DNA from: Desulfuromonadales bacterium
GTDB taxonomy: Bacteria; Desulfobacterota; JAENJC01
NCBI GenBank assembly: GCA_919902985.1
Contig: CAKKSC010000007.1
Location: 16,749 to 80,748 of the forward strand
Direction of reading: 5' to 3'
Length of the DNA: 64,000 nt
Position numbers and translations under genes: made by a program. The notes under the pieces were generated by a model, which was given only the letters and a program-made list of their open reading frames with translations, did no database searches and was not told the DNA's origin. Within the stretch, counting starts at the first letter, position 1, and each line of letters begins with the position of its first letter. Shown here in pieces: positions 1 through 64,000 of the stretch.

Positions 1-15
1 AATTACAATGCCACC

Positions 16-669
16 ATGAGTGCAGCGGCGCCTATTGCATGTCTCACGCAACGTTACATTTCCGCGAAGAGTGAAGTTGCCCATGACTACACAGCCCCAG
101 TCTCTGCTGTTCTTGTCCCGGCATCCGGCAGGGCAAACCTTCTCATGAAAGAATATAAACGTTTCTTTCAGGCAAGACAGCTCCTTGTTTACTCTTCTTT
201 CTTGTTCCTTATATCCTCTTTTATAGGGGCGGGGTATGCTGCATATTCAACAAGTAAAATCGGTGAAATGAAAAAGCGGCTGATCTCTGCGAGGAAGACC
301 CTTCCCGGCATAGAAGGGATTATAACAGCGTACGACAGCAAAAATGAGGAGTTAAACCGCTATGCCCCTTATCTTGCCTTGATAAATAGTTCTGCTTCAA
401 TTCCTGACCTCCAGGGTTTCCTCTATTTGCTCTCAAAGTTGAATATGGACAGTGTTCAACTTGTCTCCATATCCGTGACACCCGGAGAGCGTGTCCTTCA
501 TTCCGAACTGAAAGGGAGCGTAAAATCAGATAGTTATGGGGATGCTCAAAGGGATTACCAACTCCTTGTTGATCGGATAGGCAAATTGAAGGGGGTTGCT
601 GTTACAGATCATAGTCTCGACTTAATAAAGAAGGAGTTCCAGATAAAGGCGGACTTCAATGATTTATGA
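16..669 (+). CDS. pilus assembly inner-membrane protein, PilN/MshI-like (may extend upstream of window)
   Basis: 217 aa. One central TM segment follows a 50-aa cytoplasmic N-terminus, then a periplasmic domain. First gene of a run: PilO-like, PilP-like, secretin, GspE, GspF. No in-frame stop upstream, so it may be 5'-partial. Confidence 0.4.
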   Translation: MSAAAPIACLTQRYISAKSEVAHDYTAPVSAVLVPASGRANLLMKEYKRFFQARQLLVYSSFLFLISSFIGAGYAAYSTSKIGEMKKRLISARKTLPGIEGIITAYDSKNEELNRYAPYLALINSSASIPDLQGFLYLLSKLNMDSVQLVSISVTPGERVLHSELKGSVKSDSYGDAQRDYQLLVDRIGKLKGVAVTDHSLDLIKKEFQIKADFNDL

Positions 670-1207
670 GAGACTGAAAAAAAATCTGATATACTACCTC
701 CTGACCGGTATTGTCCTGGGGGTTGTAGTTATTGCCGTTGTTTTGATCGGGAAATATGAGGAGAATCTCGCCCAAAGCATTGACAGCTTTGAGAGGATAA
801 GGATGAATTCGATAAGGATGTCAAAGGCTACAGAGGAGAAGGAAAGGATAATCAGGGATATAAAAGAGCTGCTCCCTGCCAGGTATCACTCTACAAGTAA
901 TGAAGAGCTTCTTTTATCAGCGATTGATAGTATAAAGGCCAATATTAGAGGATGTGATATAACGATTGCAAACATTGAAAAAAAGGGAGGAGAGTTAACC
1001 CTTCCGGTCAGCATAAGGATATCTTCTGACAGTTACGGTATGCTGGTCGACAGGGTCGGGTTCCTGCAAGGTCTGACTTACCCTCATTTCAGGGTGGAGA
1101 GTATCCTTATCGAGCGGTCGGAAGAAATGGGAGGCCTCATCTGCAAGATTTCCGGGGCATTTACAATCCCTGCCGAAAAGGTCGAGGGTGAGAGACATAA
1201 TGGATAA
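659..1207 (+). CDS. PilO/MshJ-like pilus assembly protein
   Basis: 182 aa with N-terminal TM helix (LIYYLLTGIVLGVVVIAVVLIG) and periplasmic coiled-coil. Position between PilN-like and PilP-like genes. Confidence 0.4.
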   Translation: MIYERLKKNLIYYLLTGIVLGVVVIAVVLIGKYEENLAQSIDSFERIRMNSIRMSKATEEKERIIRDIKELLPARYHSTSNEELLLSAIDSIKANIRGCDITIANIEKKGGELTLPVSIRISSDSYGMLVDRVGFLQGLTYPHFRVESILIERSEEMGGLICKISGAFTIPAEKVEGERHNG

Positions 1208-1688
1208 TATCTTAAAGATCAAGATTGCCTTTCCTTTTTTGTTTGTTGCTATCGGTTTATTCGCTGTAAGGTTTATTGATTACAAGCTGGTGCTCAACCC
1301 TTCCGAGATGCGGATAGCTGATTTTGTCCAGGAGGAGGTCTTGCTTCAGGCAAAGAGAGATCGCCCCGTTATAGCTGCTAATCTGAAGAGTCCCATAGAA
1401 ATGCCGTCTTCACCAGCGAACGGGTTCCCCCCGGTGCCTTTGGATCAGCTTGTTCCGCAGCAGGGTAAGCCAGAGGCTGATTCCCCTGAATTCAAGGTTA
1501 CGATGATCGTCATTGGCGCTAAAACAAGAATGGCGATTCTAAATGGGTCGGTTGTCATGGAGGGAAGTTTTGTTGATAAGGTGGTTGTGAAAAGGATAGA
1601 AAAAGACAGGGTACTGCTTGCCGAGCATGATGTAAAAAGCGGTAAGCTCAGTCCCGTTTGGTTTTCTCTGGAGGGGACAAAGAAATGA
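1188..1688 (+). CDS. PilP/MshK-like pilus assembly protein
   Basis: 166 aa with N-terminal TM. C-terminal beta-domain (RMAILNGSVVMEGSFVDKVVVKRIEKDRVLL) typical of PilP/GspC-type proteins that contact secretins. Overlaps the secretin start by ATGA. Confidence 0.4.
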   Translation: MRDIMDNILKIKIAFPFLFVAIGLFAVRFIDYKLVLNPSEMRIADFVQEEVLLQAKRDRPVIAANLKSPIEMPSSPANGFPPVPLDQLVPQQGKPEADSPEFKVTMIVIGAKTRMAILNGSVVMEGSFVDKVVVKRIEKDRVLLAEHDVKSGKLSPVWFSLEGTKK

Positions 1689-3292
1689 TAAAGAGAAGAT
1701 GGTGTCTGCTGATACCGATAGTTTTGGCTTGCAGCGCATGTGCCACAAGCAGGAAGGCTGAAGGTCCGACGGCTGCAAAAGAGGAGAAATTAAATACTTC
1801 TGCTGACGGTTCCGGGACGGAACAGAGTGGCAGTGAGAAAGTAGCTGGGGAGGTTGCCGTCAATCCGGCTTTATCGGTGCCGGAGTTCGTCCCTCTTTCG
1901 GAGGACCTCTCGCCCTTAAAGACAAGGATAGTTTCAATCTCTGCACGCAGCACTCCACTAAAGGACGTCCTTTTCGTGGTTTCCGAGGCGACAAGACTCA
2001 ATGTTATCATGGATGCAGGGGTGAACCCTGAGCTTCCAGTGACACTTGTGTTGAATAACGTAAGCGCCGAGGATGCCCTGAATATGGTCTCTTCATCCGC
2101 CGGCTATTTTTATTCGATCAAGGGGAATGTGCTTACAGTGAAGGCGCTGGATACTATGATGTTTGAGTTTGGGCAGCCCTCGGTCATACAGGATTATGCC
2201 GTGAATGTTGGCGGAGATATATTGGGTGGGTCTTCAGGGACTACGGGGGGGACCAGCGGCATTAAGGGAAATGTTTCACAGTCGGTGCAATCTGACAAAG
2301 ACGCTACCAAATTATGGGATTCCATAGAGAAGACCATAGGAAGCCTCGTCGGGGCGACGGTATCTTCTTCAACTTCTGCATCCTCTGCTCCTGGTCTTCA
2401 GGCCGCATCTGCAAAAGCCGAACAGCCTCATATAAATGTCAACAGGATGACCGGGACCATAGTTGTTACAGCTGCAAAGAAAGACCTGGAAAAGGTAGAG
2501 GACTATTTGACACGTCTCAAGAAGATCCTTGGCCGTCAGGTGATTATCGAGGCAAGGGTCGTAGAGGTTCAGTTGTCCGATGGGCTCAAATACGGGATTG
2601 ACTGGACTTCCATCAACGCCCTGAATGTGGCCGGAACTACGAGCGTAGGAACCAGTAACTTCACAAATGTATTAGACAAGAGCCTTCCATCTTTTAACAT
2701 CGGGGTCACAAGGAACAACTTCAATGCGGTATTAACTGCCCTTAATCAACAGGGGAACATAAAGACCCTTTCCAACCCAAGGGTAAATATAATGAATGGT
2801 CAGACGGCCCTGTTGAGTGTTGGCCGCAATACTAATTTTATCTCAAAGGTGGAGACTACGACTACACCAGGGAGTTCAGGAACAGCAGCTACAACAACTT
2901 TTTCAGTCACGACCCAGAACGTCCTGTCAGGAGTCATGATCGGCATGGCCCCCATCGTCAACGAAAACGGAGAGATCTCTATGGCCATTACACCTATAAT
3001 CTCTGACCTTGTGAAGCTGGAGGACAGGACTGTCGGGACTGTTGGACAGAACACAATTCAGATATCCCTGCCCACTGTTGATCTGAGGGAGCTGAATACA
3101 ACAGTTAAGATAAAAGACGGTGAAATGGTCATTATCGGAGGGCTCATACAGAACAGAGACAGGACCCAGGACAATCAGGTCCCGTTTCTGGGACGGATAC
3201 CAATTCTTGGATATCTCTTCAAAAGCAGGGAGGTGATCAAGGAGAAGACAGAGCTTGTAATAATGCTTAAACCAACGGTGGTGGTCTTCTGA
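1685..3292 (+). CDS. secretin (MshL/PilQ/GspD family) lipoprotein
   Basis: Signal peptide with lipobox (VLACSAC). C-terminal secretin signature IIGGLIQNRDRTQDNQVPFLGRIPILGYLFKSR...ELVIMLKPTVV. Start moved to ATG 1685, which overlaps the upstream stop. Confidence 0.85.
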   Translation: MIKRRWCLLIPIVLACSACATSRKAEGPTAAKEEKLNTSADGSGTEQSGSEKVAGEVAVNPALSVPEFVPLSEDLSPLKTRIVSISARSTPLKDVLFVVSEATRLNVIMDAGVNPELPVTLVLNNVSAEDALNMVSSSAGYFYSIKGNVLTVKALDTMMFEFGQPSVIQDYAVNVGGDILGGSSGTTGGTSGIKGNVSQSVQSDKDATKLWDSIEKTIGSLVGATVSSSTSASSAPGLQAASAKAEQPHINVNRMTGTIVVTAAKKDLEKVEDYLTRLKKILGRQVIIEARVVEVQLSDGLKYGIDWTSINALNVAGTTSVGTSNFTNVLDKSLPSFNIGVTRNNFNAVLTALNQQGNIKTLSNPRVNIMNGQTALLSVGRNTNFISKVETTTTPGSSGTAATTTFSVTTQNVLSGVMIGMAPIVNENGEISMAITPIISDLVKLEDRTVGTVGQNTIQISLPTVDLRELNTTVKIKDGEMVIIGGLIQNRDRTQDNQVPFLGRIPILGYLFKSREVIKEKTELVIMLKPTVVVF

Positions 3293-3293
3293 T

Positions 3294-4943
3294 ATGGCGC
3301 TGAGACTTGGAGAGCTGTTAAAGTCAAAGGGTTTTGTATCCGACGCCCAGTTGAACGTGGCAATGGCACAGCAGACCATAACAGGAGACCTCCTGGGCGA
3401 CACGCTTGTAAAGCTTGCCTTTGTCTCTTCGAGGGAAATGGCCCAGGTACTTGCAGAGCAGGCGGGGACGGAGTTCCTCGACCTCTTTGAATACCCGCCA
3501 ACGGACGAGGCCCTGCGCCTTGTCCCCAGGGACATAGCAGAAAAGACAGGGTTCCTGCCACTCAGTGTTGGGGAAAAGGGGATAGCTATTGGGGTTACAA
3601 ACCTGACTAACATTCTTGCCATAGATACTGCTGCCAAGCTCACCGGTAAGCCTCCCAGGGTTTATATGGTGGATTCAGACAGTTTTTATGCAACCCTTGA
3701 GCGGGCCTATTATTTTCTTGAAAATCCAATACATAAGCGTATAGATGCCATAGTCAACGATATAAAAAACGCAGTCGCCCAGACAGCAGCAACCGTCGCG
3801 TCTCTTTCCGAAATGATAATAATGGACGGCATTAAAAGAAATGCGACAGATATCCATATCATGCCGGCGGCAGAGACAGTCCATATCCTTTACAGGATAG
3901 ACGGAGTGCTTCAACATGCCAGATGCCTTCCAAGAAGCACGCAGAATGGAATTGTGTCGAGGATAAAGATCCTTTCCCAGTTAGACATTGCGGAGCAGAG
4001 GCTCCCCCAGGACGGGTCTTTTACTTTTTCCTTCCTTAGCAGAAAGTATGATATGCGTATCTCTACAATCCCCACAATATATGGAGAGAACGTTGTCATC
4101 AGGGTCCTTGGCGGGTCAGGTCTTCTTCTACGCATATCAAGCCTTGGGTTTGATGAGCAGGACACGGAGAGACTGAAACTCCTGTTCTCAAAGCCTTACG
4201 GGATAATCCTGATTACCGGACCCACCGGTAGCGGTAAGACCACTACCCTTTATGCTGCGTTAAGGGAGATTGACCTTCTTGAAAAGAATGTCATAACTGT
4301 TGAAGACCCGGTTGAATACAAGTTGAGCTTTGTGCGGCAAACTGAAGTAAACGAAAAGGCCGGGTACGATTTTGCCCTGGCAGGCAGGAACTTCATGCGT
4401 CAGGACCCGGACGTGATCCTCCTGGGTGAGATAAGGGACGAGGAGACGTCGAAGATTGCCATACGGTCGTCCATTACGGGACATCTGGTCCTCGCTACAC
4501 TCCATACTAACGATGCCGTCACATCAATACCCCGTCTTGTGGACCTTAATGTTGACAGGTATCTCTTATCTGCTTCCATCCTTGCTGTGGTTGCCCAGAG
4601 GCTGGTGCGAAAGATATGCATGAACTGCAAGGCCGAGGTTGATATAGAAAATGGTTATTTAAGGTCTATCGGACTTCCAGACCTGGAGGGAAAGGTAAAG
4701 AAGGCCCACAAAGGCGCTGGCTGTGTCCTGTGTAGCCATACAGGATATGCAGGCAGGATATCTATAGGAGAAATACTCATTGTTAACGATGAAATAAAGG
4801 AACTGATATATTCAGGGGCTTCCGTGCAGGCAATAAAGGAAGCTGCCTCAAGAAACGGCATGAAGACACTCAGGGATGCGGGTATAAGGAAGGCCATTGC
4901 AGGGATTACGACCTTTGAAGATGTGGTAAGGGTGGCAGGCTGA
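3294..4943 (+). CDS. type IV filament assembly ATPase, GspE/MshE/PilB family
   Basis: Walker A LITGPTGSGKTTTLYAAL. Asp/His boxes and tetracysteine motif (CMNCK...CVLCSHTGYAGR). N-terminal GSPII_E_N domain with an RLGELL...motif that resembles the MshEN c-di-GMP-binding motif. Confidence 0.9.
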   Translation: MALRLGELLKSKGFVSDAQLNVAMAQQTITGDLLGDTLVKLAFVSSREMAQVLAEQAGTEFLDLFEYPPTDEALRLVPRDIAEKTGFLPLSVGEKGIAIGVTNLTNILAIDTAAKLTGKPPRVYMVDSDSFYATLERAYYFLENPIHKRIDAIVNDIKNAVAQTAATVASLSEMIIMDGIKRNATDIHIMPAAETVHILYRIDGVLQHARCLPRSTQNGIVSRIKILSQLDIAEQRLPQDGSFTFSFLSRKYDMRISTIPTIYGENVVIRVLGGSGLLLRISSLGFDEQDTERLKLLFSKPYGIILITGPTGSGKTTTLYAALREIDLLEKNVITVEDPVEYKLSFVRQTEVNEKAGYDFALAGRNFMRQDPDVILLGEIRDEETSKIAIRSSITGHLVLATLHTNDAVTSIPRLVDLNVDRYLLSASILAVVAQRLVRKICMNCKAEVDIENGYLRSIGLPDLEGKVKKAHKGAGCVLCSHTGYAGRISIGEILIVNDEIKELIYSGASVQAIKEAASRNGMKTLRDAGIRKAIAGITTFEDVVRVAG

Positions 4944-6154
4944 TGCCTAATTTCTCATTTAAGGCAGTAGATTCTAACGGTGCTCTGGTAAGAGGCTCCA
5001 TAGAGGCCTCTGATCTGGAAGCGGCCGCCGAAACTATTTTTCACGGCGGGCTTAACGTTCTTGAAATAAGAAAAGCGAACGAACTTCTTGCATCGATCAG
5101 AAAAAGATACCTTGCCAGAACCATAAAGAGAAAGGACATTATTGAGTTTGCAAATAACCTTTCCGTGATGTTAAAGACAGGTGTTCCCATTGTTACAGCC
5201 CTTTACGACATAGCTGAAACAACGGACAACGTTTATCTGAGGCGAAACATCCAGAATATAGGCCACCTGGTTGAATACGGCTCAAGATTTTCTGATGCAG
5301 TGTCCCTTCACAAAGATATATTCCCGGAGGTATTTATTCATCTTGTGGTAGTTGGCGAGGAGACTGGGGGACTGGATAAAAGTCTTGCTGATCTGGCAAT
5401 GCATCTGGGAAAGATGGATGATCTGGCCGAAGCGATAAAGAGCGCCTTGATGTATCCGACCTTTGCCATTATTACCACAACCGGGGCCCTTCTTTTCTGG
5501 CTGAAGTTTGTATTGCCGGGTACTATGAGCATGTTTAAGGGCATGGGTGTGGCCCTTCCCCTTCCAACGAGGATACTCCTTCAGATGAGTAATTTTACCG
5601 AATCCTACTGGTATCTTATGCTTATGACTCCATTTGCCCTTTTTACCCTGGTAATGGCGATGAATAGAAGAGCGGAAACCAGATATTACATTGATGCGGC
5701 CAAGATCAAGATGCCAGTAATGAAGCACATCGTTTACAATAAACTCCTGGCCCTGTATGCTGAGCAGATGCGTATACTCAGCGTCGCAGGAATAACTGTC
5801 ACCAGGTCCATGGACATAGTAGCCAGGATTATAGGGAACGAGGTTTTCAGGTTGGCCATAGAGGGGTCTCTGCAGGACATTTCAGCCGGGAGCGGGATAT
5901 CGGAAGCCATGAAAAAGCGGGAGGTCTTCCCAAAGATGATGACCAGGATGGTCTTTATAGGGGAATCCAGTGGAAGCCTTGATGAGCAGTTTGGCTACCT
6001 CTCTGAGTACTACCTGAAGAGGTTGGACGATGTAGCCGAGAGGATTGGCAAAATGATTGAGCCGATAGTCATAGTCGTCATAGGGTTGATGTTTGTATTT
6101 ATGATTATAGGCCTGCTGTTGCCGATATACGACCTGGTAACGAAGATGAAGTAG
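4943..6154 (+). CDS. type IV filament platform protein, GspF/PilC/MshG family
   Basis: 403 aa. Two GspF repeats and three TM segments. Directly follows the ATPase. Confidence 0.85.
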   Translation: MPNFSFKAVDSNGALVRGSIEASDLEAAAETIFHGGLNVLEIRKANELLASIRKRYLARTIKRKDIIEFANNLSVMLKTGVPIVTALYDIAETTDNVYLRRNIQNIGHLVEYGSRFSDAVSLHKDIFPEVFIHLVVVGEETGGLDKSLADLAMHLGKMDDLAEAIKSALMYPTFAIITTTGALLFWLKFVLPGTMSMFKGMGVALPLPTRILLQMSNFTESYWYLMLMTPFALFTLVMAMNRRAETRYYIDAAKIKMPVMKHIVYNKLLALYAEQMRILSVAGITVTRSMDIVARIIGNEVFRLAIEGSLQDISAGSGISEAMKKREVFPKMMTRMVFIGESSGSLDEQFGYLSEYYLKRLDDVAERIGKMIEPIVIVVIGLMFVFMIIGLLLPIYDLVTKMK

Positions 6155-6167
6155 GGCACGATCTTGA

Positions 6168-6252
6168 AAATCCCCCTTAATCCCCCTTTTCCAAAGGGGG
6201 AAAAGTTAGGTCCCCCTCTTTGGCAAAGAGGGGTTAGGGGAGATTTTTGGAG
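6168..6252. repeat. poly-C/poly-G tandem hairpin repeat, copy a
   Basis: CCCCCTTTtccAAAGGGGG followed by CCCCTCTTTggcAAAGAGGGG, then AGGGGAGATTTT. Intergenic between gspF and the exeA-like gene. Confidence 0.7.
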
Positions 6253-6260
6253 TAGACTAA

Positions 6261-7175
6261 ATGAATATTCTCGAATTCTTCGGATTAAAGGAAGATCCGT
6301 TCAGGCTGACGCCGGATCCTGCCTATTTCTTCCCTTCCACAGGGCACAATGAAGCCTTGCAGTCCCTAAACTACCTGGTGGAGCAGAGAGAAGGATTTGG
6401 TCTCGTCTCCGGGGAGCCTGGAACAGGGAAGACCACCCTTATCAGTGTCTTTATGGAAAGCTGGAAGGACAAGGCGGAGATCGCCATGATACTCACTCCT
6501 CGCTTGTCTCCTGAAGAGTTTCTAATGTCTGTCCTGGACGACTTAAATGTAAAGTCTGAAAAAACAAATAAGAACGATATACTGAAGGCCTTCCGGGACT
6601 TCCTTGTGGACAGGTCTCAGGCCGGCCGGCCTGTGATTATCATCGTTGATGAGGCCCAGAACCTTCCTGATGAGACCCTTGAAGAGCTGAGGCTCCTTTC
6701 CAACCTTGAGACCGATAAAAACAAGCTCCTGCAGATAATCCTGATGGGTCAGCCGGAGATTAACGAAAGGCTGCGGCAAAACAATTTCCGCCAGTTGAAC
6801 CAGAGGATCACAGTCAGAATAAGGCTTTACCCTCTTTCCACTGAGGAGGCCCTGGACTACATTAACTACAGGCTTATCAAGGCAGGAAAGGGGTTTTTAA
6901 GGATGGATGAGAAGCTGAAGAAGCCAATCCACAGACATTCAGCGGGAGTCCCAAGGTTAATCAATATCCTTTCATCGCGGGCAATTATGATTGCCTATCT
7001 TGAGGGCAGCAATGTGGTAAGCAAGAAGCACGTTATGTATGCCGTGAGGCATCTCAGGGAAGACCAGGAAATGCCTGAGAGCAGGTTGTCTCCTTACAAT
7101 GCATTGATATATATGATCCCGGCGGCGATGCTTCTTTTAGTCGGGTATTATGCAATAGTTAGATGGAAAGGATAG
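6261..7175 (+). CDS. ExeA/GspA/MshM-like AAA ATPase
   Basis: N-terminal FFGLKEDPFRLTPDPAYFF motif and Walker A GEPGTGKTT, both characteristic of the ExeA/MshM family. 304 aa, with no peptidoglycan-binding C-terminal extension. Confidence 0.7.
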   Translation: MNILEFFGLKEDPFRLTPDPAYFFPSTGHNEALQSLNYLVEQREGFGLVSGEPGTGKTTLISVFMESWKDKAEIAMILTPRLSPEEFLMSVLDDLNVKSEKTNKNDILKAFRDFLVDRSQAGRPVIIIVDEAQNLPDETLEELRLLSNLETDKNKLLQIILMGQPEINERLRQNNFRQLNQRITVRIRLYPLSTEEALDYINYRLIKAGKGFLRMDEKLKKPIHRHSAGVPRLINILSSRAIMIAYLEGSNVVSKKHVMYAVRHLREDQEMPESRLSPYNALIYMIPAAMLLLVGYYAIVRWKG

Positions 7176-7178
7176 TTT

Positions 7179-8093
7179 TTACGGCATCCGTTCTAATCTC
7201 TGCATACCCAGTTCACCGTTTTTATCCCCCAGCTTCCTGAGTCTCGAGAAATAATCCCTTGCCTGATCGTATCTCTTCTCCCTTTCATAAAGAAGGGCAA
7301 TGTTCAGCAGGGCCGACTGGCTGGTTCCGTCAATGGAGATGGCCTTCAGAAGAGAGTTTTCAGCCTCTATGTTTTCCCCTGTTTTAGCGGATACAATCGC
7401 CGAATTGACCAGGGCAGGGATATAATCCGATCTGATATTCAATGAATTCTTCAGATATCCGGCTGCCTCATCATGTCTGCCCATTTTTATCAGCAGGGCA
7501 GCGATCTTGTTTATAATCCTGTAGTTATCGGGCTCTATCTCAAGGGCCTTATTATACTCCGATGCTGCGCTTAACAGGTCATCACCTTTTTCATACCCCA
7601 CAGCCGCGTATATGTGCTGTTCTTTTGCCCCTGGGATGTGTTCCTCCTGAATGGGCACAGGATGTTGCATTTCTACCGGTATTTCCGGCTTTCGGGATTC
7701 AATGGCTTCTGTCGGATGTTTGGCAGGTAGTGCTTCAGGTTTTGTGAGAACGTAATGGGTCTTATTTTTAGCCGGTGCTGCGACAGGTTCTATTTTAGGC
7801 GTAGTTGTTGGAAGGGTGGGCTCCACCGGCATGGCAGTCTGATTGATGCCGTCCGCCCTGGTTTCCTGTGATGCAGTGACACTGTCTTTATTTAAGGCGT
7901 AGCGATCAGTCAGATAAATCGCAGCCAGGCCGAGGCCTGTAAATATTGAAATAATGGTTGCGAAGAGGAGTATCTTTCTGCGCCTGGATTCCTCCTGCTT
8001 TATGGCCGAGACGCTGCTGCTGAGGCCGGGATGAACATCCCTCTTGGGTTGCTGCTGTTTTACCCTGGATAATATGTCGGATAGTATGCTCAT
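7179..8093 (-). CDS. TPR-repeat membrane protein (MshN/GspB-like candidate)
   Basis: N-terminal cytoplasmic segment, one TM, Pro-rich linker, C-terminal TPR repeats. Sits next to the ExeA-like gene, as in MSHA loci (mshM-mshN), but on the opposite strand. Confidence 0.5.
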   Translation of the reverse strand: MSILSDILSRVKQQQPKRDVHPGLSSSVSAIKQEESRRRKILLFATIISIFTGLGLAAIYLTDRYALNKDSVTASQETRADGINQTAMPVEPTLPTTTPKIEPVAAPAKNKTHYVLTKPEALPAKHPTEAIESRKPEIPVEMQHPVPIQEEHIPGAKEQHIYAAVGYEKGDDLLSAASEYNKALEIEPDNYRIINKIAALLIKMGRHDEAAGYLKNSLNIRSDYIPALVNSAIVSAKTGENIEAENSLLKAISIDGTSQSALLNIALLYEREKRYDQARDYFSRLRKLGDKNGELGMQRLERMP

Positions 8094-8096
8094 AAA

Positions 8097-8600
8097 TTAG
8101 TCGTTGCTGTCCTTTACACTGAACGAAAGGGATGATGTTGTCCGCTCAGGATTGGCGGCTATTTTCTTATATCCGGTCTTTTGCAACTTCGCGTATTTTT
8201 TTAGCTGATTATAAACTTTCCACGAGTACTTTGTCCTCTTTCCCTTTGATACCGCGTTGTAGCAACCCACAGCCTCCCATGTGTATCCGTGTTTTTTAAC
8301 ACATGTATTAAGTATCCTGGCTCCGGCGCTGACATTGTAACATGGATCACTGATAAGCCTTTGCCGGTCAAGCCCCAGCGGCCTGATCCAGGACGAGTTT
8401 ATCTGCATAAGCCCGATATCAAAAGAACCATCGTGGTTTTTGTGTATGACTTTTGTGTTGAAATTTGATTCCGTCTCAGCTATACTCTGCAAAAGCTTGG
8501 AATTAATGCCGTAGATGCCTTCCTGCTGGCTGAAACAAAAGGCCTGTGCAATGGAAGGTAAAGTCAGTAAAATAGTGATAGTCAGCTTCAAGGTATCCAT
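8097..8600 (-). CDS. lytic transglycosylase (SLT domain)
   Basis: Signal peptide. Catalytic ETESNF (ExESxF-like) motif and GLMQI motif. Confidence 0.8.
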   Translation of the reverse strand: MDTLKLTITILLTLPSIAQAFCFSQQEGIYGINSKLLQSIAETESNFNTKVIHKNHDGSFDIGLMQINSSWIRPLGLDRQRLISDPCYNVSAGARILNTCVKKHGYTWEAVGCYNAVSKGKRTKYSWKVYNQLKKYAKLQKTGYKKIAANPERTTSSLSFSVKDSND

Positions 8601-8723
8601 TCAGGCCGTAAGTTTAGCAGATAACAGGCAAGCAAATCAAGACAATTGCAAACGGTCTCTCCTCGCCGAATGTTTCTATCGGGGATAGAGTTTTAAGAAA
8701 ACCGGATTTTTGATTGACCCATT

Positions 8724-8739
8724 TGGAATAACAATTGCA
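8724..8739 (+). promoter_or_regulatory. candidate sigma-54 (-24/-12) promoter TGGAAT-N5-TTGCA upstream of the major pilin gene
   Basis: GG and GC dinucleotides are spaced exactly as in the TGGCAC-N5-TTGCW consensus. It lies about 50 nt upstream of ATG 8792. Type IV pilin genes are commonly RpoN-dependent. Confidence 0.4.
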
Positions 8740-8791
8740 TATTTCTTTTGTAGCATAGCAATTAAATTCACATGTCTGAAAGGAGAGTCAA

Positions 8792-9448
8792 ATGCAGAGA
8801 ATCAGGAATCAGAAAGGTTTTACCCTGATCGAGTTGTCGATAGTCCTTGTGATTATCGGGATCATCCTCGGGGCTGTGCTGAAGGGCCAGGAGTTGATAA
8901 ATAACTCCAAGGCAAAGAGGATACAGAGTGATTTGAAAGGCATAGAAGCAATGATATGGACCTATTATGACCGTAAAGGTAGATTCCCTGGTGACTGTAA
9001 CTTAGGTGGGACTTATACCTATATTCCACCACTTTTGGCCATCGGGACCGCAACGCCTCCCAGCAATAATGCCGTTCCAACAGCAGATTATTGTGCTACG
9101 GCTGCAACTCTTGAAACGATAAATACCTCATTTTCGGATATGCGCGTATCTCGACTTTTTTCAACTTCAACTCCAAACATTATTCTTGCAAAGCATCAGC
9201 AGGGTGATTACTTTAAAATAGGAAGTACCGCGCTAATTGCAGGCGTTTCGTATAATATAATAGTGACTTACGGTTTGCCGGCATGGATGGCAAAGATGTT
9301 AGATGTAGCGATTGATGGTGCGGAAGATGGAACTGCCGGCAGAATTAGAAATTATTCCGCCGCTCCTGCGTCAGGTACTGCATGGCCTTTGGACACGCTC
9401 AATGACCAGATAGTCTCAATGTCATATTTCTTTGATAAGAACCCATAG
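8792..9448 (+). CDS. type IV major pilin / GspG-like pseudopilin (MshA-like candidate)
   Basis: Prepilin leader and N-methylation motif KGFTLIELSIVLVIIGIILGAV. 218 aa. Followed by a strong stem-loop. Confidence 0.8.
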   Translation: MQRIRNQKGFTLIELSIVLVIIGIILGAVLKGQELINNSKAKRIQSDLKGIEAMIWTYYDRKGRFPGDCNLGGTYTYIPPLLAIGTATPPSNNAVPTADYCATAATLETINTSFSDMRVSRLFSTSTPNIILAKHQQGDYFKIGSTALIAGVSYNIIVTYGLPAWMAKMLDVAIDGAEDGTAGRIRNYSAAPASGTAWPLDTLNDQIVSMSYFFDKNP

Positions 9449-9466
9449 ATTAATGCGTGACGATGT

Positions 9467-9497
9467 AATAGAGGCAGGCCCACTGCCTGCCTCTATT
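9467..9497 (+). terminator. perfect 12-bp stem-loop after the pilin gene (no T-run)
   Basis: AATAGAGGCAGG-cccactg-CCTGCCTCTATT, 19 nt downstream of the pilin stop. Read directly from the sequence. Confidence 0.5.
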
Positions 9498-9699
9498 ATC
9501 AGGCAATCCCATTGTTGACTTTATTAGTAGCAATAATCTCGATTGTTTCCGGCTATTACCTTTTAATATCTACATCACCTGATTTGCCTCTTGATTACGT
9601 TACCCGCAGGGCGATGTGGGGAATCATCCTGACCCTCATCGGAGGGATAATGGCTATGATCCATATTTTCAGACGTTCAAAATGATGGAAATAGAGGAT

Positions 9700-10911
9700 A
9701 TGATGCGGCTCTCTACACATCGCAAGTCACTCTTCACCAACAAAAATGGTTTTACCCTCATTGAACTGGCAATGGTCATGATAATTGTCGGTCTCCTTCT
9801 TACTATTGGGATGAGCCTGGTTGGCCCGTTGACAAAGAAGGCCAAGCTTATTGAGGCGAGGGAGGCGGTGAAGGCGGCAAAAGAGGCGGTGCTGGGTTTT
9901 ACTGTAAGGAATAATGGTTTATTGCCCCCACTCTTGCCTAATCCGCCTGGGCCGCTTGGAGCTTCTGGTGCTGCAACAATAGATGCTTGGGGGAAAAATC
10001 TCTTTTATATTAGCGAAACTGAGACTACGCAGGGGACAGGTGTTGATGTTTGCGGCCTTACGACCCCGGTGACTCCTATAACTGTGAGGATGTGTCCTAA
10101 TGTCGCCTGTGCAGCACCAACCAGCACTGTCAGTAATGTTGCCTTAGTGATAATAAGTGGTGCGGATAATTTCAATATACAGACAAACATTAGCGGCGCT
10201 AATAATGTTGATATCTACCCGGTTGATACACCAAACATCGACAATTATACGGTTGCTCCAGATCCGAACAGGCTGGAAAACTATGATGATGTTGTTGTAT
10301 ATGTCTCGCTGGATGAGATCAGGACAGCCAGAGGATGTGCGCAACCGTTGGTCATAACATCGCCGACTACGCTACCGCAGGGTGAAGAGGACTCTTTCTA
10401 TTCGTATTCTCTTCAAGCAATTGGTGGAAGACCTCCGTATACTTGGAGTATAGCCACTCAGCCCGGCAGCGGTCTCACTATGAATGCTTCAGGCTTAATA
10501 TCCGGGACTATTAATGTAAACAATGTGGTTCCCAATACCGGTGAGTTAACGGCATGCAATGGGACGATAAATGTGACGAATGCTACCCTCTCTGATTCTG
10601 GAGGTTCTCCTCCAGTTACGTTCACCGGCATAATCCCTGTGAGACCGAAACCTCTGGCAATATCAAATACCGAGATGCCGACGGCAAAGGTAGGAACGCC
10701 TTACACTGTCACCCTTAATGGATCAGCTGGGAATTCCACGACATACACATGGACACTTACCGCTGGGACCCTACCCACCGGCTTGAATTTGGTTTTAGGC
10801 CAGATAACTGGGACTCCATCGGCTGCCGGGGCACCCAGCTTCACAATCCAGTTGGCAGATCCGTGCCTTACAACAATATCAAAGAGTTTTACGATTACTG
10901 TGAATCCATAA
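9700..10911 (+). CDS. pilin-like protein with C-terminal 'putative Ig' (PF05345-like) domains
   Basis: Prepilin N-terminus NGFTLIELAMVMIIVGLLL. C-terminal repeats of G..Y.Y.L.A.GG.PPYTWS...P.GL.L...G.ISGT. Start taken at ATG 9700 because an AGAGGA RBS precedes it. Confidence 0.65.
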   Translation: MMRLSTHRKSLFTNKNGFTLIELAMVMIIVGLLLTIGMSLVGPLTKKAKLIEAREAVKAAKEAVLGFTVRNNGLLPPLLPNPPGPLGASGAATIDAWGKNLFYISETETTQGTGVDVCGLTTPVTPITVRMCPNVACAAPTSTVSNVALVIISGADNFNIQTNISGANNVDIYPVDTPNIDNYTVAPDPNRLENYDDVVVYVSLDEIRTARGCAQPLVITSPTTLPQGEEDSFYSYSLQAIGGRPPYTWSIATQPGSGLTMNASGLISGTINVNNVVPNTGELTACNGTINVTNATLSDSGGSPPVTFTGIIPVRPKPLAISNTEMPTAKVGTPYTVTLNGSAGNSTTYTWTLTAGTLPTGLNLVLGQITGTPSAAGAPSFTIQLADPCLTTISKSFTITVNP

Positions 10912-10946
10912 TTGCTAAGGGTTGGGCGGTTTTGGGGTCAGCATTT

Positions 10947-10984
10947 CTCCCTCTTTGGAAAAGAGGGGGCAGGGGAGATTTTCA
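10947..10984. repeat. poly-C/poly-G hairpin repeat, copy b
   Basis: CTCCCTCTTTggaAAAGAGGGGG followed by CAGGGGAGATTTT. Lies between convergent genes. Confidence 0.65.
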
Positions 10985-11025
10985 GATAAATGTCTTCTTG
11001 TTTGTGAACTCATTAGTATTTACGG

Positions 11026-12834
11026 TTATTGTACTGTCCCCACCGCATCGTCCTTGCACTCAGTCAACCCTTCCGTAGGAGTGACCGTCACTGTCAGAGT
11101 AGATGCATCCACCGTGGTATCCGTGTCGGCGTCAGTCAGCACAAATGAGATTACAAGCGGTCCTTTTGAAAGCCTGTCAGTCAATGTATGGCTTGTAGTC
11201 CCGCTCAGTGTCCCGATGGTTGCAGAAATGCTTACAGTTGTACCGGAGGGCAGCCAGTTCATGTTCTCGTCCCCCAGCGTGAATGTGAAGGCCTGGGAAG
11301 AGCCGTTTGTAATCGTAAACGGCGTGGATGGCGAAATATCGCAATACACCGGATTTCCTGAAAAGACAAGCCTTAAGGATACCCAGATAGTTTTGCTCGT
11401 CAGACAATTGGCTACTGAACAGCCCGGGCCGTCCCAGACGCCGTTTGCCCCATCGTAGACGCCATTTCCATTTGCATCTATAAATTCTTCAAACGGGTCC
11501 GTGCTTGCGGAAACCACACCGTTGCAATTTTTGATTGTGCCGCTGTTCCAGCATCCGTCATCGTTTTTGTCAATAAACGGCTCTCCGGTATCGGTAAATT
11601 TTTCTCCTGCATCGTAGATGCCGTTGCCGTTGATGTCTTCAAAACCCTCTTCCCCTTGAACAGTAGCTAAAATCGTTGCCCATCCGTCCCGCGGATTATA
11701 GGTAGTGGCCGATGGTTCACTGAGGTCGTTAAAAAATGCATTTGAGACTGGGTCACCTGCAACAGCCGGCGTCACATTAACCGGGATTGGCCACTGGGTT
11801 CTGAACTTTACGGTTGTAAGTCCCGATTCATCGGTCACATTGCTGCTGTCAATGGCCCCGGCCTCTGCATAAAAAGAGACCGTAGTGCTTTTAAGCACAT
11901 TGTAGTTTCCAAATCTGTCGGCAATAAAAGCGCTGATGTCGGCCGTTTTGTTAGACCAAACCAGGCCCGGAAGATTAACTTTTGTTGTTGCAATATTAAA
12001 GTGGGATGCAGACGGGAGCCCGCCGCCAATGGAGATAGCGGAAGATGATGCTGAAAATACCTGGCTTCCTGATGTGACAGAAGCGGCAATGGTAACAGTT
12101 CCCGCTACCGATCCGCTGTTAAGGGTCGTTGAGGCATATCCAGATACTGTGGATGCACTGGCAGTAGTTGGAGTTGTATCCGGGTCCCCTATGTATTCCC
12201 CTCCGGCAGACGGGAGTTTGCCGCCGCCAGGACCTACCATGGCGAAACTGACTGATGTCCCGTCGATTGCAGGGTTCCCGTTAATGTCTTTCACGAGGAA
12301 TTTTATAGTGGAGGTGGATGCCTGTCCGCTCCCTTTGATCCCTATCTTCTGTGGGGAGGCTGAAACGAACTCGACGTTCCCAGTGGCGGGGGCTGATATG
12401 ATAATTACCGCAGTATTGCTCAAGGAGCCGACCTTGGCCGTTACGGTTACGGTGCCTGGAACGGTGGATGCAGTAAAGGTCACACTGGCAACGCCATTTG
12501 AGGTAATGGCCTGGGAGGTTATAGTCCCCATGGCGCTGCTGCTCAGGGTGAAAGATACCGCCGTCCCGTCGGCGACATTCCCTCCTGTTGAGGTGGTAAC
12601 AGCGGCCTTGATGCTTGATGTCGTGCCGGTAGTTATAGTGGAAGGGGTTGCAGTCACCTCCATATTGGCGGCGGTTGCCGCCCCGCTTCCTGAGCCCGTT
12701 CCAATGCTTGCGGCCACTCCGCCATTGTTCTCCGGCAGACCGCTCCCGCCGCATGAATAAAGCATCGACAAAAAGACAATCGCCAATAGGGTACTTGCGG
12801 TACGACTAAGTTTCCATGACTCGTTACTCATCAC
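11026..12834 (-). CDS. large surface lipoprotein with bacterial Ig-like (Big) domains and Asp-rich Ca-binding-like repeats
   Basis: Signal peptide plus Cys. Several Big-like repeats (GTVTVTAKVGS; IKFLVKDINGNPAIDGTSVSF). Paralog of 56012..57781. Confidence 0.6.
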   Translation of the reverse strand: MMSNESWKLSRTASTLLAIVFLSMLYSCGGSGLPENNGGVAASIGTGSGSGAATAANMEVTATPSTITTGTTSSIKAAVTTSTGGNVADGTAVSFTLSSSAMGTITSQAITSNGVASVTFTASTVPGTVTVTAKVGSLSNTAVIIISAPATGNVEFVSASPQKIGIKGSGQASTSTIKFLVKDINGNPAIDGTSVSFAMVGPGGGKLPSAGGEYIGDPDTTPTTASASTVSGYASTTLNSGSVAGTVTIAASVTSGSQVFSASSSAISIGGGLPSASHFNIATTKVNLPGLVWSNKTADISAFIADRFGNYNVLKSTTVSFYAEAGAIDSSNVTDESGLTTVKFRTQWPIPVNVTPAVAGDPVSNAFFNDLSEPSATTYNPRDGWATILATVQGEEGFEDINGNGIYDAGEKFTDTGEPFIDKNDDGCWNSGTIKNCNGVVSASTDPFEEFIDANGNGVYDGANGVWDGPGCSVANCLTSKTIWVSLRLVFSGNPVYCDISPSTPFTITNGSSQAFTFTLGDENMNWLPSGTTVSISATIGTLSGTTSHTLTDRLSKGPLVISFVLTDADTDTTVDASTLTVTVTPTEGLTECKDDAVGTVQ

Positions 12835-12844
12835 AAACCCCTGT

Positions 12845-13288
12845 CTAAGAGACGGTTAATGTCGCAGATGCAAAAGCGGAACCTGAGCGGATTTCGAGAT
12901 TGCTCGTAAATGAAGTTCCGCCGCCGGAAAGATAGTCAACCCGCAGGTAATAGACCCCATCGGCATTTGTCGTAGCAATAAATGGCGAGTTTTTTGGTGT
13001 AGAGCCGTCGTAAAGCTGGGCATAGCCCAAAGGATCGGGAATTGCCACAGGCAGGGAGATTGAGACCTCGGCATTCTGAACAGGATTGTCTTTTTCATCC
13101 TTAATGGTGATCGTAAAATATTGAGTATGGGTGGCAGAGGGGTTAGTGTCGCTGACGGACATGCTAAGTGGATTAATAGAAACAACACTTCCAGTTGGCG
13201 CGGTGATTTTATCGCCTGAGCACCCGGCAATCGCCAGGATCAGAAATATTGTAACAAGAAGCTGATACCACGAGTATTCTTTTCTCAT
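12845..13288 (-). CDS. small Ig-like lipoprotein (paralog of 55491..55943)
   Basis: Lipobox LAIAGC. 147 aa. Clearly similar to the 150-aa protein at 55491 (e.g. IRSGSAFASATLTVS versus VRSGAAFISISITLS at the C-termini). Lies upstream of the large Ig-like gene in the same operon orientation. Confidence 0.5.
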   Translation of the reverse strand: MRKEYSWYQLLVTIFLILAIAGCSGDKITAPTGSVVSINPLSMSVSDTNPSATHTQYFTITIKDEKDNPVQNAEVSISLPVAIPDPLGYAQLYDGSTPKNSPFIATTNADGVYYLRVDYLSGGGTSFTSNLEIRSGSAFASATLTVS

Positions 13289-13436
13289 ACCCTCTCCTGA
13301 CCTGAACTGTACCGCAAATCAATCGATCCAGATACTATCACAACGTATTTAATATTCCAATACTTTAAAGCGCTCCAATATTTCCTGATTTATTCATCCT
13401 TGAATCCTTCCGGTTAATCCCCTATACTTAGCTTGT

Positions 13437-15434
13437 ATGAAAGAAAACAAGCTTGCAGAAGTAGCTGTCCCGGCCCCTCTTGACAGGACATTCCATTATC
13501 TCCTCCCTGAAACCCTCGCTGACAAAGCCGCAGTGGGGATGAGGGTTACTGTCCCCTTTGGCAGGAGGTCTGTGACAGGGTATATCGTCGGTTTTCCTAA
13601 GGATGAAGAACCTGATGATTCCTTTGAGTTGAAGGAGATCAAGGATTTCCCTGATCCTGAACCTGTTTTCAGCCCGGATATGCTCAAGCTTTACAAGTGG
13701 ATTGCTGACTACTATATTGCACCGTTGGGCGAGGTAATCAGCACGGCACTGCCGCCGATTATGAAGAGGATAAAAAAGCAGGGGGCAGTGGTCAGGGATC
13801 AGGGGTCAGTAAGAGTCGAACTGACGGAAATGCAGAGAGAGGCCTTTTCAACCATCATTGCTGCTATGGATGCGAACGAGTTTGCCCCTTACCTGCTTCA
13901 TGGCGTAACCGGCAGTGGAAAGACGGAAGTGTACCTGAGGGTAATTGAAGAGTCTCTTGCGCGAGGGAAGGGGGCCATTGTCCTTGTCCCTGAGATATCC
14001 CTTACGCCTCAGCTCCTGGGACGTTTCAGGTCTCGATTTGGTGATAAGGTGGCCGCCCTTCACAGTGCCCTGTCTGACGGCGAGAGGTATTCGGAGTGGA
14101 TGCGGATAAAAAGGGGGGAGGCCAGGATTGTTGTCGGGGCCAGGTCTGCAATATTTGCGCCCATGGATGAACTTGGCGTTCTGGTGGTGGATGAGGAACA
14201 CGACCATTCATACAAGCAGGAAGAATCTCCGCGATATAACGCCCGAGACCTTGCCGTTGTCAGGGGAAAGATGGTTAAAGGGGTTGTCGTACTTGGCTCC
14301 GCTACTCCGTCAATGGAGTCTTATCATAATGCAAAGACAGGAAAGTTTAATTACCTGAACCTCCCCCACAGGGTTGAGGAGCGACCTATGCCCCAGATCG
14401 CAGTAGTTGATATGAAGGATACAGGCAAAAGGCGGATTTTTTCCAGTCAAATGACGGAATCCTTGAACAGGTGTATCGGGGAGAAAAAGCAGGCGCTACT
14501 CTTTTTGAACAGGAGGGGATTTTCCACGTTCCTGATGTGTTCCGACTGTGGCTTCACCTTTGGCTGTCCCAATTGCAGCATATCTCTGATATACCACCAG
14601 GGAGAAGGGTTGCTCAGGTGTCATTACTGTGACTATGTACAAAAGGCCTTTCCTGTGTGTCCTGCCTGCAAAGGTGTAAATGTGGGGCATTTGGGCCTTG
14701 GGACCGAAAAGGTTGAGGACGAGATAAAAAAGTCCTTCCCCGATTCCAGGGTTGCCAGGATGGACAGGGATACGGTTTCAAGGAAAGGCTCCCACGAACG
14801 AATCCTCAAGAGGATGGAAGAGGGGGATCTGGACATACTTATAGGGACCCAGATGGTGACAAAGGGACATGACTATCCAAATATTACTATGGTTGGCGTT
14901 ATCTCTGCAGATATATCCTTAAACCTGCCCGATTTTAGAGCGGCTGAAAGGACATTCCAGCTTCTTACTCAGGTGTCGGGCAGGGCTGGAAGAGGAGACG
15001 TCCTTGGGAAGGTGATAATCCAGACATTTAACCCCGATCACTATAGCATTGTTGCTGCCAGGAGCCATGATCTGGATGGTTTTTACAGGGAGGAGACGAC
15101 CTTCAGGAAGGAACTGGGGTATCCTCCTTTTTCCAGACTGATAAGCATAAGGCTCAGGGGGAACAGCGAGGCCAGAACTGCCTTAGCCGCTAATAATCTT
15201 GGCGAGCTTGCCAGGAATGAGATGAAGGCGTGGAAGGGTGTAACCATACTTGGCCCCAGCAAGGCCACTATATATAAGATCCGAGGGAAATACCGCTGGC
15301 ATATCCTGGTCAAAGGAAAAGACAGCGGCAAGCTTCATTCCTTTGTAAGGAAGCTGATTTCTCTGACGAGGGAGGGGTCGGGTTTCAGGGGGGTTGAGCT
15401 ACAGGTGGATGTAGACCCGTTGAACATGCTTTAG
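13437..15434 (+). CDS. priA: primosomal protein N' (replication restart helicase PriA)
   Basis: Walker A GVTGSGKTEVY, DEEHD box, and a Cys-rich zinc-binding region CSDCGFTFGCPNCS...CHYCDY. Confidence 0.9.
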   Translation: MKENKLAEVAVPAPLDRTFHYLLPETLADKAAVGMRVTVPFGRRSVTGYIVGFPKDEEPDDSFELKEIKDFPDPEPVFSPDMLKLYKWIADYYIAPLGEVISTALPPIMKRIKKQGAVVRDQGSVRVELTEMQREAFSTIIAAMDANEFAPYLLHGVTGSGKTEVYLRVIEESLARGKGAIVLVPEISLTPQLLGRFRSRFGDKVAALHSALSDGERYSEWMRIKRGEARIVVGARSAIFAPMDELGVLVVDEEHDHSYKQEESPRYNARDLAVVRGKMVKGVVVLGSATPSMESYHNAKTGKFNYLNLPHRVEERPMPQIAVVDMKDTGKRRIFSSQMTESLNRCIGEKKQALLFLNRRGFSTFLMCSDCGFTFGCPNCSISLIYHQGEGLLRCHYCDYVQKAFPVCPACKGVNVGHLGLGTEKVEDEIKKSFPDSRVARMDRDTVSRKGSHERILKRMEEGDLDILIGTQMVTKGHDYPNITMVGVISADISLNLPDFRAAERTFQLLTQVSGRAGRGDVLGKVIIQTFNPDHYSIVAARSHDLDGFYREETTFRKELGYPPFSRLISIRLRGNSEARTALAANNLGELARNEMKAWKGVTILGPSKATIYKIRGKYRWHILVKGKDSGKLHSFVRKLISLTREGSGFRGVELQVDVDPLNML

Positions 15435-15502
15435 TTGTGGCATTGTAATTGCAACCGTTCTATTCATTCTCAAGGCGATATGTTTTTTTGGGTTTTATAA
15501 TA

Positions 15503-17599
15503 ATGAAAAAAAAGCTGATAATGGGTTTGGGCTCTATCCTCCTCCTGTTTGCTGTTGGGGGAGCGATTACGGTCCGGAACCTCGAATCCCTGACAAATAA
15601 TCAAAAAAGCGTCGAGAGGGCGTTGAACGAGCATCATGACTACCTTTGGGCTGTATCAAACCTGCTCACGATCCAAGCCGAGCTTTACAGGTACCAGGCA
15701 GGATATGCCGGAAAACTCTCGGACATTAAAAGTTCTGTCGACAGCCTTGACAATGATGTTTTACATCTTATGACCGGTAACCCTGATGAATCTAAAAAGA
15801 CGTCGTTTAAGGAGGTTCTGTTTCTGCTGGATAGCTATAAGCAAAAGGTGAGCCTGATCCTTATAAACGAGGAGAGGGAGGTTAGATTAAAGCTCGAGAA
15901 AGAGGCCTCGGAGCTTGGGGACAGGCTAAAGGAAAGGCTTTTGGGCCTGTACGCTGTTTCCCAGGCCGAGACGGATCAGCTTACCCCAATAATGGAAAGA
16001 ATAGTTTCTCTGTCCATGATGGTTACCTATCTTACCCTGTTTTTTAGCGGAGCACTAGCAATAGTCGGTTCTGTATGGCTGACAAAGGGGATAACAGGGC
16101 CTGTTAACAGGCTTATTGCTGGTACTAGTGCTATTTCTGCAGGTGACTTCGCTAAGCGCGTTAATATAACGTCTGGCGACGAACTGGGTGTTCTCTCAGA
16201 AAGATTCAACCAGATGGCTGAGGCAATTTCCACGAGGGATGAGGAGGTTAAGTCCACCCTGGAGAAACTGGAATCAACTAATGAGGAACTCCAGGCCTCT
16301 TACAGCCAGATGAAGGCGTTAACGCATGACCTGGAGCATGCAAAGAACGAGCTGGAGGTTGAACAAAGAAGGCTTGTTGAGTCGAGGGAATATCTGCAAA
16401 GCGTCCTCGAAGACTCCCCTGATATAATAGTAACAACCGATACCGAGGGAAACATAGTGGAATTCAACAAAGGCGCAGAGGAGATACTCAGATACACGAG
16501 GAAGGAGCTGATTGGCACTCCGGCAGAGCTTCTGTATCAGGATGAAGCAGAAAGGCGGGATATATTAAAGATCGTTGAGGAAAAGGGGAGAGCAACCAAT
16601 TACGAGGCAAGGCTGAAGACAAAAAATGGAAAGGTCCTGGATGTTAGTCTTACTATTTCCCTGCTGCGGGATGGGATTGGCAATGTTGTCGGAACCGTTG
16701 GCATAAGCAGAGATATAACTGAGATCAAGAAAAAGAGGGAAGAGCTCTTGTCCCTAAACAGGAAACTGCAGGAGACAACTCTGGCCCTTGAGGCAGCAAG
16801 GGCTGATCTCGAAAAGAAGGTCGAAGAAAGAACCAGTGAGCTTCGCGAGGCAAATGAAAAGTTGATAGATTCCAACATAAGGATAAAGGAGGGAGATCGC
16901 CTTAAATCCGAGTTTATGGCCAATATGAGCCATGAACTCCGTACCCCTTTAAATGCCATAATCGGATTTTCTGAGGTGTTGCTGGATGGGATAGACGGGG
17001 AGATAAGCGAAGTTCAGGAGATAGATGTCACCCATATCCACGATAGCGGTCTGCATCTGCTGGGAATAATAAATGACATCCTTGACCTCTGTAAGATAGA
17101 GGCAGGAAAGATGGACCTCGTGAAGGAAGAGGTGGACCTTAATGCCGTTGTCGCTGGTGTTGCCTCTGTAGCAAAGACACTGATTAAAGGAAAGGATATA
17201 ATCCTGAAGACTCAAATAGACGAAAAGTTGCCGACAATAATAGCAGACGGCAAAAAACTGAAGCAGATCATCCTGAACCTTCTCTCCAATGCAGCCAAGT
17301 TTACGGAGGAAGGCGAGATAGCAATAAAGGTCGGCCCAGCGGAGGACGGGTATTTTCTGATTAGCGTCACGGATACCGGGATTGGTATAAAGGAAGAGGA
17401 TATGCCGAAGCTGTTTGAAAAATTCAGGCAGATAGACATGTCGAGCACAAGAAATAAGGGTGGGACCGGCCTTGGCCTGGCTATAACAAAGAAGCTTGTG
17501 GAGATGCACGGAGGAACTATCTCGCTCGACAGCAAGGTTGGAGCGGGGACTACATTTTATGTAAAACTGCCGTTAATTTATAACGTAAGTAATGTATAA
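15503..17599 (+). CDS. sensor histidine kinase (TM-HAMP-PAS-HisKA-HATPase)
   Basis: H-box MSHELRTPLNAIIGFSE, N/G boxes, PAS region, coiled-coil. Start moved to ATG 15503 (MKKKLIMGLG). Confidence 0.85.
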   Translation: MKKKLIMGLGSILLLFAVGGAITVRNLESLTNNQKSVERALNEHHDYLWAVSNLLTIQAELYRYQAGYAGKLSDIKSSVDSLDNDVLHLMTGNPDESKKTSFKEVLFLLDSYKQKVSLILINEEREVRLKLEKEASELGDRLKERLLGLYAVSQAETDQLTPIMERIVSLSMMVTYLTLFFSGALAIVGSVWLTKGITGPVNRLIAGTSAISAGDFAKRVNITSGDELGVLSERFNQMAEAISTRDEEVKSTLEKLESTNEELQASYSQMKALTHDLEHAKNELEVEQRRLVESREYLQSVLEDSPDIIVTTDTEGNIVEFNKGAEEILRYTRKELIGTPAELLYQDEAERRDILKIVEEKGRATNYEARLKTKNGKVLDVSLTISLLRDGIGNVVGTVGISRDITEIKKKREELLSLNRKLQETTLALEAARADLEKKVEERTSELREANEKLIDSNIRIKEGDRLKSEFMANMSHELRTPLNAIIGFSEVLLDGIDGEISEVQEIDVTHIHDSGLHLLGIINDILDLCKIEAGKMDLVKEEVDLNAVVAGVASVAKTLIKGKDIILKTQIDEKLPTIIADGKKLKQIILNLLSNAAKFTEEGEIAIKVGPAEDGYFLISVTDTGIGIKEEDMPKLFEKFRQIDMSSTRNKGGTGLGLAITKKLVEMHGGTISLDSKVGAGTTFYVKLPLIYNVSNV

Positions 17600-17644
17600 T
17601 ACGAACAATAGAAGCATGCGGGAGACTCAGGGGTAAGTGCATTT

Positions 17645-18733
17645 ATGAATATGACCATTCTACAGGTAGAAGACAATGAGGCCAACAGAACCCTGGTCAG
17701 AAGGGTGCTTGAGTCCAGAGGGTATACTGTGTTCGATGCGGAAGACGGGCTCAGCGGGATACAAAGGGCACAGGAGCTGAAGCCAGCCCTCATCCTCATG
17801 GATATAAATATCCCAGGCCTTGACGGTTGTGAGGCTGCAACCAGGATAAGGACCTTAAGGGAGCTCGAAAACACACCTATTGTGGCCATAACTGCCGGCA
17901 CAACAAATGGAGACAGGGAGAGGAGCCTTTCTGCAGGTTGCATAGGGTATATACAGAAGCCCATAGATGTCAAGATATTTCCCGAACAGATAAGGGAGTT
18001 CCTTTCAGGCAGGCAGGAGTCACTTGCCCCTGAGGAGGAAAGGAGCAACCTCAAGGATTACAGTCAAAGGCTGGTGACAAGGTTGCAGGAGAAGGTGATG
18101 GCCCTTGGGGTGAAAACCCTGCAACTTGAAGCCAAGGAAAAGGAGATGGAGGACACATATCTAAACGTCATGGCATCCCTCGCAAGGGCAATGGAAGAGA
18201 AGGACCCTTATACGGCAGGGCATTCGGAGAGGGTGACCTATTTTGCCGTTGAGACAGGAAAGTTCATGGAGCTTGAAAGTGATAGGATCAAGGTACTTAC
18301 AAGGGCGGCGAAGCTTCATGATATTGGGAAGATTGTCGTTGACCTTTCCCATATAAACAAACCAGGCAAGTTAAATGAGGAAGAATGGGAGCAGATGAGG
18401 AGGCACCCGGAGATCGGGGCAAACATACTTAAGCCTCTCGGTTTTTTAAACGAGGAGATAGAGATCATCAGGACCCACCATGAGAGGTGGGACGGCAAGG
18501 GATATCCAAATTGTATAGAGGGGCACAAGCTTAATATTATGAGCTGTATAGTGAGCGTTGCTGACAGTTACGATGCCATGGTCAGCAACAGGCGTTACAG
18601 GGCAATGGTTTCACCAAAAGATGCTATTGCAGAGCTTGAGCGTTGCAAGGGAAGCAAGTATCACCCTGTTATTGTGGATGCCTTTGTTGAGTTTATGAAT
18701 ATAAAGGGATTTGATAACCATAAAAGTCATTGA
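17645..18733 (+). CDS. response regulator receiver fused to HD-GYP c-di-GMP phosphodiesterase domain
   Basis: REC domain (LILMDINIPGLDG) and HD-GYP signature HHERWDGKGYP. Confidence 0.85.
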   Translation: MNMTILQVEDNEANRTLVRRVLESRGYTVFDAEDGLSGIQRAQELKPALILMDINIPGLDGCEAATRIRTLRELENTPIVAITAGTTNGDRERSLSAGCIGYIQKPIDVKIFPEQIREFLSGRQESLAPEEERSNLKDYSQRLVTRLQEKVMALGVKTLQLEAKEKEMEDTYLNVMASLARAMEEKDPYTAGHSERVTYFAVETGKFMELESDRIKVLTRAAKLHDIGKIVVDLSHINKPGKLNEEEWEQMRRHPEIGANILKPLGFLNEEIEIIRTHHERWDGKGYPNCIEGHKLNIMSCIVSVADSYDAMVSNRRYRAMVSPKDAIAELERCKGSKYHPVIVDAFVEFMNIKGFDNHKSH

Positions 18734-18766
18734 CATTAAGGACTGATGGTGTTTATTATATTAAAA

Positions 18767-18839
18767 CCAAGTTGCTTTCAAACATCTACTGTTGAACCTG
18801 ATGAATTCTTACTTGGTATTTATACCCGGATGGGTATTA
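18767..18839. repeat. direct repeat unit 1 upstream of tRNA-Gly (CCAAGTTGCTTTCAAACAT ... TACCCGGATGGGTATTA)
   Basis: Both motifs recur in the same order at 19097..19162, downstream of the tRNA. Confidence 0.65.
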
Positions 18840-18891
18840 TACCTGAGCATTCAAAAGCCTTTATTTGAATGTGAATTTGGTATAACAAAAT

Positions 18892-18967
18892 GCGGGCGTA
18901 GCGCAGCTGGTAGCGTAGAAGCTTCCCAAGCTTTTGGTCGCGGGTTCGAATCCCGTCGCCCGCTCCA
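18892..18967 (+). tRNA. tRNA-Gly (anticodon CCC)
   Basis: Cloverleaf folded by hand. Acceptor stem GCGGGCG/CGCCCGC, anticodon loop TTCCCAA, T-loop TTCGAAT, discriminator U and encoded CCA. Confidence 0.85.
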
Positions 18968-18978
18968 ATGAAAAAAAG

Positions 18979-19008
18979 AGGCGGCATCTGCCGCCTTTTA
19001 TTTTTTTC
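18979..19008 (+). terminator. rho-independent terminator after tRNA-Gly
   Basis: AGGCGGCA-tc-TGCCGCCT followed by TTTATTTTTTT. Confidence 0.6.
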
Positions 19009-19068
19009 TTGCATGATAATTAACTTTGTGCTAAAAAAATAGGAGTATTAGCATCCGGGTATACAAAA

Positions 19069-19093
19069 GTGGGCGCGAGCCCACTTTTTTTTT
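19069..19093 (+). terminator. second rho-independent terminator
   Basis: GTGGGC-gcga-GCCCAC followed by a T9 run. Confidence 0.55.
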
Positions 19094-19096
19094 ATA

Positions 19097-19162
19097 CCAA
19101 GTTGCTTTCAAACATTAAATTAATGGAATTATAAAAAGCTTCCTTGACCCGGATGGGTATTA
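19097..19162. repeat. direct repeat unit 2 downstream of tRNA-Gly, upstream of rimP
   Basis: ATACCAAGTTGCTTTCAAACAT and ACCCGGATGGGTATTA. Ends 9 nt before the rimP ATG. Confidence 0.65.
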
Positions 19163-19170
19163 GGTTTTAT

Positions 19171-19632
19171 ATGGCTGAAGACGGTGTTGTTGAAAAGGTT
19201 GCTTCCCTTGCGGTTCCTGCCCTCGAAGAGATGGGAATGGAGCTTGTGTCTCTTGAGTACAGGAAAGAAGGGAGCGGCTGGGTCCTCAGGCTTTTTATAG
19301 ACAGGGACGGCGGAGTTACGCTTGACGACTGCGCTGATGCAAGCAGAGTGGTAGAGGCGTTCCTTGATGCTGCTGATATCATCCCTCATGAATACAGTCT
19401 TGAGGTTTCATCCCCCGGCCTTAACAGGCCGTTGAAAAAAGATGTCGATTTCAGGCGTTTTATCGGGAAGACTGCAAAGATCAAAACCTTTGAGATAATA
19501 GATGGCAGCAGGAACTTCAAGGGACGCATAGAGGGTTGTGAAGATAATATTGTACTTCTAAATGTTGACGGGACTATCCACCATATACCATTAAAAAAGA
19601 TCGCCAAGGCTAATATTGAATACGAGTTTTGA
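19171..19632 (+). CDS. rimP: ribosome maturation factor RimP
   Basis: DUF150/RimP fold immediately upstream of nusA. Start at MAEDGVV (ATG 19171), inside the longer ORF that the track starts at 19144. Confidence 0.85.
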   Translation: MAEDGVVEKVASLAVPALEEMGMELVSLEYRKEGSGWVLRLFIDRDGGVTLDDCADASRVVEAFLDAADIIPHEYSLEVSSPGLNRPLKKDVDFRRFIGKTAKIKTFEIIDGSRNFKGRIEGCEDNIVLLNVDGTIHHIPLKKIAKANIEYEF

Positions 19633-19647
19633 TGAATGGAGGTAAAA

Positions 19648-20778
19648 ATGATTCTTGAACTTAACCGGGTTTTGGAACAGGTAGGAAAGGACAAAGGGAT
19701 AAGCAAGGCAATACTTATTGAAGCAATTGAGTCGGCTGTGCTCATGGCAGCCAAGAAGAAGTATGGCGCAGACAAGGAGATTGAGGCCCACTTCAATGAA
19801 GAGCTGGGGGAGGTTGAGCTTTTCCAGTTCAAGACCGTAGTGGAGAATGTTGTTGACCCTGATAATGAAGTATCTCATCAAAAGGCTGTGAAAGAGGACC
19901 CGGGGGTCGAGGTCGGGGACAGCCTCGGAATGAAACTGGATGCATCAGGTTTTGGCAGGATCGCAGCACAGGCGGCTAAACAAATTATCGTCCAGAAGCT
20001 GAGGGACGCAGAGAGGGACAATATTTATAATGAGTTCAGGGAACGGAAGGGAGAGATCCTAAACGGTATAGTCAAGAGATTTGAGCACGGAGATATGATA
20101 GTAGATCTCGGTAAGACAGAGGCCGTTCTTTCCCAGAAGGAGCAGGTCCCAGGTGAAAATTACAGGCCTACTGAGAGGGTAAGAGCATATCTTGTTGACG
20201 TGAAAAAGACCTCAAAGGGCCCCAACATAATACTTTCAAGGACGCATCCAGGGATGGTTGCAAAGCTCTTTGAGCTTGAGGTCCCTGAGATTCATGAGGG
20301 GATCGTAAAGATAAAGAATGTTGTAAGGGAGCCCGGCAGCAGGGTCAAGATCGCGGTTGTAAGCGAGGACAGGGACATTGACCCGGTTGGAGCATGTGTC
20401 GGGATGAAGGGGAGCCGGGTGCAGGCTGTAGTCCAGGAGCTAAAGGGCGAGAAGATCGATATTGTGGAGTGGGTGGATGACCCTGCCAGATTTGTGTGCA
20501 ATGCCCTGTCTCCGGCCCAGATAGCGAAGGTTATAGTGCACGACTCTGAAAAGTCGATGGAGGTTATAGTCCCCGACAACCAGCTCTCTCTCGCTATCGG
20601 CAAGAGGGGTCAGAACGTAAGGCTTGGCGCAAAGCTGACCGGATGGAAGATAGATATATTCAGCGAGTCCAAGAAGTCCCTGGCTATGGAGGCTGAGAAG
20701 GCCTTATGGGAGATCCCCACTGTTACGGATGAGGAAGAGAATGTGGAAGGAATAGAAAGTCCAGAGGCTAATGAATAA
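19648..20778 (+). CDS. nusA: transcription termination/antitermination factor NusA
   Basis: S1 and KH domains (GMKGSRVQAV; GKRGQNVRLG). Start at ATG 19648, preceded by a GGAGGT RBS. Confidence 0.9.
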   Translation: MILELNRVLEQVGKDKGISKAILIEAIESAVLMAAKKKYGADKEIEAHFNEELGEVELFQFKTVVENVVDPDNEVSHQKAVKEDPGVEVGDSLGMKLDASGFGRIAAQAAKQIIVQKLRDAERDNIYNEFRERKGEILNGIVKRFEHGDMIVDLGKTEAVLSQKEQVPGENYRPTERVRAYLVDVKKTSKGPNIILSRTHPGMVAKLFELEVPEIHEGIVKIKNVVREPGSRVKIAVVSEDRDIDPVGACVGMKGSRVQAVVQELKGEKIDIVEWVDDPARFVCNALSPAQIAKVIVHDSEKSMEVIVPDNQLSLAIGKRGQNVRLGAKLTGWKIDIFSESKKSLAMEAEKALWEIPTVTDEEENVEGIESPEANE

Positions 20779-21469
20779 GAAAATGGTAAAGGCCGGCAGC
20801 GGATTCACTCCGGGGCGGCCGCGGGGTGGGGCGGCATCGGAGGAGCGAAGCGACGTACGGGTCTCCGATAAGATCAGTAAGATTAGAACATGTCTGGGTT
20901 GCAGGGTCTCTAAGGAAAAGGAAGAGCTTGTAAGGCTCATGAAATCTCCAGACGGGATTGTAGTTATAGACTATAAAAGAACCCTCCCCGGCAGAGGTGC
21001 TTATGTCTGCCCGACAGAGTCATGCATCAGGGATGCATTTTCAAGGAAGCAGATTACAAGGGTGTTTAAAGTTTCACAGATTGAGGGAGTGGATGAGTTC
21101 CTTGACCGCTTAAGGAAGCTGATTCTTTACAGGATTTCATCGCTCCTTTCCCTTGCAAGAAAGGCAGGGAAGGTTGTGGATGGAAGAGAGGCTGTCGAAA
21201 AGGGGATGGAGAAAGGGACTATAAAACTTCTCGTCTTTGCTGAAGACCTTTCTCCCCTGAGTTTGAAGGATATGAAAGATATATGTCTCAAGAGAGGAAT
21301 AATGTATTATACATACATCTCAAAGGACGGTATGGGTGGCCTTATAGGTAAGGGAGAGAGGGGTGCACTCGGCATAGCGGATGAATCTTTCTCATCCTTA
21401 TTGGGAAAGGAATTTGAAAGGTTTAAGAGTCTGGGAAGTATGGGCTCAGGGGGTGGAAAAAATGGCTAA
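20771..21469 (+). CDS. YlxR (DUF448)-L7Ae/YlxQ-like fusion protein
   Basis: N-terminal part carries the CLGCR...YVC zinc-ribbon motif of YlxR. C-terminal part has the L7Ae-like ARKAGKVV...[10 protein letters not shown] motif. One continuous ORF between nusA and infB. Confidence 0.6.
20801..20869 (+). repeat. about 70-nt conserved element, copy A (nusA-ylxR junction, overlaps the annotated ylxR 5' region)
   Basis: GGATTCACTCCGGGGCGGCCGCGGGGTGGGGCGGCATCGGAGGAGCGAAGCGACGTACGGGTCTCCGAT. About 80% identical to copy B. Confidence 0.6.
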
Positions 21470-23840
21470 GATAAGGATTCACGAACTTGCGAAGGAATTG
21501 GGCTTGGAAAACAAGGATGTAATAGCCAAGTGCAAACAGCTTGGATTTGGAGATAAGAGCCCTTCTCACGGCCTTGAAAACAGCGAGGCGGATAGTGTCA
21601 GGAAGGCCTTTAAGCCCCGCGAAGAGGCCTTGCCGGAAGAGATGCAGATTGTTGTAGAGAAAAAGGTCACCCTTGAGGACAGGGAGTTGTCTGTTGAAGA
21701 AAGGCGGGTAAAGTCCACTGTTATCAGGAGGAGGACTAAAGAGATAGAGGTCAAGCCCCAGGTTGTCGAGCCGGTTGAGCCTGTTAAGGTTGAAAAGGTC
21801 CCAGCAGTCCATGAGCTTCCATCCGAGCTGGCGGAGGTTGCCGTTCCTGTGATAGGGCCGCAAATTCCAGAAATGCAGCTGGTGCGTGTCATTGAAGAAG
21901 AGAAGCCTAGGGAAGAGGCCACGGGGAAGAAGAAGGATAAGAAGGAGATACTTAAGAAGGTGGAAAGCTTGGAGCTCAAGGAGCGTGTGTTTAAACCCGT
22001 GCCCGCTTTCAGGGGAAAGAGGCGAGGGGCAAAGGCTGCGCCTGCGGCAGGTTCCAAGAAGACTGAGATAACAGTTCCCAAGGCTATAAAAAGGGTCATT
22101 AAGGTCTCGGACGTGATACAGGTCGGGGAACTGGCCAAGAGGATGGGGATTAAGGCGGGTGAGGTTATAAAGAAGCTGTTCGGGCTTGGTATCATGGCCA
22201 CGATAAACCAATCAGTTGACATAGATGCTGCTACCCTTATCGCCCAGGACTTCGGGTACGAGGTCGAGAGGGTTGGAATGGAGATAGTGGAGGAAATGCT
22301 TGAAGAGACTGCGGATATAGCCGAGAATAAGGTTTTGAGGCCTCCCGTAGTTACAGTTATGGGTCATGTTGACCACGGTAAGACATCACTTCTGGACGCC
22401 ATAAAACAGACCGATGTGGCTGCAGGAGAGGCTGGGGGGATAACGCAGCATATAGGTGCCTATCACGTGAAACTCGATAAGGGAGACCTTGTGTTTCTGG
22501 ATACACCAGGGCATGAGGCGTTCACTGCCATGAGGGCGAGGGGTGCCCAGGTTACCGACTTTGTTGTCCTTGTGGTTGCTGCTGACGATGGGGTAATGCC
22601 CCAGACTGTGGAGGCCATAAACCATGCCAAGGCAGCCAACGTTCCGATCATTGTTGCGGTCAACAAGATAGACAAGCCTGGCGCCAACCCTGATAAGGTT
22701 AAACAGTCTTTATCCGAGCATGGACTTCAACCTGAGGGTTGGGGAGGGGACACCATCTTTGTGAATGTCTCTGCAAAACAGAGGACTGGGATCAAGGAAC
22801 TCCTTGAGATGATAATCCTTCAGGCAGAGGTAATGCAGCTTAAGGCCAACCCTGACAAGTTTGCCAAGGGAACTATAATAGAGGCAAGGCTTGACAAGGG
22901 TAGAGGGCCTGTGGCAACTGTCCTAGTTCAGGAGGGGACCCTTAAGGTAGGAGACCCCTTCGTTGCAGGGGTCCACTACGGAAGGGTCAGGGCCATGCTT
23001 GACGACAAAGGGGCAAAGGTTCTGGAGGCAGGCCCATCAATGCCGGTGGAGGTGCAGGGCCTTCCTGGAGTGCCTCAGGCTGGAGAGAGGTTCGTAGTCG
23101 TCTCTGATGAGAAAAAGGCAAAGGAGATAGGAACATACAGGCAGATGAAGCAGAGGGAGACTGAACTTTCCAAGAGCAGCAAGGTCTCTCTTGAGGACCT
23201 CTACAATAAGATAAAAGATGGAGAGGTAAAAGAACTGGGGATCATCATCAAGGCCGATGTTCATGGTTCCGTAGAAGCATTGACCGAGTCACTCCAGAAG
23301 CTCTCGACCGACGCTATAAAACTGAAGGTGCTTCACGGTTCCGTTGGGGCCATAACAGAGACCGACGTGCTTCTGGCTGCTGCTTCCAACGCCATAATAA
23401 TAGGTTTCCATGTCCGCCCTGATGTCAAGGTGCAGGCGTTGGCAGATGAAGAAGGGGTGGATGTAAGGCTTTACAGCATTATCTATGAGGTCACGGAGGA
23501 TGTGAAGAAGGCCATGGAGGGCCTCCTTGCACCGACCATCAAGGAGGTAGTCCTTGGAAGGGCTGAGATCAGGGAGATATTCAGCGTTCCAAAGATTGGG
23601 AACATCGGCGGCTGCTTTGTGACGGATGGAAAGATAACGAGAGGCTCCATGATAAGGCTTATAAGGGACGGGATAGTGATCCATGACGGCAAGCTGGCCT
23701 CCTTGAGAAGGTTCAAGGACGATGTTAAAGAGGTGCAGTCCGGGTATGAATGCGGTATCGGCATAGAGAACTATAACGACATCAAGACCGGTGATGTGAT
23801 TGAGGCTTATATACACGAAAAGATAGCAGCAAAATTATAG
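21462..23840 (+). CDS. infB: translation initiation factor IF-2
   Basis: GTP-binding domain [25 protein letters not shown]. Start at [13 protein letters not shown] (ATG 21462), after a GGGGGTGGA RBS. Confidence 0.95.
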
Positions 23841-23907
23841 TGGACAGTGGCCGGTGATCGGTGATCAGTTGATGCCGACCACTGACGTCTGACCACTGAC
23901 CACTGAA
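23841..23907. repeat. heptamer-array inverted pair (GTGGNCN x4 / CTGACCA x4) directly after the infB stop
   Basis: (GTGGACA)(GTGGCCG)(GTGATCG)(GTGATCA)...(CCGACCA)(CTGACGT)(CTGACCA)(CTGACCA). The arms are imperfectly complementary. Confidence 0.7.
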
Positions 23908-23910
23908 TTT

Positions 23911-24198
23911 ATGGTAGTAGGTGTTTGTTATATAAATCTCAGTATCCCGGGTGCTCACTCTCTGAAGGAGAAGAGGCATGTGCTTAAAAGCCTTACGACC
24001 AGGGTCAGGGGGAGCTTCAATGTGTCTGTAGCCGAGGTCGGTGACAATGAAGTGTGGCAGAGCTCGGTGATAGGGATTGCGGTTGTTGGCAATGCGAGGG
24101 GATTTGTAAACTCAGTCCTGGATAAAATAATAGATTTTATTGAAGGATTAAAAAGTGTGGAGATCATGAGCCACGAGATTGAGATAATGAATTATTAA
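23911..24198 (+). CDS. DUF503 (YlxP-like) protein
   Basis: 95 aa between infB and rbfA, the conserved position for this family. Hydrophobic N-terminal core VVGVCYINLSIPGAHSLKEKRHVLKS. Confidence 0.65.
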   Translation: MVVGVCYINLSIPGAHSLKEKRHVLKSLTTRVRGSFNVSVAEVGDNEVWQSSVIGIAVVGNARGFVNSVLDKIIDFIEGLKSVEIMSHEIEIMNY

Positions 24199-24200
24199 AT

Positions 24201-24272
24201 ACCGTGAGCCGTGAACTGTGAGGCGTAAGGAGTAAAGAATTATAAACACACCACACGTCTCACGTCTTACGG
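24201..24272. repeat. heptamer-array inverted pair (CCGTGAG-type / CTCACGT-type)
   Basis: (CCGTGAG)(CCGTGAA)(CTGTGAG)(GCGTAAG), then a 29-nt spacer, then (CACACGT)(CTCACGT)(CTTACGG). Lies between the DUF503 gene and rbfA. Confidence 0.7.
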
Positions 24273-24280
24273 ATTTTATT

Positions 24281-24655
24281 ATGGAATACAAAAGAAAAGA
24301 CAGGGTCGCAGATCTGCTCCACCACGAGATATCACAGCTCCTTATAAAGGGGATTAAAGACCCGAGGATTGGGTTTGTGACCATCACCGGTGTTGAAGTC
24401 AGTGATGACCTCAAAGAGGCAAAGGTCTACTACAGCCTGATTGGAAACGATGAGGATAAAAAGGCGGCTGCAGACGGCCTAAGAAGTTCTACCGGTTTCA
24501 TAAGGAGTACGCTGAGAAAGGTGCTTGCCCTGAAGCATATCCCGAATCTGCACTTCAGGTTTGACAGCTCCCTTGAGTATGGAGAAAGAATAGAGAGGCT
24601 GCTCAAAGAGGTAAAAGTGGAAGAGGTGAAGGAAGATGATGGAGAGGATAGTTAA
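24281..24655 (+). CDS. rbfA: ribosome-binding factor A
   Basis: RVADLLHHEISQLL...DPRIGFVTITGVEVSDDLK, a KH-like RbfA signature. Confidence 0.85.
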   Translation: MEYKRKDRVADLLHHEISQLLIKGIKDPRIGFVTITGVEVSDDLKEAKVYYSLIGNDEDKKAAADGLRSSTGFIRSTLRKVLALKHIPNLHFRFDSSLEYGERIERLLKEVKVEEVKEDDGEDS

Positions 24656-25592
24656 GGAACTACAAAACAACAATACCTTTCTGATTGTATCCCATATTAA
24701 CCCTGATGGAGATGCCATAGGCTCGTCGCTTGCCCTTGCAGCCGGTCTAACGGCCACAGGGAAAAAGGTTACTGTATTCAACAATGACAGTGTCCCTGAT
24801 ATAGTCAGATTTTTACCTGGCTCAAGCGAGATAGTACATGAACTATTAGCTGGCGATCAGTTTGATGCTGCCATTGTTGTGGACTGCGGCACCCCGAAGC
24901 AGCTTGGCGATAAGTTCAATGCCTTCAAGGGTTACAAGAAACTCCTTAATATAGACCACCATGCAACAAACCTCAATTTTGCAGATGTAGTTTTCCTTGA
25001 CCCCGATGCCTGTGCCACAGGGGCGATGATTTACAGGATACTCAAGAGTATGCAGGTTGAGATAACAAGGGCGATCGCCCTGTCTATTTACACAACCATT
25101 GTTGTGGATACCGGCTCCTTCCATTATGGAAACTCAAACCCGGAGGCTTTCAGGATCGCAGGTGAGATGGTGGATATAGGAGTTGAGCCGTGGTTTGTGG
25201 CTGAAAACCTTTATGAGAGCCAGCCTGAAGGAAGGATAAGGCTTCATTCTATGGCGTTAAATACCCTCACCACCCATTATGACGGCAAGATCGGGTTCAT
25301 CATGGTATCAAAAGAGATGTACAAGGCCACTGGGACAACGGCAGAGGACACAGACGGGATTGTGAATTATGCCAGGTCTCTGAGGGGTGTGGAGGTGGCA
25401 ATATTTATTAGAGAGATATCACCTGATAAGTACAAGGCCTCTCTCCGCTCCAAGGGTAGGGTGGATGTTACAAAGATTGCGGGAAGGTATGACGGAGGAG
25501 GTCATGTTAACGCAGCAGGCTGTGTGCTTAAGGGAAGCCTGCCGGAGGTAAAGAAGAATCTGTTAGAGGCAACTGAGGAGATACTGAAATAA
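24636..25592 (+). CDS. DHH/DHHA1 phosphoesterase (NrnA-like oligoribonuclease/pAp phosphatase)
   Basis: DHH motifs SHINPDGDAIGS and NIDHH. DHHA1 GGGH motif near the C-terminus. Confidence 0.8.
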   Translation: MMERIVKELQNNNTFLIVSHINPDGDAIGSSLALAAGLTATGKKVTVFNNDSVPDIVRFLPGSSEIVHELLAGDQFDAAIVVDCGTPKQLGDKFNAFKGYKKLLNIDHHATNLNFADVVFLDPDACATGAMIYRILKSMQVEITRAIALSIYTTIVVDTGSFHYGNSNPEAFRIAGEMVDIGVEPWFVAENLYESQPEGRIRLHSMALNTLTTHYDGKIGFIMVSKEMYKATGTTAEDTDGIVNYARSLRGVEVAIFIREISPDKYKASLRSKGRVDVTKIAGRYDGGGHVNAAGCVLKGSLPEVKKNLLEATEEILK

Positions 25593-25594
25593 AA

Positions 25595-25676
25595 GTGCAA
25601 AATGTAAAATGCAAATGATAAAATTAATACACCTCCATTTTACGCTTTACACTTTGAAATTTGCACTTTGAAATTT
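25595..25676. repeat. AT-rich heptamer-array inverted pair (TGCAAAA-type / CACTTTG-type)
   Basis: (TGCAAAA)(TGTAAAA)(TGCAAAT)...(CATTTTA)(CGCTTTA)(CACTTTG)(AAATTTG)(CACTTTG). Lies between nrnA and truB. Confidence 0.65.
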
Positions 25677-25679
25677 ATT

Positions 25680-26558
25680 ATGGATGGTATTCTGGTCATT
25701 GATAAACCTGAAGGGGTTACATCCCATGATGTTGTTAACTCTGTCAGAAGGATTGCCGGGACAAGAAAGGTCGGACATGCGGGAACCCTCGACCCCTTTG
25801 CTACCGGGGTGTTGATAGTAGGGATCAATCAGGGGACAAAGCTACTCCCTTTTCTGCAAATAGATGAGAAGGAATATGAGGCCACAGTCAGGCTCGGTGT
25901 TGAGACTGATACCCTTGACAGGGACGGCAGGATTTTGAGAGAGACCCAATGTCCTTCCATCGGGTACGAAGAGATGGAAAAGACACTGGCCTCATTTGTC
26001 GGGAGGCAGAATCAGATTCCCCCGATATATTCGGCTATAAAGAAGGAAGGTGTTCCTCTCTACAAGCTTGCAAGAAAAGGGGTCGAGGTTGAGGTTCTCC
26101 CCAGAGAGATTGATGTATACGGGATTACCCTCAGCACCCTTGATATACCTCAAGTTTCATTTACGGTGAGATGTTCAAGCGGCACTTATATAAGGAGCCT
26201 GGCGCGGGACATAGGTATAAAACTCGGCTGTGGTGGACATCTGAAGTCATTAAGAAGGACCAGGAGCGGAAGGTTTGGTGCTGATAAGGCTATACCTTTA
26301 TGCATGCTTAAGGAAATGGGAAATAAATGGGCTGATCGAGCCATATCGCTTAAAGATGCCCTTTCTCTTCCAGAGGTAATGGTAGATCCGTTAAAGGCCG
26401 AGATGATAAGGATGGGGAAGGAGCTTGACTCTGAAGATATCTGCTCCAGTGCAGTTTTATCCGGCAGGTTTATGCTGACCTGCAACAGGGAGCTGGTGGC
26501 TGTGGCTGAAGTGGGAGAGGGTGCGAAGCTGCTGTTGATAAGGGTTTTTAACCCTTGA
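25680..26558 (+). CDS. truB: tRNA pseudouridine-55 synthase TruB
   Basis: GILVIDKPEGVTSHDVV...GHAGTLDPFATGVL, the catalytic Asp motif. The track ORF starts at TTG 25668; ATG 25680 is preferred. Confidence 0.9.
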   Translation: MDGILVIDKPEGVTSHDVVNSVRRIAGTRKVGHAGTLDPFATGVLIVGINQGTKLLPFLQIDEKEYEATVRLGVETDTLDRDGRILRETQCPSIGYEEMEKTLASFVGRQNQIPPIYSAIKKEGVPLYKLARKGVEVEVLPREIDVYGITLSTLDIPQVSFTVRCSSGTYIRSLARDIGIKLGCGGHLKSLRRTRSGRFGADKAIPLCMLKEMGNKWADRAISLKDALSLPEVMVDPLKAEMIRMGKELDSEDICSSAVLSGRFMLTCNRELVAVAEVGEGAKLLLIRVFNP

Positions 26559-26627
26559 TTTGCTTCTTTACATTACCATTATAATATGGTAAAAACAATT
26601 TTTATTTAGAAAGGGGGTGATGAGAAA

Positions 26628-26897
26628 ATGGCAATAACGACTGAGAAAAAGAGAGAATTGATAGAATCGTATAAGACCCATGACGGGGATACCGGCTCTG
26701 CTGATGTCCAGATAGCGATCTTAAGTGAAAGGATCGGCTATCTGACTGAGCACTTCAAGACCCATGCAAAGGACCACCACTCCCGCAGGGGACTCCTTAA
26801 ATTGGTTAGCCAGAGAAGGAGGCTTCTCGATTACCTGAAAAGGAAAAACCAGGCAAGGTATGAAGGACTTATTTCAAGGCTTGGATTGAGAAAATAA
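26628..26897 (+). CDS. rpsO: 30S ribosomal protein S15
   Basis: 89 aa with typical S15 sequence ([32 protein letters not shown]). Confidence 0.95.
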
Positions 26898-27026
26898 AGA
26901 CTATTCACGCAAAGACGCAAAGAGCGCAAAGATAAATAGAAATGGACTAAATCCTTTCTTGGCGTACTGGCGCCTTTGCGAGCAGAATATGGTTTTTGAG
27001 TTGAATAATAATATAAGGTCCGCAAA

Positions 27027-27096
27027 GGATTCAATCCGGGCTGACCGCGGGGTACGGGGACATCGGAGGAGAAGAGCGACGCACGTGTCCCCGATC
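27027..27096 (+). repeat. about 70-nt conserved element, copy B (rpsO-pnp leader)
   Basis: GGATTCAATCCGGGCTGACCGCGGGGTACGGGGACATCGGAGGAGAAGAGCGACGCACGTGTCCCCGAT. Contains an 8-bp stem CGGGGACA/TGTCCCCG. Confidence 0.6.
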
Positions 27097-27136
27097 AAAA
27101 TAAATACTGGGAAACTATCCAGGAAAGTGGGAGAAC

Positions 27137-29224
27137 ATGGTAAATAGAGTTGAGGTTGAGCTAAGCGGTAAGCCCCTGTCGATAGAGACAGGGAAGATGG
27201 CTAAACAGGCAGACGGATCAGTTATCGTCAGGTATGGCGATACAATGGTAATGGTCACAGCCGTGGCAGCAAAGGCGCCGAGGGAGGGAATAGACTTTTT
27301 CCCACTGACGGTCGACTACCTTGAGAGGACCTATTCTGCGGGTAAGATACCTGGGGGGTTCTTTAAGAGAGAGGGAAGGCCTACTGAAAAGGAGGTACTG
27401 ACATCAAGGTTCATAGATAGGCCATTAAGACCGCTGTTCCCAGAAGGGTTCGCGTGCGAGACACAGATAATTGCCACTGTCCTTTCTTCAGACCTGGAGA
27501 ATAACTCAGACGTTCTTGCAATACTCGGAGCGTCTGCAGCAATAGAAGTGTCGGACATACCTTTTAACGGTCCCATTGCCGGAGTAAGGGTTGCAAGGGT
27601 AAAGGGCAAGCTCGTATGCAATCCCACATTTGCTGAGATAGCGGAGAGTGATATCGAACTGATCGTGGCAGGCTCCAGGGATGCCGTAGTAATGGTGGAG
27701 GGTGGAGCAAACTTTGCATCAGAGGAAGACCTTCTTTCAGCCATACTATTTGCCCATAAGGAGATGCAGGTACTGTTGGACATACAGGATGAACTTCGCG
27801 CCAAAGTAGGAAAGGGCAAAAGAGAGGTTGTTCTTCCCCATGTGGATGAATGCATGGTTCAGAAGATAAAAGAGATCGCGACCAGCCGCATTAAAGAGGC
27901 AGTGACTATATCCAAAAAGCAGGACAGGAAGGGCAGGATTTCTGAGATTGGGAAAGAGGTACTGGAAACCCTGGCTGCCGAATTTCCTGACAGGGAAAAA
28001 CAGATCAAGGCTGTACTTGGAGACATTGAATATCATGCAGTAAGGCAGTTGGCGGTAAAGAACAGGGTCAGGATAGACGGCAGGGGCCTGAAGGACATAA
28101 GACCCATTGCCTGCGAAGTGGGGGTTTTGCCGAGGACACACGGTTCAGGTTTATTCACAAGGGGAGAGACCCAGGCACTCGTTGTTGCAACCCTTGGGAC
28201 ATCAGATGATGAACAGAGGATCGACGCAATTGAGGGAGAGAGGACAAAAGCCTTTATGCTCCACTATAATTTTCCACCGTATTCAACCGGAGAGACGAAG
28301 CCGATGAGGAGTCCGGGAAGAAGAGAGGTTGGTCACGGAGCGCTGGCTGAGAGGGCACTGGCAAAGGTACTTCCCTCTAAGGAAGAGTTCCCATACACCA
28401 TAAGGATTGTCTCAGACATCCTTGAGTCAAACGGATCCTCCTCCATGGCCTCTGTTTGCGGAGGAAGCCTTTCTCTTATGGATGCCGGAGTTCCTGTTAA
28501 GGATTCAGTAGCAGGTATTGCCATGGGCCTTATAAAGGAAGGGGATGAATTCGCAGTCCTCTCAGACATCTTAGGAGATGAGGACCACTTGGGGGACATG
28601 GATTTCAAGGTGACAGGCAGCAAGAACGGCATCACTGCCCTTCAAATGGACATCAAGATAGGTGGAGTCAGCAGGGAGGTGCTCTTCATGGCCCTTGAAC
28701 AGGCCAGGGAGGGAAGGCTCCACATATTGTCAGAGATGGCGAAGTGCATGACCCAGCCAAGGACAAACATTTCCATATATGCGCCGCGGATCATAACTAT
28801 GCAGGTAAAACCTGATAAGGTAAGAGAAGTCATAGGTCCGGGCGGAAAGGTCATAAAGGGCATTATAGAGCAGACAGGTGTAAAGATAGATATAGAGGAC
28901 AGCGGTAAGATAAATATCGCATCCTCCGACTACAAGGCAATTGAGAAGGCCATTGAGATAATAAAGAGCATAACCCAGGAGGTGGAGGTAGGAAAGATAT
29001 ACCTCGGGACAGTCAGGAAGATCATGGACTTCGGGGCATTCGTAGAGGTGCTCCCTGGGACTGACGGACTGGTGCATATATCCCAGCTGGCCCACGAAAG
29101 GGTCCAGAACGTGGCAGATGTCCTCAAGGAAGGGGACAAGGTCATGGTAAAGGTGCTTGAGGTTGACAAGCAGGGTAAGATAAGGCTAAGCAGGAAAGAT
29201 GCATTAGGTCACAGCGAAGGGTAG
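27137..29224 (+). CDS. pnp: polyribonucleotide nucleotidyltransferase (PNPase)
   Basis: Two RNase PH domains, KH and S1 domains. 695 aa. Conserved rpsO-pnp synteny. Confidence 0.95.
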
Positions 29225-29253
29225 AGGGCTTAGAAGGAGAATACCGATCCAAG

Positions 29254-29288
29254 AGGCACCTCCAGGGTATTGGAAGGTGCCTTTTGTG
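29254..29288 (+). terminator. stem-loop terminator candidate after pnp
   Basis: AGGCACC(tcc...gga)GGTGCCT followed by TTTTGTG. Weak T-tract. Confidence 0.45.
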
Positions 29289-29313
29289 CTATTGTAGTAA
29301 CGTCGTATAATAT

Positions 29314-29386
29314 TATCCCATCCCCACCTCAATCCTCCCCTTGAAGGCGAGGAAGTCTCCCTCTCCTTCAGGGAGAGGGTGGGTTC
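29314..29386. repeat. poly-C/poly-G tandem hairpin repeat, copy c (nearly identical to copy e)
   Basis: TATCCCATCCCCACCTCAATCCTCCCCTTGAAGGCGAGGAA...CTCCCTCTCCTTCAGGGAGAGGGTGGG. Upstream of the M16 peptidase gene. Confidence 0.7.
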
Positions 29387-29401
29387 AATTAAAGGAGCTT
29401 A

Positions 29402-30661
29402 ATGTACCAGAAAACGGTATTGGATAATGGAGTACGCATCTTAACGGAAGAACTCCCTCATGTGCGTTCTGCGGCCATTGGCATATGGGTCAACGTCGGA
29501 GCCCGTCATGAGGAGAAGAATATAAACGGGATTGCCCACTTCATTGAGCACATGCTTTTTAAGGGGACAAAGAGACGGACTGCTGTGGACATTGCAAAGG
29601 AGATGGATTCAGTCGGAGGGATACTGAATGCATTTACAAACAGGGAGTACACCTGCTTTTATGCAAAGGTCCTGGAGAAGCACATCCCCATGGCTGTAGA
29701 CCTCCTCTCCGATATATTCCTTAATTCTAAATTCGATCCAGAGGAGTTGGAGAAGGAGAGAAAGGTGGTCCTCCAGGAGATCAGCATGGTGGAGGATACC
29801 CCTGATGACTATGTCCATGATTTTTTCAATGAGCTGGTCTGGCCTGATGATTCTTTGGGAAGGCCTGTCCTTGGCACAGTTAAGAGCATAAATTCCCTTT
29901 CAAGAGAGGACATGACCGGATATATGAGGGACAGGTACATAGCTGGAGATGTTATTGTCTCGGCGTCCGGCTCAATAAAACATCATGAGTTGGTTAAGCT
30001 CTTTTCAGATAACGGTTTTGCCTCTTTGAAGCCTCAAGTAAAAAGCAAGGGATATAATACCCCCGGATTTTCCCAGCAAGTTGCGGTTCATAAGAAGAAA
30101 CTTGAGCAGGTGCATCTATGCATGGGGACTAGCTCCATCGAACAGACCAATCCTCTAAGGTACCATAACTTTGTGTTGAATACTGTCCTTGGCGGAGGGA
30201 TGAGTTCCAGGCTGTTTCAGGAGATACGCGAGAAGAGAGGGCTTGCATACTCGGTTTACTCGTACCTGAACACATATTCGGATACGGGATACCTGAGCGT
30301 TTACGTGGGGACAGGAGAGGGCGAGTATAAGCAGGTAATCGGCCTTGTCAGAGATGAGCTTGGGAGGTTAAAGGATAATCTTATTGACACCGAAGAACTC
30401 CAGTCTGCCAAGGAACAGATCAAGGGAAATCTGGTACTGGGCATGGAGAGCACAGACAGCTGGATGACCAAGCTCGCAAAGAATGAGATCTATTTTGGCA
30501 GAGACGTTACTATAGATGAGGTTATGGAGAGTATTGATGCGGTGACTGCCGAAGGGGTGAGAGGGCTTGCGCAGAAGATGTTCACAAGAGATTCCCTGGC
30601 CCTAGCAATAGTGGGCGGGGTTGATAAAGAGGATATACCGGTGGAACTGTTGAAATTATAG
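29402..30661 (+). CDS. M16 family zinc peptidase (insulinase-like)
   Basis: Inverted zinc-binding motif HFIEH...E. 419 aa. Commonly follows pnp. Confidence 0.85.
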   Translation: MYQKTVLDNGVRILTEELPHVRSAAIGIWVNVGARHEEKNINGIAHFIEHMLFKGTKRRTAVDIAKEMDSVGGILNAFTNREYTCFYAKVLEKHIPMAVDLLSDIFLNSKFDPEELEKERKVVLQEISMVEDTPDDYVHDFFNELVWPDDSLGRPVLGTVKSINSLSREDMTGYMRDRYIAGDVIVSASGSIKHHELVKLFSDNGFASLKPQVKSKGYNTPGFSQQVAVHKKKLEQVHLCMGTSSIEQTNPLRYHNFVLNTVLGGGMSSRLFQEIREKRGLAYSVYSYLNTYSDTGYLSVYVGTGEGEYKQVIGLVRDELGRLKDNLIDTEELQSAKEQIKGNLVLGMESTDSWMTKLAKNEIYFGRDVTIDEVMESIDAVTAEGVRGLAQKMFTRDSLALAIVGGVDKEDIPVELLKL

Positions 30662-30742
30662 GTTTGTTCCTCCCCTTGCCAAGGGGAGGCTGGGTGGGGT
30701 AAATCCACCACCCCTGCCCCTCCTTATCAAGGAGGGGATTAT
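30662..30742. repeat. poly-C/poly-G tandem hairpin repeat, copy d
   Basis: CCTCCCCTTgccAAGGGGAGG ... CCCCTCCTTatcAAGGAGGGG. Confidence 0.65.
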
Positions 30743-30763
30743 TTGTGAAAAGGAGTTGTTGAT

Positions 30764-32032
30764 ATGGGAATGACAATTACGGAAAAGATACTTGCAGCTC
30801 ATGCAGGCCTGGAAAGGGTAGAGCCTGGGCAACTTATAAATGCCAGGGTTGATATAGCCCTTGGTAATGATATAACTGCCCCAATAGCCATAAAGGAGTT
30901 CAATAAGGCCGGGGCCACAAAGGTCTTTGACAGGGACAAGGTTGTCCTTGTCCCTGACCATTTCGCGCCGAACAAGGACATCCAGTCCGCAGAGCAGTGC
31001 AAGATGCTCCGGGAGTTTGCCAGGGAACAGGACCTGACCCACTACTATGAGACCGGGGAGATGGGTGTAGAACATGCCCTGTTGCCTGAGCAGGGGGTCG
31101 TCCTTCCCGGAGACCTGGTTATAGGTGCAGATTCCCATACATGTACATATGGCGGACTTGGCGCATTTGCGACCGGGGTCGGCTCTACAGACCTTGCTGC
31201 CGCCATGATAACCGGAGAGGCATGGTTCAAGGTACCAGAGTCGATGAAGTTTATCTTCAAGGGTAAGCTCAATAAATGGGTGGAGGGTAAGGACCTTATA
31301 CTCTACACCATAGGCGATATAGGGGTTGACGGGGCCCTTTACAGGGCGATGGAGATCTGCGGCGAGACGATAGAGGATATGGGGATGGCTGGACGTATGA
31401 CCATAGCCAATATGGCGATAGAAGCAGGGGCCAAAAACGGGATCATTGCCCCGGACAAGATCACCGAGGAGTATGTGAAGTCGAGGGCAAAGAGGACGTA
31501 TAAATTCTATCAAAGCGATCCTGATGCAAAGTATGTAGATGTAAGAGAGTATGACTGCGCAAAGATAGAGCCCCAGATCGCATTCCCTCATCTCCCTGAG
31601 AACACGAAGGGGCTTTCCGAGGCCGTCTCTCTTAATGTGAGAATAGACCAGGCTGTGATAGGTTCCTGCACCAACGGGAGGCTTGAGGACCTGCGGGTTG
31701 CCGCAAATGTTATCAAGGGTCAAAAGGTTCATAAATACGTAAGGCTTCTTGTGATACCTGCAACCCAGTGGATTTACAGGCAGGCAATGAAAGAGGGACT
31801 TTTTGACATATTCCTTGATGCTGGGGCGGCAATAAGCACCCCCACCTGCGGGCCGTGCCTTGGCGGGCATATGGGGATACTGGCAAAGGGTGAGAGGGCG
31901 ATCGCCACCACCAACCGGAACTTTGTCGGGAGGATGGGGCACCCTGAGAGCGAGGTCTACCTTTCAAACCCGGCCATAGCTGCGGCATCAGCAGTTCTAG
32001 GAAGGTTAGCAAGCCCGGACGAGTTGAAATGA
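30764..32032 (+). CDS. leuC: 3-isopropylmalate/homoaconitate dehydratase large subunit (short LeuC/HacA type)
   Basis: Aconitase-family motifs [18 protein letters not shown] and Fe-S cluster cysteines. About 420 aa, as in the archaeal-type large subunit. Confidence 0.75.
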
Positions 32033-32150
32033 ACGAATATATGCCCTTAGACAAGGCTTCGGCGTGAGCTCAGCCGAACGCTCAGGGCGAGCGGCACTCA
32101 ATCCGTGCATGGTGAGCCTGTCGAACCATTATTGCTTTAATTTATTGAGC

Positions 32151-32175
32151 AGGCGGGGGATTCCCCGCCTTTTTG
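32151..32175 (+). terminator. rho-independent terminator
   Basis: AGGCGGGG-gatt-CCCCGCCT followed by TTTTT. Confidence 0.6.
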
Positions 32176-32251
32176 CATTTCACTCTAACATTTTCTCTCA
32201 CCTCAGAGGGAGAGGATCAAGGTGAGGGGTGGTTTAAATTAGGAGGTTTTT

Positions 32252-34633
32252 TTGAAGAGTTTTTTTAATAGAAGATCAGGAAAAAAGGGAAAGATGGGAA
32301 ATTCCCTGAGGTTTTTCCTCGGGTTCATTGCCTTTTTATTTCTTATTATTGCCTCTTTTGGATTCGGGGCATATTTTTATATAATCGGCGCCCTTCCAAA
32401 GCTGGACACACTGAATGATTATCGCCCAAATATAGTATCCACTGTATATTCCGATGATGAAAAGGAAATCGGCGAGTTCTTTCTCGAGAAGAGGGTTGTA
32501 GTTCCATATTCAAGGATACCAAAGGTACTGATAAACGCCTTTGTTGCTGCAGAGGACGGTCGTTTCTTCGAACATAAGGGGATAAGCTTAGTTGCAATAC
32601 TCAGGGCTGCCGTAAAAAATATAGAGGCAGGCGGTGTTGTTCAGGGAGGAAGCACAATAACGCAGCAGGTGGCAAAGGCCATGCTACTTTCACCGGAGAG
32701 GAAGCTTCTTAGAAAGATAAAGGAGGCGATCCTTGCCCACAGGATGGAAAAGAAATTTTCTAAGGAAGATATCCTCTCCCTTTACCTGAATCACATCTAT
32801 CTTGGTGAGGGGGCTTACGGAGTAGAGGCCGCCTCCATGACTTACTACGGCAAGCATGTTGAGGAGATTTCCTTGCCTGAGGCAGCCTTGCTTGCTGGTC
32901 TTACAAGTTCTCCATCAAGACACTCTCCTGTCAGTCACTTCGAGAAGGCCAAGGAAAGACAGGTTTACGTCCTTGAACGGATGCTGGAGGAGGAATATAT
33001 AACTCCGGATGAGCAGAGGAATGCCCTGAATGAAATCCTGATCCTCAGAAAAAAGGAGGACATCAACAGGCCCCTGGCTCCTTATTTTACCGAGCATATT
33101 CGCAGGTATATATCGGAAAAATACGGCGATGATGTCCTTTATCATGACGGCCTCAAGATATTCACCCAACTCAACATAAAGATGCAGGAATCAGCAGAAA
33201 GGGCGGTTATTGAGGGTGTCAAGGAGATAGATAAGAGACAGGGTTTCCGGGGGCCTGCAAAGAGGCTCAAGCCTGAAGAGGCTGATCTTTTTACAAGCAA
33301 GCTTTCGGAGGCCATTCTTAAAAGCCCTCTTGAGGTTGGTAAAAACGTGGAAGGCCTTGTAGAGAAGATTGATAACAAAGGAAAGTTTGTAAGCGTAAGG
33401 ATAGGAGATATAAGGGCGAAATTGGACTTTTTGGAGATGGCGTGGGCTGAGCCCTATATTCCAAAAATCGGCGATCTGCTGCTTGTTCAGGTAAAGAGCA
33501 TACACCCTAAATCCGGCGAAGTCAGGGTGACCCTGGACCAGGAACCGGAGGTGCAGGGCGCCCTGGTCGCCATTGACCCTTATACCGGATATGTAAAGGC
33601 TCTTGTGGGCGGATACGATTATAAGAAGACCGAGTTCAACAGGGTCGTCCAGTCGAGGAGGCAGCCAGGTTCATCATTTAAACCCATAATATATGCTGCT
33701 GCCCTTGATAAGGGGTATACACCTGCAAGCATTATCATGGATTTGCCGGTGATCTTTGAGCAGTCCCTTGAGGGGCAGACGTGGAAGCCAAAGAATTATG
33801 ATGCCGTTTTCCATGGACCTACGACCTTCAGGGAGGCCCTTATCCATTCAAGGAATGTGGTATCAATAAAGATACTGAATGACATAGGTATCGACTATCT
33901 CATGGATTACGCTGCGAGACTTGGTATAACCTCCGCTCTGAACAGGGACCTTTCGCTTGCCTTGGGTTCCAGCGGAGTCTCTCTCCTGGAGCTTACCAGC
34001 GCATACGGAGTCTTTGCCGCTCAAGGTGATAAGGCGGACCCCGTCTTTATCACAAAGATAGTAGACAGGGATGGTAAGGTACTTGAGGAGAATTCCCCTG
34101 TGGTCATCAATGTCCTCAGTAAGGAGACTGCTTATATAATGACAAATCTGATGGAGGGTGTTGTCCAGTCAGGTACGGGCCAGGGGGTGAAGCCCCTTGG
34201 CAGACCGGCTGCCGGAAAGACTGGAACCACCAACGATCTGAGCGATGCCTGGTTTATGGGATATACTCCTGATTTAGTAGCAGGCACATGGGTTGGTTAC
34301 GACCATATGAAACCGCTTGGTAAGGCCGAAACCGGCGGAAGGGCTGCGGCGCCTGTATGGCTCAAGTTCATGCAGGGAGCGGTGGCCGGTACCCCGGTCA
34401 GAGGATTCCCTGTGCCGGAAGATGTTGTTTTTGTCAAGATAGACAAGGAAACAGGACTTCTGGCTACAGCAAAATCAACAGAAACGGTCTTCGAGTGTTT
34501 TAAGGAGGGGACGGCCCCGACAGAATATTCAGATCCAGAGACTCTTCAGGAGACCGATTTCTTCAGGTATGAGGCAGGAACGGAGTCAGGCGATGTGGCG
34601 CCTGTAATGCCCCCCGAGCATGAGCTGGAGTAG
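32252..34633 (+). CDS. mrcA: penicillin-binding protein 1A (bifunctional transglycosylase/transpeptidase)
   Basis: GT51 motifs (EDGRFFEHKGIS, GGSTITQQ). Transpeptidase SSFKP, SRN, KTGT motifs. The track start is a TTG with an AGGAGG RBS; an in-frame ATG at 32294 is an alternative. Confidence 0.9.
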   Translation: MKSFFNRRSGKKGKMGNSLRFFLGFIAFLFLIIASFGFGAYFYIIGALPKLDTLNDYRPNIVSTVYSDDEKEIGEFFLEKRVVVPYSRIPKVLINAFVAAEDGRFFEHKGISLVAILRAAVKNIEAGGVVQGGSTITQQVAKAMLLSPERKLLRKIKEAILAHRMEKKFSKEDILSLYLNHIYLGEGAYGVEAASMTYYGKHVEEISLPEAALLAGLTSSPSRHSPVSHFEKAKERQVYVLERMLEEEYITPDEQRNALNEILILRKKEDINRPLAPYFTEHIRRYISEKYGDDVLYHDGLKIFTQLNIKMQESAERAVIEGVKEIDKRQGFRGPAKRLKPEEADLFTSKLSEAILKSPLEVGKNVEGLVEKIDNKGKFVSVRIGDIRAKLDFLEMAWAEPYIPKIGDLLLVQVKSIHPKSGEVRVTLDQEPEVQGALVAIDPYTGYVKALVGGYDYKKTEFNRVVQSRRQPGSSFKPIIYAAALDKGYTPASIIMDLPVIFEQSLEGQTWKPKNYDAVFHGPTTFREALIHSRNVVSIKILNDIGIDYLMDYAARLGITSALNRDLSLALGSSGVSLLELTSAYGVFAAQGDKADPVFITKIVDRDGKVLEENSPVVINVLSKETAYIMTNLMEGVVQSGTGQGVKPLGRPAAGKTGTTNDLSDAWFMGYTPDLVAGTWVGYDHMKPLGKAETGGRAAAPVWLKFMQGAVAGTPVRGFPVPEDVVFVKIDKETGLLATAKSTETVFECFKEGTAPTEYSDPETLQETDFFRYEAGTESGDVAPVMPPEHELE

Positions 34634-34635
34634 TT

Positions 34636-35355
34636 ATGAAGAAACGTTTCAAAGCCGAAGAGGCCGGTAGATACGATGATGTCATAAGAAGAAGGGTCCC
34701 TTTGTATAATGAGATACAGACCCTTATGGTATCCCTCCTACCATTTTCCAAGAAGGAATATCTGCGGGTGCTTGACCTTGGTTGCGGTACAGGTGGAACC
34801 AGTGTGGCCCTCCTTAAAGAGTTCCCCCTGTCAAGAGTCACTGGTATTGACAGTTCATCGGATATGTTGGCGGTGGCCGCTGCCAAGGTCAAGCAGACTA
34901 CATGGAGGATCAATTTTATCTGTCGGGACATAAAGGAAGTAGGGGCGTATAGCAATACGCCCGTACAAGGGCCGGTGGCCAGTGGTGAGGGTGGGTTCGA
35001 CGCCATAATCTCCGCCTTTTCTCTCCACTTTCTCACTGAAGACGAAAAGAAGGCGCTATTCAGTAAATGCTACGAGGCCTTGAAGCCTGGCGGGATATTC
35101 ATAGATGCGGAGGCAGTAATATCTCCATCCGCAAAGGTTTACCAGTTATATATGGAGAAATGGAAGGAGTTTCAGCGCTCAAACGGTTTCAGCGAAGACG
35201 AGATAGGCGCACATATGCTGAAGTTTGTCAGGGACGTGAAACCTTTAACAGTTGAAAGACAGCTTGGCCTGATGAATGACGCAGGTTTTGCTGATGTTGA
35301 GTGTTACTTTAAATACCTTAACCTGGCGGTGTTTGGGGGATATAAGAATTTGTAA
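34636..35355 (+). CDS. class I SAM-dependent methyltransferase
   Basis: Motif I VLDLGCGTGG. 239 aa. Confidence 0.75.
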   Translation: MKKRFKAEEAGRYDDVIRRRVPLYNEIQTLMVSLLPFSKKEYLRVLDLGCGTGGTSVALLKEFPLSRVTGIDSSSDMLAVAAAKVKQTTWRINFICRDIKEVGAYSNTPVQGPVASGEGGFDAIISAFSLHFLTEDEKKALFSKCYEALKPGGIFIDAEAVISPSAKVYQLYMEKWKEFQRSNGFSEDEIGAHMLKFVRDVKPLTVERQLGLMNDAGFADVECYFKYLNLAVFGGYKNL

Positions 35356-35384
35356 GGGCGAATGGCATACGCCAATTTCTTATA

Positions 35385-35412
35385 TTGACAGTGAGACCGT
35401 AATGGATTAAAT
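35385..35412 (+). promoter_or_regulatory. sigma-70-like promoter TTGACA-16-TTAAAT upstream of the TA-like pair
   Basis: Consensus -35 hexamer and a 16-nt spacer. A CAGGAGG RBS precedes ATG 35440. Confidence 0.45.
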
Positions 35413-35439
35413 TTGCAGCAGTGGAACAGGAGGTGAAAG

Positions 35440-35760
35440 ATGATTACCGCTGAACTTCATAAGAGAGTGGAAAGGATTGCCCATAATGCAGGGATGGAAG
35501 AAGATCTTTTTGTCTTGAAGGCTTCCGTATCCTATCTGACAGAAAAAAAGAGGGCTTATCTGAAAGAGAGATTTGAAATACTCTCCAGGTATGGATCTAT
35601 CTCTGTCGCCGACCTGCAGGCGAAGATTAAGAATGGAATGGTTCCCGAACATCCAGCATGGGAAGACATGATCGAGGTGGAAAATGTTGAAGCTGAGGTC
35701 AGGGAGATGGATGATGCCATTAGAGATTTACAAAAAACTGCGGGGGCTGGCCCTCACTGA
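35440..35760 (+). CDS. hypothetical small acidic protein (candidate antitoxin partner)
   Basis: 106 aa. Overlaps the downstream TumE-like gene. No domain recognised. Confidence 0.4.
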   Translation: MITAELHKRVERIAHNAGMEEDLFVLKASVSYLTEKKRAYLKERFEILSRYGSISVADLQAKIKNGMVPEHPAWEDMIEVENVEAEVREMDDAIRDLQKTAGAGPH

Positions 35761-36097
35761 GTTCAGTGACATTGTTGAAGATAGCGACTTTATAAGATCC
35801 GAGACGGATAGGCCGCGAAAATTGCGTATTTACCTGATTGATGGGACATTTCTGGATATATGGTATTCACAACAAGAACAACATTATTCCTATCACTGGG
35901 AGCGGAAGGATATAAACGGTACGCTTTATAGGCATGACAATGCTCCACACCACCGATGGGCTAACATAAAAACATTTCCTAAACATTTTCATAACGGTTC
36001 CGATGAAAACGTTATTGAAAGCAAACTTCCTGAAGATCCTAAAAAAGCCCTCTCTATCTTTCTATCATTCTGCCGCGAAAAATTATCCGAATTATAA
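35684..36097 (+). CDS. TumE/DUF6516-like toxin-antitoxin family protein (candidate toxin)
   Basis: YRHDNAPHH...FPKHFH segment resembles the R-Y-D-N...H-H-x-H core I recall for TumE-family proteins. Start could be ATG 35711 or 35714. Confidence 0.45.
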   Translation: MLKLRSGRWMMPLEIYKKLRGLALTEFSDIVEDSDFIRSETDRPRKLRIYLIDGTFLDIWYSQQEQHYSYHWERKDINGTLYRHDNAPHHRWANIKTFPKHFHNGSDENVIESKLPEDPKKALSIFLSFCREKLSEL

Positions 36098-36347
36098 ATA
36101 CAATCCAGCTACGAAAAATTTTCATACCTATGCAACAAGTTCAAGGTTGCGACATCGTTTTGGATGCTTAATCTATTGATTTTAAAGGATTATATTAACG
36201 GCACGATGGTTGCATCTTACATTGACAGAGGTTTTTTTGATGAGGATTTTTTGGCTGAAAGAAATTATTATCGCTCTTGCAATATTGTTTGCGGTTACAG
36301 CAATTATATATAAGCTGTATATAGTTCATTATTGAGGGGACCTGGCA

Positions 36348-36833
36348 ATGAAATCTGAAGATGGTTTTACCCTGATTGAACTTCTCATAACGGTTGCCCT
36401 CATAGGCATTCTCGGCGCCATTGCGGTTATGAGCACTCCCCAGATGCTTAATAACTACAGGGTAAAGGGTGCTGCAAGGCAAGTATATTCCGATATGCAA
36501 ATGGCGAGATTAAGGGCGATAAAAGAGGGGAAGCGGTTTGCAGTGGAGTTTACAAGTGCCACTGCCTATTGTGTTAAAAGCGAGGTTAACACTGTTACAA
36601 CCCTTCCAGATGATTTCACCAATGGATGCACAACTGCTAATGATACTATTTTAAAGAATATAGATATTGCAGCAGATTATTCAGGGGTAACATCAAGTTG
36701 TACAAATACCAGAGTGGTATTCAACCCGAATGGAACTGCGGGTGGTTGCGGTAGTAGTTTTACTATATCTAAGGATCTCAAGACTCAAACAATTTCAATC
36801 AATACTGGTACAGGAAATATAAGAATGAATTAG
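36348..36833 (+). CDS. minor pilin, GspH/FimT family
   Basis: Prepilin N-terminus DGFTLIELLITVALIGILGAIAV. 161 aa. Confidence 0.7.
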   Translation: MKSEDGFTLIELLITVALIGILGAIAVMSTPQMLNNYRVKGAARQVYSDMQMARLRAIKEGKRFAVEFTSATAYCVKSEVNTVTTLPDDFTNGCTTANDTILKNIDIAADYSGVTSSCTNTRVVFNPNGTAGGCGSSFTISKDLKTQTISINTGTGNIRMN

Positions 36834-36853
36834 TTTACAAGACAGGGGCTGCT

Positions 36854-37303
36854 ATGAATATTAAAAATCAAAAAGGCTTTACCCTTATTGAGGTACTTAT
36901 ATCCGTATTCCTTCTTTCGGTTGGCCTTCTGGCTGTAGCTGCCATGCAGACAACCGCCATGACGGGGAGCACCTCCTCTAATAACACCACCCTTAGCTCT
37001 CAGCTGGCCGAGGAGATGGTGGACAGGATAAGGGTGAACGGGGGAAGTGCGCCGAATATTTACGGCACTCTTGACACAGCCAACTGCACTGGGCTGGGGC
37101 TGGTTGACCCTGCTCTTGGGGACTGCACCCAGTGGAGGGACAGGTTGCAGAGCTCAGGACTTCCGGGAGTAACCGGGACTGTGACGGTAGTGCCGGACTC
37201 CCCGATTTCAAAGACTGCAACGGTCACCGTAACGGTTACCTGGGGCCTTACTGGAACCAGGAGCACGAGGCTCATTACTATAATAGAGACATGGCTGGCG
37301 TAG
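36854..37303 (+). CDS. pilV: type IV pilus minor pilin PilV
   Basis: KGFTLIEVLISVFLLSVGLLAVAAMQ. Confidence 0.75.
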   Translation: MNIKNQKGFTLIEVLISVFLLSVGLLAVAAMQTTAMTGSTSSNNTTLSSQLAEEMVDRIRVNGGSAPNIYGTLDTANCTGLGLVDPALGDCTQWRDRLQSSGLPGVTGTVTVVPDSPISKTATVTVTVTWGLTGTRSTRLITIIETWLA

Positions 37304-37310
37304 GAGAATA

Positions 37311-37372
37311 TAAAATGCAAAATGCAAAATTAAAAACTAAAATTTGCAATTTACAATTTGCATTTGATCAAC
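37311..37372. repeat. AT-rich heptamer-array inverted pair that encodes the PilW leader
   Basis: (ATGCAAA)(ATGCAAA)(ATTAAAA)(ACTAAAA)(TTTGCAA)(TTTACAA)(TTTGCAT). Translated as MQNAKLKTKICNLQFAFDQ. Confidence 0.6.
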
Positions 37373-38364
37373 GCGGGTTTACCCTCGTTGAGCTCCTTGT
37401 TGCAATGGCCATAGCCTCAGTTATTGGAATGGCCGGGGTCTCCCTGTTCTCAACCAGCAACTGGGCTTATAAGGTTAATGAGGACGTGGCTGAGGCCCAG
37501 CAGAACGGCAGGGTGTCGTTGGATAGGCTCGCCAAAGACATAAGGACAGCCGGGTTCGGTCTACCTGACCCGCCGTTTACCCTCTCCATTGGGGGGCAGA
37601 ACTGGACTTCTCCGATTACCGTTACGACCAGCGGTGGATCAGGGGGCCCGGACAGCATAACTATCCTCGGGATAGGGTATGAGGCTGGGACGCTGGAGAA
37701 CGACGCTGACAATAATGGTACCGAGGATGATAATACCTGCAACGGTGGCGCCGATAGCAAGATATGTCTCGATAGCGTAGATCCCAGCACTAATAGCTTC
37801 TTTAGCAGCGATTTGACTACCTTCAAGACTTCAAGGATGTATATAAGCCTCAATGGATCAACATTTATAGAACTCTCTAATACCCAAACGGAGAGGGCGG
37901 CTGGGAAACTTGCTTTAGGAACCCCTTCTACCCTCGACAGGCTCTACCCCGACGGCACCCCAGTCTATATCATCCAGGCTGTTACATATTCCATAGAAAC
38001 TACCGGTGTGGGATGTTCATCTTCAAATCCATGCCTTAAAAGCAATGACCTCACAGAACTACGTGGCAGCGGTACTCAGACCATTGCCGAGAACATAGAG
38101 GACATCCAGTTTGCTTATGGTGTGGACGCAGACCGGGATGGAAATATGGATTCGAGTACTTTATCTAATGATCCGGCAGATGATTCCAGTATACTGGCTG
38201 TGAGGGCATGGGTGGTTGCGATGACGAGGAACAGGGATATGAAGGGCTCGACTTTTACAAGGCCTGTTATTGAAGACCATTCTGCCAGCGCATCCGACAA
38301 CTACAGGCGAAGGATCCTTACTAAGATCATAAAGCTGAGGAATCCAAGGACCGGAGGGTCGTAA
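37315..38364 (+). CDS. pilW: type IV pilus minor pilin PilW
   Basis: RGFTLVELLVAMAIASVIGMAG preceded by a 20-aa leader. Start ATG 37315. Confidence 0.65.
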   Translation: MQNAKLKTKICNLQFAFDQRGFTLVELLVAMAIASVIGMAGVSLFSTSNWAYKVNEDVAEAQQNGRVSLDRLAKDIRTAGFGLPDPPFTLSIGGQNWTSPITVTTSGGSGGPDSITILGIGYEAGTLENDADNNGTEDDNTCNGGADSKICLDSVDPSTNSFFSSDLTTFKTSRMYISLNGSTFIELSNTQTERAAGKLALGTPSTLDRLYPDGTPVYIIQAVTYSIETTGVGCSSSNPCLKSNDLTELRGSGTQTIAENIEDIQFAYGVDADRDGNMDSSTLSNDPADDSSILAVRAWVVAMTRNRDMKGSTFTRPVIEDHSASASDNYRRRILTKIIKLRNPRTGGS

Positions 38365-38365
38365 T

Positions 38366-38456
38366 GTATCCCATCCCCACCTTAATCCTCCCCTTGAAGG
38401 GGAGGAAATAAGCATTCTCCCTCTCCCTCAGGGAGAGGGTTGGGGTGAGGGTGGAT
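38366..38456. repeat. poly-C/poly-G tandem hairpin repeat, copy e
   Basis: The first 40 nt match copy c with 2 mismatches. Two hairpins. Lies between pilW and pilX. Confidence 0.7.
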
Positions 38457-38472
38457 TTAGAGAGGTATTGAA

Positions 38473-38985
38473 ATGAAGACATTGAATAATGAAAGAGGAG
38501 CGGTCCTTATAACAACACTCCTGTTGATTGTGATAATTACCCTCATCGGGCTTATTGCAATAAACACAGCGACAGTAGACATACAGATATCTGGGCAGAC
38601 CAAGAGATCCTCAATGGTCTTTGGGGGTGCAGAAGCAGGGGTTGATCTTGCAATACCTGTGATCGAGGGCACCCTTGGCAGCGGGGCTCTTGTACCCCCC
38701 GCACCGACCGGGATCATTACAAATCTTGATACCGGAGCTTCCCCAAATTTACTCGGTGAGATAACCGCCAGTTCGGACAATAACGCAGATACCGCCTCAG
38801 GCACGCCTGATATAACAGCTGGACTTAACGGAGTAAATGTTCAGATTGACATAGACAGGTTATACTCCTATCAGATTCCGGGCGGGGCCATAGAGTTTGC
38901 TGCGGGTTATGAAGGAGTTGGCGCAGGGGCAGCAGGCGGTGGGACCGGTGTTCTTTACAGAATTGACAGTCAGGGGACTTTATAG
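38473..38985 (+). CDS. pilX: type IV pilus minor pilin PilX
   Basis: PilX_N-like N-terminus ERGAVLITTLLLIVIITLIGLIAINTATVD. Confidence 0.65.
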   Translation: MKTLNNERGAVLITTLLLIVIITLIGLIAINTATVDIQISGQTKRSSMVFGGAEAGVDLAIPVIEGTLGSGALVPPAPTGIITNLDTGASPNLLGEITASSDNNADTASGTPDITAGLNGVNVQIDIDRLYSYQIPGGAIEFAAGYEGVGAGAAGGGTGVLYRIDSQGTL

Positions 38986-39016
38986 GACGATGATTAAGGG
39001 AGAGGAGGGACCTATT

Positions 39017-39319
39017 ATGAAAAGGATAAAAATACTGTTTGGACTGTTACTGGTTGCGATCGCAATCTCTATGGCGCCTGAGAACGCCCTTTCTGGAGAG
39101 AAGGGTAAGGCCTCAGGGAGGATAACCGCAATTCAGCAGGATGGTACTGTCATGATCGACGCAAAGGTTTATAAGGTTGACGGGTTGGCAAGGATTACAA
39201 GTTGGGAAGGGAAACAGATTTCTTTGCGGGAAGTAGAACTTCCTGCTCGTGTTTCCTTTGAATATGAAGCTACAGAGGAAGGTCGCGTAATCAAGCTTCT
39301 GCGGGAGATCCCGCAATAG
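39017..39319 (+). CDS. small secreted protein of unknown function
   Basis: Signal peptide MKRIKILFGLLLVAIAISMA. About 100 aa. AAGGGAGAGGAGGG RBS. Lies between pilX and pilY1. Confidence 0.4.
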   Translation: MKRIKILFGLLLVAIAISMAPENALSGEKGKASGRITAIQQDGTVMIDAKVYKVDGLARITSWEGKQISLREVELPARVSFEYEATEEGRVIKLLREIPQ

Positions 39320-39335
39320 GACAAGGGAGGATGTC

Positions 39336-42300
39336 ATGAAAAAGATATGGATGTGCGTATTGTTGATACTGCCGGTGTCTCTTTCACTTTCTGTAAATAA
39401 GGCGCACCCGGCAACTAACGCAGACTACACAGCTGCTCCCCCGTTTATCGGGGCAGTTAATCAGCCAAACGTGATGATTGTGCTGGACAACTCAGGAAGC
39501 ATGAACGAGGGGGCATATACAGGTTCTTTCAATGCTACCCAGTTCGCCTCAGGGTACTACGGATATTTCGATCCTGTCAAAAACTACCAATATACCGGTA
39601 GCGGCAGGTGGGAGGTTACGACCCTGGCCATGACCAGCGGAACTAGCGCCAACCCTATTGCGACAGGAAACTTCCTGAACTGGGCCACAATGCGCAGGAT
39701 CGACATAGCAAAAAAGCTCCTGATCGGCGGCAAGGCCGCCCCGAAGTCTCCATCTGCCGGGGTAACGGTCAAGCTGTTAGGCGAGACCGCAAGCACATCA
39801 TGGAACTTCTTTAAAGACCATGATAACACCGCAATGACAGAGATGTACCCGTTTGGCGCGAATTATCGATTCTGGATGTCGCAGGACAAATTGTCTATAG
39901 TCCCTGTCAGCACCAATCCCGGCAACATACGTCCAAGCAGTCAGATATTTAAGGACGAGGTGGAAAACGGGGCAGGAGGGTGGACCGCAACCGGCCTCTG
40001 GCACAGGGAAACCGGGCCGGACTGTCTTCAGACCCATAGCGGCCTGGCAAGCTGGTACTACGGGCAATATGTCTCTACTGCAACACCGACATGCAACTAT
40101 AATAAAACAGTTACCTCAGGGGCTATCCCCCTTACCTTTGTGTCATCAGGCAGCAAGATATCAAGATCAACAGGGAGTTTCATAACAGACGGTTTTTCCG
40201 CAGGCACTATATGGACAACCTCAACCATAAATCCAGGCCCTTTTACTATAATATCGGTATTTGCTAACGAAATAAACGTTTCAGAGCTTGTCACAGACGA
40301 GAGCGTCACAGCGACTATTACCAGTAATTCTTCAGTGACAAATTCAGGGACTCTTACCAGCGGGAACATAGTTCTCGCTGCAGGGAGCGCTCCGCAGTTG
40401 AGCTTCTGGTACTATTATCAGACGGAGAGCTCAGGCACATCCTATGACCAGAGATGGGTCAAGATATCCACAGACGGCGGGACAACATGGGCGAACCTGA
40501 CCCAGCTTTCCGGCGACACCATGAGCACATGGATTCAAAAGAGCATAGACCTGTCCGCGTATGCGGGCCAGACCATCAAGCTGCAGTTTTACTTTAATAC
40601 CGTCGATACCGTTTTGAACAACAGTGCGGGTTGGTACATAGACGATATCTCGATAACCGGCAATACCGCTTCATGCGGGATAAGCGTACCCGCTGCCTGG
40701 ACCCTTGGCGGGACAGGGGTCCCTGCAACCGCTTGCGATGCTGTTGATGAGTCCTCGTCGGATGGAGACACAACCTATATCCAGAACACAACCACCGCCA
40801 CCGATGCCTCGGCGGTTATCTTCAATTACAATTATTATAATGTCCCGGACTTCAGCAGCGCCACAATAAGCAGCGTGGCAGTAAAAGTGGTGGCCAAGAG
40901 GATTGGCGGGTCTGGTACAACCCGCAAACTGAACGGCGCGCTTCAGATTAATGGAACCAACTATTTCTCAGCGGCCTCATCGAGTCTCACTTCATCCTAC
41001 AGCACTTATACCTTTACCTGGGGGAGCAAACCAGCGGGTGCCGGTGGTGGAGCATGGACATGGAGCGATATCAAGTCAGGCGGGATAGGGAGCATTGGCG
41101 GGTTCGGGCTGAAAAATAATTCAACATCCGCCACTATATATCCCCGCATAACGCAAGTATACATGGTAATCACTGTCTCGTTGCCGACAGGCGGACCTTT
41201 TAATGTCATAGTTGATCAGGGGATGGTAAAGGCGGAGGGTATTATCGACACCCTGAGCAGCGGGGCCAGGTTCGGCCTGGCTTATTATAATACCGACTCC
41301 CAGGGCGGAGAGATTGACACTTACGTTGACTTCAGCTCTCCCACGAACATGGTTACATCAATACACAATAAGACAGCCGATACGTGGACCCCCCTTGCGG
41401 AGACACTCTATGAGGTTATCAGGTATTTCAAACAGGACTCTCCGTATTACGCCCACTCTCCTGTAGATTATCAGACTGGCCTGAACTATGACCCCTATTA
41501 TTATCAGTTTTCCGCGTCAAACAAGGTTTATGTGCCGTGCGCGAAGTCATTCATCCTTTTCCTTACAGACGGAGAGCCGACGCAGGACACCAGTATCCCT
41601 GCCAGCTTACAGGGTTATGCCGCGGCTAACGGCGGATACGGCACAGGTTATTTTGCAGATGTGGCCCTGTGGATGAGGCAGCAGGACGCGGGCAAAACCG
41701 GGGATATTCGCCCCGGCACCTGCACGACCGTTCCTACTGCGTTCCAGCAGTGCATCCCGGAAGTCCAGAGCCTGGTACTGTATCCCGTGTTCCTGTTCGG
41801 GCATGGATCGTCGCTGTTAAAAAATACCGCGATAAACGGAGGGTTTGACGACCTGGATCAAGACGGCATTCCAGACTGCTCAACAACCCCGAAGGAGTGT
41901 TACAGGGATTCGAACGGGGACGGAACCGTCTCATCGGACGGCAGTGACTTCCCCATTACCTATTTTGAGGGAGACGACGGATATGAGCTTCAGGGCAGCA
42001 TCACGAACGCCCTTGCCGATATAATGAAGCGCGGCGCATCAGGGACATCGGTCTCCATTCTTGCGACCTCTGCGGAAGGCGAGGGCGGTCTCTATCAGGC
42101 CTATTTCTACCCTCAGAAGATACTGTCCGACGGGACGAAGAGGGACTGGCTCGGGTACTGCAGAGGGCTCTTCGTGGACGGCGAGGGGAACCTGAGGGAG
42201 GACACAGACCAGGACGCAAAGCTCATTTACAAAGATGACAAGATCCTGAGGATGCGCCTGGACACCGTCACAAATCTGGTGTACGGGGACCTTTATAAGG

Positions 42301-44537
42301 ATGTTTCCCCTGAAGATGGAACGGCCGATTCAGCCACCGCAGATTCAACGGCGTACGTCGACGACTTAATGGCGCTATGGGAGGCCGGCAAAGATCTGGC
42401 TACCAAGGATAAGGCCCAAAGGAACATATATGTATGGACAGACACGGACAACGACGGGATTGTAGATGACGGGGATTTTTCCGCCGCTACTCCGACAGAG
42501 GCGCTGTCCTTCTCAACAACAAACTCCGCAACCCTTCAACCAAGTCTGCGGGCCGCTGATTCTACCGAGGCGGGCAATATTATAAATTTCATAAGGGGCA
42601 TCCCTGTCTCCGGATACAGGAACAGGTGCATACCTCTCACTGGGGAGACACAGGAGACAGGTTGCTCAGCATCAACGGAGAGGATATGGGGCCTCGGTGA
42701 CGTCATTTATTCGACCCCTACAGTCGTTTCTGGCACCAGGGAGCAGTACGATCAGCTGTACGGATCTGATGCGCTGACATACCTGGCCTTCAGGAATCGA
42801 TATAACAGCAGGAGGCAGGTCGTTTATGTGGGGGCAAATGACGGCATGCTTCACGCGTTCAACGCAGGGGTCTATCTTTCAGGGGATGACACCGCCACCG
42901 GAGGGGAAACGGAGCACGGGAGGTTCATCGCAAACCCCACAAGCGGCAACGGCTGGACCTCACCAGCCGCCCCCGCCCTGGGGGAGGAACTATGGTCCTT
43001 TATCCCCTACGACAATCTGCCGCATCTGAAGTGGCTTACCAGCCAGAGTTACAGTCATGTATATTATGTCGACCTCAAGCCTAAGCCTACAGATGTGAGG
43101 ATATTCTGCGATACAGATATCACGCTGAATCCTCCCACCGGGGCTAATTGCATCAATGGCCAGACAGGCGCTTCCCATCCCGGCGGATGGGGGACCATAC
43201 TTATAGTAGGGATGCGGCTTGGAGGGGGGGCAATTGATGTTGATCTGAACGGGGATGGCGATACCGTTGATGCCGGCGAGAGGTTCAGGTCGTCATACTA
43301 TGTTCTTGATGTCACAGACCCTGAGAAACCGCCGAGGCTCCTCTGGAGGTTTACGGATCCAAACCTTGGCTTTACGACTTCTTATCCTGCCATAGCCCAT
43401 ATAAAAGGCTCACCGGAGAAATGGTTCATGGTAGTAGGCTCCGGCCCTGACAATAACGTCCCAACCGGAACAAGAGGGTATGAAGGGACGAGCACTCAGA
43501 CGGGCAGGGTATTTGTGGTTAACCTCCTGAATGGCATTAAAGCAAAGGAATTTACCACCGATACGAATGCATTCATGGGAGATCCGACGATTGTGGACGG
43601 GGACATGGATTTTACAACTGATGTTGTATACATTGGAAGCGTCAACTCGACAACCAGTGGAAAGGTTTACAGGATAAATACAAACAGCGACCTCAATCCA
43701 ACCAACTGGACTATATCAACCCTGATAGATACGGGGAGACCTCTCCTCGTGGGGCCTTCTGTTTCAAAGGACAGCTTCAACAACTTATGGGTATTCTTCG
43801 GCACAGGGAGGCTGTTTGGAGTTGCGGACAAGACCAATGGCGATCAACAGAGCCTGTGGGGTATAAAGGACGGGTGCTGGAAGGGGGGAGGGACCGTCAG
43901 GCTTGCTTCAGTAAGCGCCGGCAATGTTGTTACCGCAGGCACCACTGATACTGCATGCCCTGTTACTTATACCACAGCCAGACTTTTAGATGTGACCAAT
44001 ACGCAGGTCACTCTTGCAGGAGGCGCCTCTCAAGTGAGCGGTTTAACTGGCAGCGCAATTTCATACCAGACTCTGCTCAGCACGGCAAGATCCGCCCATG
44101 GCTGGTATTCAAAACTATCTTCTTCCGCTCCAACCGAAAAGGTGCTGTCCAGGAGCGTGGTGATTGGAGGCCTTGTCCTGTTTACGACATTTACGCCCAC
44201 CACTGACATATGCGGTTTTCAGGGAGACAGCTCCATCTATGCCCTTTATTATGAGACAGGTACGGCATATATCAAACCCGTTATAGGCACTACAGGCAGC
44301 GGTGCAACGGAGACGGTATTGAAAACCAAGACTCTGGGCAAAGGAATGCCGACCACTGTTGGAATCGCGGTGGGTAAGAAGACAAAGGGGTACGTTCAGA
44401 CATCTACAGGTACCATCGTAGAGGTGGAGGCAGCACCTCCATTAGCCGTCAGGAGCGGAGCCGCCGGATGGCGCGAGAAGACTGGCGGGGGCGGGGCAGT
44501 AGATATCGAGGAGATATACAAACATATCGTGAAATAA
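39336..44537 (+). CDS. pilY1: PilY1-like type IV pilus tip adhesin (giant, 1733 aa)
   Basis: Signal peptide. vWA-like VMIVLDNSGSMNE. C-terminal PilY1 beta-propeller signature SYYVLDVTDPEKPPRLLWRF. Central jelly-roll/MAM-like segment. Confidence 0.85.
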   Translation: MKKIWMCVLLILPVSLSLSVNKAHPATNADYTAAPPFIGAVNQPNVMIVLDNSGSMNEGAYTGSFNATQFASGYYGYFDPVKNYQYTGSGRWEVTTLAMTSGTSANPIATGNFLNWATMRRIDIAKKLLIGGKAAPKSPSAGVTVKLLGETASTSWNFFKDHDNTAMTEMYPFGANYRFWMSQDKLSIVPVSTNPGNIRPSSQIFKDEVENGAGGWTATGLWHRETGPDCLQTHSGLASWYYGQYVSTATPTCNYNKTVTSGAIPLTFVSSGSKISRSTGSFITDGFSAGTIWTTSTINPGPFTIISVFANEINVSELVTDESVTATITSNSSVTNSGTLTSGNIVLAAGSAPQLSFWYYYQTESSGTSYDQRWVKISTDGGTTWANLTQLSGDTMSTWIQKSIDLSAYAGQTIKLQFYFNTVDTVLNNSAGWYIDDISITGNTASCGISVPAAWTLGGTGVPATACDAVDESSSDGDTTYIQNTTTATDASAVIFNYNYYNVPDFSSATISSVAVKVVAKRIGGSGTTRKLNGALQINGTNYFSAASSSLTSSYSTYTFTWGSKPAGAGGGAWTWSDIKSGGIGSIGGFGLKNNSTSATIYPRITQVYMVITVSLPTGGPFNVIVDQGMVKAEGIIDTLSSGARFGLAYYNTDSQGGEIDTYVDFSSPTNMVTSIHNKTADTWTPLAETLYEVIRYFKQDSPYYAHSPVDYQTGLNYDPYYYQFSASNKVYVPCAKSFILFLTDGEPTQDTSIPASLQGYAAANGGYGTGYFADVALWMRQQDAGKTGDIRPGTCTTVPTAFQQCIPEVQSLVLYPVFLFGHGSSLLKNTAINGGFDDLDQDGIPDCSTTPKECYRDSNGDGTVSSDGSDFPITYFEGDDGYELQGSITNALADIMKRGASGTSVSILATSAEGEGGLYQAYFYPQKILSDGTKRDWLGYCRGLFVDGEGNLREDTDQDAKLIYKDDKILRMRLDTVTNLVYGDLYKDVSPEDGTADSATADSTAYVDDLMALWEAGKDLATKDKAQRNIYVWTDTDNDGIVDDGDFSAATPTEALSFSTTNSATLQPSLRAADSTEAGNIINFIRGIPVSGYRNRCIPLTGETQETGCSASTERIWGLGDVIYSTPTVVSGTREQYDQLYGSDALTYLAFRNRYNSRRQVVYVGANDGMLHAFNAGVYLSGDDTATGGETEHGRFIANPTSGNGWTSPAAPALGEELWSFIPYDNLPHLKWLTSQSYSHVYYVDLKPKPTDVRIFCDTDITLNPPTGANCINGQTGASHPGGWGTILIVGMRLGGGAIDVDLNGDGDTVDAGERFRSSYYVLDVTDPEKPPRLLWRFTDPNLGFTTSYPAIAHIKGSPEKWFMVVGSGPDNNVPTGTRGYEGTSTQTGRVFVVNLLNGIKAKEFTTDTNAFMGDPTIVDGDMDFTTDVVYIGSVNSTTSGKVYRINTNSDLNPTNWTISTLIDTGRPLLVGPSVSKDSFNNLWVFFGTGRLFGVADKTNGDQQSLWGIKDGCWKGGGTVRLASVSAGNVVTAGTTDTACPVTYTTARLLDVTNTQVTLAGGASQVSGLTGSAISYQTLLSTARSAHGWYSKLSSSAPTEKVLSRSVVIGGLVLFTTFTPTTDICGFQGDSSIYALYYETGTAYIKPVIGTTGSGATETVLKTKTLGKGMPTTVGIAVGKKTKGYVQTSTGTIVEVEAAPPLAVRSGAAGWREKTGGGGAVDIEEIYKHIVK

Positions 44538-44639
44538 AGACGCAAGGGTGGGTACGCCCCACCCTTGAACTAAATTCAGTAATCTGCCATTAATGATGCG
44601 AATGAAATTAAGGCATCAGCAAGTTTTAGGGAGGGTACA

Positions 44640-45383
44640 GTGGTAAGGCTTACTCATCTGATATTTATCGTTTGCATTATCACATTAGGTTGCACATCCA
44701 GGAAGGTCGAGGAGCCTGCGCCACAAGCAAAACCTGCCGAAGTCCAGACAAAGGTTGCGGAAGGGGGAGGGGTTCAACCTCCGACTTTGCAGGAATCCAG
44801 ACCAGAGGCGGTATCCGCTGCTCCCACAACTCCTTCTGCCCCAAAAAATAAGCTGCCTGAGATAGTCACAATAAGGCTTACCCCCAGGCTTGTTTATCCT
44901 GGCACAAAGGTCAAGGCTGAACCGGAGGCAAGAGATGAGGACGGCGATACAGTCAGCTATTATTATGAGTGGAAAAGAAATGATGACGTCCTTTCCGGAG
45001 AGATGCTGGATGAGATTGGCACTGACGGGTTCAAAAAAGGGGATTTCATAACAGTATCCGTTACTCCATATGATGGGAAGGAAAAGGGGAAGCCGAGAAG
45101 GTCTCTCCCCCTTGTTGTTGCAAACAGACCGCCGGAGATAACCTCATCAGCGCCGTCAGAGCTTTCCAAGGGCATATATATTTATGAAGTAAAGGCTGCC
45201 GATCCGGACGGAGACAAACTATCTTTTTCAATTGAAGGTGCGCCTTCCGGGATGACCATTGACTCCGTCACAGGAACGGTCCGGTGGGATGGACCTCAAC
45301 CTGGTACTTATAATATAAAGATCGAGGTGAGCGACGGTGATGCCAAGGCCTTCCAGGGATTTGAGCTGAGCTTTACCAGATAA
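44640..45383 (+). CDS. lipoprotein with two cadherin-like/putative Ig repeats
   Basis: Lipobox ITLGCTS. DEDGDTVSYYYEW and DPDGDKLSFSIEGAPSGMTIDSVTGTVRWDG repeats. GTG start with an AGGGAGGG RBS. Confidence 0.5.
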   Translation: MVRLTHLIFIVCIITLGCTSRKVEEPAPQAKPAEVQTKVAEGGGVQPPTLQESRPEAVSAAPTTPSAPKNKLPEIVTIRLTPRLVYPGTKVKAEPEARDEDGDTVSYYYEWKRNDDVLSGEMLDEIGTDGFKKGDFITVSVTPYDGKEKGKPRRSLPLVVANRPPEITSSAPSELSKGIYIYEVKAADPDGDKLSFSIEGAPSGMTIDSVTGTVRWDGPQPGTYNIKIEVSDGDAKAFQGFELSFTR

Positions 45384-45404
45384 TTTCCATATCTGAATTA
45401 AAAA

Positions 45405-45438
45405 TAATGCCACAAGATATTGTGGCATTATTTTTTTT
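45405..45438 (+). terminator. rho-independent terminator
   Basis: 10-bp stem TAATGCCACA-agatat-TGTGGCATTA followed by a T8 run. Confidence 0.65.
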
Positions 45439-45542
45439 GGGCTCTATATGTAGAGCTTTTTATATAATTTAACATAATTATGCTTAATTTATAATAATTA
45501 GATTTGACACAGTGTATGAATTATGGAATTTTATAGTGCAAT

Positions 45543-45797
45543 ATGAAGCAGAATATAAACAACGTTAGGAAGTTGAGAGAGGCCAAGCTGATGAGCAAGG
45601 CCGAATTGGCAAGAAAGGCCGGGATATCAGTCCTGACAGTGGACAGAATAGAGAAGGGTCACCCATGCAGGCTGGACACGAAAAGGAAGGTGGTCATTGC
45701 CCTGGGTCTCAGGGTTCCTGAGGCGGACAAGGTTTTTAAGAGCAGCCAGAAATCAGAAGACAGGGGTCAGGGGTCAAGGGTCAGGGGTCAGAAGTAA
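45543..45797 (+). CDS. XRE-family helix-turn-helix transcriptional regulator
   Basis: HTH LMSKAELARKAGISVLTVDRIEKG. The C-terminal tail GQGSRVRGQK is encoded by a GGGGTCA heptamer array. Confidence 0.6.
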   Translation: MKQNINNVRKLREAKLMSKAELARKAGISVLTVDRIEKGHPCRLDTKRKVVIALGLRVPEADKVFKSSQKSEDRGQGSRVRGQK

Positions 45798-45855
45798 CCG
45801 TGAGGTTAATATCATTAGCTTTTACCTCTCACGTCTTACGTTTCACGTCTCACGG
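45761..45855. repeat. composite heptamer arrays: (CAGGGGT)x5 in the XRE C-terminus, then a CCGTGAGG / CTCACG inverted pair
   Basis: CAGGGGTCAGGGGTCAAGGGTCAGGGGTCAGAAGT...CCGTGAGG...CCTCTCACGTCTTACGTTTCACGTCTCACGG. Upstream of pilM. Confidence 0.7.
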
Positions 45856-45872
45856 AAGTTATAGGGGTTTAA

Positions 45873-46931
45873 ATGAATCTGTTCAGTAAGAAGAAAAATG
45901 TCATAGGGGTAGATATAGGCTCCTCAGCGATCAAGATAGTGGAGCTGAAGGATACCAAAAAGGGGTACCAGCTGGTCAAATATGGTATAGCCCCGATCCC
46001 TTCCGAGGTTATTGTTGACGGCGCAATAATGGATTCTTTCGCCGTAGTAGAGGCCATAAAGAACCTCCTTGCTGAGAAAAAGATAAAGACTAAGGATGCT
46101 GCCATATCGGTGTCCGGTCATTCAGTGATAATAAAAAAGATTACTCTTCCCGCCATGACAGAGGAGGAGTTGGAAGAGTCTATCCAGTGGGAAGCGGAGC
46201 AGTATATTCCATTCCCCATAGGCGATGTGAACATGGACTTCCACATCCTTGAGATGGCCACTGGGCAGCCTCAGATGGATGTCTTGATCGTTGCTGTAAA
46301 GAAGGACATGATAAACGATTATACCGCAGTCATGTCGGAGGCAGGGCTGAATGCCGTAGTGGTTGACGTGGACTCATTTGCGCTGGAAAATATGTACTGC
46401 ATTAACTACGATGTGGCGCCTGAAGAGACGGTGGCGCTGGTAAATCTTGGGGCCAATGTGATAAACATAAATATCCTTAAGGGAGGGACATCAACCCTTA
46501 CCAGGGATGTTTCTGTTGGAGGAAGGCAGATAACCAATGAGATACAGAAGCATCTCGGTGTGAGCTTTGAGGATGCGGAGATTTTGAAGTGCGGCGGGGA
46601 AGTAAGTGGTGTTGACGCCAAGAATATGGATGAGATTGTCAAAACAGCCTCGAATAACCTTGTGACAGAGGTGCAGAGGTCTTTTGATTTTTATCTTTCA
46701 ACAGTTCAGGAAGGCAGGATTGATAAGGTTTACTTAAGTGGCGGCTCATCAATGCTGAAGGGGATAGTCGAGGCGATATCGGAGCGGACCGGTATCTCGA
46801 CCGAAATGGCAAACCCCTTCCTGAAGATAGGGCTTAATAAGAAAACTTCTGACGCCGAAAATCTGAAGAAAGATGCAGGATTATTATGTGTCGGTGTTGG
46901 GTTGGCAATCAGGAGACCTGGCGATAAATGA
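45873..46931 (+). CDS. pilM: type IV pilus assembly protein PilM
   Basis: Actin-like ATPase fold. VIGVDIGSSAIKIVELK. Confidence 0.9.
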   Translation: MNLFSKKKNVIGVDIGSSAIKIVELKDTKKGYQLVKYGIAPIPSEVIVDGAIMDSFAVVEAIKNLLAEKKIKTKDAAISVSGHSVIIKKITLPAMTEEELEESIQWEAEQYIPFPIGDVNMDFHILEMATGQPQMDVLIVAVKKDMINDYTAVMSEAGLNAVVVDVDSFALENMYCINYDVAPEETVALVNLGANVININILKGGTSTLTRDVSVGGRQITNEIQKHLGVSFEDAEILKCGGEVSGVDAKNMDEIVKTASNNLVTEVQRSFDFYLSTVQEGRIDKVYLSGGSSMLKGIVEAISERTGISTEMANPFLKIGLNKKTSDAENLKKDAGLLCVGVGLAIRRPGDK

Positions 46932-47509
46932 TAAAAATAAACTTACTACCGGTCAGGGCAGCAAAGAAGAAGGAGACGCTAAGGCAACAGATCTCTGTAG
47001 CAGTCATGTCTCTTGTCTTAGTGTTGATTGTTATTGGATATTTCCATTTCAGGATAGTGAAGAATATTGCGGAAGTTACTGCCAAAATAGCGTCTACTGA
47101 GGGGGAACTTCAGAAGACAAAGACCCAGATAGGCGAGGTGTCCAAGTTTAAGGAGGCCAAAAAGGTCTTAGAGAATAAGCTTGGGGTGATTGAATCGCTC
47201 AAGAAGGGGAAGGCTGGCCCAGTAAAGATGCTGGACGAACTGAGCAGTGTGACCCCGGAAAAGCTCTGGCTGGTTTCATTTAAGGAGCAGGGTCGGAATA
47301 TAAATATTGAAGGCACGGCAATAAGTAATGAGGTAATTGCCCAGTTCATGACTGATATGGAGAAGTCATCTAATTTCAAGGATATAGAGCTTGTTGTAAC
47401 CGAACAGATTGAACAGGGCGGTATGAAACTGAAGAAATTCAGCTTGACCGGAAAACTGGAAATAGAAGGCGCTACCCCCCCAGTTACCGCGCCGGATGTA
47501 CGCAAGTAG
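46928..47509 (+). CDS. pilN: type IV pilus assembly protein PilN
   Basis: MIKINLLPVR followed by a TM segment. Overlaps pilM by ATGA. Confidence 0.85.
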   Translation: MIKINLLPVRAAKKKETLRQQISVAVMSLVLVLIVIGYFHFRIVKNIAEVTAKIASTEGELQKTKTQIGEVSKFKEAKKVLENKLGVIESLKKGKAGPVKMLDELSSVTPEKLWLVSFKEQGRNINIEGTAISNEVIAQFMTDMEKSSNFKDIELVVTEQIEQGGMKLKKFSLTGKLEIEGATPPVTAPDVRK

Positions 47510-47524
47510 GTAAAGAGGTATACA

Positions 47525-48115
47525 ATGGCCATAAAAATAACAGCCGAATCACTGATAAAGCTTCCTCCAAAGCAGAAGGTATATATTCTGGTTGGTGTGC
47601 TTGCGCTCATTGCCGGGTTATACTGGTATCTGATTTATAAACCCAAATCAGCTGAACTTGTGGAGATTAATGTCAGGCAGGAGAAGTTACAGGCAGAGTT
47701 GAATGAAAGCTTGGCAATTGCTGCCGATCTTCCACGGTTCAAGGCTGAGGTGGCAAGACTCAACGATGAATTAACAAAGGCCCTTCTGGAGCTTCCCGAT
47801 AAAAAGGAGATACCTTCGCTGCTGACAAATATCTCAAAGCTTGGAATCGAATCAGGTCTTGAATTTATTCGCTTTAAGCCGATGAATGAGGTCCCTTCAG
47901 GATTTTATGCAAAGGTCCCTGTGGAGATAAGTCTGAGGGGATCATATCACGAGGTGGCCACTTTTTTTGATAAGGTCTCCAAGCTTTCAAGGATAGTCAA
48001 TATAACGGACATAAACGTGAGCGGCGCTAAGGAAGAGGGAGGGAAAGTTATACTTACCACACCCTGCCTTGCAACAACTTACAGGTTTATTGAGGGTGAA
48101 AGTGTTAAAAAATAG
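47525..48115 (+). CDS. pilO: type IV pilus assembly protein PilO
   Basis: TM segment plus coiled-coil. Gene order M-N-O-P-Q. Confidence 0.8.
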   Translation: MAIKITAESLIKLPPKQKVYILVGVLALIAGLYWYLIYKPKSAELVEINVRQEKLQAELNESLAIAADLPRFKAEVARLNDELTKALLELPDKKEIPSLLTNISKLGIESGLEFIRFKPMNEVPSGFYAKVPVEISLRGSYHEVATFFDKVSKLSRIVNITDINVSGAKEEGGKVILTTPCLATTYRFIEGESVKK

Positions 48116-48124
48116 TTTAAAAAA

Positions 48125-48195
48125 TAGTGGTCAGTTGTCAGTGGTCAGTGGTCAGATTTGTCTAATGCTTATCTCTTACTGCTTATTGCTTACTG
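48125..48195. repeat. heptamer arrays (AGTGGTC x4, then CTTACTG x4) spanning the pilO-pilP junction
   Basis: The second array encodes the PilP signal peptide. The arrays are complementary in RNA only if G-U pairs are allowed. Confidence 0.6.
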
Positions 48196-48668
48196 TTGTT
48201 ACGGGATGCAACAAAGAAGAGGTTGCGCCAGCCCAGGTTGCGCCGGTCAAAAAGGTTGTTGCGCCTGTGCAGACCTCAGTAACTACCGAAAAAATGCCTG
48301 AGTATGTCTATAACCCGGCAGGCAAGAGAGATCCATTTAAATCTTTTATAGAAGTAGTTACAAGTAAAAGGGAGCGTGCAGTTGCTCCGATAACACCTCT
48401 TCAGAGTTATGACCTGGCGGCCCTCAGGCTTGTGGGGATCATGCTGCTGCCCGGGAAGAGGGTAGCAATAATAGAGGACCCCACAGGTAAAGGCTACCAC
48501 GTTAAAGTAGGGACATCAATAGGAATGAACGATGGGGTAGTAGTTGAGATTTTAAAGGATGAGTTGATCGTTGAAGAGAAATACCTGGATGAAACTGCAC
48601 AAACAAAGGCAAGAAAGGTTTCAGTAAAGATCCCGAAAGAAGAGGATAGAGGAGGAGAAGGCCGATGA
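48165..48668 (+). CDS. pilP: type IV pilus assembly lipoprotein PilP
   Basis: Signal peptide with lipobox LLLTVVTGC at ATG 48165. C-terminal beta-domain. Overlaps pilQ. Confidence 0.7.
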   Translation: MLISYCLLLTVVTGCNKEEVAPAQVAPVKKVVAPVQTSVTTEKMPEYVYNPAGKRDPFKSFIEVVTSKRERAVAPITPLQSYDLAALRLVGIMLLPGKRVAIIEDPTGKGYHVKVGTSIGMNDGVVVEILKDELIVEEKYLDETAQTKARKVSVKIPKEEDRGGEGR

Positions 48669-51640
48669 GAATCGATGCTATAGTAAATAAAACCAACATG
48701 TTATCGCTCTTGAGTCTGATTATCTTATTGTCGGCCTGTTCGCCAAAAGTCGCGCAGGTAAGGCCGGAAGAACAGGCAAAAGCCATATCCATTAGCAGTC
48801 TGGAGATTGGAAAGAGTGATGACAGGTCTATCCTGACTATTAAGGCAACTGAATCATTGCAGGGAAATTACACGGTCATTAAGGTGTCAGAACCGCCCAA
48901 GGTGTTTATAGAGATGCCAACTGCGGATGTGGGAAATTTCGAAGGCACGATAGATGCTGTTAATGGAGTCATCTCAAAGGTAGTGACCTCAAGGCGTGAT
49001 GTTTCCGGCGCCATGATAGAGATTAGCCTTTTGTCCTTAGTAGAGCATGAGGTCAAGGCAGATGGAAATACGCTGGAGATATATTTGGGAGCGCCTCATG
49101 GAGAAGGAGCCCCATCTGAGAAAGTAGAAGAAGCCCCTATAGAAGAGAAAGCGGAGGCCGGCTCTACAACAGATAGTAAGGAGCAGTCACCCGCCGAAAT
49201 AGTTGTGGAGCCAAAGACAGAAGAAAAGGCTGAAGCTCCCCAGAAGGCCTTAAAAGTGAAGGCAGTTGAGATTAAAAAGGAGGGAAAATTTACAAGGGCA
49301 GAAATAATTACTGACGGCGAAGTTTCGGATTATAATGTCTTTGACTTAAAGTCCCCTAACAGGGTTGTTGTTGATGTCAGGAATGCCAGGGAGATATTGA
49401 CAAAAAGGGATATTAAGGCTGTCTCGCCTCACATCAATGGCGCCAGGCTTGGGCGGCATGACGGGCAGGTGAGGGTCGTATTTGACTATAAGGGAGGTGT
49501 CAAGCCTTATGAGGTAGTTAAGGAGAGTGACAGGATCTCCATTATATTTGGAAAGAAGCCAACAACTGTAGTGGCAAAAGTCGAGAAGGCAGCCGTAAAG
49601 GAAGAAGCCCCGAAGATAGAGGAAAAGGTAGAGGTAGAGAAAAAGTCAGAGACGACTACAGTAGAACCGGAGCCTGCTGCCACTGCTGAGGCCCCAAAAA
49701 AGGCTTTAAAAATAACAGATGTGAAGATTCAGAAGTCAGGCAAGTTCACAAGTGCAGAGATAATAACAGATGGAGACCCGTCCACATACAAGGTCTATGA
49801 CCTTAAGTCGCCGGACAGGGTTATCGTTGACATCATGAATGCAAGGGACATTTCTGCAAAAAAGAAGATCAAGGCAGTTTCCCCTCATATCAAGGGCGCA
49901 AGACTCGGGCGTCATGACGGACAGGTGAGGGTTGTATTTGACTATAAGGGGAGCATTGAGCCTTATTTTGTATTAAAAGGGGCTGACAGGATCACGATAT
50001 TGTTTGGAAAGAAGCCAGAAACTACTGAAGCAAAAGTCGAGAAAGCAGCAAAGGAAGAGGCACCGAAAATAGAAGAAAAGGCAGAGGAGGCGCCTGCTGC
50101 AGTCGAGGCAACGCCTGAGGTTAAGGAAGAGGTAAAGACAGAGACCAAGGCGGAGATCCAGAAAGAAGAGTCAAAGGTAGAAGAGGCTGCAAGCGCCAAG
50201 CCTGTTGAGGTTCCTGCCGAAGTAAAACACGCGGTAGAAAAGGAAGAGATAAAGACAGAGGAAAAAACCGAAGCAAAAGAGAAGGCTGTCGCCGCTCCTT
50301 CAGTCGAAGCGGCGGTCGAGGAGAAGACCGAGCCGGAACCAGAAAAGAAAACTGCTGCCGAGAGTGCATCTGAGGAGATGGCAAAGGTTTATAATGGACA
50401 GAAGGTCACCCTGGAGTTCAAGGATGCTGACATAAAAAATATATTCAGGATTATTGCAGAGGTAAGCGGCTACAATATGATAATTGACAGCGCGGTGGTC
50501 GGAAAGGTCACCATCAGGCTTGTAAACGTCCCATGGGACCAGGCACTTGATATATTGCTGGAGACAAATAACCTGGGGATGAAAAAGGTGGGAAATGTAA
50601 TCAGGGTGCTGCCAGCCGCAATAGTGAAAAAGGAGGAAGAGGAGAAGCTGGCTTCAAAGAAGGCTATGGAAAAGCTTGAAGATATGGTGACTAAAGTCAT
50701 ACCTGTCAGCTATGCAACGGCATCCGATATCTCTTCCAAGTTGAAGGGCGTTATGACGGACAGGGGCACTGCCATTGTTGATGATAGGACAAATACCATA
50801 ATCCTGAAGGATATACAGAAAAGTGTTGATGAAGCGGAAAAGCTTGTGATGGGTTTGGACGAACCGACAAAGCAGATTATTATAGAGGCCAGGATTGTGA
50901 CGGCAAACACAAACTTCGCGAGAGACCTCGGAGTTCAATGGGGCGCTGGCTATGCGGCTGATGCCGCACATGGAAACCCGACAGGTTATTACTTTCCGAA
51001 TTCATACAATGTATCCGGTGGGGGAGGCGGTTCCTTCGCCCTCAATCCACCAGCATCAGGTGGCGTCGGCGCATCCTCGGGCGGGGGAGGTGTTGTGGGT
51101 ATCAATTTCGGGTCGATTAATAATACCTTGAACTTGGACCTTCGGTTGAGCGCGCTTGAGAGTCAGGGTTGGGGAAAGGTTGTCTCCAGCCCGAAGATAA
51201 TAACCCTTGACAATAAGCTGGCATCTATCTCGCAGGGAATTTCCATACCATTTGAGACCACATCTGCTTCAGGCACACAAACGACTTTCGTGGATGCAAA
51301 CCTCAATCTGACTGTAACGCCGCACGTGACTAACGATGACAGGATAAGTATGAAGATAAAGGTCAGCAAGAACAGGCCGGATCTTGCCTTTAAAGGGGCC
51401 AGCGGAGCACCGTCGATTGATAAGAAGGAAGCAACTACGGAGATACTTGTTAAGGATGGAGATACTACCGTTATAGGCGGTATCTATGAGATTGATAAGG
51501 GTGAGAGCGAAACATTTACGCCATTCCTTGGCAGGATACCTATCCTCGGATGGTTATTTAAATCCAAGAAAAAAACTGAAACAAAGACAGAACTACTAAT
51601 ATTTATAACCCCCAAAATAGCACGCGATATAGCAGGATAA
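48665..51640 (+). CDS. pilQ: type IV pilus secretin PilQ (two AMIN domains)
   Basis: Two highly similar AMIN domains. Low-complexity E/K-rich linkers. Secretin C-terminus IGGIYEIDKGESETFTPFLGRIPILGWLFKSKKK...ELLIFITPKI. Confidence 0.9.
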   Translation: MRIDAIVNKTNMLSLLSLIILLSACSPKVAQVRPEEQAKAISISSLEIGKSDDRSILTIKATESLQGNYTVIKVSEPPKVFIEMPTADVGNFEGTIDAVNGVISKVVTSRRDVSGAMIEISLLSLVEHEVKADGNTLEIYLGAPHGEGAPSEKVEEAPIEEKAEAGSTTDSKEQSPAEIVVEPKTEEKAEAPQKALKVKAVEIKKEGKFTRAEIITDGEVSDYNVFDLKSPNRVVVDVRNAREILTKRDIKAVSPHINGARLGRHDGQVRVVFDYKGGVKPYEVVKESDRISIIFGKKPTTVVAKVEKAAVKEEAPKIEEKVEVEKKSETTTVEPEPAATAEAPKKALKITDVKIQKSGKFTSAEIITDGDPSTYKVYDLKSPDRVIVDIMNARDISAKKKIKAVSPHIKGARLGRHDGQVRVVFDYKGSIEPYFVLKGADRITILFGKKPETTEAKVEKAAKEEAPKIEEKAEEAPAAVEATPEVKEEVKTETKAEIQKEESKVEEAASAKPVEVPAEVKHAVEKEEIKTEEKTEAKEKAVAAPSVEAAVEEKTEPEPEKKTAAESASEEMAKVYNGQKVTLEFKDADIKNIFRIIAEVSGYNMIIDSAVVGKVTIRLVNVPWDQALDILLETNNLGMKKVGNVIRVLPAAIVKKEEEEKLASKKAMEKLEDMVTKVIPVSYATASDISSKLKGVMTDRGTAIVDDRTNTIILKDIQKSVDEAEKLVMGLDEPTKQIIIEARIVTANTNFARDLGVQWGAGYAADAAHGNPTGYYFPNSYNVSGGGGGSFALNPPASGGVGASSGGGGVVGINFGSINNTLNLDLRLSALESQGWGKVVSSPKIITLDNKLASISQGISIPFETTSASGTQTTFVDANLNLTVTPHVTNDDRISMKIKVSKNRPDLAFKGASGAPSIDKKEATTEILVKDGDTTVIGGIYEIDKGESETFTPFLGRIPILGWLFKSKKKTETKTELLIFITPKIARDIAG

Positions 51641-51694
51641 CTAAATAAATAGTGAAAAAATAAATAAACAGTCGATTTGGGAAAATGAGTTAAG

Positions 51695-52960
51695 ATGAGC
51701 ACTCTGAGATATCTGACTGCTGGCGAGTCGCACGGTAAAGGACTATCAGCTTTAATGGAGGGTATTCCGGCTAACCTTGAATTAACAGCTGAGTATATTA
51801 ACAATGAACTTGCCCGCCGACAGATGGGTTATGGACGCGGTGGAAGGATGAAGATCGAGACCGATACCGCGGAGATACTTTCAGGTATAAGGTTTGGCAG
51901 GACACTTGGCTCACCTATAGCCCTGTTCATTGAAAACAGAGATTGGGAAAACTGGCAGGAAGTGATGAGTTCACCCCCCCCTCAATCCCCCCCTTTAATA
52001 AAAGGGGGGGTAGAGGGAGTTGTCACCCGCCCCCGCCCAGGCCATGCAGACCTTTCTGGCGCAATCAAGTACAACCAAAAGGACATCAGGAACATATTAG
52101 AGAGGTCGAGTGCGCGGGAGACGGCTGCAAGGGTAGCAGTAGGTTCTGTTGCAAAAAAACTTCTTGAGGAGTTCGGCATAAGGGTTTTCAGCTGGGTTAC
52201 AGAGATAGGAGGACAGCAGTGGTCAGAGGTCAGTGGTCGGAGCTCAGTCTATTACTCGCCGCTCCTCGCTTCTCGCTCCTCGCTTTCTGAGTTATACGAG
52301 AAGGCTGAAAAATCCGAGGTTAGATGTCCAGATGCGGCAGCAACAGAGGCCATTAAGAAAAGGATAGACGAGGCCAGAAACAGCGGAGATTCTCTCGGCG
52401 GAATATTTGAGATTGTCGTAAGCGGCGCTCCGGTTGGCCTTGGGAGTCACGTCCAGTTTGACAGGAAGCTGAATGCGAGGCTTTCCATGGCCCTTATGAG
52501 CATACAGGCTATCAAAGGGGTAGAGTTTGGACTTGGATTTGAGGCGGCGACACGGCACGGCTCTGAGGTGCATGATGAGATATGCTTCAGGGGTCAGGGG
52601 TCAGGGGTCAAGGGTCAGGAATTCAAACCACCGACCACTGGGTTTTACAGGAAGACCAACAATGCGGGTGGCATAGAGGGCGGGATGTCGAATGGTGAGG
52701 ATATAGTCATCAGGGCGGCAATGAAACCGATACCTACTCTGTATAAACCGCTTCGCTCAGTGGACATAGTAACAAAAGAGGTCTTTGAGGCCACTGTCGA
52801 GAGGTCGGATATATGTGCCGTCCCAGCCGCTTCAGTTGTGGGCGAAGCCGTTGTAGCTTTCGAGATCGCCAATGCCGTGCTTGATAAATTCGCCGGCGAC
52901 TCGATGGAAGAGATGATGAAGAATTACAACAGCTATATGGAATATGTGAAGGGGTTTTAG
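51695..52960 (+). CDS. aroC: chorismate synthase (carrying three in-frame repeat insertions)
   Basis: Motifs [33 protein letters not shown]. 421 aa versus about 360-390 for typical AroC. Confidence 0.9.
51972..52036. repeat. poly-C/poly-G hairpin repeat, copy g, in frame inside aroC
   Basis: CCCCCCCCTCAATCCCCCCCTTTaataAAAGGGGGGGTAGAGGGAG. Translated as [19 protein letters not shown] immediately before the conserved RPGHAD motif. Confidence 0.7.
52216..52288. repeat. heptamer arrays (CAGTGGT x3, then TCCTCGC x4) in frame inside aroC
   Basis: Translated as [26 protein letters not shown]. There is about 20 aa extra here relative to canonical AroC. Confidence 0.6.
52588..52619. repeat. (GGGGTCA)x4 array in frame inside aroC
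   Basis: CAGGGGTCAGGGGTCAGGGGTCAAGGGTCAGG translated as GQGSGVKGQ. The same unit occurs at 45761. Confidence 0.65.
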
Positions 52961-52983
52961 AATAAGAGATTAACAAACCCTAG

Positions 52984-53100
52984 TAACTCCCCTCCCTTGG
53001 CGGGAGGGGATTGAGAGGAGGGGGATCGAATTTGGTGACGTTTCACCCTCACCCTGACCCTCTACCCATCCGGGCATAAATCCCGTCAAGGGAGAGGGAA
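52984..53100. repeat. poly-C/poly-G tandem hairpin repeat, copy f
   Basis: CCCCTCCCttggcgGGAGGGGA...GAGGAGGGGG...CCCTCACCCTGACCCTCTACCCATCCGGGCATAAATCCCGTCAAGGGAGAGGG. Between aroC and aroK. Confidence 0.65.
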
Positions 53101-53106
53101 AATTAT

Positions 53107-53619
53107 TTGAAGAAGAATATTGTCCTTACCGGCTTCATGGGCACAGGTAAGACCTCTACAGGCAGAGTATTAGCAATGAAGCTTGGAACAAGGTTTATAG
53201 ATACCGATAAGCTGATTGAAAAAGAGGCCGGGACTCTCATCCGTGAGATATTTAAAAAGTTAGGAGAGCCGCATTTCAGAGGTCTTGAAAGGGAGATAGT
53301 AAGAAAGGTTTCAGAGGAAAACGGAGTAGTTATAGCAGTCGGAGGTGGGGCGATCGTGAATCCCGCTAATCTTGCAGATCTAAAAAGGCACGGGATAGTG
53401 GTATCGCTTACTGCCTCACCTGAGGTGATTCTATCCAGGGTTGAGAGGAATTTAGACCGACCGCTCCTCAAGGTTGAAGATAAGTTAGGAAAGATAAAAG
53501 AGTTGATTGCGGTCAGGGCGCATTTTTATGAGAAGTCGGATATCACGGTTGACACTGATTTTAAGAACCCCGAGCAGGTGGCAGATGAGATTTTAGAGGC
53601 CGTAAGACGTGAGATGTAA
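53107..53619 (+). CDS. aroK: shikimate kinase
   Basis: NIVLTGFMGTGKTSTGRVLA. TTG start in the track. Confidence 0.85.
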   Translation: MKKNIVLTGFMGTGKTSTGRVLAMKLGTRFIDTDKLIEKEAGTLIREIFKKLGEPHFRGLEREIVRKVSEENGVVIAVGGGAIVNPANLADLKRHGIVVSLTASPEVILSRVERNLDRPLLKVEDKLGKIKELIAVRAHFYEKSDITVDTDFKNPEQVADEILEAVRREM

Positions 53620-53625
53620 GAAGAA

Positions 53626-54702
53626 ATGGAATCTATAAAAGTAAACCTTGGAGAGCGCAGCTATCCGATATATTTCGGCAGTTCGATTTTAAAGGACTTT
53701 GGAAAGACCTACAATAATTTTTTTAAGAGTAAGAAGGTTATTGTAGTTACAAATCCAACTGTTGGCAGTCTGTATTTCAATGAAATTCATGACAGCCTTA
53801 TAAAAGAGGGGTTTGAGGTCAACCGCATAGATGTGCCTGATGGAGAGGAATATAAGACCCTCACGTGGGCATCCAAGCTCTTTGACAAATTAATAGCACT
53901 GAAGGCAGACAGGGAGACGCCACTCATAGCGTTGGGCGGAGGTGTGATTGGGGACCTGACAGGTTTTGTAGCCGCAACTTACCTGCGGGGTGTTCCCTTT
54001 GTCCAGGTTCCCACAACCCTACTTGCCCAGGTAGATTCAAGTGTTGGTGGTAAGACAGGGGTCAACCACAGGAGGGGAAAGAATCTGATAGGGGCCTTCT
54101 ATCAGCCCAGGTTTGTTTATATAGATGTCGACACCCTGAAGACCCTTGATAAGCGGGAGATGAAGGCGGGTCTTGCCGAGGTAATAAAGTATGGTGTCAT
54201 AAGAGACCCTAAGCTATTTAAATACCTTGAAGATAATGTTAATATTTTAACAAAAAACTCAAAAATCAAATCTCAGAACTCGGCTCTTTTGTATATAGTA
54301 AAGAGATCATGCGCCATAAAGGCCTCTGTAGTTGAGGCAGATGAAAGGGAGACTGGAATTAGGGCAATATTGAATTTTGGTCATACCTTTGGTCATGCTG
54401 TTGAGGCTGTAACGAAGTATAAGGAATACAAGCATGGAGAGGCAGTAGCAGTTGGGATGGTATATGCCTCTGAACTTTCTCATAGAACTGGAGTGTGTAA
54501 TAAAAGTGTTGTTGAAAGGGTGCGTAATGTGATTAAGAAGGCCGGACTTCCCACCACAGGGCCGGATTTTCCAAGAAAGAGCTTTTTAAAGGCGATGGAG
54601 ATAGACAAGAAGGTCGTTGGAGGGGAGTTAAGGTTTGTGCTGGTGGAAAAGATCGGCAGTGTGAGGATTGAGAAGGTAGATATAAGAACGCTCACTCATT
54701 GA
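53626..54702 (+). CDS. aroB: 3-dehydroquinate synthase
   Basis: GGGVIGDLTGFVAATYLRG and metal-binding His motifs (FGHTFGHAVE). Confidence 0.9.
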   Translation: MESIKVNLGERSYPIYFGSSILKDFGKTYNNFFKSKKVIVVTNPTVGSLYFNEIHDSLIKEGFEVNRIDVPDGEEYKTLTWASKLFDKLIALKADRETPLIALGGGVIGDLTGFVAATYLRGVPFVQVPTTLLAQVDSSVGGKTGVNHRRGKNLIGAFYQPRFVYIDVDTLKTLDKREMKAGLAEVIKYGVIRDPKLFKYLEDNVNILTKNSKIKSQNSALLYIVKRSCAIKASVVEADERETGIRAILNFGHTFGHAVEAVTKYKEYKHGEAVAVGMVYASELSHRTGVCNKSVVERVRNVIKKAGLPTTGPDFPRKSFLKAMEIDKKVVGGELRFVLVEKIGSVRIEKVDIRTLTH

Positions 54703-54724
54703 TAAAGATATCGCCGGAGTTAAG

Positions 54725-55450
54725 ATGAGGATTGGAGAAGTTGAATTAGGGAAGATACCCGTAGTGATCGGGACGCTCTCCGGGAATATCGAGCATCCGG
54801 TTGAGATCGTTAATAAAATTGATCTCTTTGAACTCCGTATCGATACGTTTAAGACACAAGAAGTTGCGTATATCACCGAAATTATACATTCGCTCAAACG
54901 TGTTTATGGAAAACCGTTACTTGCAACAGTCCGGTCCAAGGCAGAGGGCGGCGCTATAGAGATCGATGACGATAGAAGATATGAGATATACAAAGAGGTT
55001 CTTACTCTGGTTGACGCAGTAGATGTTGAGTTAAGCTCATCCGGATTATTAAAGAGGGTACTGCCTTTATGCAGGCGAAAAGAGAAGGTCTTGATCGCCT
55101 CTTATCATAACCATGACGAGACGCCGAGGGAGAGGCAACTTGAAAAGCTGGTTTCCGATGGTAAGGAGATAGGGGCTGATATAGTGAAGATTGCGGTTAC
55201 TGCCAATTCGAAAGAGGACTTAAGCAGGCTGATATCCTTTACAATCAAAAACAGGGACAAAGGCCTGATTACCATTTCTCAGGGGAAGATAGGGACCATC
55301 TCGCGGATCGTTACCCCGATCCTGGGCTCTCTTATGACTTACGGGTATATAGATATGCCCTCAGCGAAAGGACAGTTGTCGGCATTTGAAATTGTTGAGC
55401 ATCTGAGGTTGTTTGACCCGGAATATAACGAGAGATTTAAGGTAAGATGA
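54725..55450 (+). CDS. aroD: type I 3-dehydroquinate dehydratase
   Basis: ELRID, SYHNHDETP, ADIVKIA, and an SAKGQ (catalytic Lys) motif that matches the type I fold. Confidence 0.75.
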   Translation: MRIGEVELGKIPVVIGTLSGNIEHPVEIVNKIDLFELRIDTFKTQEVAYITEIIHSLKRVYGKPLLATVRSKAEGGAIEIDDDRRYEIYKEVLTLVDAVDVELSSSGLLKRVLPLCRRKEKVLIASYHNHDETPRERQLEKLVSDGKEIGADIVKIAVTANSKEDLSRLISFTIKNRDKGLITISQGKIGTISRIVTPILGSLMTYGYIDMPSAKGQLSAFEIVEHLRLFDPEYNERFKVR

Positions 55451-55490
55451 GTTGGCGAGGTAAAGACAGAGTCTACATATCAGGGAGGGA

Positions 55491-55943
55491 ATGATGAAAA
55501 ATAGATATTTTATAACTTATGGATTGCTCATTGCAGGACTATTATCACTATGGGGATGCAGCTCAGGTAGTTTCACTGCCCCTTCCGGCAGCACAATGAC
55601 AGTAAATCCAAGCTCAATAAGTGAATCTATATCAGCAGATACCACTCATAATTTTACTGTAACAGTATCAGATGCAGACGGTAAGCCGCTTAATGGTGCG
55701 GAGGTTTTTATAACAGGGGCATTTGCGGCTCCACGCACAGTTGCACGCTACCAGTTTTACAGGGATGTTGGTGCTGTTACCTCAGTCAACTCAGGTTTTA
55801 GCGGTAAGACAGACGAATTTGGCAATTATTATTTTTCAATTGTTGTCCCTGCAACAGTTGGCGGCGCTGCAAATGTCTTTACGGATACTATAGATGTTCG
55901 ATCCGGTGCGGCATTTATTTCCATATCTATAACCCTGTCATAG
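55491..55943 (+). CDS. small Ig-like lipoprotein (paralog of 12845..13288)
   Basis: Lipobox LWGCSS. 150 aa. Shares the C-terminal VRSGAAF motif with its paralog. Confidence 0.5.
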   Translation: MMKNRYFITYGLLIAGLLSLWGCSSGSFTAPSGSTMTVNPSSISESISADTTHNFTVTVSDADGKPLNGAEVFITGAFAAPRTVARYQFYRDVGAVTSVNSGFSGKTDEFGNYYFSIVVPATVGGAANVFTDTIDVRSGAAFISISITLS

Positions 55944-56011
55944 ATGGCAGTTATTTAGATGATGTATTCTGATAAATAGGTCATGAAATTTGCGATCTTC
56001 AGGAGGATAGT

Positions 56012-57781
56012 ATGATAAAAATGCAGCCGGCTAATATAATGAGCCTAAGATTAATTATACTGACAGCATTCTTGATGTTGTTCTCGGCCTGTGGGGCTTC
56101 AGACAGTGGATTACCCAATGGGACGGCAGGAACAACCGGCACTACTGCTACAGGAGCAGCGTCTGCGAGCAGCATCTCTTTAACTGCCACGCCGTCATCA
56201 ATAATGACGACTGCGACATCCGGTATCCAGGCCACGGTCACTACGAGTACCGGGGCTAATGTCACAGATGGGACATCTGTAACATTCACGTTGAGCAGCA
56301 GTCTTATGGGGACTATAACGTCCACGGCAACCACGTCAAGCGGTGTAGCAGCGGCAACATTTACAGCCGGAACAACACCCGGAACCGTCACAGTTACGGC
56401 CACGTCGGGAAGTATAACTCAAACAGCTGCGGTAGTAATAAGTGCGCCATCAACCGGCAGTTTGGAATATGTATCAGCCACACCGCAGGTCATCGGGATT
56501 AAGGGTGGCGGACAGACGGCATCGTCCGCTGTGAAATTCCTTGTAAAAGATATTAACGGGAATCCGGTTGTTGACGGGACACAGGTAAGCTTTGTAATGA
56601 GCGGCCCGAGTGGAGGCAAGCTCCCATCAGCAGGCGGAGAGTATGTCGGCGATATAGATGCGTCTCCTACTACTGCAACAGCATCAACCGTGGGTGGAAA
56701 CGCTACTGTTACTTTAAACAGTGGCTCTGTAGCAGGACCTGTAACAATTGCTGCCTCTGTTACATTCGGTTCTCAGACATTTTCAGCCTCTTCAGCGGCA
56801 ATTTCCATTGGCGGCGGCGCTCCTTCCGCATCCCATTTCAATCTGGCAACAACTAAGTTTAATCTTCCTGGGCTTGTGAAATCAGACAGTCAGGCGACAA
56901 TCAGTGCATACGTTGCGGACAGGTTTGGCAACTACAATGTTCTGACAGGGACGTCTGTCTCTTTCTATGCTGAGGCTGGAGCTATAGATAATAGCAATGT
57001 GACCGATGCCACTGGAAAGACAACAGTAACATTCAGGACACAGGCCCCTGATCCTGCAGAAGTTTCTATTACAGCGGCTGAAACAACTCTGATAAATAAT
57101 TTAAATACGACATTTACTACGAGCATTCCGACGGATGGTTCTTATCACCCAAGGGATGGATGGGTCACAGTATTGGCGTCTGTCCAAGGTGAGGAGGCAT
57201 TTGAGGATGCAAATGCGAATGGTATATACGATAGCGGGGAGACATTTAGTGATTTAGGAGAACCATTTGTTGATAAAGATGATGATGGAGTTAGAGATAC
57301 CAGCCCATTTGAAGAGTATATCGATGTAAATGGCAACGGCAGCTACAACGCTCCCAACGGCGTTTGGGACGGTCCGGGTTGTGCAGGTTCAGGCTGTTTA
57401 TCCAGCAAAATGATATGGACGTCAATAACATTAGCGTTCACAGGAAATGGCTATTATTGCGCGATAAGTCCTTCAAACTTTGCCATTGCAAATGGAGGGT
57501 CTCAGTCATTTTCTGCGATGGTTGGTGATATTAATGCCAACAGGCTTGTTTCCGGTGCTACAATCGCCGTTGCTGCATCGGTAGGTACACTTGCCGGTCA
57601 AACGAGTCATACAGTGCCGGATGGTGTCCCGTCTGGGCCCTCGGTGCTTTCTTTTAACCTTTCAGATTCTGCGCCAACAACAGTGGCAGCTCCTGCGGCT
57701 GTATCTATTGTAACCGTTACTGTAACATCTTCAGAAGTTGTTGCATGTCCTCCGTTTACTGCCGCAGGTACGATACAGTAA
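56012..57781 (+). CDS. large Ig-like (Big domain) surface lipoprotein (paralog of 11026..12834)
   Basis: LEYVSATPQVIGIKGGGQTASSAVKFLVKDINGNPVVDGTQVSF...GGKLPSAGGEYVGD is nearly identical to the block in the 11026 protein. Confidence 0.6.
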   Translation: MIKMQPANIMSLRLIILTAFLMLFSACGASDSGLPNGTAGTTGTTATGAASASSISLTATPSSIMTTATSGIQATVTTSTGANVTDGTSVTFTLSSSLMGTITSTATTSSGVAAATFTAGTTPGTVTVTATSGSITQTAAVVISAPSTGSLEYVSATPQVIGIKGGGQTASSAVKFLVKDINGNPVVDGTQVSFVMSGPSGGKLPSAGGEYVGDIDASPTTATASTVGGNATVTLNSGSVAGPVTIAASVTFGSQTFSASSAAISIGGGAPSASHFNLATTKFNLPGLVKSDSQATISAYVADRFGNYNVLTGTSVSFYAEAGAIDNSNVTDATGKTTVTFRTQAPDPAEVSITAAETTLINNLNTTFTTSIPTDGSYHPRDGWVTVLASVQGEEAFEDANANGIYDSGETFSDLGEPFVDKDDDGVRDTSPFEEYIDVNGNGSYNAPNGVWDGPGCAGSGCLSSKMIWTSITLAFTGNGYYCAISPSNFAIANGGSQSFSAMVGDINANRLVSGATIAVAASVGTLAGQTSHTVPDGVPSGPSVLSFNLSDSAPTTVAAPAAVSIVTVTVTSSEVVACPPFTAAGTIQ

Positions 57782-58057
57782 TTGATTGGATTAGAATGTA
57801 GGGTTTTTATCAGAGGGTCTGCATATTGTGACGCAATTCAGAAGAAGGTGCACCATACGAGGCACGGGATTAAAGAGTTCTGGATAGCTGGCCCGAAAGA
57901 GAAGATGGAAGAGGCATATGAACCGAAGTATGGCCTATATCAACTTATCGGGACTTAAGTTTAGAATGATACTCATGACTCTCGCGTGTTAATAAGTTTA
58001 AGGTTATTATGAATGAGATTTCGCATTCAAATAAAGATTTTTGAATTCTCAGGTGTA

Positions 58058-58110
58058 ATACCAAGCAAGCTTTCATTCGTCTCAGTTGTAGATGTTTGAA
58101 AGCAACTTGG
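58058..58110. repeat. inverted copy of the CCAAGTTGCTTTCAAACAT motif paired with a partial copy (palindromic site)
   Basis: ATACCAAGCAAGCTTTCAT...ATGTTTGAAAGCAACTTGGTAT. 20 nt upstream of the TPR gene ATG. Confidence 0.55.
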
Positions 58111-58130
58111 TATAAAAATATTATGAGCCT

Positions 58131-59177
58131 ATGACGGCAGAAATTAAAGATGATGCACCTATTCCGCCTGAGATAAACAAATACCTGGCAATTCTCAGTA
58201 AAGATCCCGGCTCGATGGTGTTCGCGCCACTGGCGGAGGCCTACAGGAAGGCTGGGATGCTGGATGAGGCGATTGCAACTGCCAGGGACGGCTTGAAGCT
58301 CCGTCCTGACTATGTGAGCGGAATGGTTGCCCTCGGGAGGGCATATTTTGAAAAGGGTTTATTGGCCGAGGCCAGAGAAAACCTGGAGAAGGTGCTTATA
58401 ATTGCGCCGGACAACATCATTGCAGCCGGGATATTAGAGGAGATAAAAAGCAAGTGGTCAGTGGTCAGGGGCCAGGGGCCAGAAAAGCCGGAACCTGTTA
58501 CCCCTGACCTTGAACCTGACAAGGCAGTCAGTCAGGAGTCAGAAGTCGGCAGTCAGAAGATAGATGAGCCGGAGATTGAAGAACTCACTGAACTGGAAGA
58601 GTTTATAGAGTTAGAAGAGGTAGATGCAGAAGAAAAGTCGGGAGATTTTCAGGTTGAGGAGATAAGCTTTGAGGCCCCGGAACCTGGATTGGGGCTTGCA
58701 AAAGAGGTAAAAGAGACAGAGGAAGAGAAAACTGCGGAAGATATAGGCATATGGGGGGAAGAAGCTGCAAGCGAGTTGGAAGCGGAACCGGCGATATCCG
58801 AGGTCATTGAACCTGAAGCACAGTTAAGAAGCCCGGAGGTTGAGGAGAAAGAGGCAAGGTCAAGGAAGGAAATAACCACAGAGACCATTGCCGACCTATA
58901 TATAAAGCAGGGCTATTTTGACAAGGCTATTGACATATACCAGACCCTGTATGATGCTGACCCTGGAAATGATGATATAAAGAGGAAACTTGATGAACTG
59001 AAAAAGCAGTTGTCAGGGGTCAGTGATCAGGGGGCAGAGGTAAAGAGACCAGAGGAAGAGTTAGTGGTAAGGTGGGCTGAGTCGACCGGACAAGGAGCGG
59101 AACTCAAAACTGATGAGAATATAGACAGGCTGGGATCATGGCTTAAGACAATTCAGAGCGAGAGGCGGAAGGGCTGA
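58131..59177 (+). CDS. TPR-repeat protein with acidic linker
   Basis: TPR repeats at the N-terminus and C-terminus. The E/P-rich middle region is partly encoded by heptamer arrays. Confidence 0.55.
   Translation: MTAEIKDDAPIPPEINKYLAILSKDPGSMVFAPLAEAYRKAGMLDEAIATARDGLKLRPDYVSGMVALGRAYFEKGLLAEARENLEKVLIIAPDNIIAAGILEEIKSKWSVVRGQGPEKPEPVTPDLEPDKAVSQESEVGSQKIDEPEIEELTELEEFIELEEVDAEEKSGDFQVEEISFEAPEPGLGLAKEVKETEEEKTAEDIGIWGEEAASELEAEPAISEVIEPEAQLRSPEVEEKEARSRKEITTETIADLYIKQGYFDKAIDIYQTLYDADPGNDDIKRKLDELKKQLSGVSDQGAEVKRPEEELVVRWAESTGQGAELKTDENIDRLGSWLKTIQSERRKG
58454..58558. repeat. heptamer arrays (AGTGGTC x2, AGGGGCC x2; inverted CCCCTGACC; AGTCAGN x5) in frame inside the TPR gene
   Basis: Translated as WSVVRGQGPEKPEPVTPDLEPDKAVSQESEVGSQK. 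Confidence 0.6.
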
Positions 59178-59536
59178 TGGAATTTAAGGAGATATTGGGA
59201 GAGTTTGTTGAAAGGGTAGACGGTGCAAGGGCTGCAACTCTTATGGGGTATGACGGCATTGCCATAGACGAATACCGCAAAGAAGGTGTTGACATAGACA
59301 TCCAGCTCATAGGGATTGAATATTCAAGTATACTCAAGGAAATGAAGCGTGCATCTGAGATCCTTGAAGCTGGAGAAGTGGTAGAGGTTTCAATCGTTAC
59401 AGGGAAGGGTATGGTTGTTGTCAGGGGCGTTACTGATGAATATTTCATTATGGTCAGCCTGACTGTTGATGGTAATCTTGGAAAGGCAAGGTATCTTATG
59501 AAAATGGCTGTGCCGAAACTCAAAGAGTTGTTATAA
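59177..59536 (+). CDS. Roadblock/LC7 domain protein (MglB-like)
   Basis: 119 aa. MEFKEILGEFVERVDGARAATLMGYDGIAID is a typical roadblock-fold N-terminus. Overlaps the TPR gene's stop (ATGG). Confidence 0.5.
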   Translation: MEFKEILGEFVERVDGARAATLMGYDGIAIDEYRKEGVDIDIQLIGIEYSSILKEMKRASEILEAGEVVEVSIVTGKGMVVVRGVTDEYFIMVSLTVDGNLGKARYLMKMAVPKLKELL

Positions 59537-59633
59537 TAATATATTTTGTTGTGTATATCCATATTAGTCATATAAAATCTGTGTATCTGTGTCTAAAATC
59601 CCTTCAAAAAAACCTTGCAAATAGGAATCTAAG

Positions 59634-60704
59634 ATGGTAATAAATAACCTTTCCAGCCTCAAGGACGTCATGAGGGCTGCGCGATGTGATGCCATCCTCA
59701 TCACTGGTATCGAAAATATCTGTTACTTAACTGGTTTTACTGGTTCAAGCGGTGTTTTACTGATAACAGATAAGGGAGGGATATTCTTTACTGATTCCCG
59801 ATATACAGAGCAGGCCGGCAAGGAAATAAAGGGAAAGGTAAAGATAAGGGAATACAAGAAACAGGTTCCTGAGTTGTCTGCCGCGATTATTGACGCAAGG
59901 TTGAAAGAAGTAGGGTTTGAGGATTCGGATTTAACGTTTCAACTATATCAGGCGCTGAAGAAGGAGCTTAAAGGGGTAAAGCTGGTTCCCTTGAAAGACA
60001 GGCTCACTCTCCTGAGAGGTGTGAAGACAAAGGGTGAACTCAGGCTTATATCCGGGGCTGTTGATATTGCTTATAAGGCATTTGAGAAACTCCTCCCCTC
60101 TATTAAACCCGGTAAGAGTGAGGATGATCTCGCTGTAGAGCTGGAATACCTGATCAGGAAGGGAGGTGCAGAGGGCCTGTCTTTTGATGTGATTGTGGCG
60201 TCAGGGGGACGTTCGGCCTTGCCTCACGGAAGGGCAAGCGATAAACTCCTGAAAATGGGAGACCCTGTTGTTATAGACTTCGGGGCCAGGTATAAAGGAT
60301 ATCACTCCGACGAAACGGTTACGCTCTTTATAGGGAAGGCGAGCGAAAGGCTTGCGAGGATTTACCAGACAGTTAAAGAGGCCCATGACAGGGCTATTGA
60401 TGCGGTTAAAACAGGGACAAGTTTTTCTGATATAGACAGGGCTGCCAGGGAGTATATAGAGAAGGCCGGCTACGGTAAATACTTCGGCCATGGGACAGGC
60501 CATGGTGTGGGACTCAATGTACACGAGGGGCCATCAATAAGCCCAAATTCAAAAGGCGTAGCTGAGGAAGGGATGGTATTTACTATCGAGCCTGGAATAT
60601 ATATACCGAAGATAGGGGGGGTAAGAATAGAGGATATGGTTGTTGTTACAAGGGATGGGTGCAGGGTCTTGACGAAGATACCGAAGGAGTTGACGATTAT
60701 TTAG
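59634..60704 (+). CDS. pepP: Xaa-Pro aminopeptidase (M24 family)
   Basis: Metal-ligand motifs HGTGHGVGLNVHE and ...FTIEPGIY. Confidence 0.85.
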   Translation: MVINNLSSLKDVMRAARCDAILITGIENICYLTGFTGSSGVLLITDKGGIFFTDSRYTEQAGKEIKGKVKIREYKKQVPELSAAIIDARLKEVGFEDSDLTFQLYQALKKELKGVKLVPLKDRLTLLRGVKTKGELRLISGAVDIAYKAFEKLLPSIKPGKSEDDLAVELEYLIRKGGAEGLSFDVIVASGGRSALPHGRASDKLLKMGDPVVIDFGARYKGYHSDETVTLFIGKASERLARIYQTVKEAHDRAIDAVKTGTSFSDIDRAAREYIEKAGYGKYFGHGTGHGVGLNVHEGPSISPNSKGVAEEGMVFTIEPGIYIPKIGGVRIEDMVVVTRDGCRVLTKIPKELTII

Positions 60705-60713
60705 TAAGGAGAT

Positions 60714-61277
60714 GTGATGTATTCAACAGCGGAATTCAAAAATGGATTAAAGATTGAGTTAGATGGAGAACCTTTTACCATAGTGGAGTTCCAGCATGTA
60801 AAGCCAGGGAAGGGTGGGGCTTTTGTGCGGACGAAACTGAAGGCTTTAAAGAGCGGAAAGGTCATAGAAAGGACATTCCGCTCCGGTGAGAAGGTGGACA
60901 AGCCTGATGTAGAGGAAAAGAAGATGCAGTTCCTTTATGAGGCAGCCGGCAGCTACCATTTCATGGATGTTGAGAGCTACGAGCAGTTTCAATTTTCCGG
61001 GGATCAGATAGGGAATGGGGTAGGCTTCCTCAAGGAGGAGACGGTGGTGACTGTACTTTTCCATAACCAGAAGGCCATAGGTGTCGATCTGCCGAACTTT
61101 GTTGAGATCGAAATAGCAGAAACAGATCCTGGATTGCGTGGTGATACAGTCTCCAGCAGTGGAAAACCTGCTAAATTAAAGACCGGAGCAATTGTTCAGG
61201 TACCGCTCTTTGTAAATATCGGGGATGTTATAAAGGTGGATACAAGGACAGGTGATTATATAGAAAGGGTTAAATAA
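60714..61277 (+). CDS. efp: elongation factor P
   Basis: STAEFKNGLKIELDGEPFTIVEFQHVKPGKGGAFVRTKLK. Confidence 0.95.
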   Translation: MMYSTAEFKNGLKIELDGEPFTIVEFQHVKPGKGGAFVRTKLKALKSGKVIERTFRSGEKVDKPDVEEKKMQFLYEAAGSYHFMDVESYEQFQFSGDQIGNGVGFLKEETVVTVLFHNQKAIGVDLPNFVEIEIAETDPGLRGDTVSSSGKPAKLKTGAIVQVPLFVNIGDVIKVDTRTGDYIERVK

Positions 61278-61278
61278 T

Positions 61279-61327
61279 GTAGAAACAGGCCTTTAGGCCT
61301 GTTAACATGGCTGAAGCCTGTTTCTAC
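61279..61327. repeat. 50-nt palindromic module GTAGAAACAGG...CCTGTTTCTAC (copy 1, efp-accB spacer)
   Basis: Outer 11-bp stem. The inner arm AACAGGCC can alternatively pair with GGCCTGTT. A second copy lies at 61850..61899. Confidence 0.6.
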
Positions 61328-61347
61328 GTTTAAAACCGGAGGTAGAT

Positions 61348-61809
61348 ATGGACTTAAAAGATATAAAGCAGATAATAAAGGTCTTGGAAGGTACCGATGT
61401 TACTGAGATAGAGGTTGAACAGGAAGGGGTCAAGGTAAGGGTTAAGAGGGGGGGGAACTACCCTGTTATTCCTTTGAGCCAGGTTCAAATGCTACCTCGC
61501 GAAGTTGAGGTACAGTCCGCTTCCTCTTCTGCAAAGGCCGAAAAACCGGTAGAAAAAGAGTCTCCAAAGCTGAAGACCATCGGTTCCCCTATGGTTGGAA
61601 CATTTTATCTCACACCTGCCCCGGACGCTCCGCCATTTGTTGAGGTGGGTGGCGTTGTTACCAAAGGGCAGACCCTTTGCATAATAGAGGCGATGAAGCT
61701 TATGAATGAGATAGAGGCGGAGTGTTCAGGCAGGATAGCATCAATACTTGTAGAAAATGCGAAGCCGGTGGAATATGGCGAACCGCTTTTTATGATAGAG
61801 CCGGCATAA
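61348..61809 (+). CDS. accB: acetyl-CoA carboxylase biotin carboxyl carrier protein
   Basis: Biotinyl-lysine motif [15 protein letters not shown]. Confidence 0.9.
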
Positions 61810-61922
61810 GAGACGTAAATCGTAAACCATGAGCCGTGAGCTGTGTGTCGTAGAAACATGGCTTTAGCCATGTCAACAGGCCTGAAGACCTGTTTCTACA
61901 AGGATTTAAGATTTACGTTTTT
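61810..61922. repeat. composite structured element: complementary outer heptamer arms enclosing a 50-nt palindromic module
   Basis: Left arm GAGACGTAAATCGTAAACC. Right arm GGATTTAAGATTTACGTTTTT. Inner module GTAGAAACA...TGTTTCTAC with nested hairpins. Confidence 0.6.
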
Positions 61923-61930
61923 GGAGATGC

Positions 61931-63265
61931 ATGTTTCAGAAGATACTTATAGCAAACAGGGGCGAGATAGCGCTTCGGATAATAAGGGCATCCAAAGAAC
62001 TGGGAATAAGAACGGTTGCGGTTCACTCCACTGCTGACAGCGAAGCGATGCATGTCAAGCTGGCAGATGAGAGCGTATGCATAGGCCCTCCGGAGAGCAG
62101 GTACAGCTACCTGAACATCCCTGCCATACTTTCAGCGGCAGAGATTACGGATGCAGAGGCGATACATCCTGGATACGGATTCCTTGCGGAAAACTCAGCA
62201 TTTGCTGAGATGTGCCAGGCTGCCGGGATTAAATTTATCGGGCCTACAGCCAGAAGCATAAAACTGATGGGCGATAAGATAAAGGCAAGGGAGACGATGA
62301 TAAAGGCAGGGGTGCCGGTTCTCCCAGGTAGTAAGAATGAGATAGGGTCTGATGATGAGGCGAGAAAGATTGCCGAAGAGATAGGATACCCGGTTATCAT
62401 AAAGGCGGCGGCCGGCGGCGGTGGAAAAGGGATGAAGATCGTCCATACGCCTGCCAGCCTGATAAGCTCTCTGATGATGGCAAAGTCAGAGGCCCAGGCG
62501 TCATTTGGAAATTCATCTGTTTATATCGAGAAGTTCTGTGAAAGACCAAGGCATGTGGAGATACAACTCCTTGCCGATAACTACTGGAATATCATTCATC
62601 TTGGCGAAAGGGACTGCTCTATTCAGAGGAGACATCAAAAACTAATAGAAGAGTCTCCGTGTCCCGTACTTACTGACAAGATGAGGGACAAGATGGGGAA
62701 GGCTGCTGTGGCAGCAGCTCAGGCTGTCAATTATACCAATGTGGGGACCGTTGAGTTCCTGCTGGATGGTGACAACTTCTATTTTATGGAGATGAACACC
62801 AGGATACAGGTGGAACACCCTGTTACAGAGATGGTTACAGGGATAGACCTTGTAAAAGAACAGATAAAGGCCGCTGCAGGGGAGAGGATGAAGATAAAGC
62901 AGAAGGATATCAGGATTAAGGGGCACAGTATAGAGTGCAGGATAAATGCCGAAGACCCTGTCAAATTCACACCATGCCCAGGCAGGATTGACGGATATCA
63001 TATCCCTGGAGGGCCGGGTGTCAGAGTGGATTCGGCGGCTTATAATCACTACATCATCCCCCCTTACTACGATTCAATGATAGCCAAGCTGATAGTGCAT
63101 GCAGACACCAGGGAAGAGGCTATAGCCAGGATGCTGAGGGCACTGGATGAGTATGTTATAGAGGGGATAAAGACCACCATTCCTTTCCACAAGAAGCTCC
63201 TTACCGACAAGGATTTTGTAGAGGGGAATTTTGATACTAACTTCTTGACAAGATATTTGGGATAA
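61931..63265 (+). CDS. accC: acetyl-CoA carboxylase biotin carboxylase subunit
   Basis: ATP-grasp fold. Conserved accB-accC synteny. 444 aa. Confidence 0.95.
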
Positions 63266-63371
63266 GATAAAAAGCAGGCGAAGGTAAGAAGCTGAGAAGG
63301 TGAGAAGATGGAAGCTCAACCCCTTAATTTCTCAACCTCTCAACTTCATAATTAGAAAAGGAGGTATAGCA

Positions 63372-63761
63372 ATGGATTTTCCAAAGGAACTAAAATACCA
63401 CAAAGAACATTGTTGGGTTAAGGTTGAGGGGAACAGGGCGCTTATCGGGATTACGGAGCATGCCCAGGAGGAGCTTGGGGATATTGTTTATGTTGAGCTG
63501 CCGGAGAGGGGATCAGAAACGGAGCAGGACGAGTCATTCGGCACAGTGGAGTCAGCAAAGGCGATATCAGAGCTGTTTGCTCCGGTAAGCGGCCATGTAG
63601 TTGATATAAATGATGATCTTGCAGACCAGCCGGAGTTGATAAACGATGACCCTTACGAAAGCGGCTGGATGATAGAGATTGAAATGAGCGATACCTCTGA
63701 ACTGAAGAATCTCCTTACCGCTGACCAGTATAAGAAGTATATTGAAGAAGAAAAGGGATAA
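63372..63761 (+). CDS. gcvH: glycine cleavage system H protein
   Basis: Lipoyl-lysine motif ESAKAISEL. Start ATG 63372 after an AAAGGAGG RBS. Confidence 0.9.
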   Translation: MDFPKELKYHKEHCWVKVEGNRALIGITEHAQEELGDIVYVELPERGSETEQDESFGTVESAKAISELFAPVSGHVVDINDDLADQPELINDDPYESGWMIEIEMSDTSELKNLLTADQYKKYIEEEKG

Positions 63762-63767
63762 ACTATA

Positions 63768-63850
63768 TTGCAAACTGTAAATTGCAAAATTAAGATGTGG
63801 ATTAGAAAGCTTTTTGTACTTTTCACTTTGCATTTTGCAATTTGAAATCT
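63768..63850. repeat. AT-rich heptamer-array inverted pair after gcvH
   Basis: (TTGCAAA)(CTGTAAA)(TTGCAAA)ATT...(CACTTTG)(CATTTTG)(CAATTTG)AAATC. Confidence 0.6.
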
Positions 63851-63905
63851 TCAATGCGGACATGGCGTCTTATTATCTCCCCCCCATCTGATGGATTCAC
63901 AAATA

Positions 63906-64000
63906 TGGCTATTGATGAGGCCTTATTCAAAGCTGTTTCAGCAGGAACCTCTTTGCCTACGTTAAGGTTTTATACCTGGGAGCCTCCCGCCGTATCTGTT
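63906..64000 (+). CDS. lipoate-protein ligase/octanoyltransferase family protein (5' fragment, runs off window)
   Basis: MAIDEALFKAVSAGTSLPTLRFYTWEPPAVS resembles LplA/LipM N-termini. Commonly found next to gcvH. Confidence 0.35.

Follow-up and report, generated by a model that had tools for sequence, protein, structure and literature searches.

Hairpin repeats of a groundwater deltaproteobacterium that probably belong to the BoxC/PIT/TM triplex-motif family, and the association of related units with DUF559 genes

The window, i.e., the whole stretch of 64,000 nt of DNA analyzed here, contains seven loci (a-g) with C-rich/G-rich hairpins, and these loci are most probably members of the BoxC/PIT/TM (intrastrand triplex motif) repeat family. 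They resolve into 12 repeat units, arranged as five inverted doublets (a, c, d, e, and g) and two singlets (b and f), with six units on each strand. The first-pass annotation had reported all seven loci as they are indeed present, without recognizing in them the known intrastrand-triplex family. Since this repeat has already been found in E. coli and cyanobacteria and is not new, the original observation is not a discovery. Unlike E. coli, the organism studied here is an uncultured groundwater bacterium of deltaproteobacterial (Thermodesulfobacteriota-like) affiliation. To our knowledge, the means by which BoxC/PIT/TM repeats spread have been unexplained since the early 1990s, and in loci related to the window repeats, we observed that the units are associated with genes of the DUF559 family.

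Each unit begins with a pyrimidine tail and a short linker; these are followed by a hairpin, in which the pyrimidine arm is the mirror image of the tail and, beyond the loop, pairs with a complementary purine arm. When single-stranded, such a unit could fold into a hairpin, and the tail (on the other strand, a G tail) could then lie as a third strand in the groove. Units are found as singlets or as inverted pairs, the latter forming long palindromes or three-way junctions. Doublet a, with its tails pointing outward, occupies the whole T2SS-F/AAA-ATPase spacer: unit a1 (6167..6205, plus strand) has the tail AATCCCCCT, the linker TAA, and the hairpin TCCCCCTTT-TCC-AAAGGGGGA (mirror 7/9), and unit a2 (6209..6250, minus strand) the hairpin CCCCTCTTTG/CAAAGAGGGG, then TTA and the G tail GGGGAGATTT. 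Its DNA fold is a three-way junction. Singlet b (10943..10985, minus strand; CTCCCTCTTTGGAAAAGAGGGGGCAGGGGAGATTTT) lies between convergent genes. The sequence AGGGGAGATTTT, previously said to end several copies, terminates a and b only. Doublet c, located 16 nt 5' of the start codon of the M16 peptidase gene and preceded by a terminator-like hairpin of pnp and a conserved promoter-like stretch, consists of c1 (29317..29355, plus strand; CCCATCCCCACC-TCAAT-CCTCCCCTTGAAGGCGAGG, one stem mismatch) and c2 (29356..29386, minus strand; TCTCCCTCTCCTTCAGGGAGAGGG, G tail truncated to TGGG). In doublet d, composed of d1 (30665..30706, minus strand; CCTCCCCTTGCCAAGGGGAGG-CT-GGGTGGGGTAAAT) and d2 (30700..30741, plus strand; CCACCACCCC-TG-CCCCTCCTTATCAAGGAGGGG), the tails point inward, which is the arrangement bracketing DUF559 genes in other loci. 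Doublet e, between pilW and pilX, is formed by e1 (38370..38409, plus strand; CCCATCCCCACC-TTAAT-CCTCCCCTTGAAGGGGAGG, mirror 8/10) and e2 (38413..38457, minus strand; CCCTCTCCCTCAGGGAGAGGG-TTG-GGGTGAGGG). Unit f (51967..52014, plus strand; CACCCCCCCC-TCAAT-CCCCCCCTTTAATAAAAGGGGGGG) lies in frame inside aroC and is the exception to the intergenic position of the other 11 units. Finally, doublet g comprises g1 (52984..53035, minus strand; TCCCCTCCCTTGGCGGGAGGGGA-TTG-AGAGGAGGGGGATC, mirror 8/9) and g2 (53044..53098, plus strand), a long-loop variant (CACCCTCACCC-TGA-CCCTCT, a 25-nt loop, and AGGGAGAGGG) also present in the relatives L008 and L139. Thus, the earlier statement that most copies sit just upstream of start codons holds for a, c, d, e, and g (at about 10-40 nt), but not for b and f.

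The abundance of these units in the window is not random. The window was scanned for perfect hairpins with a stem of at least 8 nt and a loop of 1 to 8 nt, using 50 dinucleotide-preserving shuffles as the null. Ten perfect hairpins whose 5' arm is all pyrimidine and whose 3' arm is all purine were found, each of them within the seven loci (mean in shuffles, 0.02), and none of the opposite polarity; the same bias was seen in 120 loci from many phyla (232 pyrimidine-first vs. two opposite). Structurally, a TM is defined by three consecutive blocks, namely two complementary arms (one pyrimidine, one purine) and a third block that is the mirror image of one of them, with stems of 8 to 15 nt and loops of 1 to 6 nt, and this three-block architecture was also observed in the window. 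When tails were compared with their adjacent arms, 74 of 101 positions were mirror matches (control, 41.3 +/- 4.3; maximum of 57 in 2000 trials), and a scan for a mirror tail plus hairpin returned 12 instances vs. 0.43 in shuffles (family members, 10/12). The likeness reaches beyond GC-rich hairpins to a conserved tail and linker and to mirror symmetry, which bears out the earlier proposal of a dispersed repeat family. The stems are heterogeneous and differ mainly by transitions that preserve pairing. Minimum-energy RNA folds of doublets a and e, obtained with tools that model Watson-Crick pairs only, are long hairpins (z-scores of -3.9 and -4.2, respectively).

Membership in the family was directly observed at the level of sequence as well. 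Unit e2 fits the published TMECO pattern CCCTCNCCCN3-6GGGNGAGGGN3GGGNGAGGG exactly (38419-38451; one match, none in 100 shuffles) and differs from E. coli TMECO no. 2 by few bases (Table 1 in PMC4666352); the remaining units depart from the strict pattern and are variants. Like BoxC/PIT/TMECO, the window repeats combine the three-block layout with a GC-rich, multicopy character, both orientations, and frequent inverted pairs; their copy number likewise differs among relatives, and the neighboring sequence is locally variable. They differ from TMECO in their density, which with 12 units in 64 kb comes to about one every 5 kb and is roughly 40 times that of E. coli (23 in 4.6 Mb in strain MG1655), in their more varied stems (T/A-rich variants a, b, and f), and in the intragenic, in-frame position of unit f. 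TMECO are "always intergenic" in E. coli, but this is a property of one species and stands outside the structural definition of a TM. Triplex formation in vitro, as judged by CD and NMR, has been described only for single-stranded oligonucleotides of E. coli TMECO (Holder et al. 2015, PMC4666352); neither in duplex DNA nor in vivo did these authors see a triplex that was stable. We consider the units to be probably non-coding, non-autonomous repeats rather than gene-specific regulators, whose niche in a compact genome would be the few permissive places, namely spacers of co-directional genes, 5' leaders, and tolerant protein loops, and whose turnover would be quick.

Turnover of the units at orthologous sites is real, since copies come and go at such sites in relatives. 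Copy c is absent from four relatives whose M16 peptidases are 94, 85, 81, and 78% identical, each of which has a different hairpin insert 3' of the same promoter-like stretch. The M16-acn spacer in those relatives shows other arrangements or other repeats, and that of L007 holds a true GTAG-REP doublet that looks quite unlike the window units. This gain, loss, and replacement of copies supports the earlier suggestion of a mobile or recombinogenic element in part. Neither a target-site duplication nor a clean empty site nor an empty/filled allele pair with conserved flanks was recovered, so the data show turnover rather than transposition as such. Among the Hainich assemblies, no strain-level repeat polymorphism was found, the loci being identical or differing elsewhere; short-read contigs of the same strain end inside repeats. 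As a separate observation, the stem heterogeneity within the window is unlike that of a recently amplified master copy.

An in-frame coding copy was observed in aroC (chorismate synthase; 51695..52960, plus strand), which hosts unit f together with two in-frame heptamer arrays. Unit f encodes 16 residues in a variable loop of AroC; three loops of this protein are hypervariable among relatives. In relatives with 86-89% identical AroC, the flanks of loops 1 and 3 are identical, and what they enclose is either a TM repeat (single unit or doublet) or heptamer arrays. This lineage illustrates how far such repeats can go, i.e., into operon spacers, 5' leaders, and, in frame, surface loops of an essential chorismate synthase, and close relatives with a different repeat at the same aroC codons offer a natural experiment on loop tolerance and repeat-driven hypervariability.

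Units of this type are widespread. A 23-base pattern was found in at least 120 stretches from cyanobacteria, Xanthomonadales, Rhodocyclales, Nitrospirales, Geobacter, and others, and E. coli genomes contain a median of 17 BoxC-like places. TMECO-positive proteobacteria number 262, whereas Salmonella is free of TMECO. Copies c and e had been described as nearly identical over about 90 bp; they have in common one block of 41 nt (95% identity) and another of 28 nt (93%). Their similarity spans about 70 aligned nt with a 7-nt indel, and copy c is without the 3' G-rich tail. The recent dispersal deduced from this likeness need not be invoked. More than 120 metagenome contigs carry the exact 26-mer that c and e have in common, so either copy may simply resemble the consensus of a subfamily. 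Around 102 copies, the flanks showed an A/T-rich preference 5' of CCCATCC and nothing more. Among viral contigs, 29 stretches match the general pattern, with no obvious link. An Rfam scan of the whole window at gathering thresholds returned one tRNA only, and a permissive scan of copy e returned sub-threshold miRNA-like hairpins and a weak Whalefall-1 match (22 bits vs. a threshold of 37). A literature search with the strings CCCTCCCCTT and AAGGGGAGGG gave eukaryotic matches only.

Three other readings of the repeats were weighed. The first-pass annotation had proposed classical REP/REPIN sequences moved in trans by a RAYT (IS200/IS605-like Y1) transposase, and the units, being short imperfect palindromes that are mostly extragenic and occur as singlets and as inverted doublets with long hairpins, do fit the definition of REPINs (PMC3116915). 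However, alignment of the units revealed C-rich tails in the head position and no GTAG/CGTC at either end, unlike the true GTAG-REP doublet of L007, and a phmmer search with E. coli RayT found no homologue in the open frames of the window or in the flanking DNA (about 1 Mb) of the first 120 genome loci. Moreover, the RAYT-adjacent REP of Nostoc punctiforme (gttgggtttcgttcctcaacccaac) is unrelated, though Nostoc is rich in BoxC-type units, and a single family spread across many phyla is atypical of RAYT-linked REPs, which are mostly vertically inherited and lineage-specific according to the REPIN/RAYT papers. The RAYT-type identity is thus unsupported and, in our opinion, very improbable. It is just as hard to believe that the loci are convergent functional hairpins instead of homologous repeats, i.e., terminators, mRNA stabilizers, or translation regulators in which a Shine-Dalgarno-like purine arm is sequestered by an anti-SD-like pyrimidine arm. 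Most copies do lie just 5' of start codons, the purine arms resemble AGGAGG, a T run follows a2 and b, and d2 scores as terminator-like; these three units are, however, the only ones with a T run, and the set as a whole did not qualify as intrinsic terminators. The 3' end of pnp has its own hairpin and T run (AGGCACCT..AGGTGCCTTTTGT, 29254-29291; seen in the sequence, though not flagged by the terminator scan) before copy c, presence at the same genes differs among close relatives, one copy is intragenic and another lies between convergent genes, and tails and linkers show more conservation than hairpin formation would call for. In addition, earlier experiments found no promoter or terminator activity of PIT elements in E. 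coli (summarized in PMC4666352). Little more can be said for G-quadruplex or i-motif elements of the same class as the G-rich heptamer quartets, a propensity that had earlier been proposed for testing. Although those quartets occupy the same niches and the cross-phylum consensus CCCCACCCTAACCCTCCCC has four C-tracts, the canonical pattern (four G or C tracts of at least 3 nt, spaced 1-7 nt) fits only 3 of the 12 units (e2, f, and g2), with a, b, c, and d failing, and NMR of TMECO pointed to a triplex rather than a G-quadruplex (PMC4666352). We regard this reading, too, as highly unlikely.

The association with DUF559 emerged only once metagenome loci were added to the analysis, all-against-all clustering of the first 120 genome loci having yielded generic families only (ABC ATPases, response regulators, and kinases). 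Ten DUF559 loci with an inward-tail unit just upstream were found (L209, L194, L196, L171, L102, L055, two in L295, L289, and L297, the last from GCA_030646755.1, the relative that also yielded L006), and in seven of them, inward-pointing units lie on both sides of the gene. The window itself contains no DUF559 gene. The C-terminus is a unit-derived peptide in at least 90 of the 120 closest DUF559 homologues vs. 6 of 240 controls, and in 94 of 148 DUF559 representatives that are mutually no more than 50% identical. The family comprises 24,469 representative clusters at E <= 0.001, with E. coli YcjD and PDB 3HRL among its members, and a homing endonuclease from a group I intron falls within the Vsr/DUF559 clade. 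In E. coli, ycjD reads into a degenerate unit, and a TMECO follows between ycjD and fabI; BoxC was first described downstream of envM, the former name of fabI. Of 5426 E. coli genomes, 3378 carry ycjD, and the median number of BoxC-like places is about 4 in genomes without the ycjD locus vs. about 19 in those with it, though this is essentially one phylogenetic contrast (B2 vs. the rest). No identical DUF559 element was found in two contexts: all 11 contigs with P0325 share a single one and thus gave no evidence of recent DUF559 transposition. The short loops of tails-inward doublets (19-21 nt, weak consensus) were considered as remnants of DUF559 genes, but no clear remnant was seen.

Full-length relatives of the tails-inward doublet carry a gene for a DUF559 (Vsr-like PD-(D/E)xK) endonuclease between two units. 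From this layout, we infer an enzyme that would nick or cut folded units, upon which repair, in a process resembling homing, would place copies of the units or of the gene at new or pre-existing sites. We hold such DUF559-driven spread to be a serious possibility, if a somewhat less than even one. A broader version of it, to be taken more tentatively still, is that a widespread mini-element with a DUF559 gene at its core has BoxC/PIT/TM repeats as its end modules and as derivatives that have lost the gene. Its enzyme would recognize the folded hairpin/triplex ends and drive their copying, so that DUF559 would be to the units what RAYT is to REPINs; the four-unit heptamer arrays that share these sites may likewise originate from this system or from the breaks it makes. 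Conversely, DUF559 may be a selfish passenger, i.e., a free-standing homing-type endonuclease gene targeting the loop of pre-existing tails-inward doublets, with the units spreading otherwise. The gene is always at the loop position of such a doublet, the tightly constrained loop of empty doublets (19-21 nt) could be a homing site, DUF559 mini-genes sit in nuo operon spacers like free-standing homing endonuclease genes, and a Vsr-like homing endonuclease is known. On the other hand, no filled/empty allele pair was recovered at one locus, and the far smaller number of units in E. coli lineages without the ycjD locus fits a mobilizer at least as well as a passenger; we judge the passenger role rather doubtful. 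A spread without any enzyme appears unlikelier again. According to the instability model of Holder et al., units would be self-propagating by-products of non-B DNA, in which replication halts at a hairpin or triplex and units are then made, deleted, or swapped through slippage, template switching, or error-prone repair. This agrees with the greater variability of TMECO loci than of control loci in E. coli, a sign of local genomic instability (PMC4666352), with aroC and spacer sites at which TM units alternate with heptamer arrays, and with heterogeneous stems differing mainly by pairing-preserving transitions; furthermore, one heptamer array of L139 opens with GAGTTCA, a sequence of the flanking gene itself, and so hints at local slippage. 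Yet local slippage cannot yield near-identical sequences of 26 to 35 nt at unrelated loci across phyla, and it does not account for why inverted units consistently bracket a single gene family. The DUF559 association, which is consistent, gives a large family of unknown function a concrete and testable candidate role, and the BoxC/triplex-motif field a candidate enzyme, for which a published survey had looked and found none.

Several known systems resemble the one proposed here. No mobility genes were found near the E. coli copies of BoxC/TM (Holder et al., PMC4666352), unlike the loci related to the window repeats with their linked DUF559 gene. Further published relatives are the unnamed "palindromic sequences" of Geobacter bemidjiensis (Gbem_R20xx/Gbem_R21xx), entered without a known function in Table S6 of Aklujkar et al. 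2010 (PMC2996986). Their consensus (...CCCCCTCCCCTTGACGGGAGGGGG-YYR-GGGGGTGGGG...CCCCACCCC-YR-CCCCCTCCCGTCAAGGGGAGGGGG) corresponds to a tails-inward doublet of the window-type unit, singlets also occur, and the host is a subsurface organism of a related deltaproteobacterial lineage; the source is an annotation table without a structural or mechanistic reading, and its intragenic family is not stated to be of the BoxC type (PMC2996986). In-frame palindromes tolerated in protein surface loops are shared with Rickettsia palindromic elements and Geobacter intragenic multicopy sequences, which are unrelated in sequence; in the present case, relatives carry either a window-type coding copy or heptamer arrays at identical codons. 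As in MITEs, small non-autonomous palindromes coexist with a longer, gene-carrying version with the same ends, the units matching the ends of DUF559 mini-elements; unlike in MITEs, no target-site duplication was seen, the ends are hairpins with a third-strand tail, and DUF559 is a candidate enzyme, not a known transposase. The repeats share with REP/REPIN the short, extragenic palindromes occurring as singlets and as inverted doublets that fold into long hairpins, and differ in lacking the GTAG/CGTC head, in having a mirror-repeat tail, and in spanning phyla. Similarly, just as RAYT genes are flanked by REPs, one small nuclease-type gene lies between inverted units, but its product is a PD-(D/E)xK protein of the DUF559 family and not an HUH Y1 transposase.

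In each of the seven repeat loci of the window (copies a to g), the hairpins carry a 5′ arm made only of C and T and a 3′ arm made only of G and A. When the 64 kb were scanned for perfect hairpins (stem ≥8, loop 1-8), 21 were retrieved, of which 10 had this pyrimidine-first polarity; all 10 lay inside the seven loci, as compared with a mean of 0.02 expected from 50 dinucleotide-preserving shuffles, and no perfect hairpin of the reverse, purine-first polarity was found in the window. The poly-C/poly-G hairpin loci reported by the first-pass annotation were thereby confirmed. Alignment of the pieces in one orientation revealed a common order of the unit: an A/T-rich edge, a C-rich tail (e.g. CCCATCCCCACC, ATCTCCCC, and CACCCTCACCC), a linker of 2 to 7 nt (TTAAT, TCAAT, TAA, CAA, or TG), and the hairpin. 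There are 12 units, six per orientation, arranged in five inverted doublets and two singlets (b and f), with the tails pointing outward in doublets a, c, e, and g and inward in doublet d. Central to the unit is the mirror symmetry between the tail and the neighbouring pyrimidine arm, with mirror matches at 74 of 101 positions, versus 41.3 ± 4.3 (maximum 57) in 2000 trials with random upstream 22-mers. A scan for the three-block arrangement gave 12 matches (0.43 in shuffles), 10 of which were family members; the architecture is shown, and its abundance is beyond chance. Folding as RNA turned the doublets into a single long hairpin, while DNA parameters predicted three-way junctions for a and e and three hairpins for d (z-scores of −3.7 to −5.5).

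Gene context was derived from Pfam and from the genes called on the identical ENA contig. The proximity to start codons ascribed earlier to most copies was found for a, c, d, e, and g, which lie in short spacers separating genes of the same direction, about 10-40 nt ahead of the next start codon, but not for copy b, located between convergent genes, nor for copy f, which lies inside the chorismate synthase gene (Pfam E = 2.8e-125; 8.8e-148 to PDB 1q1l), where it encodes a 16-residue peptide in a loop 6 residues longer than that of Aquifex. Since copy c is preceded by a T-run hairpin (AGGCACCT...AGGTGCCTTTTGT) at the pnp 3′ end and by a promoter-like stretch conserved in relatives, it would belong to the leader of the M16 peptidase. 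We also noted a direct repeat of 81 nt, shared by the nusA/ylxR junction (20789-20869) and the rpsO-pnp spacer (27015-27095), with 78% identity (81% over a 140-nt alignment). Rfam gave nothing for it at E ≤ 0.01, and a common leader or processing site of both transcripts could be the explanation.

The window comes from an uncultured 'Deltaproteobacteria bacterium' of Hainich groundwater, and the sites of these units were compared in loci of relatives whose M16 peptidase was 94, 85, 81, and 78% identical to that of the window. In the pnp-M16 spacer, the promoter-like stretch (CTTGTAAAGAAGC...GCTATATT) was common to the window and all these relatives (stretch and leader at 29225-29316 of the window, L007:9786-10000, L011:3903-4076, and L008:2440-2828), and the leader behind it held a different hairpin-forming insert in each lineage: the window has doublet c, L007 and L011 have unrelated hairpins of the CCGG type, and L008 has a long inverted repeat. 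In the M16-acn spacer, the doublet of the window has its tails inward; the 94% and 85% relatives have a related doublet there with outward tails and the long-loop variant, L006 has heptamer repeats, and the 78% relative (L007:11261-11340) has a textbook GTAG-headed REP doublet (GTAGGGGCAACC...GGCCGCCCCTAC), indicating that related lineages hold different repeat families at one site. Alignment of 30 AroC homologues revealed three hypervariable loops, in which, at the DNA level, the flanks are identical and the insert varies. Unit f fills loop 1 in the window and in the relative L138, and paired heptamer arrays fill it in the relative L139. At loop 3, the window and L139 share a (GGGGTCA)4 array, and L138 has a complete doublet of the a type, about 78 nt long and encoding KISPDPSLLKRGKSSPPLEKGDKGG. 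Units are thus replaced at fixed sites, coding loops included.

Tandem arrays of 7-nt units, nearly always of about four copies and often with two different arrays adjacent, are numerous in the window (13786-13810, 23877-23906, 25590-25624, 37312-37366, 45761-45791, 45827-45854, 48126-48155, 48166-48195, 52217-52284, 52587-52619, 58453-58482, 58530-58559, and 63813-63844). Their units include G-rich ones, such as CAGGGGT and AGTGGTC, as well as AAAATGC and TGCTTAC, which are not rich in G. Two of the arrays lie in frame within aroC, and in relatives such arrays and triplex-type units occupy the same sites. They agree with the four-unit heptamer repeats of Xanthomonas/Nostoc (PMC4692102) and Geobacter metallireducens (PMC2700814). 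In L139 (10001-11302, AroC 86% identical; cf. window 51960-52020), the loop 1 array opens with the flanking gene's own GAGTTCA, and a partly complementary (AACTCAA)n array comes after it, which suggests array growth from local sequence. Internal repetition was also seen in pilQ (48665-51640), with 300-nt direct repeats at 49229-49528 and 49685-49984 (72% identity, starts 456 nt apart) and Lys/Glu-rich short repeats in the protein; the secretin measures 991 aa in the window, as compared with 973 aa in another Hainich assembly and 1075-1083 aa in relatives.

Copies c and e were paired independently by a repeat finder, at 95% over 41 nt and 93% over 28 nt. In an alignment they have about 70 nt in common, interrupted by an indel of 7 nt, and not the roughly 90 bp first proposed; copy c is truncated at its 3′ end. 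The exact 26-mer common to both was found on more than 120 metagenome contigs, in singlets, e-type doublets, and tails-inward doublets with a loop of 19-21 nt, so that the c/e identity reflects a widespread subfamily consensus, and the recent dispersal formerly deduced from it is not proven. Among species-representative genomes, one 23-base pattern derived from units e1 and d1 matched at least 120 stretches, those listed coming from Nostoc, Anabaenopsis, Scytonema, Microcoleus, Xanthomonadales, Rhodocyclales, Burkholderiales, Cellvibrio, Nitrospirales, Nitrospinota, Geobacter, Syntrophus, a Hainich deltaproteobacterium, and others. Beyond the pattern itself, the listed loci shared 'cccat' ahead of CCCCACC and the doublet architectures, and contained 232 pyrimidine-first versus 2 reverse-polarity hairpins. 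Logan short-read contigs of the same strain (L002, L004, L005, L135, and L136) start or end within copies c, d, e, and g (29351, 29391, 30675, 38399, and 53085), as expected of multi-copy sequence; the repeats break assemblies and should be under-represented on short contigs.

Clustering of all open frames of 269 repeat-bearing loci (1.8 Mb) revealed one small family that recurred at high identity in unrelated contexts, namely DUF559 (Pfam, E about 1e-38; homologue PDB 3HRL). In all 10 loci with DNA examined, the DUF559 gene had an inward-tailed unit just upstream, and in 7 it was bracketed on both sides, the left unit (CCTCCCCTTCAAGGGGAGG-ATTAA-GGTGGGGATGGG) being followed by TTTCT-ATG and the gene by AGA and the right unit (CCCATCCTCACCCC-AT-CCCTCTCCTTGAAGGAGAGGG). 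Among these loci are a Nitrospirales chromosome (L055), a single nuo operon with two DUF559 copies in its spacers (L295), and a locus (L297) from GCA_030646755.1, the MAG that also gave the 81% relative L006; in L297, the linker of the right unit is TTAAT, as in copies c and e. The link is already evident from the proteins alone, since the open frame usually reads into the right-hand unit (tails such as THPHPxPLLEGEG, DPSSPLPSP, and SHPPPNLPLEGGG); such a unit-derived tail was present in at least 90 of the 120 closest homologues versus 6 of 240 control proteins, and in 94 of 148 representatives at most 50% identical to one another, the family comprising 24,469 representative clusters at E ≤ 0.001. 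DUF559 genes and units are thus tightly associated physically across phyla, a link for which no literature was found within the library searched. The same nuo operon holds, between nuoH and nuoI (L295:13073-13444), a third small nuclease-fold gene, of PDDEXK_3, flanked by its own inverted repeat (GGATAAAATC...GATTTTATCC); this may be a further mini-element that resides in spacers but belongs to a different family.

The Vsr/DUF559 clade of PD-(D/E)xK nucleases includes a bona fide homing endonuclease, and DUF559 might cut or nick the folded units, after which repair would copy either the units or the DUF559 gene; DUF559 may equally well mobilise the units or home into unit doublets. Against such an enzymatic model count the lack of any DUF559 gene in the 64-kb window, of a target duplication or filled/empty allele pair among the loci compared, of an identical DUF559 element in two contexts, and of a DUF559 gene remnant in the doublet loops. 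In E. coli, the C-terminus of YcjD (...RRSPSP*) reads into a degenerate unit, and ycjD is accessory (3378 of 5426 complete genomes). Across 60 evenly sampled records, BoxC-like places numbered 13-28 in genomes whose ycjD-adjacent BoxC locus is complete and mostly 1-8 in those without it; one ST131 genome with two such places has an efflux operon at the would-be ycjD position. This is a single phylogenetic contrast and only suggestive. In K-12 (L296, 1351040-1351406), ycjD is followed by a partial duplication of its 3′ end (GGAGACGGTGCTGGAGAATATTC...) and then by BoxC units, both degenerate and intact, which is a sign that the locus was rearranged in the past.

The sequence GTCCCCTCGCCCCTCTGGGGAGAGGGTTAGGGTGAGGGG lies between ycjD and fabI, and the median number of similar places in E. 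coli genomes is 17. The first description of BoxC placed it downstream of envM, as fabI was formerly called. BoxC, alias PIT elements, has been treated as 'intrastrand triplex motifs' (Holder et al. 2015, PMC4666352), with the pattern CCCTCNCCCN3-6GGGNGAGGGN3GGGNGAGGG, 23 motifs in MG1655, 3610 across 262 proteobacterial genomes, and many G/C-rich motifs in cyanobacteria. Triplex formation and local instability are taken from this work on the E. coli motif: a single strand forms the triplex in vitro, a stable triplex was seen neither in duplex DNA nor in vivo, the sequence around motifs is more variable than control loci, and no transposase or integrase lies near them (PMC4666352). Unit e2 fits the published pattern exactly, and the genome paper on G. 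bemidjiensis tabulates this consensus, for doublets and singlets, among palindromic multicopy sequences without a name (about 50 and 60 entries), so the family was already known. Hence, the MITE/REP-like reading was right as to dispersed, unstable palindromic repeats, but these are BoxC/PIT/TM elements and not RAYT-type REPs. The in-frame coding copies and the DUF559 association deserve a further look. With about one unit per 5 kb, as compared with about one BoxC per 200 kb in MG1655, the window is a new and very dense instance of this known family.

Follow-up and report, generated by a model that had tools for sequence, protein, structure and literature searches.

Repeat-built loops in the chorismate synthase of a groundwater Desulfuromonadales bacterium: probable in-frame colonisation of aroC by small dispersed repeats

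The aroC gene (chorismate synthase) of this uncultured Desulfuromonadales bacterium carries three segments of repeat DNA within its coding region, which raises the question of how an essential enzyme came to be built in part from repeats and where those repeats originated. The original prediction held that AroC is a 421-aa protein with three extra segments, each derived from an intergenic repeat family, and that this represents an in-frame colonisation analogous to that by the Rickettsia palindromic elements (RPEs). The claim was examined in the window, that is, the whole 64,000-nt stretch of DNA analyzed here, and in the DNA of related bacteria. The open reading frame was confirmed to be intact and of the predicted length. 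Its product matched the Pfam family Chorismate_synt (PF01264) with an E value of 2.8e-125 over profile positions 1–327 of 327, and the Aquifex AroC structure 1q1l with an E value of 9e-148. Among 37 aligned AroC relatives, the RPGHAD motif was invariant, as were G325, G326, E328, G329, and G330 of the flavin-loop motif NNAGGIEGG and many other positions. No stop codon was present in any of the three repeat segments, and the frame was kept in each, as had been predicted. Since the aroC CDS was identical in three independent assemblies obtained from different samples (ENA and Logan assemblies), the repeats are not an artefact of assembly.

The features described below are listed in Table 1. Site 1, comprising aa 92–110 with the element itself at aa 94–108, directly precedes the catalytic RPGHAD motif. 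Its DNA, CCCCCCCCTCAATCCCCCCCTTTAATAAAAGGGGGGGTAGAGGGAG, is indeed the C-run/G-run hairpin repeat that had been described, as sequence and RNA fold agreed (−28.9 kcal/mol, z = −3.2); it was the only one of the three aroC sites with significant hairpin folding. Site 2 proved, as claimed, to consist of CAGTGGT-type and TCCTCGC-type heptamer arrays, detected as two period-7 arrays by TRF: array A (52217–52248, CAGTGGT type, 4.4 copies) and array B (52260–52284, CGCTCCT/CTCGCTY type, 3.6 copies). It folded no better than shuffled sequence (z = +0.7). At site 3, the predicted (GGGGTCA)x4 array was found, but the segment extends further than was thought, through a spacer and a short second arm, ACCACCGACCACTG, that is partly complementary to the array; the repeat-derived peptide comprises about 17 residues and ends 7 residues before NNAGGIEGG, not directly before it. 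The fold of site 3 was close to that of shuffled sequence (z = −0.4), and, with its four G3-4 tracts, the minimum-energy fold in the aroC context was a hairpin, not a quadruplex.

Compared with Aquifex AroC (401 aa, the nearest solved AroC), the three sites are longer by 6, 6, and 12 aa, respectively. Native loops are present at sites 1 and 2 in the AroC proteins of Aquifex, Streptococcus, and Bifidobacterium, and since each of these sites exceeds that of Aquifex by only 6 aa, a native loop has been rewritten or enlarged there and neither site is purely an insertion. Site 3 is missing from the Aquifex and S. pneumoniae enzymes and from the shortest relative, L163, and by sequence comparison it alone appears to be a clear net insertion. 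The description of all three segments as extra relative to canonical AroC therefore held for site 3, whereas the repeats at sites 1 and 2 overwrite native loops.

In an AlphaFold2 model of AroC, which agreed with AroC structures at TM scores of 0.88–0.90 (normalised to target), pLDDT was below 50 at residues 93–119 and 300–315, and residues 181–194 formed coil. About 335 of the 401 residues are modelled in the chains of 1q1l. The literature search yielded nothing usable on loop disorder in AroC; flexibility was taken from the model and from the unmodelled residues of 1q1l, by which the three sites are predicted to be flexible loops. Outside the loops, 353 codons showed zero indels against seven relatives, and the ratio of synonymous to nonsynonymous differences ranged from 73:19 to 131:57 (about 4:1), demonstrating that this part of aroC is under purifying selection. 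No terminator or promoter consensus site coincided with the elements inside aroC, and a terminator or promoter role for them was rejected on this ground.

Table 1. Positions of aroC, its repeat segments, and related repeat elements in the window.
Feature	Position	Strand	Basis
aroC (chorismate synthase), intact, 421 aa	51695..52960	+	ORF, PF01264 match, PDB match
Site 1: C-run / TCAAT / C-run / TTT-loop-AAA / G-run hairpin element	51974..52019	+	Sequence, fold, motif shared with intergenic copies
Site 2: array A + core encoding SSVYYS + array B; aa 174–199	52214..52291	+	TRF
Site 3: (GGGGTCA)x4.7 (52587–52619) + 7-nt spacer + arm (52627–52640); aa 298–315	52587..52640	+	TRF, relatives
G/C-rich palindrome in an intergenic spacer, ends inverted; site-1 family and full-length homologue of relatives' site-3 cassette	6165..6250	+	Fold, blastn
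In-frame G-rich heptamer array of PriA, linker between N-terminal DNA-binding domain and helicase, aa 115–125	13780..13809	+	Motif match
Intergenic inverted heptamer array pair (AGTGGNC ... GACCACT), downstream of infB	23839..23906	+	Fold −31.7 kcal/mol, z = −4.4
Inverted AT-rich heptamer arrays, spacer between DHH-family gene and truB	25590..25677	+	Fold z = −2.1
Intergenic composite hairpin element with site-1 motif CCTCAATCCTCCCCTT	29314..29395	+	Motif match, fold z = −3.3
Inverted AT-rich heptamer arrays, probably encoding leader peptide of PilW-like minor pilin	37312..37366	+	TRF
Another copy of the composite hairpin element at 29314 (95% identity across 41 nt)	38367..38443	+	Sequence match
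(CAGGGGT)x4.4 as C-terminal tail of HTH protein (to 45791), then intergenic (TCTCACG)x4	45761..45854	+	TRF
(AGTGGTC)x4.3 between pilO and pilP, then (TGCTTAC)x4.3 probably encoding PilP lipoprotein signal peptide MLISYCLLLTVVTGC	48126..48195	+	TRF
aroC-aroK spacer element: CCCCTCCCTTGGCGGGAGGGG hairpin + TCACCC period-6 array	52985..53100	+	Tandem-repeat and sequence match
TPR protein linker, three in-frame arrays	58453..58559	+	TRF, motif match
Same TPR protein, fourth in-frame array, G-rich	59008..59037	+	Motif match
AT-rich heptamer arrays in inverted arrangement, intergenic, on the downstream side of gcvH	63765..63844	+	TRF

The repeats of the window clearly exceed chance expectation. A strict tandem detector, applied to periods 4–12 and compared with shuffles, returned four arrays of period 7, one of period 12, and none of any other period, with approximately zero in the shuffles. 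With one mismatch allowed, GGTCAGKGGTCAG had 19 matches at eight loci against 0.11 expected, and the site-1 motif CCYCAATCCYCCCCTT had five against 0.52 expected, including intergenic matches at 29327 and 38380. The pyrimidine-rich array B had no second copy within the window. Membership of a dispersed repeat family was thus borne out for the site-1 motif and the G-rich heptamers, which recur in the window, but not for array B. Array A of site 2 and seven other G-rich modules, eight arrays in all, can be superimposed unit for unit as (CAGKGGT)x4+CAG; the A-rich 5' flank AAAAAGCA is common to four or five of these, located in unrelated genes. Period-7 arrays occurred at 0.73 per kb in the loci of this clade versus 0.07 per kb in other phyla (902 kb). 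Among 67 arrays, 41 distinct heptamer units were found, with a median copy number of 4.3 that rounded to 4 or 5 in 52 of the 67. Such a diversity of units is not easily explained if a small number of master elements were simply copied, and the arrays may instead have been generated in situ.

In-frame arrays were also found in PriA, PilP, the PilW-like pilin, the HTH protein, and the TPR protein, where they lie in linkers (PriA and the TPR protein), at the C-terminal end (the HTH protein), and probably in the leader peptide of the pilin and the signal peptide of PilP. Read in the sense direction, no intragenic array contained a stop; if inverted, the majority would. Intergenic array pairs folded significantly (z from −2.1 to −4.4), whereas aroC sites 2 and 3 and other arrays overlapping coding sequences did not, and a hairpin model for every array was rejected. 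A quadruplex was predicted for the isolated (CAGGGGT)x4 array at 45755 (−11.2 versus −3.7 kcal/mol); the G-quadruplex was rejected as a general explanation because many units are AT-rich and the aroC context favours a hairpin.

The palindromic element at 6165–6250 had a fold of −45.1 kcal/mol (z = −3.9), and a half copy was present at 10949–10982. The inverted ends AAAATCCCCC...GGGGAGATTTT occur both in this element and in the aroC cassette of the relatives L161 and L001, so that it bears the terminal inverted repeats of a MITE. The aroC-aroK spacer element was matched at three places in the relative L167 (23–36 nt, 89–96%), of which two are intergenic by the gene calls. No element had a match in Rfam at the gathering threshold or at E ≤ 1. 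Among the subset of window ORFs scanned against Pfam, neither a transposase nor any other mobility gene was identified. When other protein families with the cassette in frame were sought using its translated peptide, doubled, as protein query, only five weak matches were obtained, all to very small hypothetical ORFs. Even the cassette-bearing AroC proteins themselves were missed, and the search was uninformative.

Relatives were compared at two levels: a protein set of 37 AroC sequences and a DNA set of 13 relatives (61–89% AroC identity) drawn from species-representative genomes (three close relatives), a metagenome scan, and exact-protein matches. At the protein level, variation in AroC length was confined to the same three loops, as it was among the 13 relatives of the DNA set, and in a DNA comparison with seven relatives all 46–72 gap columns fell inside them. 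The ortholog alignment proposed in the original prediction showed close relatives with differing segments at these loops, and not, as an ancestral origin would have it, the same segments encoded by unrelated DNA. All three loops were repeat-built at the DNA level in the relatives, often from a different kind of repeat, except in L163 (395 aa), which has no period-7 array and retains degenerate heptamer traces. Relatives of 395–396 aa are missing the greater part of sites 2 and 3. The frame stayed open across all three loops in each of the 13 relatives of the DNA set.

The alleles differed by 21-nt steps, by 39 nt, by other multiples of three, or by replacement of a whole cassette. At site 3, L087 was exactly 21 nt (three heptamers) shorter than the window, and L162 was 21 nt longer, in the second arm. 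At site 2 of L082, a GGGGTCA array is interrupted by a nested insertion of 39 nt that includes the palindrome CCCTTAAGGG and is absent from L087. Some loops are homologous to intergenic copies: in blastn, the site-3 cassette of L161 aroC is the reverse complement of window 6165–6250 (88.9% over 81 nt, E = 5e-18), and that of L001 matched the same element in reverse orientation (86.4% over 81 nt). Whole cassettes were swapped between genes otherwise 87–88% identical, and loop peptides were replaced wholesale between close relatives in which the remaining protein is 93–95% identical; about five to eight unrelated cassettes per loop were found as natural alleles on such a backbone. A hairpin element of the same type as that of the window occupied the site-1 loop of L167, whose AroC is 61% identical. 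ATTTTA flanks the L161 cassette on both sides, overlapping the element's own ends, and was not found at the intergenic copy in the window. Mosaic combinations of alleles in L081–L085 could reflect strain recombination or chimeric metagenome assembly. Because the clade contained no truly empty loop site, L163 still having its degenerate heptamers, we infer the insertion events rather than observe them.

We consider it likely that aroC was colonised in frame by dispersed repeats of two abundant classes, which are tolerated in three loops. The alleles of the relatives, the homology to intergenic copies, and the identical assemblies support the essential-gene colonisation, RPE-like in kind, that was originally proposed. 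Both classes of small repeat would be abundant in the lineage and reside mostly in intergenic spacers. One would consist of modules of about 31 nt, with four to five tandem heptamers, mostly paired such that a G/T-rich arm is followed by a spacer of 7–35 nt and a second, often complementary, arm. Copies may also land in, or be copied into, coding DNA, where those that survive would be stop-free on the sense strand, have a total length that is a multiple of three, and lie in a structurally permissive place. The permissive places of AroC would be the three flexible loops, every one of which appears to be occupied. The inserts would be translated within the enzyme and be tolerated, not required, and their turnover would proceed by slippage of arrays in three-unit (21-nt) steps, by nesting of small palindromes into arrays, and by complete replacement of one element by another.

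A less probable but serious alternative is that the arrays were made where they stand, by a process of this lineage that amplifies local heptamers to about four to five units, in which case their likeness would be convergence; slippage that favours a certain length, or selection acting on a structure, could be such a process. The tight copy number despite the many distinct units, as well as the 21-nt slippage steps seen directly, is what such a process would produce, and a four-unit preference has also been reported from Geobacter metallireducens (PMC2700814) and, for G-rich heptamers, from Xanthomonas and Nostoc (PMC4692102). It does not account readily for the eight G-rich arrays in register with their shared A-rich flank in unrelated genes, the exchange of whole cassettes between 87–88% identical genes, or the G/C palindromic cassette, which is clearly a copied element. 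Rather unlikely is a functional role, in which the inserts tune AroC near RPGHAD and the flavin loop, or slow translation through an mRNA hairpin or G-quadruplex, and are kept by selection. Retention of some segment at the three loops by all examined relatives except the 395–396-aa forms, the strong site-1 hairpin and its recurrence in a 61% identical AroC, and the quadruplex predicted for the isolated (CAGGGGT)x4 module agree with it, but those same 395–396-aa relatives manage with little of sites 2 and 3, close relatives exchange the loop peptides wholesale, the hairpin outcompetes the quadruplex in the aroC context, and the elements have no terminator-like site.

Two further readings have little in their favour. 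That the arrays are contingency loci, in which gain or loss of one 7-nt unit would, by frameshift, switch expression of aroC and further genes, is suggested by a unit length that is not a multiple of three and by variation in array length between strains; it is very improbable, given that the length differences are 21 nt, 39 nt, and other multiples of three, that all relatives in the DNA set are in frame, that the CDS is the same in three independent samples, and that four to five units are few for high-rate slippage. Scarcely credible at all is the view that the segments are ancestral low-complexity loops of an AroC subfamily or artefacts of metagenome assembly. The loops of Aquifex, Streptococcus, and Bifidobacterium at sites 1 and 2 and the derivation of the sequences from metagenome-assembled genomes (MAGs) could be cited for this view, which conflicts with the loop DNA held in common with intergenic repeats, with the complete difference between close relatives, and with the agreement of ENA and Logan assemblies of different samples.

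The favoured reading, in-frame colonisation by dispersed repeats, can be set beside known systems. The RPEs, described by Ogata et al. (2000), are about 100–150 bp in length, form a few conserved families, and occupy the same insertion site across species (PMC10969869). Like them, the repeats described here are small, dispersed between genes and inside unrelated, including essential, genes, and in frame, at positions predicted to suit the fold, where they would be translated as additional peptide segments. Unlike them, the elements measure 30–85 nt and are heptamer-periodic or G/C hairpins, a size and periodicity that set them apart, and they reside in a free-living groundwater bacterium, where they are swapped for unrelated ones between close relatives. 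The analogy would therefore concern the outcome, not the family. Several other groups of repeats share some of these properties. The STRR repeats of cyanobacteria have a period of 7. Four-unit heptanucleotide arrays occur in Geobacter metallireducens (PMC2700814), and G-rich GGGNATC/GGGGAYT heptamers with quadruplex potential occur in Xanthomonas and Nostoc (PMC4692102). The arrays of this lineage resemble all of these in period, in a preferred length of about four units, and in the predicted quadruplex potential of G-rich units, but differ in having many units, some of them AT-rich, and paired, often inverted arms; the present analysis documents the in-frame occupation of enzyme loops, the three-unit steps, and the allele turnover of heptamer arrays. 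For Nostoc, Elhai et al. (2008) reportedly described small dispersed repeats (SDRs) lying inside heptamer arrays, and the palindrome GTACCCTTAAGGGCAT inside (GGGGTCA)n at site 2 of L082, absent from L087, is similar; the phylum and the sequences differ, and the nesting took place in a coding region with the frame kept (39 nt). MITE, REP, ERIC, BOX, and Correia elements are known to create in-frame fusions (PMC10969869, PMC3184786). The 6165–6250 element resembles MITEs in being multi-copy, with inverted ends and strong hairpin potential, and in its in-frame presence in relatives' aroC; it is shorter than most, a target-site duplication was not established, and a partner transposase was not found in the subset of window ORFs.

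The locus thus offers a natural experiment in which selfish DNA would create and rewrite protein segments in one essential enzyme. The set of natural alleles makes testable whether the inserts are neutral, where in a (beta-alpha-beta)-sandwich enzyme loops can accommodate them, and by what mechanism the elements are placed and replaced. In-frame repeat colonisation, best known from the obligate intracellular Rickettsia, would now also include repeats made of heptamer arrays and a lineage that lives free in groundwater. In practice, assembly of MAGs of this kind, and orthology and phylogeny that rely on alignments, will be confounded by such loops. To our knowledge, the origin of heptamer-array repeats has not been explained since they were described in cyanobacteria.

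We put forward, with considerable doubt, the idea that the heptamer- and hexamer-periodic hairpins are the ORF-less form of an undescribed family of small mobile cassettes, whose full form would carry an Avd-like PF05635/TIGR02436 gene between inverted periodic arms, with insertion between the genes of operons and short derivatives spreading further, also in frame into enzyme loops. If so, the enigmatic and widespread PF05635 family would gain a function and a mobility context, and it would become clear how the four-unit heptamer repeats of bacteria, the cyanobacterial STRRs among them, arose. According to the family description, intervening sequences of 23S rRNA carry a four-helix-bundle ORF of PF05635, which is related to Avd (PMC10053308). 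The cassettes resemble these in their architecture, akin to a long stem whose loop holds the four-helix-bundle ORF, and differ in being located between protein-coding genes. The proposed link to the ORF-less arrays of aroC rests on arm sequence and architecture. A tblastn search for the four-helix-bundle gene over about 1 Mb (167 loci and the window) recovered the L087 copy only. The association of PF05635 genes with inverted flanks was tested statistically in eight gene contexts, and in seven of these the gene lay between inverted flanks. The flank units included the CAGTGGT heptamer of the window, and the contexts of the cassettes comprised aroC/aroK, cas1/cas2, pilY1/pilin, a FAD-oxidase/Fe-S pair, and two ABC-transporter pairs.

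The chorismate synthase gene aroC forms an intact open reading frame at window positions 51695-52960 (+), encoding the 421 amino acids originally predicted, and its product is a full-length chorismate synthase (Pfam PF01264, E=2.8e-125), with Aquifex aeolicus AroC (1q1l, E=9e-148) as the closest solved structure. The original prediction held that AroC carries three extra, in-frame, repeat-derived segments. The sequence and the tandem-repeat listing confirmed that the three named segments (sites 1, 2 and 3, in gene order) are encoded by repeats; at site 3 the array was as described, but the repeat peptide is longer than listed, because the array is followed by a spacer and a short arm. As RNA, site 1 was predicted to form a hairpin (-28.9 kcal/mol, z=-3.2); its peptide adjoins the catalytic His of RPGHAD, and the end of site 3 lies 7 residues ahead of the flavin loop NNAGGIEGG. 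Sites 1 and 2 each exceed the Aquifex protein by only 6 aa, site 3 exceeds it by 12 aa, and the site-1 loop of one Bifidobacterium AroC is nearly as long as that of the window protein. Hence sites 1 and 2 were already variable loops in long-form AroC, their coding sequence having been overwritten and modestly expanded, and only site 3 stands as a net insertion. In an AlphaFold2 model (mean pLDDT 72), residues 93-119 and 300-315 scored below 50 and residues 181-194 were coil, while the ordered core matched solved AroC structures with TM 0.88-0.90 (normalised to 1q1l, in which only ~335 of the 401 residues per chain are modelled); the model is consistent with the sites being flexible loops.

Repeat-derived features in aroC and in other genes of the window
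Feature	Position	Repeat
AroC site 1	aa 92-110	hairpin, DNA CCCCCCCCTCAATCCCCCCCTTTAATAAAAGGGGGGGTAGAGGGAG
AroC site 2	aa 174-199; 52217-52248 and 52260-52284	two period-7 arrays
AroC site 3, array	52587-52619	(GGGGTCA)x4.7, then 7-nt spacer
AroC site 3, arm	52627-52640	short arm ACCACCGACCACTG
PriA inter-domain linker	13780-13809	in-frame array
PilW-like pilin, probable leader peptide	37312-37366	in-frame arrays
HTH protein, C-terminal tail	45761-45791	in-frame array
PilP lipoprotein, probable signal peptide	48166-48195	in-frame array
TPR protein linker		four in-frame arrays

Comparison with relatives bore out the variability of these segments between lineages (37 aligned proteins and 13 DNA loci). 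AroC proteins at 60-90% identity ranged from 395 to 463 aa, a protein identical to that of the window being found in a MAG labelled Deltaproteobacteria bacterium. All internal length variation among the 37 relatives fell within the same three loops, which hold a few mutually unrelated cassette peptides: PPxSPPLxKGG, ESRVQSSEGSELKTQNSKLL, SPPAPLPLGEGGQRPGEG, KISPDPSLLKRGKSxPPLEKGDKGG, DTSLAPHGERARVRGG and GQWPVVSGQ...LTTDHRQ. At the DNA level every loop consisted of recognisable repeats, except in locus L163 (the shortest form), including heptamer arrays of many different units, C-run/G-run hairpins, the palindrome GGGTGGGCAGTGCCCACC and CCCTC...GAGGG hairpins. Even L167, from a Nitrospirae-labelled MAG with AroC just 61% identical, had heptamer arrays in its site-2 and site-3 loops and, at site 1, a C/G hairpin of the same type. 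Outside the loops, 353 codons compared with seven relatives contained 0 indels, with amino-acid identities of 84-95% and synonymous-only to nonsynonymous differences of 73:19 (L161) and 131:57 (L163), and the 46-72 gap columns were all inside the three loops; judged from these alignments, aroC outside the loops is under selection.

Three types of change were observed between relatives. Site 3 of L087 is exactly 21 nt shorter, equal to three GGGGTCA units, as expected of array slippage, and the second arm of site 3 in L162 is 21 nt longer than in the window. The GGGGTCA array of L082 contains a nested insertion of 39 nt with the palindrome CCCTTAAGGG, missing in L087; such a small palindrome nested in an array is reminiscent of cyanobacterial SDRs. 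Finally, one loop element can be replaced by an unrelated one, and in the closest relatives the loops were swapped wholesale between flanks of 86-88% nucleotide identity. Loci L081-L085 carry different allele combinations at the three sites on near-identical aroC backbones, reflecting either recombination of co-existing strains or chimeric metagenome assembly. The aroC of L084 (P0017) has a C-terminal extension resembling a frameshift (463 aa), which is probably explained by an indel from sequencing or assembly close to the gene end and unconnected to the arrays.

Some of the loop repeats also occur between genes. The site-3 cassette of L161 and L001 (~80 nt, AAAATCTCCCC...GGGGGATTTT) corresponds, when reverse-complemented, to the window intergenic element at 6165-6250 (88.9% and 86.4%, respectively, over 81 nt; E=5e-18 and 3e-13), and a C-run/TYAAT/C-run/TTT-loop-AAA/G-run layout is common to site 1, 6165-6200, 29327 and 38380. 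Eight G-rich arrays, aroC sites 2 and 3 among them, could be aligned in one register as (CAGKGGT)x4+CAG, and the 5' flank of four or five of these, although the genes are unrelated, is a shared A-rich sequence; no further copy of the second site-2 array was found within the window. Period 7 stands out in the window: a strict detector returned 4 arrays of period 7, one of period 12 and 0 of any other period from 4 to 11, with ~0 in shuffled sequence, and 17 of 47 TRF rows had period 7. The motif GGTCAGKGGTCAG, allowing one mismatch, had 19 matches over 8 loci (expected 0.11), and the site-1 motif 5 (expected 0.52). Parts of the aroC-aroK spacer element (52985-53100) match L167 at 786-808, 2907-2941 and 4285-4320 (89-96% over 23-36 nt), two of these being intergenic by the gene calls. 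Distant lineages from similar habitats seem to have the repeat families in common.

Among 67 period-7 arrays from the window and clade loci, comprising 41 distinct units, the median was 4.3 copies, and 52 rounded to 4 or 5; their density in clade loci was ten-fold that in 902 kb of other phyla (0.73 vs 0.07 per kb). Purely intergenic array pairs folded significantly (z -2.1 to -4.4), and no significant fold was observed for pairs overlapping coding sequence. In-frame arrays also occurred in several other genes of the window. Read along the sense strand, no intragenic array contained a stop, and inversion would introduce stops into most of them, which accounts for the G-rich strand being the sense one. 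Of 19 element loci, about 8 overlapped coding sequence; since most of the window looks coding by eye, the elements still seem to be depleted within genes, the intragenic copies lying at permissive places. At 48165-48210, the probable start of PilP is ATG 48165, in which case the (TGCTTAC)x4 array would encode the signal peptide MLISYCLLLTVVTGC and the repeat would provide a functional targeting sequence. The PilW-like leader (37312-37390) is apparently unusually long (~21 aa; MQNAKLKTKICNLQFAFDQRG|FTLVE) and coded by inverted AT-rich heptamer arrays, within which the start codon would fall.

Taken together, we consider it likely that the loops are translated, tolerated selfish or neutral repeats. 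Selection would filter the repeats for frame, stop-free reading and permissive position, and the survivors would be translated and tolerated while turning over by three-unit slippage, nested insertion and element replacement. Generation of the arrays in situ, plausible for the heptamer class, is compatible with this reading, and we regard it as possible but rather doubtful. That the inserts are functional is unlikely, as their peptides are replaced wholesale between near-identical proteins and some relatives are without most of sites 2 and 3. Action as a contingency locus is very improbable, because the length changes seen are solely multiples of 3. Scarcely credible is the view of ancestral loops or an artefact, which this analysis contradicts; the aroC coding sequence was identical at every base in three independent assemblies from different samples, ruling out an assembly artefact.

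The analogy originally drawn with Rickettsia palindromic elements (PMC10969869) holds for the outcome, but the AroC elements are unrelated to them in size, structure and dynamics. The arrays resemble the four-unit heptanucleotide repeats found within and between genes of Geobacter metallireducens (PMC2700814), as well as the G-rich heptamers known from Xanthomonas and Nostoc (PMC4692102). What is new is a detailed case in which an essential enzyme has three defined loops made from repeats, with frame-preserving 21-nt steps and multi-allelic cassette turnover in a free-living lineage, and a possible connection to four-helix-bundle cassettes.

Between aroC and aroK, L087 has an extra gene (4293-4661), missing from the window (52961-53106), whose 122-aa product is a PF05635/TIGR02436 four-helix-bundle protein. 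This family occurs in 23S rRNA intervening sequences and has a distant relative in Avd, a protein of diversity-generating retroelements (PMC10053308); published work associates the family with CRISPR adaptation modules (PMC10910872). The L087 gene is bordered by inverted GTGTCAG/CACTGAC-type arrays. Homologues were numerous, most on very short contigs; L087 was compared with seven more contexts (pilY1|pilin, cas1|cas2 twice, MOSC|MoCF, FAD-oxidase|Fe-S and two ABC-transporter pairs), the genes being wedged between co-oriented operon genes, cas1|cas2 included. Inverted-complementary flanks were significant in 7 of the 8 (z 3.8-17.2), most of these with periods of 6, 7 or 13. The window heptamer CAGTGGT occurs in the upstream arm of L183; L182 uses another unit, its arms still complementary. 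No paper tying the family to periodic repeats was found in a literature search. As a hypothesis only, the short aroC arrays may derive from such cassettes. At the aroK 3' end, L087 (5245-5315) has an additional 45 nt of (CACTGAC/CACCGAC) array at or just past the stop, compared with the window.

Elsewhere in the window, a GC-rich 81-nt direct repeat (78% identical) lies in the nusA-infB-rbfA-truB-rpsO-pnp region, after nusA (20789-20869) and in the rpsO-pnp spacer (27015-27095); it had no Rfam match, folded with z=-0.3 and z=-2.6 in the first and second copies, respectively, and may represent a leader or processing element, as yet unclassified. A palindromic family, AATGTAGAAACAGGC...GCCTGTTTCTAC, is present on both sides (61276-61330 and 61850-61899) of a biotin/lipoyl-domain ORF (61348-61809). 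PilQ contains an internal 300-nt duplication (49229-49528 / 49685-49984, 72% identity) and differs from close relatives by large in-frame indels (24-129 nt) in E/K/A/P-rich linkers, the 50090-50260 region included; its length varies from 840 to 1083 aa in relatives and from 973 to 991 aa across contigs with identical aroC.
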